Source: Malacoraja senta (lineage: Eukaryota). From it: 64,000 nucleotides of DNA. The stretch is from contig CM075995.1 in the NCBI GenBank assembly GCA_038087875.1, positions 9,922,001 through 9,986,000 of the forward strand, read 5' to 3'. The position numbers and the translations under genes are program-made. The notes under the pieces were generated by a model. The model ran no database searches. It was not told the DNA's origin and saw nothing but the letters and a program-made list of their open reading frames with translations. Below, in pieces: positions 1 to 64,000 of this stretch (its first letter is position 1; every line of letters begins with the position of its first letter).

Positions 1-85
1 TCAGCGGGTGAAGCAGCATCTATGGAGCGAAGGAAATAGGCAATGTTTCGGGGTGAGACCCTTCAGACTGCCCCCTCATTCTTCT

Positions 86-680
86 TGAATGGGGGGATCA
101 GTACAGGATGAATGGGGTGGGGGTCAGGACAGTGTATCGGAGGGCCTGTGCAAGATGAATGGGGGATCACTACAGGATGAATGAGGGGATCTGTATAGGA
201 TGAATGGGGGATCAGTATGGGATGAATGGGGGGATCAGTACAGGATGCATGAGGGGATCAGTACAGGATGCATGAGGGGATCAGTTCAAGATGAATGGGG
301 AGATCACTACAGGATGGATGGGGCGATTGGTGCAGGGTAAATGGAGGGTGGGTCAGTACGGGATGAATGGGAGGATCAGTGCAGTATGAATGGGGGGAGA
401 AGTGCAGGATGGATGGGAAGGGGAGTCAGTACAGGATGAATTGGGGTCCCAGTTTAGGATGGATGGGTGGGGTGGCAGGAGAATCAATGCGAGGTGGGTA
501 GGGTGATGAATAGATTGGGGGGGGGTAGATGGGGAGGGGAGCACAGGGGATGTCAGTGAGGACTGAATAGAGGAGGGAATGGGGATCAGTGCGGGATGGA
601 GAGGAGGGGTCCCAGGATAAGAGTGGTGGATGGGGGCGTACAAGAGAGAGAGGGGAGGAGGGGCAGAGGAGGTGGGGAGG
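86..680. repeat. G-rich degenerate minisatellite, unit about 21-22 nt (ggatgaatgggggatcagtaca)
   Basis: Unit visible many times, decaying into a purine-rich tract. Confidence 0.85.
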
Positions 681-1951
681 AAGGAAGTCAGCGCTCCTCG
701 GACAACATCGCTCCGCTGGCTTTGCCGTCCCTGTCCAACGCCAAAGTGCCGCCACCAAAGGGGGTGGCGGTTGGGACTCCTCGCCACCGCCTCCCCTCCT
801 CCGCCAGCCGACAGGAAGGTGCAGGGCCGAGCGGTGCAGCTCAAAGATCCTATAGCGGGGTGCGGGAGGAGGAGGCGGTGGAGCCGCTGTCGCGGCCGCT
901 GTTCGGGGCCCGTCATTTGCTCCGACCTTTCGTCACCACGCACATAGTATCTTTGCCCCGCACAGCCGCCGCCACGAAACATCACGTTCCTATTCTCTAG
1001 AGATGCTGCCTGACCCGCGGAGTTACTCCGTTTTTTTGTGTCTATCGGTATAAACCATTGCCAAGTCGGGCAAAATGACTCGGTGTTTAGGTTGCCCGGC
1101 GGCAATTTGGGTGGTCAATGGCACCCGGGCAACCGCTAATTTCGAGCCCTGGATCACTGTCTATATCTCTCGTTTCCCTTTCCCATCTCGACGGGGATCA
1201 CTGTCTATATCTCTCGTTTCCCTTTCCCCTGACTCTCAGCCTGAAGAAGGATCTCGACCCGAAACATCACCTATTCCTTTCCCCAGAGATGCTGTCTGAC
1301 CCACTGAGTTACTCCAGCTTTTTGTGTGTATCTTCGGCTTAAACCATAATCTGCAGTTCCCTCCTACACAATATTCCCAAGTGCGGCTTTACTATTGTGT
1401 CATGCAACTGTAACATAACAATTTAATTTCTCTGCTCAATCCCCTTACTCATGAAGGCCAGTGTGCCAAAAACCATCTTCACCTTGTTCACCTGTGACAC
1501 TGCTTCCAGGGAACTGCTTGTACTGGATCCCTCTGCTCTACAGCCTATCCTAGAGCCCCACCATTCCCAAAGCTGACACTTTCTTGTATCCGTCCTCCCT
1601 GGTGAATACCGATGCGAAGTATTAATTTTGGATGTCATGTATATGCCCTCACTTCACATAAAGTCCAATAGTTCTGTTTATCATCATTGGGCCTGTAGCC
1701 TTCTATGCTGTGGCGATTGACTAGACAACAAATTAAGAGCAGGGTAGGCCATCAGGCCCATTAAGCCCGGCCTGCCATTCAATATGATAGTGTCTGATTT
1801 AGGCTTGCCGCATTCCACAGTTGGACGTATTCTGCAGATGTAATAAAGAGCAAATGGATACATGTACTTCCTAGGTATTTGTTCACCTAATATAACAAGT
1901 TTTGGAGCTTCTGATCCTGTTGTAAACAAAATTCAATCTGCTTCCTTCCAG

Positions 1952-2038
1952 GGTGGTGACATTATGAAGCTGGAAAATGGGCAGTCAAAGCTTGGGTTGC
2001 CACCTCTCAACCTTGAGCAGCAGGAGGCACTGCAGAAG
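1952..2038 (+). CDS. puf60: PUF60 coding exon (human exon 3 equivalent), GGDIMKLENGQSKLGLPPLNLEQQEALQK
   Basis: Acceptor cttccttccAG, donor AAG|GTAAGT; 87 nt, phase 0/0; peptide resembles vertebrate PUF60 ...MENGQ...KLGLPPL.PEQQEALQK. Confidence 0.9.
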
Positions 2039-2254
2039 GTAAGTAACGAGCTGAAAGGCGGCTGACATTTAATGCATAGGAAAGTATTAGGAGGGTCGGG
2101 TACCACTGCTCTGGAGGCAAGGCCAATAAGAATGGGGGCACAGCAGCTTAGGTAGTTCAACCATCTTGATTGTAGAGATCTAGCCTGTGTTCCTCTACAA
2201 AGGGAAAATTGTCATTAGCTCAATCCTGATATTAATGTCTGTAAAAACAGAGAA

Positions 2255-2410
2255 AATAGCCGTACCAGAGTCCCAGGTTCTATCCTGAGCTAGGGTGTTT
2301 GTGTGGAGTTTGCATGTTCTTTCTATGAGCATGTGGGTTTCCCCCATGTATTTTCCCACACCTGAAAGATGAGCGGGTTTGTTGGCTAATTGGCCTCAAA
2401 ATTACCTCGA
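2255..2410 (+). mobile_element. tRNA-derived V-SINE fragment
   Basis: Degenerate B-box ggttctatcc followed by V-domain-like gtgtggagtttgcatgttct...gtgggtttcc. Confidence 0.65.
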
Positions 2411-2419
2411 ATGTGTCGG

Positions 2420-3253
2420 GAGTGGATAAATGTGAGGTTAGAGGTTATCCACTTTGGTGGCAAGAACAGGAAGGCAGATTATTATCTGAATGGTGTCACA
2501 TTAGGAAAAGGGGAGGTGCAACGAGACCTGGGTGTGCTTGTACATCAATAAATGAAAGTAAGCATGCAGGTACAGCAGGTAGTGAAGAAAGCTAATGGCA
2601 TGTTGGCCTTCATTGCAAGAGGATTTGAGTATTGGAGCAAGGAGGTCCTACTGCAGTTGTACAGGACCCTGGTGAGACCGCACCTGGAGTATTGTGTGCA
2701 ATTTTGGTCTCCTAATTTGAGGAAGGACATTCTTGCTATTGAGGGAGTGCAATGTAGGTTTACCAGGTTAATTCTCGGTATGGCGGTACCGACGTATGAT
2801 GAAATAATGAGTCGACTGGGCTTGTATTCACTCGAATTTAGAAGGATGAGAGGGGATCTTGTAGAAACATATAACATTCTTAAAGGATTGGACAGGCTAG
2901 ATGCAGGTAAAATGTTCCCAATGTTGGAGGAATCCAGAACCAGGAGTTAGTTTAAGAATAAGGGGGTCGGCCATTTAGGACTGAGGTGAGGGAAAAACTT
3001 TTTCACCCAGAGAATTGTGAATCTGTGGAATTCTCTGACTCCAGGGTCCTGTACAACTGCAGTGCAGGCCAATTCACTGGATTTTTCAAGAGAGAGTTAG
3101 ATTTAGCTCTTGTGGCTAAAGGAATCAAGGGATTTGAGGGAAAAGCCAGAACGGGGTACTGATTTTGGATGATCAGCCATGATCACATTGAATGGCGGGT
3201 GCTGGCTCGAAGGGCTGAATGGCCTACTCCTGCACCTATTTTTCTATGTTTCT
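2420..3253 (+). mobile_element. CR1 LINE 3' fragment
   Basis: ORF2 C-terminal peptide (LYRTLVRPHLEYCVQFWSP, LGLYSLEFRRMRGDL); 3' end cctcctgcacctatttttctatgtttct. Confidence 0.9.
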
Positions 3254-3313
3254 AAATGCTGAGTTGACCCAGCAATGCTTCAGATTTTCACCTTTGCTTC
3301 CTTTCTTTTCCAG

Positions 3314-3403
3314 GCTAAGAAGTATGCAATGGAACAAAGCATCAAGAGTGTGTTAGTGAAGCAAACAATCGCTCATCAACAGCAGCAGCTTACCAATCTG
3401 CAG
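3314..3403 (+). CDS. puf60: PUF60 coding exon (exon 4 equivalent), [30 protein letters not shown]
   Basis: Pyrimidine tract plus CAG acceptor, CAG|GTGAGC donor; 90 nt; peptide matches PUF60 as recalled. Confidence 0.96.
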
Positions 3404-6400
3404 GTGAGCTCGAGATGGGCCCCACAGTACTGCTTTTGCAGCTTCTGTTGGTGCTCCGCTGCATAGCCTGTTTCAGTGGAGATTATTATAAAATGGTGTT
3501 GATCATATTGATGTGAAAGATTAAATCAACAGAACTGCATTTGCTAGAAATCTGAAAAAGAAAATGCTGAAATACTCGGCAGGTCTGTGGGAAGAATTAA
3601 TGTTTCAGGTGGAAATGTTATCAGAGCTGCTGAGCATTTCTTGCATTTTCTGTTTGAGATGCGAGTCTCCGTGCTCACCCATAATGCAGGCACCGAGCAC
3701 TGTTCTTGAGCAGTTCTCGAATGTCATACAAGGTGCATCTAAATGGGTCTTATTGCCTTGACAAAGCATGATCAGATATAGCAGAAGAGTGTCTCCATTG
3801 TACTCAAGACAGTTTGGATCAAAGATCCTTTGTTTGGATGCAGCCCAGTAAATCACGCAAGCCAGTTCTCGCCTCCCAACCTCCCCTCCCCCATTGACTA
3901 CACAATGCTACCTCAGAAAAGCAGCCAAGACCACTCACAACCCAGACATTCCCTTTTTACTGCTCTTGACAGACTCTTGAACTGACTTCATAAGCCAAGG
4001 ATGTATTTTTATCTCCCAGTGTATCTCACTGCGGCCCTTGCACTTTTTTATTTGTACATTCTTTATAGCTGTAACACTATATTCTGCACTGTTTCTTTTC
4101 TCTTTTTGCACTGTTGTACTTGTATGGTTTGATTGTAATCACATTTATATGATTTGCTAGGATAGCAAGCAAAACAAAGTTTTTCACTGTATCTTGGTGA
4201 CAGTAATAAAACAATGTGTAGAGCAGTATTGCCCTTCAGCCCACAATATCCTTAAGAACACAATGCCAAATTAAACTAATCCCTCTGCCTGCATATGATT
4301 CATATTCCTCCAATTCCAACATGTTTGTGAGCCTCTCTAAATGCCTCTTAAGTCACTGTCATATCTGCTTCCATCGCCCACCATGCCATCATATACCAAG
4401 TATCTACCACTGTGCTTAAAATGTATCTCGCACATTTTGTTTAAACATTCCCCATATCGCCTTAAATTTAATTCCTCTAGTATTGGACATGTCTAATGTG
4501 GAAATAGAATGTGACTGCCTTCCCTATCTGTGTTTCATCACAATTTGATATACTTCCATCAGGTCCTTGTCAGCCTCTGACACTCCAGAGAAAGAATCCA
4601 AATTTGTCCAAACTATCGCTGTAACCAATACTCTCTAATTAGATGTCAATGAGTGGGAATGGGTGCAGAAAAGATTCACCAAGATATTACCTGGACTTGC
4701 GGGCTTGAGTTGTAGGGATAAAGTGAACACTATTTTCTTTTTACCCCGATTAAAGGATTCTAAAACTAGAGGGTGTAGACTAAAGGTGAGGTTTAAGAGT
4801 GACCGGGCAAATTTTTCTGGGTAGTCCATATGTCTGAAGAAGTGTCCTGACCTGAAACGTCACCTATCCAAGTTCTTCAGTGCTGCCTGACCTGCTGTTA
4901 CTCCAGCACTTTGTGTCTTTTTTTTGTAAACCAGCATTTGAAGTTCTGTGTTTCTACTATTCCTTATCTGGAATGAGCTGCTAGAGGAAGCTATAGAAGC
5001 AGATACAATTATGATATTCAAAAGACATTTGGACAGAGATGTGGATAGAAAGGATTTGGATGGATATAGGCCAAATGCAAGCAAATGGTGGTATCTCAGA
5101 ATGCCAATGGTGGCAGGAGGGTCTGTTTATTTTAATTAAGGCACCACCACCAGCTGGCAGCGCCTTCCAGGCACCCACTACTTTTGTGTTGAAAAATAGA
5201 ACTTGCCCTGCACACCTCCTTTAAACTTAGCTCCATCTCACCTTAAAGCTATGCTCTCCAGTGACATTCCCATGCTGGGGAAAAAGGTTCTGGATGTCTT
5301 CTCATAATTGCCTCTATGCCTCTCATAATTTTTTATATTTTTATTACGTCTCCCCATCAACCTTTGACGCTCCAGAGAAAACAGCCCAATCTCTCCCTGT
5401 AGCTGATAACCTTTAATCCAGGCAGCATTCTGGTAAACCTCTTCTGCACCCTCTCCAAAGCCTCTGCATCCTTCCTTTAATGGGGCAACCAGAACTCTGC
5501 ATGATTATTTTGGGAATGGATTCACTTGATGTCATGTCATGAGAATGGGTTTTGTGTGACTGGCTGTTTATTGTTCCAATGGCAGATATTGTAGACTCAT
5601 GTTTTCTAATGGATCATTCCAAATGCAGATTGCTGATGGATCCACAGAGATCTCAGGTTGGAAGAGCGTTAATGTCTGCTTGTATTTCCCTATAACTAGA
5701 AAGAAATTCATTTTGGTTTCAGTTGGTTAGAATTCTCTACATTTTGCAGCATTATCTCTATGTCCCCTTACCCCTTGTTCTTATTACCAAGCATATGTGA
5801 ATTGTTGTTATGTATAATAAGGGATGAGTGGTATTTCTGCTGATATGTGCAGTTTTACACATTTAACCCTTCATTCAATTTTAATTCCAGGGGTGGAACA
5901 TTTATCCTAATGCTTTCCTGCATTTGTCAAAATATTATTGAACTATTTGGCTTGCCCCTCACAAAAACATGCCCCAATCATCAAGGTTCTTGATGAGTTC
6001 TCCCATTTCTGGGACCCGTATTGGCAATGTCACATCTTGAGGCACTGAATTCAGTATATCAACTATTCTAATTACTGCAGTTGAGAAGGCTGTGCAATTT
6101 TCCACCCCTGTATCCTGGTCCAATATTTGGACGGTTTTCTTCGTTCAGGAATAAGTGCTTGTCCTAACAATGATAGTGTCTGGTTCAAATAAGGACACCA
6201 AACAAGTTTTAAAAATTGTGTGGTTATTAGAAAATGTAATATCAGGAACCCCTTCTCAATACATAAATACTCAATTTGTGTTGATATTTCACATGCTAAA
6301 AATTCCTTATATACACGTCTATCCATATTCATGGTCTCTCCTCTTCATTTCTGTATTTTCCAAAAAGTAAATTTACAGCTACATCATAGTTCCTGTCTAT

Positions 6401-7599
6401 TTGGCTTAGATAATAGCATTTGTTACAGGGTGTGGCATAGGGTATTGAGCGGTATAAGATTTTTAGTTTAGTTTATTGTCACATGTACCGAGGTACAGTG
6501 AAAAGCTTTTGTTGCGTGCTAACCAGTCAGTAGCAAGACTATACATGATAAATACAATACTAGATAATGTAGTCTTGTGATTGGATGGAAATAAGTTGAG
6601 TGTTTGGCTGATACAGTGAACTACGAAAGATTCTTCGATACAGTGGCATGCCTGCCAGAAATTGAGTAAGAAAAGGATTGGCTATGAGTTGCCGATTATC
6701 GAGCATGTCCATGCCCAATGTCTAGGCCATTGGTGCATTCTTGCTAATCTTTTACCTCTTTCCACACTCCTCTGCTGCTGTTCACCTGTCTGCATTCCCC
6801 CAGTAACTTCACAGGAAGCTCATTTAAAAAAAAAAGTGTTTTCTGCTTGAGGTTGCCTGTGTTGCTCACCTGGGACACCTGGCAAAACAGCTGCTCAGTG
6901 TAAAAGCCTCCCACAAAAGCACTACCAGTTGAAAGTACAGAGACTTCTTCTGAATGCGGAATACTCTTTTTATTTTATTTTGGCTTGACTGAGACATCTT
7001 TAGGTGAAGTCTTGCAGGCTGTGGTGGCAGTATTAAACCTAAATCTTATTGTGTGCAGTGCTGTAGATATTGCTAAAGCAAATTCTTTAGGATTGAAAGA
7101 ATGATTGTTAATAACCTTGGAATACGAGGGCATTCCAAGACTTTTAAACATCTACACAGTGGCAGTATGCATAATTAGGCAGCTTCAGTTGGAGATGCTT
7201 TAATCTGAATCATTGTGTACAGGGGTGCCTGAAGAAGGGTCTCGACCTGAAACATCACCTATTTATTTTATCCAGAGATGCTGTCTGACCCGCTGTGTTA
7301 CTTGTGTTTATCTAAATGAGGTGCCAACTGCTTGGAGTATATCTGACTTTGTAAAGTATAAGTGCCTGAGATGTGGGTGCAAACTAGTTTATTTGTACAA
7401 TGTTGATGCCTGGATCAGCTCTTCCATTTTCCTGTAATGTGTTCACCTGATGCATTTTAAAAACAAAATCTTCTATTTAGTTCCTTATTGAATTGCTTCC
7501 CATGAGCAGCTACATAGAAACTAGGTGCAGGAGTAGGTCATTTGGCCCTTCGAGCCAGCATCGCCTTTCAATGTGATCATGGCTGATCATCCTTCTTGT

Positions 7600-8900
7600 G
7601 ACCGACTGCATGAAGGAACAGGAGCTGGGTGTATGAAGGATCATGTGAGGTGTTGGGGGCTTGAGAGTTAAGAGTTTTAGTGAGGTGGTCACACTTATGG
7701 TGCAGGTAGAATGTAGATGTGGGACCACCAGGAAAGGGAAAATGAGCAAGCAGAGAGTGCAGGGTTCCCTTGTGGCCATTTTGCTTAAACAGGTGTGCTC
7801 TTTGGATATTATTAGGAGGAATGATCGTTCAGGAGAAAGCAGCAGCCAGGTCTGTGGCACCGTAGGTACACAAAAATGCTGGAGAAACTCAGCGGGTGCA
7901 GCAGCATCTATGGAGCGAAGGAAACAGGCAACGTTTCGGGCCGAAACCCTCGAAACGTTGCGTGTTTCCTTCGCTCCATAGATGCTGCTGCACCCACTGA
8001 GTTTCTCCAGCATTTTTGTGTACCTTGGATTTTCCAGCATCTGCAGTTCCTTCTTTAACACTCTGTGGCACGGTGTCTGGCTCCGAGGCAGAGCGGGAAA
8101 AGGTGAAGTCCGACAGAGCAACTGAGAGAAGACTCGTTAGTTAGGGGAAAAGAGAGATTGTGTGACAGCATTCAGGAGTGGCTGCAGAACATTCCCAATG
8201 TGTTTCGTGCACATGGGACAAATTACATGGGTAGGAAAAGGGATGAGGTCCTGCAAAGTGAATATGGGGAGCAAGACAAAAGGTCCCAAAAGCAGAACCA
8301 CAATAGTAGTAATCTCTGGATTATTCCGCATTGCTGTGTATTAGTGTGGGTAGGGATAGGATGACAGGATAGATGAATGCTTGGCTGGGGATTTTTGGAC
8401 CATTGGGATCTTTTCTGGGCAGAGATAACCTGCACAAGAGAGACTGGTGGCATCCAAACTGGCTGGGTCCAATATTCTGTCTACTCGGGAAGGTTAAACT
8501 AAACTGGCAGAGGGCAGGATTCAAAGCAGTAGTGAGGTAGTTATGAGGCTGGAGGTGGATACACAGAAGTCAATGGCAGCAGGTTCAGTGCAGCCAAGAC
8601 AAGTAGAGCACCAGAGGAAATACGGTTGGATTATTTCAATGCAAGAGGTCTGACAGGTAAGCATATGAACTCGGGGCGCGGATAGGTACATGGGACTGGT
8701 AAATGTTGACAGAACTCTGGTATAGGGAGGGACAGGATTGGGTGTTTAATGTTCCAGAGTATATGCTAAAGGTGGGGACAAGAGAGGAGGCCGAGCTGCT
8801 TTATTGTTTATGGAGAACTTTATGGCGGTAGTCCGAGATGACATTACTGAAGGATTGTTCAGTGAGGCTAAAGGGGTGGAGTTGAGAAAGCAAAAGAGTT
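7600..8900 (+). mobile_element. Degenerate CR1 5' region (ORF1 esterase-like remnant and start of the endonuclease)
   Basis: Similar to the minus-strand ORF1 region at 30291-30536 (gtagtaatctctggatt, cattgggatcttttctgggc) and to the EN start (tttcaatgcaagagg). Confidence 0.6.
7861..8061. mobile_element. Fold-back (palindromic) short element built from two Penelope 3' ends
   Basis: About 75-bp inverted arms at 7864-7938 and 7951-8025; 10-bp TSD tctgtggcac (7851-7860, 8062-8071); arm matches 54006-54070. Confidence 0.85.
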
Positions 8901-8954
8901 GATCAACTTGCTGTTTGTCATCTATATTAACAATTTGGATGAGAATGTACACGG

Positions 8955-11340
8955 CATGGAGTCATAGAGTGATACAGTGTGGAAACAGGTCCTTTGGCCC
9001 AACTTGCCCACACCGGCCAACATGTCCCAGTTACACAAGTCCCACCTGCCTGTGCTTGGTCCATATCTCTCCAAACCTGTCCAATCCATGTACCTGTCTA
9101 ACTGTTTCTTAAACGTTGGAATAGTCCCAGCCTCAACTACCTCCTCTGGCAGCTTGTTCCATATACCCACCTACTCAACCTCTCCCTATAGCTCACACCC
9201 TCTAGTTCTGGCAACATCCTCGTAAATCTTTTTTGAACCCTTTTAAGCTTAACGATATCTTTCCTATAAAATGGTGCCCAGAACTGAACACAATACTCTA
9301 AATGCGGTCTCACCAACGTCTTATACAACTGTAATATGACGTCTCAACTCAATATGCCGACTGATGAAGGCCAAAGTGCCAAAAGCCTTTTTGACCACCT
9401 TATCTAACCTTCAAGGAATCATGCACCTGTACTCCTAGATCCCTCTGCTCCACAACATTCCCCAGAGGCCTACCATTTACTGTGTAGGTCCTGCCCTTGT
9501 TAGATGTCCCAAAATGCAACACCTCACATTTCTCTGTCGATGAAGGCATGATTTGTTTGTAGTTAGCACTAGAATAAGTGTTATTATAGATGGTGAAGAT
9601 GCTTATCAAGAATTACAGTTGGATCTTGTCGGGCAAGTACACTGAAGAATGACGATTGGAATTTAATTCCTAAGGATGAGGTGTACATTTTGGAAAGTCA
9701 AACTGTGGCAGGATCTTCACATCTACAAGGTACTTTATAGTTACATAGGTATGGACAATGGTAGGGACCAGGGGAGTGTTGTGGAGCAAAGAACTTGGTG
9801 AGTACAAGTCCATAGTTTAGCAATGTTACAAAATTTTGAGATTTTAAAAATAAAGTCTGCAATTTATCCCATCAGATAAAGCATAAAAAGAAGTTTAATT
9901 TGACACCTAATTCACTTTCATATCTTCAGTATTAAAAAAGTTATGGCCATTTTCATACTCGGAAATTAGCATCTTCTTCCCTATTGCTTTTCCATTGACT
10001 TAACACGAAAGCTGTGATCGAGGACAGTCAAAAGCCCATAACTTTCTTAAAAATTAAGAGAACTGAAAGAAATTTTCAGTTATTATAGATTGAAGCATTC
10101 TGAAACAAATATGAAACAATCTTACTTAGAAGACATGAAATTAAAGCATATAATTATTTATTTACCTAATTGTAGCTATTTACAAAATTCAATTACTAGA
10201 TCTAAACATCCATCAATTTCTTAAGAATAGATTAACATTTTTAAATAGCCTAAGTGTCCAAATAACATTCACACAAGAATTCACAATATAACATAATTTT
10301 TAAATCTCATTGTCATGGATTTACAGGCCAAATGGAAGGAATTGAATGTTTAATACCTGTAAATTAATGGGCATTTATATCATCTTGCGAGTGGGGATTT
10401 CTGGAACGCGGTCTTTTGGAACGTTCATTTGCGGTGAATTTAACCCCATATCGGCATGAAAATTTCTGCCGTTAATTCGGGGAATAAAATCACCGTTTCG
10501 CATGAAAAAATGTGAATTAAAGGCTTCTTAAGAAGCACTTTTATACATTTAAATAAACCACTTTCGTTTACCTGTCCCCGTTGTCGGCGTTGACAGCTTC
10601 AGAAGCTGATTTAAAAATGACTCCAGCGCTGACATTGTCGATTTAATTTTAAAAAAAAATACACAAAACGCCCCTAGGAACGACTTTTCAGCAAACGCTT
10701 GTACTCCAACGAAATATAATACAGGACAAGGTAGGAGAAACCCGCGTTTTAACTCCGCCCCCCCTTAAAGGCGCCCAAATCGCGCACACGGCCAGTGGCA
10801 GAATTACAGCGCCGCTGAGGGTAAGTATTGTAACATACCTACATAGTTCCCTAAAGGTCATGTCATAGGTAGATAGGGTGGTGAAGAAAGCTTTTGGCAC
10901 ACCTTAGTCAGGGAATTATGATGATGTTGCCAGGGTTCGAGGACCTAAACTATAGGGAGAGGTTGGGCAGAGTGGGACTATTTCTTAGAGTACAGGAGGC
11001 TGAGGGATGACCTTATAAAATCATGAGGGGAATGGATCGGGTCAATGCATAATCTTTTTCCTAGAGTAGCGAAATCAAGAACTAGACGGCATAAATTTAT
11101 GCTGAGGAAACATTTAAGATTAACCTAAGGGGCAACTTTTTCCACATAGAGGGTAGTGGGTGTATGGAACGAGCTGGCTGAGGCAGGTGCAACAACGTTT
11201 TAAAAACATTTGGGAAGGTGCATGGATAAGAAAGGTTCAGAGGATATGGACCAAACACAGGCAAATGGAACTATCTTGGATGAGGCATCTTGGTTGATAC
11301 GGATGAGCTGGACCAAAGGGAGTGTTTCGTGCAGTATGAT
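8955..11340. mobile_element. Cluster of CR1 fragments in both orientations
   Basis: Peptides YKTLVRPHLEYCVQFWAP, KCEVLHFG and WNKLPEEVVEA in the ORF track. Confidence 0.8.
9818..10841. mobile_element. Non-autonomous DNA transposon (about 1.0 kb, AT-rich) inserted in a CR1 fragment
   Basis: Imperfect 14-bp TIRs tagcaatgttacaa / ttgtaacataccta; catagtt duplicated on both sides; CR1 sequence resumes after it. Confidence 0.75.
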
Positions 11341-11489
11341 CGCAACATATGAACAACAGTTTTGGATGAAATACAGCTGAAATTACACAAATCAGGCATC
11401 ATCTGTGGAGACTGAAGCTTTACATTGATGCCCCTCGATAGAGCTGGTCTGTAAGGTATGTATGTGGGATTATTTATTTGAATTCTTGA

Positions 11490-11680
11490 GTAGCGCAACT
11501 AGTTGAGCTGCTACTTCACAGCTGCAGCCATCCAAGTTCAATCCAAATCTCTAGTGCTGTTCGTGTGGAGTTTGCATGTTTTCTCTGTGACCATGTGGGA
11601 TTCCCCCGGGTGCTCAATTTTCCTTCCATATATAGAAAACGTAGATTGATGGGTTAATTGGCCACTGTAACTTGCTCACA
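11490..11680 (+). mobile_element. tRNA-derived V-SINE
   Basis: agttcaatcc B-box; gtgtggagtttgcatgtt...ccccgggtgctc. Confidence 0.7.
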
Positions 11681-14600
11681 GTATGAAGGTAAGGGGTAGA
11701 ATATGAGTAAAATTGATGGGAATATGGGGAGAAGAGTTTATTGAAAACAATAGTTGGGAATGGAATTGTTTAGCAGCATCGACTTGCTAGGCCAAAGGGT
11801 TATGCTGCCATGTTATTTGGAAATAGTGTATAAAGACACGGATGTGCGCACATCAGAATTAATTCTTGCTGAACCCTGGCAACATCTGGGCTGTAGTATC
11901 CACACTGAATTAAATCACTGCACTGCAGCATAGTCATTCACGATTAATTTGCTGCTGAACTGCAGTTTATGCTCCTGGATTGTAATGTACTCAAGATTAA
12001 TTCATCATGGGGTTGCAATGTGCACACTGTAGCATATGGATTCAGAATTCATGTACAGCTGAGCTATAAAGTATTGAAGTGATTAATTCACTGCTGAGCA
12101 GATATTTTGTGCATTTGGTATTAATTCACCACTGAGCTGCATTGTATGCTCTTAAGGTTAATTTGTTGCCAAACTGTAGTGGGTATATTTAGGATTAATA
12201 TGCCGCTCCACTATAAGGCACACAGAAATGTAAGACAGATTGTCATATAATATGTAGGAAAGAACTGCAGATGCTGGTTTAAATTGAAGATAGACACAAA
12301 ATGCTGAAGTAACTCAGCGGGACAGGCAGCATCTCTGGAGAGAAGGAATGGGTGTTTCGGGTGGAGACCCTTCTTCACACTGAGTTACTCCAGTATTTTG
12401 TGTCTATTTGTGGTATAATGTGGGCTATACTTGGTTTGCAGTATCTTTTTCCATTTGTTGAAGATTCACTTGTAATCTGCCTACTGCCGTGATAGAATCT
12501 GTTTATCAAACATGCGAGAGGAAACTTGAGCATTGTGGAACAGTTTGCTTTACAGATATCTGCAGGACTGCAAGCAGTTTGTTATGTTGGTAGATAAAGA
12601 CTTCACCAGTTTTGAAACACTATTTGACCATCGCTGGAGTATTGCTTGTTTTTATTTGCCACAGTCTAGAATGTGCACCTCTGGAAAAAGTGGAATGGAG
12701 ATCTTCTGGAACAGCTTGATGGATGTTAGATTTCAGTTATGAAGCTAGACAGGAACAGTTTGTGTTGTTCCTTGAAGGTGGTTTAAGTTGAGGGGCAATT
12801 CGGTTAAAGTCCTGACTGGTTTAGAGCACGTGGAGGGAAGTTGTTTCCGTTAGCTAATGATTCACTGACAAGGGGCATGGATTTGAAGCGAAAAGCAGAA
12901 GACCCTTCATATGACTCTTTGCTCATTTGCCTTTGCATAAACCTGAGGCACACAGACCGCTGTGTTCTGATTTCTGTGTTTGGAGTGTTGCTTTGTAATC
13001 TGGAGTCCCTATTGAACTGTGATAAACTGCAATATATGGTACTGGTGCCATGGCATTTAAAAGTTGTTGATAATTAGGATGTATGTATAATGTTGCAGAT
13101 GGGTAGTTATTACTTTCCCAGCTGTTTGGGCAGTGCATCATTCATTTTCTTTTGGTTTTTCAGTTTGCCCTTTGATCCCCAGTGACTTTACTCTTGCTGG
13201 TTGAAGTTCTGGGTTCTGGGTGCTTTCTCTTTGATTGTGTTTGAATTTTTTTACTTGTTTGTTTGTCTGCGCACATCTTCTTTATTTGTCACCTCAGTAA
13301 TATCAAGCCTGACTGAGTCTGTCTTTCTCTTTAGAGTCTGGGTTCCTTTCTTTAAAAACAAATGAACTTACTTGAAACTGTATGCATGTACATCAGGGTT
13401 CCTGTTAATTTAACATTTTATGTAAACTTGCCTTGCTCCTGATATTTTGAGAGTAGACAAAGTTGGAAAGGGGTGAATGGGCATCATAACAAAATGCCAA
13501 GATGTCCCATAGTGAAAACTTTTCTTTGGGAAGCCCTTTTATTGTTGCTGTCAGACTACCTACCGATGAAGCCTCTGCTGTTGTGCAGTGAACAGTCGGC
13601 CTTGCATCTGCTCTGATTGCTTTCTATTTGGATCCCTTTGTCTTGTGATCTGTGCATCCTATCTTTCACATATTGTTCCCACGTCTCATGGTTATTAAAT
13701 TATTCTGCACAGTATTGTAAGTAATACATTTATTTGAATTGAGGATTGATTGCAGACTTTTTTGGGGTTGGGAGGTTGTGAATAACGAGAGGCTGCAGTA
13801 ATCAGTGTTAGATCCCATTTCGATGACCATAATCAATAATTTGAATGAGTTGACCAAGTCTGATGACTCCAAAAATTTCTGATGGGTTTAGGAGGATCCA
13901 AAGGAAATAGATGGGTAAAATGAATGGATGAGAATGTGGCAGGCAGATGGAATATAATGTTCAACAATGTGAGAGCTTCCATATTGGTGGAAAACCAGTT
14001 AAGACAGAATTTTAAACCATAAGAAACAGAAAGATGTTGCTGTGTCGAGGAATATGGGTATCATATTGCAAAACTGGAATGCAGGTACAGCAATTAGAAG
14101 GCAGAAGATATGTTGACTGCAATTGCAAGAGGAATTGAGTACGAGTGAGATATTGTATTATATGGGCCATAATGTGGAGTATTGTGTATAGATGGCCCAG
14201 GACCCTTGCAATGGAGGGAGAGCAGTGAAAGTTCAAATTGATTGTTGGGATTGCTTGGACAAGGGGATTAAGAACTGCAGATGTTGGTTAATACACTAAA
14301 GGATACAAAGTACTGGAGTAACTCAGCAGGTCAATCAGCATCTCTGGAGAACATGGATCGGTGACGTTTTGAGTCGAGATCCTTCTTCAGAAAGAGAGTG
14401 AACTGACCTAAAACGTCATCCATCCATGTTCTCCAGAGATGCTGCCTAACCTGTTGAGTTACTCGAACACTTAGTATCAGTTTTAAGCAGATTGGACCTG
14501 TACTCCCCTCTATGGCGTAGAATGAGGCGAGGATAAATGTGGAAATGATATTCCGCTCGTCAGGGCACCCAGAGCCAGGTATCAGAATATAAAGAACCGG

Positions 14601-16519
14601 CTGGTTTTCATGGATAGATGTTTAGCTATTAAGAGAATTGAGGGATATGTAGTTGATGTAGCATAGGCTCTGAGATAAAAAGGTTAGCCATGATCTTATT
14701 GTTAGTGGTGCAGACGAGGTACTGTATGGCCTGTTCCTGCTTCTAACGGTGCCATGCTTTCATTCAACCTTCCTCTCCTTCTATAATCCATGTGTGATTC
14801 TGTCGCTAATTTAGTGATCTTTGTAATGAGATGTCCTCTTTATGTGTCCAGGCAACCTTGGGGGGGGGGGGGGGGGAATGAAGTAGTTGAAGTGCGCTGG
14901 TCATTTACAGGTTGGGAGGAGAGGAAATGAGATCAGACCACGCAAGATAATTAACCTGTTCGATGTCAATTGACACAAACTGGTAGTGCAAAACAGTAGA
15001 AAGGAGACTTGTAGGAGCAGTAACAATAAGGGGGCTTCATTGTATGCAGCCAGATGTGCAATGTCGATGCAGTGAGAGCAGTATACACAGTTTTTGCTAT
15101 GGGCTCATACACTAATCACAAAATTTCATGTGGTTTTATACCATTTATATATTTTAAAATCTCATATGAAAATGGGGTCATTTCTTAACTTTTAAAAATC
15201 TTGGCGGGAACTCTGGCGTACCCACATCCGTAACACTGTCACCTCAAAGTTAAAAGAAGCCTTTATTAGATTTTTTTCATAAGTGACTTCCTCTCATCAG
15301 ACACTGGGTTCCTTTCGAAAATGGGCATGCTGGGAACTGTGCGATTGTCTCGACTCCAAAGATCAGGTAGGGACTTTTGTCAAAAAGCACTAACACTTGG
15401 AGTTTTGAAAATGTCTTGAGTTATGTGATTTGTTTTGGTTAAAAGCTCACAGAAAGTGATCTTAGCATTTCTGCTGGAGTAGTGGTCATCTGGTGCAGAA
15501 ACACCAGTGCAGGCACACAGCTATTGCAGATTCCAATATGTCGTGTTCAGGTGGAGTGGAGGAAAGAGGAGGAGTTTAAATTCATAAAGTTAGCTTGTCC
15601 TTTCCCTGTTGAGAATTTTTTTGAAGTTGTTGTTCAGGCTCTTGTGTACATTATGAAAGTGAGGCAGCAAAGGAAATGTGGAGTGATATTTGCATGTCTG
15701 TGTGTGCTTCCCTTCTCATCACATCTGAACTGCTTTTGAACAATTTCCACAGTTGTTTTGTTGGACCTTTTTTGGGAATGGGGAATCGTGTAGAGGGAAG
15801 GTTTTTTTTAATGTTTTTTTTCTCCCTTTAATGCTTTCTCCCTTTCTTCCCTTTACCCTTGTTTCTTTTCCAAATTTACAGCAAAGCTTCGTGCTTCCTT
15901 CCCACCATTGGGAAGTGGCCCAAGCCTCTGCTTTCTACTTTGACCATCAGTGTTGCACAATCAACTGTTAGTTCCTTTTTCTTTTGACTTGACAAAGGGA
16001 CCCTGCTTTGTCTGTGGAACATTGTTTATCTGCTTTTCCTCCTTTCCCCAGCCTTGCCCAGAGCTCCCAAGGGATGACCACAGCTGAAGATTCTGATATC
16101 TGGTATCCTGCAGCTCTGGGATCCCTTCCTACCTGGCAGGTTGGTGTTACACTACCATCCCACAATCTGAATGAAACTGCAGCCAGTACATTTGGATGTG
16201 GGACTGCAGCCAAGGTCTTCCCCAATTCATCTTATTGGAGCACGCTTTGAACAGAGACTGCATTTTAGTGAAGAGAGTGCCGGACTGTTGTTCAGATTGA
16301 TAGTTTGACATTCCAGGCATAAGAAAAGAAGTTAAGGCCGAGCTTCAAATGGTTTCCATGTGGCCAACATTACTTACCTGTGCTTGTTTCAGATGGTATG
16401 AACCACAGTAAGCACTAGCTTTTTTCTCAGTTTAGTATTTTTATACAGCACTTGTTATTGAGATCTGCGTACAGCAGTGTAGCAGTAAAGTTGCCTGAAA
16501 GATGTGGCCTGACACTTAA

Positions 16520-16858
<339 letters not shown>

Positions 16859-17297
16859 TGAATTGACCATAATTCTATTACTTTTAAAAAGTTAGGACTA
16901 GTCCAAAATTTGAAGTCCTAAATTGGGTTGACAATTTTGATGGTTTTAGATGATGGGGGGGGGGGCTTTGAAAAGTTGATTGTAGGAGGCTGTTTGCAGG
17001 TAAAGTGCCTAATGCTACTTTCACCTTGCTGTCCACCTGAACTAACACTTTCAGAGAACCATGTACCTGCCCTCTTAGATTTCTTTGTGCCACACCAATT
17101 TCCAGTACCAACTACACCACTAGTCTTGTCCTATTTAGACATACCAAATAGCAACACCTCACTCTTGGCAGAGTACCTTCTCTTTTGACATTCGTTGTCC
17201 CAGCTTCCCAACAGATCTGTGCCAACTGTTGGTTGTCAGCTCAAGTGCCAAATATCATGCGATCTGCGACTACTGTCCGAAATGGTCTTAGTCCTCT

Positions 17298-17560
17298 TAG
17301 AAACATAGAAACATAGAAAGTAGGTGCGAGAGTAGACCACCAGGCCCATCGAGCCCGCACCGCCATTCGCTCATGGCTGAACACTAAACAGACACCCTTA
17401 CCCACAAACAGTAGACACAAGACACAGAACACAAGACACTACCCTCCCCTTTATACCGCTGTCACCCCTCTCCACCCCAAGAACCGCGTGATCTCCTGGG
17501 GGAGGCAAAAAACCGGATAAAAACCCAGGTCCAATTCGGGGAAAAAATCCGGGAAATTTC
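17298..17560 (-). mobile_element. Isolated 3' UTR of the same long-UTR CR1 subfamily
   Basis: Near reverse complement of about 27250-27504. Confidence 0.85.
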
Positions 17561-19199
17561 TCAAATGCCTTATTTTTAGTTATGTTAATCGCTTTACTTC
17601 TTGGCTTTCATTGGACTCTTGGTTCTCTTTCTCCCACCCCGCCCCCTCCCATTCTGTGATATTTCTTCAGTCATTTCTAATTTCAAGTTATATCTCCTGG
17701 CATTATCTACAGAACTTATGTTTTTCTGTTATTTTTATTTGTACTTTCTGAAAGTACCCTGGAATATTTAATTCCTGATGTTGCTTGCCACAGTAAGATC
17801 TAAGCAGATGTTGGTCCAAATGTATCTACCGTTGCTTGGATCACAAAATAGGAGCACAGGTGGGTCATCTGACACCTCAAACCTGTGCTGCCAGTTGACA
17901 TGGTGAACACTTTATCATCCTCATTAAATATATCCAGTGATCTAGCCTCCACGGCTGATCAAGATAGAGATAGATTTACCATCGTCCATCAGGCTTTCCT
18001 ATTACTCTTGGTTTTAAATGACTGCCTCTGTGTAACTTTGTCCCCGCTATTGAAATTCTCCCAATAATGGAAACATCACTAAGAATGTAGAACATAGAGC
18101 AGTACAGCGCTGGAACATGCCCTCTGTCCCACAATTCCCTATGTCGAACATGATGCCAAATTAAACAAATCGTTTCTGCCTGCACGATCCATATCCCTCC
18201 ATTTACGGCATATCCATGGTATCTATCTAGACTTTAATGCCTTATAATGTTGTGCTTTCTTAAGATCATTCCTCATTCTTCTAAATTCCTGGTCCAACTA
18301 CTTTAGCCACTCACAAGAGGAAACCCTCTAAACCCAAGAATTAGATTGGTGAATCACTTGTCTCCAATTTTACTACTTCCATTGTGTACACAACTCCAGA
18401 TGTGGCCCCATCAATACCATGTGCAATGAATGCAATGCTATCATATTTCTAAACTAATCTTACAATAAAGGTCAACATGCCATTTGCCTTCCTAACGACT
18501 TGCCTGTCTTTTTTTTTTAAACTACTTTTGAGATTCATGCACAAGAGCACCTCGATCCCTCTGATCTTGATTGCTCCCTGGGATATCCTTCCTGAGTACT
18601 TGCATAATGCTCTCCCAAATCAGTAGTACCACACCCCCTCCCCTTTTGCAACCCCTCCTATCACATTTGAATCTTCTTTACTGCTTTACCGTCCACCAGG
18701 CTTCCGTGATTGCAACACTATCTTGATTCATGTGCTGATCCACACTCAACTCAACACAATCATGACTGGGACGTTTCTTGCATTAAGATGCAACCTTCTC
18801 ATGCTTTCCCAATTGAACCTGTCCCCTCTGTCTACTGGACTTGCCTGTTCTATTTCCTACCATGATTCTGACACCCAACTCAACCCATTTCACTGTTATT
18901 CTGCTGCCTTGCTAGTTTAATCTTTACCTACAAGGGTATTGGTCCTCCAGTTTAGGTGTAACCTGCCCTCCTTGTACAGGTCCCCATACCCCAGAGGAGG
19001 ATGTAACAATGAACAATAAGGACCTGGTGGACGTGTAGAACAAAAAGATTGAGGAGTACACCTGCATAGTTCCCTGAAAGTGGTGTCGCAAGTGGACAGG
19101 ATGGGGAAGATGAGTTTTGGTATGCAGGCCTTCCTTCATTAGTAAGGGCATTGAGTACAGAAATTAGGATCTATGTTGTGGTGTACAAGATGTTGGTGA

Positions 19200-20850
19200 G
19201 GTCACAGTTGGAATGTTAGTCATAGAGCATGGAAACGGGCCGTTTGGCCACAATTGGCCGTTTGGCCAAAATTTGACCGTGCTGACAAAGATAGTCCATC
19301 TACGCTGATCCTACCTGACTGTGTTTGGCTCTTATACCTCTAAACCTTTCCTATCCATGTACCTGTCCCAATGTCTTTTAAATATTGAGTTCCGAACACT
19401 TCAACTTTCTCCTCTGGCAGCTTGTTCCATATACCCATTATGTGTGAGAAAATGTTGCCCCCTCGGGTTCCCACTACATTTTTCCCTTCTCATCTTAAAT
19501 CTACGTCCTCTAGTTCCTGATTCACCAACTCTGTGTAAAAGACTGCTTCCACCTTTTGTACACCTCAATCTCTTGCGCTCCAAAGTATAAAGACCAAGCC
19601 TGCCCAACAACCTCCTCTAGCTCAGCTCGAGTCCTGGCAACATCTTTGTAAATCTTCTATACATGGTTTCAGCTTAAATGACATCCTTCCTATACAAGGC
19701 AGTGGAGGCCAATTCACTGGATGTATTCAAGAGAGAGTTAGATATAAGTCTTGGGGCTAATGAAATCAAGGGATATGGGGAGAAAGCAGGAACAGGGTAC
19801 TGATTCTGGATAATCAGCCATGATCACATTGAATGGCGGTGCTGGCTTGAAGGGATGAATGGTCTACTCCTGCACCTATTTTCTATATTTCTAAGGTGAG
19901 CAAATCTGAACACTACTCCAATTGTGGCCTCACCAATGTGTTATACAACTGTAACATAATATCCCAACTTCTATACTCAATACCTTGACTGATCAAGACC
20001 AATATATCAAAAGCTGCCTTATCCATCCTATCTTCCTGTGACTCCATTTTCATGGAACTATGTACCTGCACTCCTAGATCTTTCTGCTCTACAATACTCC
20101 CAGGGCCCTACCATTCGCTGTGCTGGACCTGCCCTGTTTGACCTCCCAAAATGTAACACCTCGCACTTATCTGCATTAAAAACCCAATAGGTATTCCTCA
20201 GTCCACATTCCCAGCTGATCACGATCCTGAGTCCATTTTTGATAATCGTCTTTGCTATTTACGATACCACCCACTTTACTGTCATCTGCATACTTATGAA
20301 TCATGTCTTCTGCATTCTCATCCAAATCGTTAATATAACGCACAAACAGCAATGGGTCCAGCACCAAGCCCTGACGTCCACTACTAGTCACAGGCCTCCA
20401 GTCTGAAAAACAATCTTCCACCATCACCCTCTGCTTCCTTGCATATGAAGCCAACTCTATCCAGTCAGCTAGCTCTCCTTGGATCCCACACGATCTCATC
20501 TTTCCGAGCAGCCTACCATGCTGAACCTTCTCTAGGGCATTGCTATGGTCCATATAGATGTCTGCGGCTTTTTCTTCGTCATCCTTTTTTGTTACTACTT
20601 CAAAGTACTCAATCAGATTCATAAGACACAATCTCACATACAAAGCCAAGCAGACTGTCCCTAATCAGCCTCTGTCTATCCAAAGGCACCTTATCGCTCT
20701 GAAAACTTGCTACAACCAATGTTAGGCTCACAGGTTTATAGTTCCCTGATTTTGCAGCCCTTCTTAAATAGAGGCACAACATTAGCCACCTTCCCGTCTT
20801 CTAGCACCTCACTCATGCCTAACGATATTCGTACCTGAGCCAGGGCTACT
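19200..20850 (-). mobile_element. Degenerate CR1 RT region
   Basis: ORF 20649-20176 includes LDPLLFVRYINDLD and KYADD. Confidence 0.85.
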
Positions 20851-22544
20851 GCAATTTTTGTTTGGCTTCCCGCAGTGTCCTTATAGAGTTCAGAAGAGAT
20901 TTAAAGAATGTTGCCAGGACTCAAGGGAATCACATAGGAGAGGTTGGGTGGACTAGGACTTTATTTCTGACAGTACAGGAGACTGAGGGTTTTCCTATAT
21001 GTATCACCCAAGTTGCCCCTCGGGTTCCTGAGAAATATTTCCTCCTCTCAAACCTTTGCCCTTTTCTACTCGATTCCCCAACACTGAGGGATAATGGTGT
21101 GCATTCACACTATCTCGGCCCCATACGAATTTATACGACCCTTTAACTCGACCTCGGGTCATTGAATTATACCCCTTTGGCCCAACTCATCCATGGAGCT
21201 ACCATGAGCTAGTCCATTTGCATACACTGGTCCTATATCCATGTAAACCATTAAATACTTAAATGTTGTAATTGTGCCCACTTTACCACTTCACGCAGCT
21301 CGCTCCACGTTCTTGCCCTTCTCTGTAAAGTCTCACTGGCCTGTAGTTCTCTGGCTTATCCTAGCAGCCTTTCTTAAATAAAGGAACAACTTTCCCCTTT
21401 ACCTTAACTGCCAAAGGTATCTCGTCCCTATTGGCCTCCCTGAATTTGCACTTGTGTGGTCTTACTTTCCTTTATACTCCTTGAGGAATTCTTTAATCTC
21501 GCATTCCCCCTTTTTTTCTGACCAGAGTGTCGATATCCCTCATCAACCAGGGTTGCTTACTTCTGCCAGTTTTGCCCCTCACTCTAACAGGAACATGTTT
21601 CCCTGAACTCTCATCTCACTTTTAAAAGCCTTGCATTTACCAGACATTCCTTTACCTACAAACAGTCTCACCAAATCGATTGCTGCAAGTTCCTATCCAA
21701 TGCCATCATAATTTGCTACTTGCCCAGTCTTATTTCCCAAGAGATCAAGTGTCGCCCTCTGTCTTGTGGAGCTATCTACATATTACTTTAGAAATTTTTC
21801 GTTGACAATTAACAAATAGTTGAAGCTCAGGGTCCCAAATGCCTTATTATTGCCTGCTCTTTCCAAAGTCCTGATACATACAAAGACTACGTGCATATAC
21901 ATTCAGGTCCCCCTATTGCCCCACATTCTATGAAAATTATGTAGCACAAGGAAACAATAGAAGCAGAATTGGCCATCAGCCCTTCAAGCCTGCCCTGCCA
22001 TTCAATGTGATCATGTCTGCAATGTGAAAGCCGCCTCCATATCCCTCCAGTCCTTGACCTATCAAGTATTTATCCACCTTCACTCATGTTACACTAGTAC
22101 AAGTAGTTGGTAAGGGCATATTTGTGTATAGGTCTAGTTGTCCTGCTAAAATAAAGGATGCGATGAAACTGGAAAGAGTGCAAAAAGATTAACAAGTATT
22201 TACTGGAAGACTCGATTTACAGCCAAGCAGGATTTACATTAAGCGTTTAAGAAAGATCTTCAACGATGTTGCTGGGTGAGGAAAGTTTAAGAGATTGGCA
22301 AGGTTAGGATTTTTTCCCATGTTGCATTGGTGGCTGAGGGGTGACCTCAAAGATTTAAAATTATGAGGAGCCTAAATAAGGTGAATACATAGCCTTCCCC
22401 AGAGTATGTAGTATAAAACTAGGGGCCATGGAGTTTAGGTGAGAAGGGTAAGATTTAAAGGGACCTGAGGGGCAACTTTTTCCACATAGGGTAGTGCGTA
22501 TATGGAACAAGCTGCCAGAGGAAGTGATGGAGGCAGGTACAATT

Positions 22545-24330
22545 AGAAACATAGAAATATAGAAAATAGGTGCAGGAGGTGGCCATTCGGCCCTTCGAGC
22601 CAGCACCGCCATTCATTGTGATCATGGCTGATCGTCCCCTATCAATAACCCGTGCCTGCCTTCTCCCCATACCCCTTGACTCCACTGGTCCCTAGAGCTA
22701 TATCTAACTCTCTTAAATCCATCCAGTGATTTGGCCTCCACTGCCCTCTGTGGCAGGGAATTCCATAAATTCACAACTCTCTGGGTGAAAAAGTTTTTTC
22801 TCACCTCAGTCTTAAATGACCTCCCCTTTATTCTAAGACTGTGGCCCCTGGTTCTGGACTCGCCCAACATTGGGAACATTTTTCCTGCATCTAGCTTGCC
22901 CAGTCCTTTTATAATTTTATACGTTTCTATAAGATCTCCCCTCATCCTTCTAAACTCCTGTGAATACAAGCCTAGTCTTTTCAATCTTTCCTCATATGAC
23001 AGTCCCGCCATACCAGGGATCAATCTCGTGAACCTACGCTGCACTGCCTCAATCACAAGGATGTCCTTCCTCAAATTAGGAGACCAAAACTACACAATAC
23101 TCCAGATGTGGTCTCACCAGAGCCCTATACAACTGCAGAAGAACCTCTTTACTCCTATACTGAAATCCTCTTGTTATGAAGGCCAACATTCCATTAGCTT
23201 TCTTGACTGCCTGCTGTACCTGCACGCCAACTTTCAGTGACACCCAGGTCTCGCTGTACCTCCCCCTTACCTAACCTAACCCCATATGACATCTAAAAGA
23301 GACTTGGGCAGGTACATGGTTAGGAAAGGTTTAGAGGGCTATGGGCTGGGTGCTTGCAAGTGGGACGAGCTTAGTTAGGTGACTTAGTCAAAATGGACGG
23401 GTTTTGCCTGTTTCCGTTCAAGACTCGCATTAGTGAAAACATGAGGTCATAAGGGATCGGAGCAGAATTAGGCCATTTGGTCCATCAAGTCTACTCCGCC
23501 ATTCAATCATGGCTGATCTATCTCTCCCTCCTATAACCACTTACACTCATACTAATCAAGAATGTATCTATCTCTGCCTTAAAAAATATCCATTGACGGC
23601 CTCCACAGCCTTCTGTGGCGAATAATTCCACAGATTCACCACCCTCTGACTAAAGCAATTCCTCCTCGTCTCCTTCCTAAAGGAACGTCCTTTAATTCTG
23701 AGGCTATGACCTCTGGTCCTAGACTCTCCCACTAGTGGAAACATCCTCCGCATTCACTCTATCCAAACCATTCATTATTCGGTAAGTTTCAATGAGGTGT
23801 ACAGGCCCAGCACCGTCAAAAGCTCATCATATGTTAACCTGGTCATTCCTGAAATCATTCTTGTAAACTTCCTCTGCATCCTCTCCAGATCCAGCACATA
23901 ATTCCTCAGATACGGTGCCCAAAATTGCTCACAGTATTACATCCCTATTTGTATACAAGGCCTCTTGAAATAAATGCTAGCATTGAGTTTGCTTTCTTTA
24001 CTACCAATTCGACTTGCAGATTAATTTTTTGGGAATCCTGCACCAACATTCCCAAGTCCCTTTGCACATCCGATTGCTGCATTTCTCTCCCAATTTAGAA
24101 AATAGTCTAGGCCTTTATTCCTACTACCAAAATGCATGACTCCACACTTTGCTACACTATATTCCATCTGCCACTTCTCTGCCCACTCTCCCAACCTGTT
24201 CAATTCCTTCTGCAGAGTCCCTACTTTCTCTACCTGCCCCTCCATCTATTTTCACAGCCATGATCACATTGAATGGCGGTGCTGGGTCGAAGGGCCGAAT
24301 GGCCTACTCCTGCACCTATTGTCTATTGTC
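22545..24330 (-). mobile_element. CR1 3' fragments (at least two copies)
   Basis: ORF 23074-22622 is the CR1 ORF2 C-terminus; tail agaaacatagaaatatagaaaatagg. Confidence 0.88.
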
Positions 24331-25277
24331 ATATCATCTAGCCAGTCAATTCCTTTAGCATCTTATATACTTTAATAAAGTCATCCCTTGTATTTCAAAA
24401 TTTAAGGGAATATGGGCCCAGAATGTTTAGTGTCTCTTGGCAGGACAATCCTGTCATCCCAGGAATTGGCCTCCACTGTTATTTATTAGTAAGGTGACCA
24501 AAACTGTATGCAGTATTTCAGGTGAGACTTCAACAACACCAGGTACAATTGAAACAAATCCCACTCATTATTAAACTCTAACCCCTTTGCAATAAAGGCC
24601 AAAATATTGTTTGCCACCTTAACTAATTGTTGATCTGCCTGCTTGCGTTTTGTGATTCATGCACTAGACTACTTCGATCCCCCTGAACTTCACTCATTGC
24701 TGTCTCTCTCCATGTAGCTCATAATCTGCCTTTTGCCTTCTCTTATCGAAGTGCATGACCTTGCACATCCCCACATTAAACTCCGTTTGGCACTCTTTTG
24801 CCTACTCTCAATCTATAACTCTTGCAAAATCACAATATCCTTATGACAAAATGCCTTCCACCTATTTTTGTACCGTTGTCAAATTCAAAACCTTGCGCTC
24901 TGTTCCTTCCTCCAGTCATTTATGTAAATAGTATATAAATTAAGCTGAGAATTGATCCCTGTGGTAGTCTACTAGTTACGGCCTCCCAGTTGAAAAGGAC
25001 GCATTTATTCCAACTCTTTCTATGAGATGGTCGGTTTACGATCCATTCCAACACACCTGATACCACATGCATTTATATGGAACATAGAACAGTGCACCAC
25101 GTGATGTCTGTACGTAGCACAATGGCAATTTAAACTAATTACATTTAGTCTATATCTCTTCATTCTGTGGCTGTTCATGTGCCTGTATTCAGTTTAATTT
25201 AGTTTATTGTCACGTGTACTGAGGTACAATGGAAAGCTTTTTGTTGCTTGATAACCAGTCAGCAGAAAGACAATACA

Positions 25278-27930
25278 TAGAAACATAGAAAATAGGTGCA
25301 GGAGTAGGCCATTCGGCCCTTTGAGCCTGCACCACCATTCAATATGATCATGGCTCATCATCCAACTCAGTATCCTGTACCTGCCTTCTCTCCATACCCC
25401 CTGATCCCTTTAGCCACAAGGGCCACATCTAACTCCCTCTTAAATATAGCCAATGAACTGACCTCAACTACCTTCTGTGGCAGAGAATTCCAGAGATTCA
25501 CCACTCTCTGTGTGAAAAATGTTTTTCTCATCTCGGTCCTAAAAGAATTCCCCCTTATCCTTAAACTGTGACCCCTTGTTCGAGACTTCCCCAACATCGG
25601 GAACAATCTTCCTGCATCTAGCCTGTCCAACCCCTTAAGAATTTTGTAAGTTTCTATAAGATCCCCCCTCAACCTTCTAAATTCTAGCGAGTACAAGCCG
25701 AGTCTATCCAGTCTTTCTTCATATGAAAGTCCTGACATCCCAGGAATCAGTCTTGTGAACCTTCTCTGTACTCCCTCTATGGCAAGAATGTCTTTCCTCA
25801 GATATGGAGATCAAAACTGTACGCAATACTCCAGGTGTGGTCTCACCAAGACCCTGTACAACTGCAGTAGAACCTCCTTGCTGCTATACTCAAATCCTTT
25901 TGCTATGAATGCTAACATACCATTCGCTTTCTTACGGGGCACTTGGATAAACATGACTTCATCGGACAGAACCGGCATGGTTTTGTGAAGGGGAAGTCCT
26001 GTTTAACGAATCTGCTCGAATTCTTTGAGGAAGTAACAACCCGGGTGGATAAAGGGGAACCGGTGGATGTGGTATACTTGGACTTCCCTTCCAAAAGGCT
26101 TTTGACAAGGTGCCACATAAGAGACTATTGCTAAAAATAAAAAATATGGATTGGGGGTAATATATTAGCATGGGTAGAGGGATTGGCTAACCAAAATAGG
26201 AAGCAGAGAGTGGGGATAAATGGTTCATACTCGGGATGGCAACCGGTAACTAGCGGGGTTCCGCATGGGTCGGTGCTGGACCCCAGTTGTTCACAATTTA
26301 TATAAATGATTTGGAGGAGGGAACCAAGTGTAATATATCAAAATTTGCGGACGATACAAAAATGGGAGGAAAAGTAGGGATGAGGAGGGCTAGGAAGAGT
26401 CTGCAAAAGGATATAGATAAGCTAGGTGAGTGGGCAACAACTTGGCAGATGAAATTTAATACTAATAAATGTGAAGTCATTCACTTTGGGGAAAAAAAAT
26501 GATAGGGCAAGTTATTTTCTAAATGAGGTGGAGTGCGTTGTAATGCAACGCAAAGGGATCTAGGGGTAGTAGTACATGAATCACTAAAAGATAGTATGCA
26601 GGTGCAGCAAGCAATCAGGAAGGCCAATGGAGTTTTGGCCTTTATTGCTAGGGGGATTGAGTATAAAACACGGGAGGTCTTGCTGCAGCTGTACACAGTA
26701 TTAGTGAGACCACATTTGGAATACTGTGTACAGTTCTGGGGTCCATACTTAAGAAAGGATGTACTGGCCCTGGAGGCAGTGCAGCGAAGGTTTACAAGAT
26801 TAATCCTGCAATGAGGGGATTGACATATGAGAAAGGTTAAGTAGGCCTGGAAACTCTACTCTTTGGAGTTTAGAAGAATGAGAGGCGATCTCATTGAAAC
26901 ATATAAGATCGTGAGGGGCCTTGATCGGGGGATGCACCGAGGATGTTCCCAATGATCGGGGAAACTAGAACTAGGGACATAGTTGTAGAATAAGAGGGGT
27001 TCATTTAAACTGAGATGAGGAAGAACTTCTTCACCCAGAGGGTGGTTAATTTATGGAATTCACTGCCCCAGGGAGCAGTGGAAGCAGAAACATTAAATAT
27101 ATTTAAGTCTAAAATAGATGTTTTTTTAGCTGCCAAGGGGATAAGGGGCTACGGGGAGAGGGCAGGGTATATGGACCTAGGTATGGTTAGTATAGTAAGA
27201 CCTGAGTGATCTCCTGGACAAGTGTCGATCGCCTGGATTGGGGTCGGAGAGGAATTTCCCGGATTTTTTTCCCGAATTGGACCTGGGTTTTTATCGGTTT
27301 TTTTGCCTCCCCAGGAGATCACGCGGTTCTTGGGTGGAGAGGGGTGATAGCGATATAAAGGGGAGGGTAGTGTCTTGTGTTCTGTGTCTTGTGTCTACTG
27401 TTTGTGGGTAAGGTGTCTGTTTGGTGTTCAGCCATGAGCGAATGGCGGTGCGGGCTCGATGGGCCTGCTGGTCTACTCTCGCACCTACTTTCTATGTTTC
27501 TATGTTCACTGCCTGCTGCACCTGCATGCCTACTTTCAATGACTGGTGTACCATTGACACCCAGGTCTCGTTGCATCCCCTTTTCCTAATCGGGCACCAG
27601 TCAGATTATAGTCTACTTTATTGTTTTTGCCACCAAATTGGATAACCTCACATTTATCCACATTATACTGCATCTGCCATGCATTTGCCCACTCACGCAA
27701 CCTATCCAAGTCACCCTTGCAGCCTCATAGCATCCTCCTCACAGCTAACACTGCCCCCCATCTTCGTGTCATCCGCAAACTTGGAGATGTTGCATTCAAT
27801 TCCCTCGTCCAAATCATTATATATATTGTAAATAGCTGGGTCCCAGCCACTGAGCCTTGCGGTACCCCACCAGTCACTGCCTGCCATTCTGAAAGGGACC
27901 CGTTTACTCCTACTCTTTGCTTCCTGTCTT
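25278..27930 (-). mobile_element. CR1 fragment interrupted by an oppositely oriented CR1
   Basis: ORF 25738-25367; sequence ccattcgctttctt resumes as ttcactgcctgc at 27505. Confidence 0.88.
25934..27504 (+). mobile_element. CR1 of a subfamily with a long 3' UTR, 5'-truncated, many frameshifts
   Basis: RT peptides (HGFVKGKSCLTNLLEFF, KFADD, VRPHLEYC); ends ctactttctatgtttctatg. Confidence 0.88.
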
Positions 27931-28134
27931 ATGATTACAATCAATCCATTTAGTGTATAGATACATGATAAGGGAATAATGTTTAGTGCCAGCAAAGTCC
28001 GGTCAAGGATAGTCTGAGGGACATCAAAGAGGTAGATAGTAGTTCAACCTAGCTTTCTGGTTGTGGTAGGATGATTCAGTGGCCCGATTTACGGGGAATG
28101 TGCAAACGTAGACTGGGCGATCGTTACGCGGAAT

Positions 28135-30555
28135 ACCAAAGTGGATAACCTCACATTTATCCACATTAAACTGCATCTGCTATGCAGCTGCCCACACACC
28201 CAACCTGTCCAGGTCACCCTGCATCCTCATAGCATCCTCACATTCTGAAAGGGTCCCGTAAATCCCTACTCTTTGTTTCCTGTCTGTCAACCAATTTAAA
28301 TATCATGTCGGTACCGTACATGTGCTCTAATTTGCCCACTAATCTGCTATGTGGGACCTTATCAAAGGCTTCTGAAGGTCCAGGGTACATTAAATCCACC
28401 GGCTCTCCCTTGTCCATTTCCTAGTTATATCCTCAAAAAATTCAGAAGATTAGTCAAGCGTGATTTCCCCATCATAAATCCATGCTGACTCGGACCGATC
28501 CTGTTACTGCTATCCAAATGTGCCGCTATTTCATCTTTTATAATTGACTCCAGCATCTTCCCCACCACCGATGTCAGGCTAACTAGCTTATAATTCCCTG
28601 TTTTCCTCTCTCCATCCTTTCTTTAAAAAGTGGGATATTAGCTACCCTCCAATCCACAGGAACTGATCCTGAATCTATAGAACATTGGAAAATGATCACC
28701 AATGCGTCCACGATTTCTAGAGCCACTTCCTATAAGTATCCTGGGATGCAGACCAACAGGCCTTGGGGATTTATCAGCCTTCAGTCCCATTGTCTACCCC
28801 AACACCATTTCCTGCCTAGTGTGAATTACCTTCAGTTCCTCTGTCACCCTAGGTCCTTTGGCCACTAGTACATCTGGGAGATTGTTTGTGTCTTCCTGAG
28901 TGAAGACAGATCCAAAGTATCTTGGTTCTTGGTTTCTTGGTCCTCAAATATTCCAATGAATTTAAACTGGAGGTGGACTCAACTCTGTTCAACTCGTCTG
29001 CCATTTTCTTGTTCCCCATAATAAATTCACCTGTTTCTGTCTTCAAGGAACCCACATTTACTATTTAGCTTTTCCTATCCTCCTTTATGTTCTTGGCTAG
29101 CTTACCAACGTACCTCATCTTTTCTCCCAGTATTGCCTTTTTAGTTATCTTCAGTTGCTCTTTGAAAGTTTCCCAATCCTCTGGCTTCCTGCTTATCTTT
29201 GCTATGTTATACTTCTCTTTTATTTTTATACTGTCCTTGACTTCCCTTGTCAGCCACGGTCGCCTCTTACTCCCCTTAGAATCTTTCTTCCTCTTTGGAA
29301 TGAACTGATCCTGCACCTTCTGTATTATTCCCAGAAATACCTGTCATTGTTGTTCCACTGTCATCCCTGCTAGGGTCCCTTTCCAGTCAACTTTGGCCAG
29401 CTCCTCCTCATGCCTCCATAGTCCCCTTTGCTCAACTGTAATACTGACACTTCTGATTTTCCCTTCTCCCTCTCAAATTGTGGATTAAAATTTATCATAA
29501 TATGGTCACTACCTCCTAATGGCTCCTTTACCTTGTTCCCTTTATCAAATCCGGTTCATTGCACAACACTGAATGCAGAATTGCCTTCTCCCTGTTAGGC
29601 TCCAGTACAAGCTACTCTAAGAATCCACCTCGGAGGCACTCCACAAACTCCCTTTCTTGGGGTCCAGTACCAACCTGATTTTCCCAATCTACCTGCATGT
29701 TGAAATCTCCCATAACCACCATAGCATTACCTTTGTGACATGCCAATTTTAACTCTTGATTCAACTTCCACCCTATATCCAGGCTACTGTTCGGGGGCTT
29801 GTAGATGTCCCATTAAGCTTTTTTTACCCGTACAATTCCTCAGTTCGATCATTACTGACTCTACATCTCCTGATTCTATGTCACCTCTTGCAAGGGACTT
29901 AATTTCACTCCTTAGCAACAGCTACCCCACCCCCTCAGCCCACCTGCCTGTCTTTTCGATAGGATGTATACCCCTGAATATTCAGTTCCTAGCCCTGGTC
30001 CTCTTTCAGCCATGACTGTAATTCCCACAACATCATATTTGCCAATTTCTAACTGAGCCTCAAGCTCATCCATTTTATTTCTTATACTTCGCGCATTCAT
30101 ATACAACACTTTAACTTCGGTATTCACCTTCCCTCACACACTGGTCACTATTGGCCCTGACCTTACTCTCTTATCCCTTCTCGAACTTGCCTTCTCATTA
30201 ATTCAGTGGTCTTTTATAACTTTTCCTAAAGTCACTTCCCCTTTAACTCCATCTTTATACACCCAATTTGTCAACCCCTCCCCCGGCTGTTTAGTTTAAA
30301 CCCACACGTGTAGTACTGGCAAACCTGCCTGCCAGAACGTTGGTCCCACTCCAGTTAAGATATGACCCGTCCGTTTTGTATAGGTCACCCATACCCCAGA
30401 AGAGATCCCAGTGGTCTATAAATCTAAATCCTTGCTCTCTGCACCAGCCCCCCAGCCACACATTCAGATCCCCTATCTCCTTGTTCCTGCCCTTGCCAGC
30501 ATGAGGTACAAGAAGCAATCCAGAGATAACCACCATAGAAGTCCTGCTTTTCAGT
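28135..30555 (-). mobile_element. CR1 5' half: ORF1 SGNH-esterase C-terminus, endonuclease and RT start, degenerate
   Basis: VVISGLL...WCREQGFRFIDHWDLFWG..DLYKTDG (30536-30291); VLYMNARSIRNKMDEL (30127-29912). Confidence 0.88.
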
Positions 30556-31437
30556 CTTGTTCCTAACTCTCTTAACGCTGCAGAACCTCCTTCCTCTTCT
30601 TACCGACGTCGTTTGTGCCTACGTACACAACTACTTCCAGCTTCCCTCTCGAGGATTTCATTTGTTTCTATCGGGTTACCCCTCAGCCTCTGACACTCCA
30701 GCGAAAAGTATTTACACTTCTTATAGCAAATACTCTCTAATCCAGGCAACATACATGTCAACATCTTATGTGTAATTTGGCGTAACTACGGGTTCACAAA
30801 CCCACAGCCCGATTTCCCAGTTTTTTATATTTAACATCCCCCAATGAAGAAAGCATACAATATGCCGCCCATGCCACTGTATCTACTTGTGTTACCACTT
30901 TGGGGGGGACGATGGACTTGCACCCCAAGATATCTCTGTACATCAGTGCCCTGAAGATCTTGCCATTTTCCAGATATTTGTTAATTGATGTATAAGCCTC
31001 CTATGTTCCACCTTTTCAAAAACAAACTGCTGGAATAACTCTGCTGATCAGGCAGTAACTGTAAGGAAAATAGATAATATTTTTGGTCGGGATACTTCGG
31101 ATTGAACAAACGTCCCAGCCTGAAATGTCACCTGTCCATTCCCCTCACGGATGCTGTCTGACCGGTGTGAGTTTCTCTAATGGTTTGTTTATTTTTTACT
31201 CTAGATTCCAGCCTCTGCAGTCTCTTGTCAAATTATTTTTGGAAATCTAAATACACCACATCTGTAGGTTGCCTTGTATAATTTCTTCCTGTTACATCTT
31301 GAAACTATTTGAGCAAATTTGTCAATCATTAATTACTGTTTGTAAAATCATGTTGACTGGATTTAATGATTTTAATTGATTAGCTGTTTCCTCTGATTAT
31401 GGACGTATTTTACTAATAGCTATTTAACTTGGTTTTA

Positions 31438-33033
31438 CAGTTCCCTCCATAATGTTTGGGACAAATACCCATCATTTATTTATCTGCCTCTGCACTCAAC
31501 AATTTGAGATTTGTAATAAAAAAAAATCACATGTGGTTAAAGTGCACATTGTCAGATTTTAATAAAGGCCATTTTTATACATTTTGGTTTCACCATGTAG
31601 AAATTACAGCAGTGTTTATACATAATCCCCCATTTCAGGGCACCATAATGTTTGGGACACAGCAGTGTCATGGAAATGAAAGTAGTCATGTTTAGTATTT
31701 TGTTGCATTTCCTTTGCATGCAATGACTGCTTGAACTCTGCAATTCATGGACATCACCAGTTGCTGGATGTCTTCTCTGATGATGCTCTGCCAGGCCTGC
31801 ATTACAGCCATATTTAGCTTATACTTGTTTTGGGGGATAGTCCCCTTCAGTTTTCTCTTCAGCATATAAAAGGCATGCTCAATTGGGTTCAGATCAGGTG
31901 ATTTACTTGGCCACTAAAGAATTGACCATTTTTTAGCTTTGAAAAACTCCTTCGTTGCTTTAGCAGTATGTTTGGGATCATTGTCTTGCTGTAGAATGAA
32001 CCGCAGACAATGAGTTTAGAGGCATTTGTTTGAACTTAATAGAAATTAAGTTAATAGCATGTGTCTATACACTTCAGAATTAATTACCACCATCAGTTGC
32101 ATCATCAATGAAGATAAGTGAGCCAGTACCTTCAGCAGCCATACATGCCCAGGCCATAACACCCTCACCACCGTGTTTCACAGATGAGGAGGTATGCTTT
32201 GGATCTTGGGCAGTACCTTCTCTCCTCCATACTTTGCTCTTGCCATCACTTGATATAAGTTAATCTTCGTCTCATCTGTCAACAAGACCCTTTTCCAGAA
32301 CTGTAGTTGCCCTTTTAAGTACTTCTTGGCAAACTGTAACCTGACCATCCTATCTTTGCGGCTAACCAGTGGTTTGCATCTTGCAGTGTAGCCTCTGTAT
32401 TTCTGTTCATGAAGCCTTCTGCGGACAGTGGTCATTGACAAATCCACACCTGACTCCTGAAGAGTGTTTCTGATCTGTCGGATAGGTGATGGGGATTTTA
32501 CTTTATTATAGAGAGAATTCTTCTGTCATCAGCTGTGGAGGTCTTCCTTGGCCTGCCAGTCCCTTTGCGATTAGTAAGCTTACCAGTGCTCTCTTTGTTC
32601 TTAATAATATTTCAAACAGTTTTATTCTTGTTTCTCAGTCTCAAAGTGGTTTCTTTGACTTTCATTGGCAAAACTTTGGTCCTCATGTTGATGGACAGCA
32701 ATAAAAGTTTCCTATGGTGATGGAAAGACTGGGTGCTGAGAACTCTCTTATATCTGCATTAAGGAGGCAATTAAACACACCTAAGCAATTACAAATACCT
32801 GCGAAACCATGTGTCCCAAATATTATGGTGCCCTGAAATGGGGGGGGACGATGTATAAACACTGCTGTAATTTCTACATGGTGAAACCAAAATGTATAAA
32901 AATACCCTTTAATAAAATACAATGTGCACTTCAACCATATGTGATTTATTTCTATTACAAATCTCAAATTGTGGAGTACAGAGGCAAATAAATAAATGAT
33001 GGGTCTTTGTCCCAAACATTATGGTGGGCACTG
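31438..33033 (-). mobile_element. Tc1/mariner DNA transposon of IR/DR type, defective transposase
   Basis: TA target duplication; about 224-bp terminal inverted repeats (31438-31661, 32810-33033), each with two direct repeats resembling ccataatgtttgggaca; transposase remnant TVRRRLHE...RLQFAKKY...WKRVLLTDETK. Confidence 0.93.
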
Positions 33034-33478
33034 TAGTTCCCTGCCTTTGTCCTTTTGGGGTGATCTGAATGAGGTGTTTAAAGTGACTTGGTGAGGCAAG
33101 ATCAGGCTGGCTGACCTCCCTCTGATTGTTGAAGTAGAGGTGGGTGACAAATTATCTTGAAATTCTTCAAGAAATAGAGGATGTGGGAACTGTGGTGTTA
33201 CTGTGGCAGAGCTGCAGTAGACCCAGGTCCTTTCTGATTCTTCGATAGGTATGTATGTTCTGGTGTGATGGCAGCTCTCTGAATGTCAGTTACCTTAGAA
33301 ACAAACTTGGAAGAGAAATGCCGAATGAGATTATTAGGCTGTACAGGTTAATTAGATGGTGGTTGTGAAGTTGTTTCTGTCTGTGCACGATAACTGGGGA
33401 TAGTGATGGTCAACTAGCACCAGAGCTTGCACTCTGCTGTTGCAGAATAGAAAGTGAGGCCCTTCCTTTTGCTTGTAG

Positions 33479-33646
<168 letters not shown>

Positions 33647-36600
33647 TGAAGTGCACTGTGGTCTAATAAAGGAATAAGGCATTGAAGTGGATGTAGCTGG
33701 TGATAATAGATAGTGGTGGTTAGATTGATGGTTGTATGGCAGATTGGTAATAACAGAAGTGGAAAGCCTCATTTCATTGTCATCCAGTCAGCAGCGACGT
33801 AGGCAGTCATCACTTCCTCTGCAACATGATAGTGGTCAAGTGCTAATTCATGTTAATTGGATGACCACTACACACCCATCGCCCCATCCTCACAAAACAT
33901 CCCAGCAAGAATTTGCAATTTTCCCATTACAATAGACTCTTCCAATAGATTTCTACTCGTTTTAAATATGGTAGGCCAAGATGTTCTAGATTAATTTGTT
34001 AAGATTTGTCACGGGCATGCTAATGTAGATTAATGCATGCCTGTACAATTGATAAAGGACCCTATGCTTCTACATATGAGCAACTGTGGCTATGAAACCT
34101 ACAGAATGAAGCACTGGTCACTGCTCATTTGTTAACCATCCCAACAAAACTGGTAAGTAAACATAGGCATAGCTTGTGGGATGCCAAAAACTGGTTACAA
34201 TTGGTTTGGTATTAATGGAGGAACTGATGTGCTAATGCCCATGGAACATTAGCCTTGGAAGGTAAGAGGGCATTTAGTGTGGTTTGAGTAGACTTCTGTA
34301 GGGGAGCTAGATGCAGCCTACTTATGGCAAGTTTTTAAAACAAGCTTTGGGTAGTGTGCAAGAGTAGGCCATGGAATGGAGCTATTAGCCTGTCTATATT
34401 TGTCACAAAGGCTAAAGACTAATTAAAATTATACCGTTGTAGAAAGCGAGTTTAGCCGAGATATGATGGTTTCGGAGTAGTGAGATCCAGATAGTGGGTT
34501 CAAGTGATTGAAGTTCAGTGCTGCAGGGCCTGTGATTTAAAGTCAATGTGGTAACGGTGGCAATCCTAGAAGGAATGAGCATCTTGTATAGGCTATATAA
34601 ATAGTGTGAGATGAGGAGAGGGCAGATGAAATGGATGTTAAGAGCCAAGCCATGAGACTGCAGATTCTGGAGTCTGGAGTTAAAAGAAACTGCTGAAAGA
34701 TCTCTGGGTCGAGCAGCAGTTGTAATAGTGAGAGATGTTAAGGCCTGGGGCAGGGAAGGTTATCGGAAAAGACATTTAGTTTCTGGATTGGTCTTGTGGA
34801 AAGGCATTGGTAAGTGGCAGATAGATGGAGGTGTGAGCATGGGAGCTTGCAGCGATAGTGTGATCTCCCCACAGGCACAGATGATGTGGGTGGACAAGAG
34901 AAGTCTTCCTGGTAGTTTTACAATGGATCCCAAGTTTAACGTCAGTTCCTCCAACCATTTTTGAATCAGACTTTTTTATGCCCATGTTTAAAGTCTAGGA
35001 TTTTGCTGACGTTATGAATGCTGCCGTAACAGTGCCTATTATGTGATTAGAAACTGCCTCTCTTCTTTGTGTCTCCTCCAAGCTTTTTTGTAGAGCAGGA
35101 TTCAGCTGCAGAGTGCCCTCCTCGCCGGTCCAGCAGCCTTTATGTTCAGAAGAAGCAACAACTGTAAATTCCAGCATTAAGGTGTCGCAGCCAGGAGCAC
35201 ACGGCATTCTAAGCGACTACATCTCCAGGAAACGGCCTGGGATTGGGGGCAGGCAGGGCGGGATTATGAATTTTACCTAACTTTCCTCTGCAATAAATAT
35301 TTTTGAAGTGATTTTTTAATGAAAAGCAATTGCAGGTCATTGGAGTAGACTTTTGTTCTTGTGAAGTACGTAGCGTCTATCCTTGGCTTGTCCTGTTGGC
35401 AGCTGGCTCTGCTCTTGCCTTTGTGTGGAGTACATCAGGGAGCTTTGAGCAGCTACTGTAGTAGGTTTGACTTAATTACCTGCAGTAAAATGTGTAGGTG
35501 CTGTGTTCACTTGAGAATGCTTGGCCATGTTTTTATTTGCGCTGAAGATGTGCTGTATGAGTAATTGAAGATTAAACATGGAAATGACTGATGGACCGTG
35601 ACGGTCAGGAACGACAGACTCTTTCTGGACCCTTGATTATAGGCCAGGCACAACAGCGGTCTTGTGGACATCCACGTTCTGTCCTGTTTCTTGCTGCTTG
35701 TTCGCTGTGCCATCTGCACACCCCGATGTTTACATCATGTTCTGCTGCTTGTTTCTGGCCTGAGTCACAATTCAGGGTCCCATTCTTTCTTGTAATGAAT
35801 GGCAGCTTTGTACTTGGAGTCGGACCCCGGACCCTGGCAAGAAGATGTTAGTTGGAACTCTTGCTAGCCTGCACTTTGTTTCTTGTTTCATGCTGCAGAT
35901 CTAGCATAGTAGTTCCGTGTGGATACAAAGCCACTTCCTTCTCTCTTCGCCTGTGCATCCTAACGTTGGACGTTTCTCATCAACTGAAGAGTGAGGAAAA
36001 TTCGTTGGTTTCGTTACCCACCTACGAGCAGTTGGCTGACACTATTCAGCGTCTGAACAATAAATGCACAAGTTGTGAAACCAGTCTCTGATCTCTTCTT
36101 TCCACCCACCACTATGTTTACTGCGATGGCTCTGTCCTGTGTCTGCAGCGGGTTGTGCTTAGGGTCTGATTCACAGAGTCACACTTTTGTGTTGTGCAAT
36201 TGGCTGGGGGGATAAGTCAGGGCTCTCGCAGTAAACACACACACAGATGTCAACTTGTGTTTGGTATCTGTTAAAGGGGCCTTCAGCCCATTTGAAAAGT
36301 GGTAAGTTTCAACAGCTTGCTGTCAGGTGCAATCCTCTGCCAATTGTTTCGAGTCGTATGCTGCTGTGTTGGGGAGAAATCCAGCTTGTGATGTTGCATT
36401 TTCTCCCACTGCCTCGGGTCGCTGTTCCTGCTCCTGTCCACGGTGTGTTCTGGGTAGGGTGACATCACTCTGGTCTGCTTGTTCTGTAGCTGCCCTGTAC
36501 AAATCATCCACCCATGATCAATTTCTGTGGAAGGTTTTGTACAGTGCAGCTGCAGTGATGTCATTCTACCCAAAACACACCACAGGAAGGTGCGTGGACT

Positions 36601-36883
36601 GCTAAACTCTTCCCACCTCCCTCTTTCCTCCTTGTACCTGCCCTTTCCTGGTGGTGAACGAACGCGAGGTTACAGGGTGGATTTCTCCGCTGCACCACAA
36701 CGTGTGACTTGGAGCACTTGGCAGGGGATTGTGCGTGGGAGCAGGAAATTTACTGTTTTTTAAATGAGGTGTAGTTTCCCTTTAATTAGATGTGCCAGCA
36801 TGCTACATACTCTCCTGGAAAACACTAAGGCTTTTTTTGTGCACTGGAGTCCAGTGTTCTTAATGAGTGGTCTAGAAAAATGA

Positions 36884-37564
<681 letters not shown>

Positions 37565-40429
37565 TGATTTTTTTTTCCTCCTGTCTTGTTTTCTCCCACT
37601 CTAAAGCACCAAGCTACTTCCTAAGTTGAACCAGACTGCCACTCACTCAATGTTGAAAGGCCATCAGGACAGTACGCCAGAATTGGAAGAGTTGTCCTGA
37701 TGGAGTGGGAATGACTGGAAGAGAAGGCTCATGGTTAGAACCACAGAGGACAAGCCGTGCATTTCATCTCAACCAATGCTAATACCAGAACTAGGAACAG
37801 TGGGGGAGGTATTCATTCCTTCGCACCATCAGCCCTTCTTTCCTCCTATTAGTTGGATGCTGCTTAAAGTATAGATCTCTGCATGTAGGCTGGCAAGCTC
37901 ACTTGTCGATATAGGTCACTTCTGTGCCTTGGGCACAGCCACAGTTGCGAGGATGCTGCATTTTTAACATTCAGGTTTTCGTCGTGACTGTTATCCAAGA
38001 CTTGCGCCAGCGTTGTTATCTGGAATTTCTCGAGTTGGGACTCTTCATTTTGTGCTGGCCACTACATGTAAGCAACCCTTTATCTACAAGACACTGATGT
38101 TGGGCATTCCTGTTTGACCTTGACATAATGTATTCGCCATCACTAGCTACTGGTGGATATGTGCTGTATGTTCAGTCTGAATGCTGCTTCTTTGTGGCTA
38201 TCTTGAAACTGAGAATACAGAACCAGAGGCGACTTTTTCCCAAGCTTTTCGCAGCTAGTGGGTTTTCTCACCTTTCTGGGGCAGTTGTAGATGAACTGAT
38301 TGTTGTGATTAGTCAACTATTCTTGTAAACGCCAGTTTCTAGTTGGCAAACTAGGTGGCCCACAATATTTCCTTCAGTTAACAATATCTGTATCAATTTA
38401 GTGGCAAAAACACAGCCAGAAACCTGAAAGGGTTTGCGGCCTAGCATGATAATATATTGGAGAAGTGGGCACTTTATCTCATTGCTGTGCTTGAGGGTTG
38501 CTGGATGGCTGTGCCAACTGCAGCATGAAGCTGCCAGGCAGGTGATCCATTGAAGGAATGCTTTGTATTGTGTGTGCAGTGAGTAGGCAACAGCTCTGTA
38601 CCGTTGGCTGACGCAGATTTAGATTGGCAATGTGACTGATTGATAGCGGTATGAGGAAGCCTTCTATTCTATCAACGCGAGAGATGTTTTACAACTGTAG
38701 CAATTGTGCTTCAACATATCTGATCTTGATGTTTTGGGTTGGGTGGGGGGGAGAATGGGGACAGGGTTGTTATAATAATCAAGCCATCTCCATGTTGTCC
38801 TGGTACTTAATGACAATTATTCCTTCTGAGTTGTACTCGGTTTGTTTTTAGTTGAAGCATGGATGTTTTGTAATTGAGAATAGTCCAGTCTACTCAGCTG
38901 ATATATTCCACATAACATGTTGGATTTATAGGTCATTTAATATTTTCAGGTATGGTCAGCAGTCGTTGAAGTTTTTTGTGTTCTGTAATTCAACATGAGT
39001 ATTCTTTGGCACAGAAATCTTGAAGTGAAGCTGGAAGTGGGGAAACCAGGCATGTGGAGCTGAGCGTAAGCAAAATAACACTTCTCTCATCTGGTATTGG
39101 TCCTATGAAATGGCTTTGAGTGTCAGTAGAGTTGAAAATATTTGTGCTCCTGGTCCCCTTTGTCAGCAGAATGCATCTCAGCCATGCTTGGGAACATCCA
39201 ATGTAAACTAATCATAAATCCCTTGGATGCACATCAAGGTGAAGCCCTATTTGCTATGTGTGACTAATTTTACTGCTTGCCCAGCTCGCGCTGTCAATGC
39301 TAGAAAGCATAGGTTTAAGGTGAGAAGGAAAAAAATGGATGGAAGTAGTTGAGGCAGGTACAATTGCAATATATAAAAGGCATTTGTAGAGGTACGTGCA
39401 AAGGAAAGGTTTAGCGAGATGGGCCAGGCATGGCCAAATAGGACTAGCTTGGATAGGTATCTCGATCAGTATGGACGAGTTGGGACGAAGGGTGTATGAA
39501 GGAACTGCTGATGCTGCTTTAAACCAAAGATGGACACAAAATGCTGGAGTAACTCAGCGGGACAAGCAGCATCTCTGGAGAGAAGGAATAGGTGGCGTTT
39601 TGGGTCGAGACCCTTCAGACGAATGGCTTGTTTCCATGCTGTATTACTCGGACAAGAGCAACAATGTTGTGATAAACTTTCACAAAATACTAGTTTAGCC
39701 TCAACTGAGATATTGTGCTCATTCCTGGGTGCCATATTTTAAGTAAGGGATGAAGGCATTTTGGTGTATACAGAAGAGATTTGCTAAAATGGCTCTATGG
39801 GTAACGGTTTGTGATTCTGTGAATAGATTGAATACCTCATGGTGGTGAGGAGGAATAGAAACCATTCCCCTTGGCAAAGTCAAGAATGGATGAAGGTGAA
39901 TGTTGGCAGTGACAAGATGAGTGATTTGGATCTGAAACTGACTACACAGTGTTCTGATGGAAGCAAATTGAATTGTGGTGTTTAAGGGACTTGAAAGGAA
40001 CATATTCACAGGACTGTGGGGAGTCAGTAGGTTTGTTGTACTTACTGGGTAGCATTTGCATAGAATTGGGACTGTTAACAGGCCAAATGGTCTCCTGTGC
40101 GGTAACGATTGAGAATATATTGGTGATGGCCAACAACCTCTGAATATGGCATCAGACTGTTTATTAACTGGGCATCATGGCTTACTGCTTCAAGTATTTG
40201 GCCTGCCTGCATGGCACATTCCGCCAATAGTTTCAGATTGGTTGTTACCTGCAATGTCCTCTGACTGCCAACACTGGCTATGGAAGAAATTTAGGCATTG
40301 TTTATCATGGCACATTGCTTCCAGGCTCCAGTACATTGGATTGCTTTCATTAGAGGCTCTGAAGATGACTACAGTGTTGTGCTATTTCACCCACTTCCAT
40401 TGCCTCACACCCAAAACTCTTAGCCTTGA

Positions 40430-41160
40430 AAGGTCCGCAGGGGTTGGTGCGGAGGCCATTACTCTTCACGTTGTATATTAATGATTTGGACAAGGGGATT
40501 GAAGGCTTTGTGGCAAAGTTTGCGGATGATACAAAGATAGGTGGAAGGGCAGGTAGTCTGGAGAAAGCAGTGACTCTGCAGAAGGACTTAGACAGGTTGG
40601 GATAGTGGGCAGAGAAGTAGCAGATGGAATATAGTGTAGCAAAGTGGAGTCTTTTGGTAGTAAGGTCACATTGCATTTTGGTAGTAAGGTCACATTTGGA
40701 ATATTGTGAGCAATTTTGGGCACCATATCTGAGGAAGGATGTGCTGGGTCTGGAGAGGGTCCAGAGGAGGTTTTACAAGAATGATCCCAGGAATTAGTAG
40801 ATTAACGTATGATGAGCGTTTGTCGGCACTGGGCCTGTACTCGCTTGAGTTTAGAAGAATGAGGGGGGACCCGATTGAAATATACAGAGTAGTGATGTGG
40901 AGAGGATGTTTCCACTAGTGCGAGTGTCTAGGACTAGAGGTCATAGCCTCCGAATTAGGAAGGATATGAAGAGAAATATCTTTAGTCAAAAGGCGGTGAA
41001 TCTGTGGAATTCTTTGCCACCGAAGGCTGTGGAGGCCAAGTCATTTGATATTTTTAAGGCAGAGATAGATAGATTTTTGATTAGTACGGGTGTCAGAGGT
41101 TTTGGGGAGAAGGCAGGAGAATGGGGTTAGGAGGGAGAGATAGATCAGCCATGATTGAAT
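40430..41160 (+). mobile_element. CR1 3' fragment with an internal deletion
   Basis: Closely resembles 45510-46400 but lacks the block between ttttggtag and aggccacatttgg. Confidence 0.8.
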
Positions 41161-41790
41161 GGCTCTGCAGGGGTGGGTGTGGCTAAATGTTGCTGAAATG
41201 AATGCAAAGCCTGCTTCACAAAGTGTCTGAGAGAGTATGGGATGCATAGGAACCTCTTGGAGTAAGGAGGAACTTCGGATGGGGATTCAAGGAAACAACA
41301 AATCTGTGCAAAGGAGTGAGCAAGGTACAGAAGGTTGAAGAAAGGTGAGAAAGTGGGGCAAGACCTGCTATGGTGATCTCTGTTTTACACACACTATCCT
41401 CACAATCTGACCCCTGGAAGTATTGGGCTTGGAGGATCACCAGCTCCTCCTTCTTTCCACTAAATTGGAAATCAGTACAAATTTGCTTGCCGGTTCCAAG
41501 CTTTGCTGTGATGAGCACAGACTGATGGGTGAAGAGAACCAGAGTTTTGGATGAGCTACAGTTGAGAGCTCGGCAAAAGTGTCCAGGAAGGCGTTAGCTG
41601 TTGGTGGTAGTGGACAATCCTGAGGGTGTGGAATCCCTTCTTAGAACACAGGACAGTTGCAAACATTGTAGGAAGGAACTACAGATGCTGGTTTAAACCG
41701 AAGATAGATGGAAAATGCCAGAGTAACTCAGCGGGACATGCAGCATCTCTGGAGAGAAGGAATGGATGACGTTTTGGGTCGAAACCTGAA

Positions 41791-41824
41791 GTCTGATGAT
41801 GGGTCTCGATCCGAAACGTCACCC
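41791..41824 (+). ncRNA. Minimal hammerhead-ribozyme-like motif in a short Penelope-derived element
   Basis: gt CTGATGA t GGGT ctcg ATCC GAAAC GTC accc; consensus CUGAUGA core and GUC cleavage triplet; helix I only about 2 bp. Confidence 0.55.
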
Positions 41825-42412
41825 ATTCCTTCTCTCCAGAGTTGTCAAGCATTTTAAGTCTATCTACAGTTGTGAACTATGGTTTAACCATAGCCAAGAG
41901 CCTGGGAATGTGGTATGTTGATGATCTGTGATCGTCTCTGAAGTTAATCTTCTCTTTGGAAGTCCTTCCTGCTCAAAACCTTGCTTTTGCTTGAGCATCA
42001 TTTTAGTTGTATGTTTTATTTGGAGTTTTGTATTATTATAGATAAGAGAGTGGACATTTGGCCCATCAGGTAATGCCAGGCATCTGCCAGTTTAGTGTGA
42101 CTATATTGAAAAGCAAACAATTGGGTTGGTTTATCATTCGCGTCATGGTGATACAGCGTGGAAACAGGCCCTTTGGCCCAACTTGCCCGGGTTTTGTCCA
42201 TTTCCCTCCAAACCTGTCCTATCCATGTAGTCACTCGTGCTAAACAGGAAAATTGCGTTGGAATATAGTGTTACAGTTACAGAGAAAATGTATATACCAA
42301 TACCAAGTGCAGATTTTAAAATGCAACAGCTGCCATGAGGTAGATGGCAAATTGGAAATTCGTCCACAGTATATGTGAAGTCCATTCAATAGCCTGATAA
42401 CAGCGGGAAAGA

Positions 42413-42612
42413 NNNNNNNNNNNNNNNNNNNNNNNNNNNNNNNNNNNNNNNNNNNNNNNNNNNNNNNNNNNNNNNNNNNNNNNNNNNNNNNNNNNNNNNN
42501 NNNNNNNNNNNNNNNNNNNNNNNNNNNNNNNNNNNNNNNNNNNNNNNNNNNNNNNNNNNNNNNNNNNNNNNNNNNNNNNNNNNNNNNNNNNNNNNNNNNN
42601 NNNNNNNNNNNN
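42413..42612. other. Assembly gap (200 N)
   Basis: Run of N of round length, likely a placeholder. Confidence 0.98.
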
Positions 42613-43258
42613 CCGTGCTGCCCTTTGTGCATGAGTCAGACAAGAATAGCAGGCAGGTTCAACAAGTAGTTCAGAAGGTAAATGGCAGGTCGGGTATATT
42701 TGCCAAGAGGTTAAAGATAAAGAATAGGGAGGTTGTGTTACAGTGTACATAGTTTTGGTGAGGTCACATCTGCAACACTGCTCAGTTTTGGTTTCCTTAC
42801 CTAATAAAAGGATATAGTAGCATAGGAGGCAATCCAAAGGAGATTCACCAGGCTAATTACTGGAGGGCTGTCCTTTCAAGAGACACTGATTGGATCTGCA
42901 TTCTTTAAAATGTAGAAGAAAGGTGACCTTCAAATATATATGATCCCCAGGGGGCTTGACAGGGTAGATGTTGAGATGTTTCCACTAGCGGAAGAGACAC
43001 AAAAAAAGAATATAGTTTCTAAAGAACTCATGATTGGGACATGGATAGGAAAAGTGTAAAGGGATATGGGCCAATCCCAGGCCAATGGGATTAATATAGG
43101 TGGACATCTTGATCAGCATGGATGAGATGGGCTGAAGGGCCTGTTTCTCTACTCCACAAATCTATTTCACTGAGGTGCATTGACTTTTATTCTCAGGGAG
43201 GCAAAACTGGAACACTGCCTGGTGGAGTCGGATCAATGGATCTATATCTGAAAAGATA

Positions 43259-44680
43259 ACCATATAACCATAACAGGCCATCTCGGCCCTTTATTCTTTA
43301 ATTAAAAATAAATACTTCCGCCTAGTCCCATCTACCTGCACTCAGACCATAACTCTCCATTCCTTTCCCGTCCATATACATATCCAATCTATTTTTAAAG
43401 GATAACATCGAACCTGCCTCCACCAATTCCACTGGAAGCTCATTCCACACAGCTACCACTCTCTGAGTAAAGAAGTTCCCCCTAAACTTCTGTCCCTTAA
43501 TTCTCAAGTCATGTCCCCTTGTTTGAATCTTCCCTACTCTCAATGGGAAAAGCTTATCCACGTCCACTCTGTCTAACCCGCTCATAATTTTAAAGACCTC
43601 TATCAAGTCCCCTCTTAACCTTCTGCGCTCCAAAGAATAAAGACCTAACTTGTTCAACCTTTCTCTGTAACTTAGTTGCTGAAACCCAGGCAACATTCTA
43701 GTAAATCTCCTCTGTACTCTCTCTATTTTGTTGACATCCTTCCTATAATTAGGCGACCAAAATTGTACTCCATACTCCAGAATTGGCCTCACCAATGCCT
43801 TGTACAATTTTAACATTACATCCCAACTTCTATATTCAATGCTCTGATTTATAAAGGCCAGCACACCAAAAGCTTTCTTTACCACCCTATCTACATGAGA
43901 TTTCACCTTCAGGGAACTATGCACAGTTATTCCTAGATCCCACTGTTCAACTGCATTCCTCAATTCGCTACCATTTACCGTGTACGTCCTATTTTGATTT
44001 GTCCCGCCGAGATGTAGCACCTCACATTTGTCAGCATTAAACTCCATCTGCCATCTTTCAGCCCACTCTTCCAAATGGCCTAAATCTCTCTGTAGACTTT
44101 GAAAATCTACTTCATTATCCACAACACCACCTATTTTAGTATCATCTGCATACTTACTAATCCAATTTTCCACACCATCATCCAGATCATTGATGTACAT
44201 GACAAACAACAGTGGACCCAACATAGACCCCTGAGGCACCCCACTAGTCACCGGCCTCCAACCTGACAAACAGCCATCCACCATTACTCTCTGGCATCTC
44301 CCATTCAGCCACTGTCGAATCCATCTTGCTACTCCACCATTAATACCCAACAATTGAATCTTCTTAACCAACCTTCCATGAGGAACCTTGTCAAAGGCCT
44401 TACTGAAGTCCATATAGACAACATCCACTGCTTTACCCTCATCAATTTCCCTAGTAACCTCTTCGAAAAATTCAAGAAGATTAGTCAAGCATGACCTTCC
44501 AGGCACAAATCCATGTTGACTGTTCCTAATCAGACCCTGCTTATCCAGATGCTTATATATATTATCTTTAAGTATCCTTTCCATTAATTTGCCCACCACT
44601 GACGTCAAACTAACAGGTCTATAATTGCTAGATTTACTCTTCGAACCCTTTTTAAACAACGGAACAACATGCGCAGTTAT
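43259..44680 (-). mobile_element. CR1 with an open 445-aa RT/C-terminal ORF
   Basis: ORF 44659-43322 (NYRPVSL, GVPQGSMLGP, KYADD); tail ggttatatggttat on the minus strand. Confidence 0.93.
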
Positions 44681-44869
44681 GCGTACACGGTAAATGGTAG
44701 CGAATTGAGGAATGCAGTTGAACAGAGGGATCTAGGAATAACTGCATAGTTCCCTGAAGGTGGAATCTCATGTAGATAGGGTGGTAAAGAAAGCTTTTGG
44801 TGTGCTGGCCTTTATAAATCAGAGCATTGAATATAGAAGTTGGGATGTAATGTTAAAATTGTACAAGAT

Positions 44870-46480
44870 ATGCCTCAAATCGAAGAGAGTCGGGTTGGAA
44901 GTTAGTGGAGTGGCTATTACCAGGGAGACGATGCTTCGGAAGCTGAAAGGGCTGAAGGTGGATAAGTCACTGCACCCTAGGGTTCTGAAAGAGGTGGCTT
45001 TAGAGGTTGTGGAGGCATTGACAGTGATATTGCAAGAATCACTAGAGACAGGTCCCAGATGATTGGAAAATTGCCAATATTATCCTGCAGCACAAGAAGG
45101 GAGCAAAGCAGAATAATGGGAACTATGGGCCAGTTAGTCTGACTTCGATGGTTGGTAAGAGTCCATTATAGAGGATGAGGTTACGAAGTACTTAGAAGTT
45201 CATGATAAAATAGGCTGAAGTCAGAATGGTTTTGTGAAACGGAGGCCTTACTTGACAAATTTGCTGGAATTCTTTGACGTAAATAGCAGGACAGAAAGGA
45301 GAGTCAGTATATATTGTTTACTTAGATTTTCAAAAGTCTTTGATAAGGTGCCACACGTGAGGCTGCTCAGGAAGATGAGAGTCCACGGTATCAAAGGGCA
45401 GATACTGGCATGGATATCAGGGTGGCTGGATGGCAGAAGACAAAGAGTGATAATAAAGGGGGGGTTTTATGGTTGGCTGCCAGTGACTAGCGGAGTTCCG
45501 CAAGGCTCAGTGCTGGGGCCGCTACTCTTCACGTTGTATATTAATGATTTTGATGAGGGGATTGAAGGTTTTGTGGCCAAATTTGCGGATAATAAGAAAA
45601 AAGATGGAGGGGCAGGTAGTGTAGGGAAAGCAGGGACTCTGCAGTAGGACTTGGACAGGTTGGGAGAGTGGGTAGGGAAGTGGCATATGGAATATAGTGT
45701 AGCAAAGTGTGGGGTCATGCATTTTGGTAGCAGGAATAAAGGCGGAGACTATTTTCTAAATGGGGCGAGAATCCAGATATCCGAGGTGCAAAGGGACTTG
45801 GGAGTGCTGGTGCAGGATTCCCAAATAGTTAATTTGCAAGTCAAATCAATAAAGGATGAGGTTGCAGAAGGCAAACACAATGCTATTATTTATTTCAAGA
45901 GAGCTAGTATACAAAAACAGGGATGTCATGCTGAGGCTCCATAAGGCGCAAGTAAGGCCACATTTGGAATATTGTGAGCAATTTTGGGCACCATATCCGA
46001 GGAAGGATGTGCTGGCTCTGGAGAGGGTCCAGAGGAGGTTTACAAGAATGATCCCAGAATGAGTGGGTTAACATATGATGAGCGTTTGTCAGCACTTGGC
46101 CTGTGCTCGCTGGAGTTTTGAAGAATGAGGGGGAAACATACAGAATAGTGAAAGGCTTGGATAGAGCGGATGTGGAGAGCATGTTTCCACTAGTGGGAGA
46201 GTAGGTCGTAGCCTCAGAATTAAACAGTCCTTTTAGGAAGGAGATGAGACATTTCTTTAGTCAAGAGGGTGGTGAATCGGTGGAATTCTTTTCCACAGAA
46301 GGCTGTAGAGGCCAAGTCAGTGGATATTTTTAAGGCAGAGATAGATCGTTTTTTGAATGGTACGGGTGACTGGTTATGGAGAGAAGGCAGAAGAAAGGTT
46401 AGGGAGAGATGAATGGCGGAGTAGACGTGATTGAATGGTGGAGTAGACGATGGGCTGAATGGCCTAATTCTACTTTTATC
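44870..46480 (+). mobile_element. Degenerate CR1 RT and 3' region
   Basis: ORFs 45234-45647 and 45856-46062 carry CR1 RT motifs. Confidence 0.88.
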
Positions 46481-46669
46481 ACTTGACCGTATGATCTTAT
46501 ATAAGGTGGAAATAGATAAATATTTGAAAGTTCGAAGAACTGAATTTAGTTTAGAGATACTTGTTGGAAATAGGCCCTTCAACAAACCGGGTCCACACCA
46601 TCCATCGATCACCAGTTCACACTAGTTCTACCATTTTCTCATCCATTCCGTACATACAGGGGCTATTTA

Positions 46670-47082
46670 CAGAGGGCCAATTAACCTACAAAGCAACACG
46701 TCTGGGATGTGGGAGGAAACCTGAGCACCCAGAGGAAACCCATGTGTTGTTAGTTCAGTTTATTGTCACGGGTACAGTGAAAAGTTTTTGTTGCGTGTTA
46801 TCCAGTCAGCAGAAAGACGATACATCATTACAATCGAGCCATTTACAGTGTATAGATACATGATAAGGAAATAAAGTTTAGTGCAAGGTAAAGCCAGCAA
46901 CGTTCGATCACGGATAGTCCGAGGATCACCAAAGAGGTAGATAGTAGTTCAGCACTGCTCTCAGGTTGTGGTAGGATGATTCAGTGGCCTAGTTATGGTG
47001 AATGTGCAAACTCCACACAGACAGCAACTGAGGCCAGGATTGAACGCAGTCTCTGGCACTGAGTGGCAGCAGCTCTACCAGC
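46670..47082 (-). mobile_element. V-SINE interrupted by a roughly 240-bp LINE-type 3'-UTR fragment (about 46750-46990)
   Basis: Minus strand: tggtagagctgctgcc...gttcaatcc...gtgtggagtttgcacattc [insert] catgggtttcctctgggtgctc. Confidence 0.65.
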
Positions 47083-47139
47083 AATTTACGTGTTGTTAGC
47101 CTGTGAAGTGTTGACAGTGAGGTACCTTGTCTCCTCCAG

Positions 47140-47378
47140 GTGTGACTCCAGCGCGTCCGACCGTGTCATTGCCAGTGACCATCCCGCAGGTGGGGGTGGT
47201 TAACCCCATACTTGCCATACCTCCAGCAATTATCGGCACTGCAGAAGTCAAGAAAGAAGATGAAGAAAAATTGCTGGATACTGAGCGTCTGGAGATGCTC
47301 AGCGAGCAGGAGCACATGAGCATTTCGGGCAGCAACGCCAGGCACATGGTGATGCAGAAGCTGCTTCGCAAGCAAGAG
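47140..47378 (+). CDS. puf60: PUF60 coding exon (exon 11 equivalent)
   Basis: (G)[25 protein letters not shown]...[29 protein letters not shown]; ctcctccAG acceptor, phase 1; GAG|GTGAGC donor. Confidence 0.94.
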
Positions 47379-48087
47379 GTGAGCAACAGTGCAGGGAGTT
47401 GGCCGTCATCTCAGGCAGGCTAGCATGTGAAGAAAGGGGTATTAAGCCTCCTTTATAAAAGGCATTGATTAGATCCTAAAAAGACGCACAGTGCTGGGCT
47501 AACTCATCGGGTCAGGTGGCTAACTAGCTCGGGACTAGGCATTGGCTGGATTTGCTGCTCAGTTCTGGACACTGCCTTACATTGGGAAACATTAGTCTTG
47601 GAGAGAACTCAAAAGTTTAATTTACGAGTGTACAAACTGCCCTTGCACGTTGAGTACAAGATACTATCTGAATTGCTCGATTTGGAAGATGACAAAATTT
47701 ACCAGATGTGATGGCATCATGAAATTGAAAACAGTGGAATTCTGGTCCATCCTTTCCCATATTTCATGTATACATAGTGTAAAGCTTGATTTGTACGTTA
47801 TTGAGTCAAATCATGCTGTACGTGTACTAAAGATCCTCTTCTGGAACAGCACGCAGAGTTGCCATGTTCCGACACCAACTTCCAACTCAACTTCCAAATC
47901 AACAAAAAGTCCAATCTTGGCCCTAGGAAATGCGCAACTTCTTAAGGTGGGGGCACTGGATGGGTGCAGTAGGGGGGAGCCTGGCCCAGCGCCATGCCAT
48001 TGGTTCTTTCCACTGCGGCTCCATGCATCTGCCGCAGGCTGCGCTCCATCCACTCACTCGCCCGCCCGGCTGCTGTAGGGCCTCCCC

Positions 48088-48312
48088 CGGCCATCTCCAC
48101 CAACACCATCGCCAACACCGCAAACCTCCCGCGGCATCTCCACCAACATTGCAAACCTCCCGCGGCATCTCCACCAACACAGCCGCCGCCCACTACCACC
48201 GCAAACCTTCCACCAACACCGCCAACCTCCCGCGGCCACCAACACCGCAAACCTCCCGTGGCCAACACCACCGTCCACCAACACCGCAAACATCCCGCGG
48301 CATCTCCGCCAC
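48088..48312. repeat. GC-rich tandem repeat, unit about 31 nt (caccaacaccgcaaacctcccgcggcatctc)
   Basis: Several imperfect units in the last puf60 intron. Confidence 0.8.
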
Positions 48313-48742
48313 CGCTGCTCCATGCAGCTGCCGAAGGCTGCGGCTCATCCGCTCGTTCACTCGCCCGGCTTCCGCGGCTATCGCCCACGACCACCCCATA
48401 CGTACTGTTTGTCTTCCTCAGGCAGCAAGCCCCTTCACTTCCATGCGCCAAGACTGCCATGTCCTGTATACTGAGCCAATCACGAAACAGGATGTTTCCT
48501 GGGCATAGGAAGCAAGTTAGTGGGCTGTTCAATGCCACTGACTTTCCCCCTCACCAACTGCTGCTTGGTTTGTGTGGCTTTCAATACTGAGATTTATTGG
48601 AAAAAGTGCGTGAAGGTAAGAGCTAATTGGTATGTGAGTAACAGAATTAGGTGTTAACGCGGGGTCGCACCTTTTCCTGTGTTCTAGGGCTGGGTGGGAT
48701 GCTGCATCAGGTCTATGTCACAGGCAGTACAGCCGAGAGTAA

Positions 48743-49060
<318 letters not shown>

Positions 49061-49666
49061 ACTCTAGGCCGTGATACTCTTTGTTGATGAACTGCAGCAA
49101 AAGGACTTTGCATCGTACTTGGGGTGAGCTGTGGTTCAGGGACCTCATCCAACAGCTGACATCTCCTCACCCACTTCAGTCTGGGAGGCTGCAGATGAAT
49201 GTGGTGGGTGTCCACTCTGAACTGATAGGATGCCGGGTCAGCCTCCCTGTTCCTCTGCTGTTTCTCCATTCGCTAGCCAAACCCAGTGGACCAAAGTGCA
49301 GAGCTCGGCCATGAAACCCCTGCCTCGACCACTCGCCCAACTCCCCTTCATCCTGTTGGTCGATTTCTCAACAGTTAGACGATTTTGTTCAGTGGCAGAT
49401 TCCATCAGTGGGAATTGCAGAATGTTTAGGATTTATTGCCCCCGTGCGGAACCCATGGACCTGGGCTGGTGAATTTTACGTGGTGTGATAGAGTTCAGAT
49501 CCATGGTGTCAGGACTGGGGGTGATTCACCTTAACGCATGGAGCTGGCCTGGATTCACACACCTCTCCAGATTGGTTCAACTCGGTGGGATTGTGTTTTT
49601 TTTTAAACTCTGTTAGCTGTTGGCTGCAAACGTGGACATTGTAGGCAAGTTACTGTTTCCATTTCT

Positions 49667-49672
49667 ATTAAA
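49667..49672 (+). promoter_or_regulatory. puf60: Probable puf60 polyadenylation signal (ATTAAA)
   Basis: ATTAAA about 600 nt after the stop codon, followed by a GT-rich stretch (tgattgtctggtatggcagtagtgtg). Confidence 0.6.
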
Positions 49673-52600
49673 GAATTATTCAACAAAAACTTGCAGTGAT
49701 TGTCTGGTATGGCAGTAGTGTGAATGGGCATCTCAGTTGATCATGGTGTTGTTGAAACATTAACTTCACAGGTGGGATGTGTGTGTGTGAATGTCCAGAA
49801 CAGTGTCCAGCACATTACAGGAAGCTGTCTGCTGCTGATGTTACCGGGGTGGTGGCTTTTCCTGTTACTCATCTGGCTACTTAGGTCACTCTCCTACCCT
49901 GCAGTGAGATGCATAGTGGCGGGCAGTGCCGGCCTGATGCTGGGCTGGATTGGGAAAGGAGTGAGCCCGTGTCTGTGGAGGGAGAGTTTTGTCCTTTAGC
50001 CCAGGGAGATACATATGAGGGGTTTGGACGGAGCATAGCAGAGATGTGTAAAACTAGATGTAGCCTTTGGATGCGAGGCAAGAGGTTTAGGAGGGATATG
50101 ATTGGAATCTGGATGGGGGTGGTGGACCATGATGTGCCAACCATGATGTCAAGACCAACTCTTATCTGTCTGCTCATAGTCCATGTCCATCCATTCCCTG
50201 CATTTCCATGTGCCCACCCAAAAGTCTCTTAAATGCTGCTATCGTATCTGCCTCCACTGCTACCCCTGGCGGAATGTCACTCACCAGCCTGTGATTTAAA
50301 AAACACTGGCCCTGCACATCACTGTTAAACTTTGCCCCTCTCACCTTAAAGCTATGGCCTCTAGTATTTAATGCTTCCATCCTGGGGAAAAAGGTTCTGA
50401 CTGTCTACCCTATCTATGCCTCTCATAATTCTATATACTTCTATCATGTCATCCTGCAACCTCTGGCATTCCAGAGAAAACTGCAAGTCTTTCCAACCTC
50501 TCCCTATAGCTAATACCCACTAATCCAGGCATCATTCTGGTGAACCTCTGCAACATATCTAAAGCAGCCATGTCCTTCCTGTAATGCGGTGATCAGAACT
50601 GTACACAATATTCCGATATTCAGTCTGAAGAAGGCTCGACCCGAAAAGTCACCCATTCCTTCTCTCCAGAGATGCTGCCTGACCCGCTGAGTTACTCCAG
50701 CATTTTGTGTCTACCTTCGATTTAAACCAGTATCTGCAGTTCTTTCCTACACATTATTCCAAATGCGGCTTAACCAAAGTACTATAAACCTGCATCATGA
50801 CTTCACACCCATGTGCAGGAGGTTATAGACAGAGTGTTGGTATTGAAATGAATATAGATGGGCACTTGCAGAAACTAGAGTGCAGATACTGGAATCTGAA
50901 ACAAAAAACAAACTGCTGGGGAATGCAGCAAGTCGAGCAGCATACGTGGAGGCAGAGGGGAGTTTACGTTTTGGGTCAAGACTACATGAGGATTTGGTGA
51001 CCTGGACCGAAGAACATTTCTGTGCTTTGACTCCAGGTGAGCATCACCTTTAGAACAGGAGCCTGAGCAATGGAGGTAAGGAAATGTCCTCTTCCCACCT
51101 GTGGTTCAAAACGTCTGGCTGTGAGGTAAATCTCAGCACATCCGCTCTGCCATCAGCAAAACCACCTTGCATGTTGAACAAAGATTTGGAGCCCAAACAC
51201 GTGGCACTACCAGACAAAATGTCAAAGAATACCTTGTTTTTTTTAATATACTGGTAGGAATATCAACAGTTTGATTCTAAAATTCTCATCTGTTTCCAAA
51301 TCTATCAATATTTTTAATGCTTCTTCCAATCTCTCATCTCTTGCAACATTGCAAGAACTCTGTATGCCTCAGTTCTTTAATGTCTACTGTCATATTGTAG
51401 GAATACATTTCTACGCTCCCATTACCAATTCAGACCACTGTCAGAATAAGATGCAGTGCTTGAATAACTCAGTGGGTCTGGCAGCATCTATAGAAAATGA
51501 AACAGTCACCATTCCAGGTTGAAAATCCTCAGCAGATTAATCTGACAAAGTAAACACAAGGAACCGTAGATGCTAGTTTACAAAATAAGACAAAGTGCAG
51601 GAGTAGGGTCAGAGAATAAGAGGTGGTGGGGTTCTTAAATGGGTGAGCAGAGAAACGGGTGTAAAATGCGGGCGGAAGCAATAGGTAGCAAGGTGAAAAG
51701 TAAAAGTGGCAGGCAGACAAATCCAGGGCAAAAATCAAAAAGGGCCACTTTTCAACATAATTGTATAAGGGGTAAGAGCATTGTAAAAACAAGCCTGAAG
51801 ACTGTCTCAATGCAAGGAGCATTCGTAATAAGGTGGATGAGTTGAACGTGCAGATAGCAATTAATGATTATGATATAGTTGGGATCACGGAGACATGGCT
51901 CCAGGGTGACCAATGCTGGGAGCTGAACATCCAGGGATATTCAATATTCAGGAGCGATAGAGAGAAAGGAAAAGGAGGTGGGGTAGCGTTGCTGGTTAGA
52001 GAGGAGATTAACGCAGTGGAAACGAAGGACATTAGCTTGGAGGATGTGGAATCGGTATGGGTAGAGCTGCGAAACACTAAGGGGCAGAAAACGCTGGTGG
52101 GTGTTGTGTACAGGCCACCTAGCAGTAGTAGTGAAGTTGGGGATGGCATCAAACAGGAAATTAGAAATGTGTGCAACAAAGGCAAAACAGTTATAATGGG
52201 AGACTTCAATCTACATATAGATTGGGTGAATCAAATTGGCAGGAGTGCTGAGGAAGAGGATTTCTTGGAATGTATGCGGGATAGTTATCTAAACCAACAT
52301 GTAGAGGAACCAACGAGAGAGCAGGCTATTCTAGACTGGGTATTGAGTAATGAGGAAGGGTTAGTTAGTAGTCTTGTGCGTGCCCCCTTGGGCAAGAGTG
52401 ACCATAATATGGTTGAGTTCTTCATTAGGATGGAGAGTGACATTATTAATTCAGAAACAACGGTTCTGAACTTAAAGAAAGGTAACTTGGAGGGTATGAG
52501 ACGTGAATTGGCCAAGATTGACTGGCAATTAGTTCTAAAAGGGTTGACGGTGGATATGCAATGGAAGGCATTTAAAGACTGCATGGATGAACTACAAAAA

Positions 52601-54005
52601 TTGTTCATCCCAGTTTGGCAAAAGAATAAATCAGGGAAGGTAGTGCATCCGTGGATAACAAGGGAAATCAGGGATAGTATCAAAGCAAAAGATGATGCGT
52701 ACAAATTAGCCAGAAAAAGCAGCATACCAGAGGACTGGGAGAAATTCAGACACCAGCAGAGGACAAAGGGCTTAATTAGGAAAGGGAAAATAGATTATGA
52801 AAGAAAACTGGCAGGGAACATAAAAACTGACTGCAAAAGTTTTTATAGATATGTGAAGAGAAAGAGATTAGTTAAAACAAATGTAGGTCCCTTGCAGTCA
52901 GAAACAGGTGAATTGATCATGGGGCACAAGGATATAGCGGACCAATTGAATAACTACTTTGGTTCCGTCTTCACTAAGGAAGACATAAATAATCTGCCGG
53001 AAATAGCAGGGGGCCGCGGGTCAAAGGAGATGGAGGAACTGAGTGAAATCCAGGTTAGTAGGGAAGTGGTGTTGGGTAAATTGAATGGATTAAAGGCCGA
53101 TAAATCACCAGGGCCAGATAGGCTGCATCCCAGAGTACTTAAGGAAGTAGCTCCAGAAATAGTGGAAGCATTAGTGATAATTTTTCAAAACTCTTTAGAT
53201 TCTGGAGTAGTTCCTGAGGATTGGAGGGTAGCAAACGTAACCCCACTTTTTAAGAAGGGAGGGAGAGAGAAAACGGGGAATTACAGACCAGTTAGTCTAA
53301 CATCGGTAGTGGGGAAACTGCTAGAGTCAGTTATTAAAGATGGGTTAGCAGCACATTTGGAAAGTGGTGAAATCATTGGACAAAGTCAGCATGGATTTAC
53401 GAAAGGTAAATCGTGTCTGATGAATCTTATAGAATTTTTCGAGGATGTAACTAGTAGAGTGGATAGGGGAGAACCAGTGGATGTGTTGTATCTGGACTTT
53501 CAGAAGGCTTTCGACAAGGTACCACATAAGAGATTAGTATACAAACTTAAAGCACACGGTATTGGGGGTTCAGTATTGATGTGGATAGAGAACTGGCTGG
53601 CAAATAGGAAGCAAAGAGTAGGAGTAAATGGGTCCTTTTCACAATGGCAGGCAGTGACTAGTGGGGTACCGCAAGGCTCAGTGCTGGGACCCCAGTTATT
53701 TACAATTTATATTAATGAACTGGATGAGGGAATTGAAGGCAACATCTCCAAGTTTGCGGATGACACTAAGCTGGGGGGCAGTGTTAGCTGTGAGGAGGAT
53801 GCTAGGAGACTGCAAGGTGACTTGGATAGGCTGGGTGAGTGGGCAAATGTTTGGCAGATGCAGTATAATGTGGATAAATGTGAGGTTATCCACTTTGGTG
53901 GCAAAAACAGGAAAGCAGACTATTATCTAAATGGTGGCCGATTAGGAAATGGGGAGATGCAGCGAGACCTGGGTGTCATGGTACACCAGTCATTGAAAGT
54001 AGGCA

Positions 54006-55483
54006 CACAAAAATGCTGGAGAAACTCAGCGTCTATGGAGCGAAGGAAATAGGTAACGTTTCGGGCCGAAACCCTTCTTCAGACTGATAGGGGGTGGGGA
54101 GAAGAAAGGAAAAAAGGAAAAAGGCGGAGGAGGAGCCCGAGGGCTGGGGGAGGGGAGGAGACAACCAGATGGCTGATGAAGGGGAGGGGACAGCAAGGGC
54201 TAGCAGAATTGGGAGAATTCAATGTTCAGGCCACCAGGATGTAGACTGCCCAAGCGGAATATGAGGTGCATTTCCTCCAATTTACGGTGTTGCTCGCTGT
54301 GGCCATGGAGGAGACCCAGGACAGAGAGGTCAGATACGGAATGGGGGGGGGGGGGGAGTTGAAGTGCTGAGCCACCGGGAGTTCAGGTTGGTTATTGCGG
54401 ACCGACCGGAGGTGTTCGGCGAAACGATCGCCAAGCCTCCGCTTGGTCTCACCGATGTAGATCAGCTGGCATCTAGAGCAGCGAATGCAATAGATGAGGT
54501 TGGAGGAGATGCAGGTGAACCTCTGTCGCACCTGGAACGACTGCTTGGGTCCTTGAATGGAGTGGATGGGGGAGGTGAAGGGACAAGTGTTGCATCTCTT
54601 GCGGTTGCAAGGGAAAGTACCAGGGGAGGGGGTGGTATGGGAGGGAAGGGAAGAATTGACAAGGGAGTTACGGAGGGAGCGGTCTTTGCGGAAGGCAGAC
54701 ATGGGGGGAGATGGGAAGATGTGGCGAGTGGTGGGGTCACGTTGGAGGTGGCGAAACTGACGGAGGATCACTTGTTGTATGTGACGGCTGGTGGGGTGAA
54801 AGGTGAGGAGTAGGGGGACTCTGCCTTTGTTGTGAGTGGGGGGATGGGGAGAGAGAGCAATGTTGCAGGGTATGGCAGAGACCCTGGTGCGAGCCTCATC
54901 TATGGTGGAGGAGGGGAACCCCCGTTCCCTGAAGAATGAGGACATTTCAGATGCCCTGGTGTGGAACGCCTCATCCTGGGAGCAGATGCGGCGTAGACGG
55001 AGGAATTGGGAGTGGGGGAAGGAGTCCTTACAGGAAGCAGGGTGGGAAGAAGTGTAGTCCAGATAGCCATGGGAGTCGGTAGGTTTGTAGTGGATGTCGG
55101 TAAGGAGTCTATCACCTGCGATGGAGATAGTGAGGTCAAGGAATGGTAGAGAAGTGTCGGAAATGGTCCAGGTGTATTTGAGTGCCGGATGGAAGTTGGT
55201 GGTGAAGCGGATGAAGTCAGTCAGTTGTGTGTGGGTGCAGGATGTGGCACCAAAACAATCATCGATGTAGCGGAGGTAGAGGTCGGGGATGGGGCCCTGG
55301 TACGCATTGAACAAGGATTGTTCTACGTACCCGACAAAGAGGCAGGCGTAGCTGGGGCCCATGCGTGTGCCCATAGCTACGCCTTGTATTTGGAGGAAAT
55401 GGGAGGAGTCAAATGAAAAGTTATTAAGTGTAAGTACCAGCTCCGCTAGGCGGAGGAGGGTGTCAGTGGCCGGGTATAGATTG
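54006..55483 (-). mobile_element. Penelope-like retroelement, 5'-truncated, RT plus GIY-YIG endonuclease
   Basis: ORF 55374-54226 has the RT motifs MGTRMGPSYA and YLRYIDD and GIY-YIG-type NLIYCIRC..IYIGETKRRL..RFAEH; flanked by a 15-bp TSD cattgaaagtaggca (53991-54005, 55484-55498); apparent frameshift at the G run near 54350. Confidence 0.92.
54051..54086 (-). ncRNA. Minimal hammerhead-ribozyme-like motif at the Penelope 3' end
   Basis: Minus strand reads cagt CTGAAGA a GGG tttcgg CCC GAAAC GTT acct: CUGANGA core, helix II, GAAA, palindromic ACGU helix III, NUH site. Confidence 0.6.
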
Positions 55484-57859
55484 CATTGAAAGTAGGCATG
55501 CAGGTGCAGCAGACAGTGAAGAAAGCGAATGGTATGTTAGCTTTCATAGCAAAAGGATTTGAGTATAGGAGCAGGGAGGTTCTACTGCAGTTGTACAGGG
55601 TCTTGGTAAGACCACACCTGGAGTATTGCGTACAGTTTTGGTCTCCAAATCTGAGGAAGGACATTATAGCCATAGAGGGAGTGCAGAGAAGGTTCACCAG
55701 ACTGATTCCTGGGATGTCAGGACTTTCATATGAAGAAAGACTGGATAGACTTGGCTTATACTCGCTAGAATTTAGGAGATTGAGAGGGGATCTTATAGAA
55801 ACGTACAAAATTCTTATGGGGTTGGACAGGCTAGATGCAGGAAGATTGTTCCCGATGTTGGGGAAGTCCAGGACAAGGGGTCGCAGCTTAAGGATAAGGG
55901 GGAAATCGTTTAAGACCGAGATGAGGATAAACTTTTTCACACGGAGAGTGGTGAATCTCTGGAACTCTCTGCCACAGAGGGTAGTTGAGGCTAGTTCATT
56001 GGCTATATTTAAGAGGGAGTTAGATGTGGCCCTTGTGGCTAAAGGGATCAGGGGGTATGGAAAGGCAGGTACGGGATACTGAGTTGGATGATCAGCCATG
56101 ATCATATTGAATGGCGGTGCAGGCTCGAAGGGCCGAATGGCCTACTCCTGCACCTATTTTCTATGTATCTATGTATCTATGACCAAAAATTTTGCCTGTT
56201 CATGCTCTCCAGAGATGCTGCCAGACCCGCTGAGTTGGTATCTGCCAGCTTTTGACCACTGAATTAATCCATTCTCATCCAAATGAAAAAAAATCCTATC
56301 CCAAAGATTTCTCACCAGTAGCTTCCCTACCACTCGCATGAAGTCCACAGGCCTATACTTTCTTGGATTCTCCCTACTTCCCTTGTTAAATAAATGAACA
56401 ACAGTAACTTTTGTCCAGTCCTCTGGGATCTTGCCTGTGGCTAGAGAAATGTAAAGATCCTCGTCGAGGCTCCTACCATCTCTTAAAGAGAAGGTTACAG
56501 AGGAAAAAGTGCAAGGTTGCAGGTAGGTTTGAAGATCCAGGCTACACCCTCGCTTATGGGAGGATCGTTTGGTAGTTGTTAAATCATATTAAATAACAGT
56601 AGGGAGGAAACTTCCTGAATCTGGTCTTACGTGCTTTCCAGCTTTTCTATCTTCTGTTGGGAGAGGAGGGAAGAGCGAGTGGTTCTTGAACATGTTGCCC
56701 GCTTTTCCGAGGCAACGTGAGGGAGGCGGAATTGATTGAGGGGAGGCTGGTCTGTAATGCACTGGGCTCCATCCACAACTCTCTGAAATTTCTTGTGGAC
56801 TTGGCCAGAGCTGTGCCCAAGATGGGAAGTGCCCATTGTAACCAGAGAGCCCTGGATTGAGCAGTTTGGATTGAGGAGGGGAGGGGGAACAACAGGAAAA
56901 TGTCTGGAGGAGGGGTCCAGGGAGAAGGTGTGGCCAAGTTGGTGGTTCTGAGGGGGGGTCAAGGAAATTTGTAGGTAGCTTCCTGAAGAATGCACGGTCT
57001 GAGGACAGGGAGAGCGAGGAGGTTTGAATTGCCAGCAGCAATGGAGTTGCAGCAAATTGGTCTTCCTACTCTTTCCTAGAAAAGTGTAGAGCATAGAATT
57101 AACAAACTTTTTTCGAACAAAAAGTGGGAGGTTTTAGGGAATGAGGCTGTGTGGCAATGATCAGATTTTATTCCGATTTAGTAATTTCCTTGTATTCAGA
57201 GGTCTACTGTATGCTCTTAGCTGTGTGCTAGCCCTTTGTTCTCAAGTTCAACCTGTATCGATTGTTCTTTTTAACAAATCAATTCTCACATCCTTAACTA
57301 TTTATTAAGGACAAAGGTAAAATCAGAGTAGGAAGACCATTTTTTCTAAACTGGAAACTTGGTAAGTCTGTCAAGAGTTAATATTGTGCAGGAAGGAACT
57401 GCAGATGCTGGTTTAAACCAAAGATAGACAAAAAGCTGGAGTAACTCAGGACAGGCAGCATCTCTAGAGAGAAGGAATGGGTGACGTTTTGGGTTGAGAC
57501 CTTTCAGACTGGTTAGGGATAAGGCAAACTAGAGATGTAGACTATGATGTGGAGAGATAAAGAACAATGAATAAAATATATGCAAAAAAGTAACGATAAT
57601 AAAGGAAACAGACTGTAGGGTGAAAACGAGAAGCTCATGCGACTTGGGTGGGGGAGGAATAGAAAGAGAGGGAATACTGGGACTACCCGTATTAATAATG
57701 TTTATTTGTCATAAGCACCAGAACAGTGAAATTCTTCATTGCTGCAGCTTTGCAAGCACAGTAAATACAACACAACGAATAGTCACTCTAGATAAATTGT
57801 TATTCTAGGTAACCCAGACCATGATAGTGCAAGCCTCTTGACTAATGGGAGACAGAATA

Positions 57860-58000
57860 TTGGGGTGGGAGATTGCAACCTTCACGTGGTCTGCCCTGTT
57901 TCGACGAATGCAATCAACCTGGTGTGCACAATCAAGTAAGATCGAATAGAACAAGTTGTCCTACAACTTTAGGCTGTGCACGCCATACTCAAGATAAAGA
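57860..58000 (+). mobile_element. 141-bp retroposon-like insertion
   Basis: Flanked by a 12-bp direct repeat ggagacagaata (57848-57859, 58001-58012); ends in an AAG-rich tail. Confidence 0.7.
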
Positions 58001-58509
58001 GGAGACAGAATAGAAAAAGACTGAAAGGGTTTAGGTAAGCACAAGGTGGAGGTGAGGATGGGTTAAAATATAGAAACGAGGAACTGTGCTATCAAGACAT
58101 ACACAACAAGTACAACAGGGAGTTCAAAGAGGAATGCTGCACTCTGGTGCAGTATATAGTGCTACAGTGCTGTAGCGTGGCACCTACAAGGGATGCAGAT
58201 TGGAAAAATGTGTAAGATTGACTAAGATAGGATGGGAGATGAGGACAGGTTTTACGGGAGGACCATTAAGTAGTGCAATAACAGTGAACTACTGAATGCT
58301 CTTGGGTCTGGACCACTATTACTTGAATTATCTGGGCCGCACACAATGTAGATATTCGTATATTGTTCTTTCCACCCCTCACTTTCTTTGCAACTTAAAA
58401 GATGTTTCATTTGTAACTTTCAAACTTGATGGAAGGCCTTCAAGTTAAGGGGTTAAAATATAGAAACGAGGAACTGCAGATGCTGATTTAAACAAAAGAT
58501 TAATAAAAA

Positions 58510-58650
58510 AACACTTGGAGATGATGGCCTGGTGTTTGTGGAGGTCATTGTCACGAGGTAGGTATGAGGTGTCGTTGTAGGCGTCTGGCCTCAGCATGGT
58601 AGAGGTCAGCCTGCCAGACCACAATGACACCTCCATTATCGGCGGGTTTA
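58510..58650 (-). mobile_element. Penelope-like internal fragment; diverged sister copy at about 59230-59370
   Basis: Minus-strand translation resembles the PLE region before the RT core (DTSYLP..D...HQAIIS). Confidence 0.55.
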
Positions 58651-59380
58651 ATAAGTGTTGGGATAAAAGACTCTGAAGAAGGGTCCCAAACCAAAACATC
58701 ACCTATCCATGTTATCCAGAGATGCTACTTGACCCGCAGTTACTCCATCATTCCCCCAGCCTTGCCATTTGCTGTGAAGGTCCTGCCCTGGTTTGACTTT
58801 CCAAAATGCAACACCTTTCATCTGCATTAAACTCGGCCTACTTGCCCAGTTGATTAAGATCCTGCTGCAATATTTGACAAGCATTTTGCTATCTATAATA
58901 ACACCCATTTCACTATCAGTTGTAAACTAAATAATCATGCCTTGTATGGTCTCATCCATATAATTGATACAGATGACCAACAGTAATGGGCCCAGCACCA
59001 AAGCTGAGGCACACACTTGTCACATTGCATACAACTAGTGCCATCTTTCAGTTTTGCCCCTCTCACTTTAATGCGATGCCCTCTCGTCTGTGATATTTCC
59101 ATCCTAGGAAACAGGTTCTGACTGTCTACCCTATCTATGCCTTTCATAATTTCATAAATTCTATCTCCCCTCAGCAGAGTGGTTTCGTGCCGAGGGCGAT
59201 CAGTTTGGAGGTGGAGGCTCTGCTTCTAATACACTTGGAGATGATGGCCTGGTGTTTGTCTGTGGAGGTTATTGTCAATGGGTAGGTATGAGGTGTCGTT
59301 TTAAGCGTCTGGACTCAACATGGCAGAGGTCAGCCTGCCAGACTACAATGGCACCTTCATAATCGGTTGGGATAGAAGAC

Positions 59381-59596
59381 GTGTAGGAAGGACCTGCAGA
59401 TGCTGGTTTACACCGAAGATGGACACAAAAAGCTGGAGTAACTCAGCGGGACCAGGCAGCATCTCTGGAGAGAAGGATGGGTGACGTTTTGGGTCGAGAC
59501 CCTTCTTCAGACTGAAGAATAGTCTTGACCCGAAACGTCGCCCATTCCTTCTCCAGATACGCTGAGTTACTACGGCATTGTGGGTCTGTCTTCACT
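59381..59596. mobile_element. Fold-back short Penelope-derived element
   Basis: Centre ttcttcagactgaagaa with gaaacgtc-type motifs on both strands and inverted arms. Confidence 0.8.
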
Positions 59597-60689
59597 GCCG
59601 TATAGAGTAAAAGGGCTGTCTCACTGTGCGAGTTGACCCACGAGTGACCCCGAGTGAAAGACTCGTGGTTGCGTACGATACTACAAGTTTATGATCCCGA
59701 GTTTAACCGAGTTCCCACGGGTATGTCTAAGTTTCCCGTTTACTTCTCATTTCTGCGATGTTCCAAGTTCGTCTCCCGAGTGTACCAAGTTCCTCTCCCG
59801 TTAATCTTGAGGCAACAATGTATATCGAAGTGTTTAAAAATCATCACATGTTAAAAAAATGATGTCATGCTTTTTTTTTACATACTATAAAAAGCCTGCC
59901 TTGTTTAAATTGGCTCATTTGGAGAAAATGTTTGCAAGAAGGCTATTGGAGTCCAGGTTGGAGCTTCGACTCTGACTCCGCGGTTTTTTCGACCCAGCGC
60001 CGCCCGCCCGCGGCGGGACGCCCTCAGACCGCAGACCGCGGCTGCTTGATGTTGGTGGTCGGCGGTCACAGCACTCCGGAGCGGCGACCCGGCAAAGCAT
60101 CGCCCGCTCTGTGCATCAGAGGGATAACGGAACTAATCTCCCAGGTCTGTCCCTTCATCAAATGGTGAATCTGCTCCACTAAGACGGCCGTCTCCATACT
60201 CAGATTGCAAAGCAGCTAACGCAGCAGGCTGCAGCTCTGTATAACTGAGTGGTGATGGGTGGTGTAAAAGATTGTGATTATGGTCATGTTAAGAATTAAA
60301 ATTCATAAAATCAATGTGTGAAATGTGATTCTTATTTTTCAAAGTCTCTCACAGGAAACAATGAGCGTATAGAGCCCAGGGAGAGGGGGAGAAAGGGACG
60401 TACACTCACAGAGGCAGAGTCTCTCAGCCTGTGTGAGAGGGAGGGAGAGAGAGAGAGAGACACACACACAAGGTGGATGTGAAATCTCACCTACCTGTTT
60501 CAGTGACAGGCACCCGCAGCCAGTGAATGAAGCCACCCCCATCTGTCTCCCCTCCTCTCCCTCCACCCTCTCTCCTCCACCCCACCCCCCTCACCCCCAC
60601 CCCACCCCCCTCCCCCAATTTGGAAATGTCATCCCATCACCCATTCCTTCTCTCCAGAGATGCTGCCTGCCCTCTGAGTTAAAGAGTTC

Positions 60690-60928
60690 CCACTTGCAGC
60701 AGCAAAACAGGCCAGTAAACACAATACTCATAGATAATATACTAAACAAAGAAAATATATATTAAAAAATCCAGTATTATTGCAAAAATCCCAAAGTCCT
60801 TAGTGCAAACAAGGCAGTTTGTAGTTCATAGTTTAGTTAGCATTTGTTGCGTTCAAAAGCCCGATGGTTGTTGGGAAGAAGCTGTTCTTGAACCTGGAGG
60901 TCATGGTTTTCAGATTCTTATACCTTCT
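60690..60928 (-). mobile_element. Non-LTR retrotransposon 3' end (Rex1/Babar-like); related fragments near 3850-4210, 42240-42412 and 56590-56840
   Basis: Minus-strand peptide TSRFKNSFFPTTIGLLN; FPAVIRLLN at about 42400. Confidence 0.55.
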
Positions 60929-61925
60929 GCACCAGCCCCCCAGCCACACATTCAGATCCCCTATCTCCTTGTTCCTGCCCTTGCCAGCATGAGGTACAAG
61001 AAGCAATCCAGAGATAACCACCATAGAAGTCCTGCTTTTCAGTCTTGTTCCTAACTCTCTTAACGCTGCAGAACCTCCTTCCTCTTCTTACCGACGTCGT
61101 TTGTGCCTACGTACACAACTACTTCCAGCTTCCCTCTCGAGGATTTCATTTGTTTCTATCGGGTTACCCCTCAGCCTCTGACACTCCAGCGAAAAGTATT
61201 TACACTTCTTATAGCAAATACTCTCTAATCCAGGCAACATACATGTCAACATCTTATGTGTAATTTGGCGTAACTACGGGTTCACAAACCCACAGCCCGA
61301 TTTCCCAGTTTTTTATATTTAACATCCCCCAATGAAGAAAGCATACAATATGCCGCCCATGCCACTGTATCTACTTGTGTTACCACTTTGGGGGGGACGA
61401 TGGACTTGCACCCCAAGATATCTCTGTACATCAGTGCCCTGAAGATCTTGCCATTTTCCAGATATTTGTTAATTGATGTATAAGCCTCCTATGTTCCACC
61501 TTTTCAAAAACAAACTGCTGGAATAACTCTGCTGATCAGGCAGTAACTGTAAGGAAAATAGATAATATTTTTGGTCGGGATACTTCGGATTGAACAAACG
61601 TCCCAGCCTGAAATGTCACCTGTCCATTCCCCTCACGGATGCTGTCTGACCGGTGTGAGTTTCTCTAATGGTTTGTTTATTTTTTACTCTAGATTCCAGC
61701 CTCTGCAGTCTCTTGTCAAATTATTTTTGGAAATCTAAATACACCACATCTGTAGGTTGCCTTGTATAATTTCTTCCTGTTACATCTTGAAACTATTTGA
61801 GCAAATTTGTCAATCATTAATTACTGTTTGTAAAATCATGTTGACTGGATTTAATGATTTTAATTGATTAGCTGTTTCCTCTGATTATGGACGTATTTTA
61901 CTAATAGCTATTTAACTTGGTTTTA

Positions 61926-63521
61926 CAGTTCCCTCCATAATGTTTGGGACAAATACCCATCATTTATTTATCTGCCTCTGCACTCAACAATTTGAGATTT
62001 GTAATAAAAAAAAATCACATGTGGTTAAAGTGCACATTGTCAGATTTTAATAAAGGCCATTTTTATACATTTTGGTTTCACCATGTAGAAATTACAGCAG
62101 TGTTTATACATAATCCCCCATTTCAGGGCACCATAATGTTTGGGACACAGCAGTGTCATGGAAATGAAAGTAGTCATGTTTAGTATTTTGTTGCATTTCC
62201 TTTGCATGCAATGACTGCTTGAACTCTGCAATTCATGGACATCACCAGTTGCTGGATGTCTTCTCTGATGATGCTCTGCCAGGCCTGCATTACAGCCATA
62301 TTTAGCTTATACTTGTTTTGGGGGATAGTCCCCTTCAGTTTTCTCTTCAGCATATAAAAGGCATGCTCAATTGGGTTCAGATCAGGTGATTTACTTGGCC
62401 ACTAAAGAATTGACCATTTTTTAGCTTTGAAAAACTCCTTCGTTGCTTTAGCAGTATGTTTGGGATCATTGTCTTGCTGTAGAATGAACCGCAGACAATG
62501 AGTTTAGAGGCATTTGTTTGAACTTAATAGAAATTAAGTTAATAGCATGTGTCTATACACTTCAGAATTAATTACCACCATCAGTTGCATCATCAATGAA
62601 GATAAGTGAGCCAGTACCTTCAGCAGCCATACATGCCCAGGCCATAACACCCTCACCACCGTGTTTCACAGATGAGGAGGTATGCTTTGGATCTTGGGCA
62701 GTACCTTCTCTCCTCCATACTTTGCTCTTGCCATCACTTGATATAAGTTAATCTTCGTCTCATCTGTCAACAAGACCCTTTTCCAGAACTGTAGTTGCCC
62801 TTTTAAGTACTTCTTGGCAAACTGTAACCTGACCATCCTATCTTTGCGGCTAACCAGTGGTTTGCATCTTGCAGTGTAGCCTCTGTATTTCTGTTCATGA
62901 AGCCTTCTGCGGACAGTGGTCATTGACAAATCCACACCTGACTCCTGAAGAGTGTTTCTGATCTGTCGGATAGGTGATGGGGATTTTACTTTATTATAGA
63001 GAGAATTCTTCTGTCATCAGCTGTGGAGGTCTTCCTTGGCCTGCCAGTCCCTTTGCGATTAGTAAGCTTACCAGTGCTCTCTTTGTTCTTAATAATATTT
63101 CAAACAGTTTTATTCTTGTTTCTCAGTCTCAAAGTGGTTTCTTTGACTTTCATTGGCAAAACTTTGGTCCTCATGTTGATGGACAGCAATAAAAGTTTCC
63201 TATGGTGATGGAAAGACTGGGTGCTGAGAACTCTCTTATATCTGCATTAAGGAGGCAATTAAACACACCTAAGCAATTACAAATACCTGCGAAACCATGT
63301 GTCCCAAATATTATGGTGCCCTGAAATGGGGGGGGACGATGTATAAACACTGCTGTAATTTCTACATGGTGAAACCAAAATGTATAAAAATACCCTTTAA
63401 TAAAATACAATGTGCACTTCAACCATATGTGATTTATTTCTATTACAAATCTCAAATTGTGGAGTACAGAGGCAAATAAATAAATGATGGGTCTTTGTCC
63501 CAAACATTATGGTGGGCACTG
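61926..63521 (-). mobile_element. Second copy of the Tc1 element, carried inside the segmental duplication
   Basis: Same sequence and same flanks as 31438-33033. Confidence 0.92.
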
Positions 63522-63966
63522 TAGTTCCCTGCCTTTGTCCTTTTGGGGTGATCTGAATGAGGTGTTTAAAGTGACTTGGTGAGGCAAGATCAGGCTGGCT
63601 GACCTCCCTCTGATTGTTGAAGTAGAGGTGGGTGACAAATTATCTTGAAATTCTTCAAGAAATAGAGGATGTGGGAACTGTGGTGTTACTGTGGCAGAGC
63701 TGCAGTAGACCCAGGTCCTTTCTGATTCTTCGATAGGTATGTATGTTCTGGTGTGATGGCAGCTCTCTGAATGTCAGTTACCTTAGAAACAAACTTGGAA
63801 GAGAAATGCCGAATGAGATTATTAGGCTGTACAGGTTAATTAGATGGTGGTTGTGAAGTTGTTTCTGTCTGTGCACGATAACTGGGGATAGTGATGGTCA
63901 ACTAGCACCAGAGCTTGCACTCTGCTGTTGCAGAATAGAAAGTGAGGCCCTTCCTTTTGCTTGTAG

Positions 63967-64000
63967 GGGTTTGCTTTTGTGGAGTACGAAGTTCCAGAGG
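63967..64000 (+). other. puf60: Second copy of the puf60 exon-7 acceptor and exon start ([11 protein letters not shown]), running off the window
   Basis: Identical to 33479-33512 with the same upstream intron. Confidence 0.9.

What the first reader, a model, noticed from the sequence alone, without database searches (positions are those of the whole stretch)
54006..55483. Penelope-like element whose 3' end carries a minimal hammerhead ribozyme core
Seen: downstream of the RT/GIY-YIG ORF the element strand reads CUGAAGA-a-GGG(uuucgg)CCC-GAAACGUU. Established: Penelope-like elements carry minimal type I hammerheads with a palindromic helix III (ACGU) that can cleave as dimers, and an extra nucleotide between A9 and G10.1 is tolerated in some natural hammerheads. 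Inference: this is the coding partner of a ribozyme-bearing retroelement family in this genome. Weak point: helix I appears to be only about 2 bp.
Basis: partly seen in the sequence, partly recalled or inferred. Interest (0 to 1): 0.75.

Follow-up and report, generated by a model that had tools for sequence, protein, structure and literature searches.

The report
Dead Penelope retroelement with minimal hammerhead
This is a broken copy of a Penelope-like jumping gene in a skate-like fish, and its tail carries the small self-cutting "hammerhead" RNA motif that such elements are already known to carry, so it is real but ordinary.

Summary
Confirmed, and of a known kind. Window 54006-55483 (- strand, 1478 bp) is a 5'-truncated Penelope-like element (RT, linker Zn-finger, GIY-YIG; Neptune-like). 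It sits between perfect 15-bp target-site duplications inside an otherwise open APE-RT LINE; the closest protein is from a skate (92%). A minimal type I hammerhead lies 117 nt past the stop: all 11 core letters, the extra A, helix II of 4 bp (not 3), palindromic ACGU, helix I of 2 bp. It occurs in 0 of 20000 shuffles. Metagenome relatives carry the motif in sense in 25 of 49 loci, with two compensatory pair changes, and their motif matches the published Acropora Neptune hammerhead (Cervera 2014). Activity is not shown: the RNA is predicted to misfold, no RNA ends pile up at the cut, only 7 of 25 window copies keep the core, and none of the other six is on this strand. This copy cannot be the coding master (RT truncated, nuclease frameshifted). 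The scan reported the same phenomenon in four other shark windows. Two leads: a competing 'off' hairpin, and one contig junction at the predicted cut.

The parts
54006..55483 (-). 5'-truncated Penelope-like element (Neptune-like), 1478 bp, ending at the short (tail-less) 3' end
53991..54005 (.). Target-site duplication, copy at the element's 3' side (15 bp)
55484..55498 (.). Target-site duplication, copy at the element's 5' side (15 bp, identical)
   Evidence: the empty-site join is seen as a loose end in run X1
54352..55482 (-). ORF remnant, 377 aa: RT from just after motif 3(A), with the QxxGVAMG and YIDD motifs; thumb; CX4CxxC linker; first part of the GIY-YIG nuclease with CCHH residues
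54343..54356 (+). Run of 14 G in which the reading frame shifts, inside the nuclease domain (mutation or assembly error in a homopolymer)
54200..54349 (-). C-terminal end of the GIY-YIG domain in the other frame, stop at 54202-54200
   Evidence: tblastn of P0002, P0003, P0004, P0008
54053..54084 (-). Minimal type I hammerhead: helix I 54084-83/54054-53; CUGAAGA 54082-76; extra A 54075; helix II 54074-71/54066-63; GAAA 54062-59; palindromic ACGU 54059-56; U17 54055; predicted cut 54055|54054
54051..54074 (-). Predicted competing hairpin (GGGU at 54074-71 pairs with ACCU just past the cut) that would hold the ribozyme off; inference from folding
54006..54052 (-). Rest of the pseudo-LTR end; lacks a 12-nt stretch that many related RNA reads carry and the 41-nt tail seen in a sister copy (8021-8061)
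   Evidence: table 4
51776..54005 (+). Host APE-RT LINE ORF, 5' part (interrupted by the insertion)
55499..56082 (+). Host LINE ORF, 3' part; the frame is open for 937 codons across the insertion site
7864..8061 (.). Short head-to-head insertion of the same subfamily (one arm with tail, one without), with a 13-bp duplication (one mismatch) at 7851-7863 / 8062-8074

Best explanation
A dead, recently inserted copy of a Neptune-like Penelope element, whose 3' pseudo-LTR carries the family's inherited minimal hammerhead. Shown: the anatomy, the target-site duplication, the damage to the ORF, and the motif's conservation across distant relatives. Inferred from work on other PLEs: an intact master's GIY-YIG nuclease cut the LINE DNA with a stagger of about 15 bp; RT primed on uncut element RNA at the short internal start site downstream of the hammerhead and stopped inside the RT gene. 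In master elements the hammerhead is a weak two-molecule ribozyme: each RNA supplies CUGANGA-helix II-GAAA, two ACGU palindromes form helix III, and each cuts its partner after position 17. It probably needs the element's protein to fold, and trims tandem transcripts. At this locus it is a passenger that is rarely or never cut.
For: Duplication and open LINE frame. RT and GIY-YIG homologues, with C292/C297/C300, Y331, C335/C338, Y342-G-E-T, H357 and H373 invariant in 12 aligned sequences. Descriptor match beyond chance. Same motif in sense in 25 of 49 related loci, 0 antisense, 0 of 980 shuffles; its letters from helix I to helix I match the A. digitifera Neptune row of Cervera 2014. Compensatory changes at 2.2-1.2 and 10.4-11.4 between the two families. 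The four variants listed inside the motif in laid reads all keep the structure. Published behaviour: no monomer cleavage and low dimer cleavage; cleavage only with protein, and not needed for insertion.
Against: No cleavage was tested. The modelled active dimer lies 23 kcal/mol above the best fold, and helix II has probability 0.003 in the monomer against 0.99 in the coral-type relative. The 5' half of the core is no better kept than flanks among window copies (73 of 96 letters against about 78%). The covariation is two changes across one family split, and the coral-type loci come mostly from one metagenome. Neptune placement rests on motifs, not on a tree with reference elements.
Confidence: 0.8

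Rival explanations
1. Vestigial ribozyme: the skate lineage keeps the letters because this stretch is a protein-binding or RT-start signal, but with a 2-bp helix I and a competing hairpin it no longer cuts at all.
For: Helix I is one pair shorter than in the coral-type family. Misfolding is predicted for 3 of 3 skate copies folded at 42 nt. No RNA ends at the cut. None of the 25 aligned window copies and 0 of 69 coral-type hits start at the cut. Hammerhead mutants did not affect insertion in vitro in Anolis.
Against: All catalytic letters, the palindrome and a non-G at 17 persist across subfamilies and distant families, with pairs kept by compensation. The D. virilis motif with a 2-bp helix I gave low cleavage when helix III was extended.
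Confidence: 0.13
2. The motif at this locus is an active ribozyme that cuts a host or LINE-antisense transcript here and matters to the host.
For: This copy is one of only 2 in the window that meet the whole descriptor, and related ends are abundant in polyA RNA of a related species.
Against: The insertion is young (perfect duplication, open LINE frame), so an intact core needs no selection. The six other core-intact copies in the window are all on the opposite strand, so no cis partner able to cut it is in view. No host exon was identified among ORFs of 180 aa or more (not a full gene search).
Confidence: 0.03
3. Chance resemblance to a hammerhead in a repeat end.
For: The bare core pattern is common; Rfam finds no hammerhead; folding z-scores are unremarkable.
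Against: 0 of 20000 shuffles; same place and strand in relatives with 34-67% protein identity; fits the published consensus point by point.
Confidence: 0.02

Closest known systems
Minimal hammerheads (min-HHR) in the pseudo-LTRs of metazoan Penelope-like elements (Cervera and De la Pena 2014, PMC4209133), especially the Acropora digitifera Neptune element
   Same: CUGANGA, extra base before G10.1, G10.1-C11.1, GAAA-CG-U-H with no loop 3, short helix I, position in the 3' pLTR, many solo truncated copies. The window's closest metagenome relatives carry the same motif letters as the Acropora row.
   Different: Helix I is 2 bp (G-C, U-A) rather than 3 bp. No cartilaginous fish is among the species rows of their Table S1 or Fig. 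S3 (supplement file 1 was not searchable). A competing helix II/post-cut hairpin is predicted here.
PAc, Poseidon element of Anolis carolinensis (Frangieh et al. 2024, PMC11167929)
   Same: Hammerhead in the pLTR, two alternative 3' ends (with and without a 30-40 nt tail), no RNA-seq ends at the cut.
   Different: Poseidon clade, which lacks the linker Zn-finger; PAc was purified and assayed, whereas this copy is dead and untested.
Neptune clade of EN+ PLEs (as described in Craig et al. 2021, PMC8557442)
   Same: RT then CX2-5CxxC linker then GIY-YIG with CCHH; long spacer after the linker and C-terminal motif like Neptune1_Nv; inverted 5'-truncated partners and optional tails.
   Different: No tree with reference elements was built; Neptune is paraphyletic in that paper. 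This copy is inserted in a LINE ORF, not in a microsatellite.
Animal non-LTR retrozymes (Li et al. 2026, bioRxiv 10.64898/2026.07.22.740005)
   Same: Non-coding hammerhead repeats derived from PLE pLTRs, reported in vertebrates including one chondrichthyan.
   Different: Those are tandem arrays; this element has an ORF remnant and a single hammerhead, and the window's short copies are solo or head-to-head.

Membership tests
EN+ Penelope-like element | Single ORF with PLE-type RT followed by a C-terminal GIY-YIG nuclease | tested here: met
   GIY-YIG PF01541 E 4e-4, just under the curated cutoff; RT by 45-68% identity to 11 aligned relatives, of which the three scanned hit RVT_1; the remnant itself does not hit RVT_1
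EN+ Penelope-like element | CCHH motif in the nuclease | tested here: met
   C335, C338, H357, H373 invariant in 12 of 12 aligned sequences; motif defined
EN+ Penelope-like element | pLTR structures: 5' truncation, inverted partners, optional tail, target-site duplication | tested here: met
   15-bp duplication; six independent head-to-head pairs in the window, each with a tail on one arm only by eye (a pattern search missed one decayed tail)
EN+ Penelope-like element | Two direct pLTRs around a full-length ORF (active element) | tested here: not met
   Only the 3' pLTR; about 270-300 N-terminal residues missing and a frameshift in the nuclease. This bears on activity, not on descent.
Neptune clade | CX2-5CxxC linker between RT and nuclease (shared with Nematis and Naiad) | tested here: met
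   C292, C297, C300 invariant
Neptune clade | Neptune-type spacing and C-terminus rather than Nematis-type | tested here: met
   By-eye comparison with rows of Craig 2021 Fig. S2: long spacer after the linker as in the two Neptune rows, short in the three Nematis rows
Neptune clade | Placement in an RT phylogeny with reference elements | not testable with these tools
Minimal type I hammerhead (min-HHR) | Core C3-U4-G5-A6-N7-G8-A9, G12-A13-A14-A15.1, U16.1-H17 | tested here: met
Minimal type I hammerhead (min-HHR) | Extra base between A9 and G10.1; G10.1-C11.1; helix II | tested here: met
   A at 54075; 4-bp helix; 92% of helix II cells paired in 16 aligned sequences
Minimal type I hammerhead (min-HHR) | Palindromic 15.2/16.2 with no loop 3 | tested here: met
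   A-C-G-U at 54059-54056
Minimal type I hammerhead (min-HHR) | Helix I closing the motif (2-6 bp in published examples) | tested here: met
   2 bp; G-C to C-G swap against the coral-type family; published 2-bp cases
Minimal type I hammerhead (min-HHR) | Core better conserved than flanks across copies | tested here: inconclusive
   Window: 3' core A/T columns 92 of 96 against 456 of 576 in flanks, but 5' core 73 of 96. Coral-type family: 405 of 418 against 835 of 912, loop 145 of 152. Copies are not independent.
Minimal type I hammerhead (min-HHR) | Self-cleavage as a dimer | not testable with these tools
   Needs a bench assay; indirect signs are negative
Rfam hammerhead families | Score against the curated covariance models | tested here: not met
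   No hammerhead hit at E<=1 in the window
Non-LTR retrozyme | Non-coding tandem units, each with a complete hammerhead | tested here: not met
   Coding remnant and one hammerhead; no direct tandem unit in 53000-56500

The most novel reading that the evidence does not exclude
In the skate family the hammerhead is a switch. It is held off by a built-in hairpin (helix II 5' strand GGGU with ACC[U/C] just past the cut, which would explain why C at 54052 is invariant in 13 of 13 rows without pairing in helix I) and is opened by the element's protein. It does cut in vivo, and cut RNA is sometimes copied into DNA: the best-supported joint with inserted letters in run X1 links a unit that starts at the predicted cut (position 1.1) to a tail-less 3' end. 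That would be genomic evidence of in vivo cleavage by a PLE minimal hammerhead, which Cervera 2014 lacked and Frangieh 2024 looked for in RNA-seq and did not find.
Probability: 0.15. Interest if true: 0.5.

Novelty: new member of a known kind. Interest (0 to 1): 0.16.

Why it matters
As it stands it adds a skate example to a pattern described in 2014 and already met by this scan in shark windows. It does supply a very abundant natural series of 2-bp-helix-I hammerheads. What PLE hammerheads do in vivo is still open, so the family would matter if the off-switch hairpin or the cut-site junctions hold up on a whole skate genome.

Tried and rejected
Rfam search of the window: no hammerhead family; 3 weak miRNA-model hits fall on head-to-head repeat pairs and are artefacts of the inverted structure. 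Whole-genome copy analysis: no genome is held for this window. Exact skate-type motif in viral and prokaryote genome collections: 0 and 0. First core-versus-flank test (134 of 142 against 222 of 274): rejected as circular because rows were chosen on core letters; redone with a mixed result. DNA runs X21 and X22 laid 4 and 0 reads, so they are no test. An extended helix I beyond 2 bp: the third pair is unpaired in all 8 skate rows. Copies starting at the cut site: none in the window or in 69 coral-type hits. Covariance model R1 finds 15 window copies at E<=0.011, 8 of them training rows, so it is no independent test. Lunse et al. (RNA Biol) is not held in the library; I saw only its title and a review's account. 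Literature searches for a chondrichthyan report: 'hammerhead ribozyme, Penelope, shark' gave 1 irrelevant hit; 'hammerhead ribozyme, chondrichthyan' 0; 'Neptune, Penelope, elephant shark' 0; a five-term skate search 1 paper, not read. This covers only the held library.

Full report
1. Observation. The - strand at 54084-54053 reads GU-CUGAAGA-A-GGGU-UUCG-GCCC-GAAA-CGUU-AC. All 11 conserved hammerhead letters are present, with an extra A after A9, G10.1-C11.1, a palindromic ACGU in place of helix III, and U17; the predicted cut is 54055|54054. The bare core pattern is not rarer than chance in 64 kb (10 matches, mean 5.8). The full descriptor is: 0 of 20000 dinucleotide shuffles of the 194-nt 3' region, 0 of 3000 of the element, and 1 hit in 40 window shuffles against 2 real hits. 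Rfam gives no hammerhead hit.

2. The element. 54006-55483 lies between identical 15-bp repeats inside an APE-RT LINE ORF whose frame is open for 937 codons when the insertion is ignored, so the insertion is young. The - strand ORF starts after RT motif 3(A), about 270-300 residues into full-length relatives, keeps YIDD, and runs through a CX4CxxC linker into a GIY-YIG domain with the CCHH residues. The frame shifts in a 14-G run (54343-54356) and the last 49 residues of the nuclease are in another frame; this may be a real mutation or a homopolymer error, but the truncation alone makes the copy dead. Of 1265 homologues, the best named are chondrichthyan (up to 69%) and a little-skate protein is 92% identical over about half the query, so the host is skate-like. 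The linker spacing and C-terminus resemble the Neptune rows, not the Nematis rows, of Craig 2021 Fig. S2 (by eye). The hammerhead starts 117 nt after the stop.

3. Relatives. A metagenome scan kept 80 of 156 loci. Of the 49 with at least 300 nt after the nuclease match, 25 carry a palindromic minimal hammerhead in sense about 200-310 nt downstream, 0 in antisense, and 0 of 980 shuffles do. More have one-letter departures. These are one family, mostly from one metagenome, so they count as one independent observation. Its motif is the one printed for the Acropora digitifera Neptune element in Cervera 2014. A third family (L019) has a different hammerhead downstream of its ORF. In an alignment of 8 window and 8 metagenome motifs that I chose, 86% of cells pair; pairs 2.2-1.2 (G-C to C-G) and 10.4-11.4 (U-A to C-G) change on both sides; slid controls pair 13-41%. 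That is two changes across one split, not many events.

4. Copies in the window. A profile search gave 34 hits; I aligned the 27 with E below 1e-6 and dropped 7 weak or short ones. Two are exact duplicates, leaving 25. Seven of 25 keep all 11 core letters; only 2 meet the whole descriptor. Three arms are 93-96% like this element's end; the rest are 57-88%. Six independent pairs are head-to-head, each with the tail on one arm by eye, and two short insertions have their own 13-bp duplications with one mismatch. These features match published PLE insertions. Core conservation is mixed: the four A/U columns of the 3' core are 92 of 96 against 456 of 576 in flanks, but the 5' core is 73 of 96, because several copies lost one GAA unit. 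In the young coral-type family the core is 96.9%, the loop 95.4% and flanks 91.6% with gaps counted, a small difference. Inserted copies therefore mostly decay; the evidence for selection lies between families.

5. Sequencing runs. Twenty of 24 listed runs hold the element or part of it. I laid four on 53940-54360 at 82% likeness; two DNA runs gave 4 and 0 reads. In a polyA RNA run from a related species, depth over 54045-54089 is 1180-1950 per direction against 21-80 at 54105-54179, so short ends far outnumber long copies. Likeness stops at 54084-54088, the 5' edge of the motif. Of 40 variant rows shown (117 hidden), four fall in the motif: A1.1 to G (U.G), U17 to C, G11.4 to A (U-A) and a loop base. 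None is in the core, but reads are filtered by likeness. No place shows a pile-up of RNA starts or ends, a weak test in a fragmented library. Over the ORF end, reads are about 2.5 to 1 from the antisense strand if the library is of the usual stranded kind, which suggests read-through of many copies. In run X1 contigs, the best-supported joint with inserted letters (depth 381.5; the other 11 shown 40-100; 50 hidden) runs from 54053 to 54006 with one C between. That C is the majority letter at 54054, so the joint would link a unit starting at the cut to a tail-less end. The table does not give the joint's kind, and self-insertion is a rival: this element's own target begins UGCCU, like both the tail start (UACCU) and the sequence across the cut.

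6. Mechanism. Shown: anatomy, damage, conservation. From the literature: metazoan minimal hammerheads do not cut as monomers and cut weakly as dimers; the Anolis one cuts only with the element's protein, is not needed for insertion in vitro, and RT starts at two internal sites that explain the optional tail. Inferred here: a staggered cut, priming on uncut RNA at the short start site, and early termination gave this copy. Folding argues against spontaneous activity: helix II has probability 0.003 in the monomer (0.99 in the coral-type motif), and the active dimer is 23 kcal/mol above the best fold (17.5 for the coral-type control; the model ignores core tertiary contacts). In 3 of 3 skate copies folded, GGGU pairs with the bases just past the cut. 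In a dimer a copy is cut by its partner's core, and the other six core-intact copies in the window are on the opposite strand.

7. Comparison and verdict. It works like, and by every sequence feature tested is, a PLE minimal hammerhead in a Neptune-like element; cleavage and tree placement are untested. Papers seen: PMC4209133, parts 1-2 of 4 of the text and parts 1-2 of 3 of supplement 2 (supplement 1 not searchable); PMC11167929, parts 1-2 of 4, and a supplement search with no hits; PMC8557442, passages and supplement rows; the 2026 preprint, part 1 of 5, section 14 and passages (its supplements are closed and may name the chondrichthyan families); PMC6765202, PMC6155905 and PMC3846280, passages. 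I found no paper on chondrichthyan PLE hammerheads in four searches, but the preprint includes one chondrichthyan, and four earlier notes of this scan describe the same thing in shark windows (unchecked AI notes). Hammerhead numbering and the roles of G5 and G12 as mutant controls are from my own knowledge. New member of a known kind; interest 0.16.

Noticed in passing
window 30438-33512 and 60926-64000: An exact 3075-bp duplication running to the window's end; a very recent segmental duplication or an assembly overlap.
   Followed up: partly
window 51776-56082 (+): The host APE-RT LINE ORF is open for 937 codons apart from the Penelope insertion, so it is a young LINE knocked out by this insertion.
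   Followed up: partly
window 7864-8061, 12293-12404, 14302-14477, 31022-31189, 41712-41844, 59422-59585: Head-to-head pairs of short pLTR ends. Nearly all arms begin inside or just before the hammerhead, and each pair has one tailed arm; two of them score as miRNA precursors in Rfam by artefact.
   Followed up: partly
run X1 contigs laid on window 53940-54360: Joints from 54087/54088 to 54007 may be head-to-tail units of roughly 90-100 nt, each with a hammerhead (retrozyme-like, able to dimerise); the joint kind is not shown.
   Followed up: no
window 53999-54005 and 7864-7868: The target end next to the tail-less terminus resembles the start of the tail (4 of 5 letters here), hinting at short primer-template pairing at the internal start site.
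   Followed up: no
window 7949-8061 and 50615-50747: Both alternative 3' ends follow the same short motif, CAGCAU(U/C)U or a one-letter variant, about 30 nt apart; it may mark the two RT start sites.
   Followed up: no
L019:4790-4850: A third hammerhead type downstream of a related PLE ORF, with a longer palindromic helix III and a 2-bp + mismatch + 4-bp helix I.
   Followed up: no
window 43325-44731 (-) and about 22680-23237: Further LINE RT remnants, judged from their translations; a 200-N gap lies at 42413-42612.
   Followed up: no
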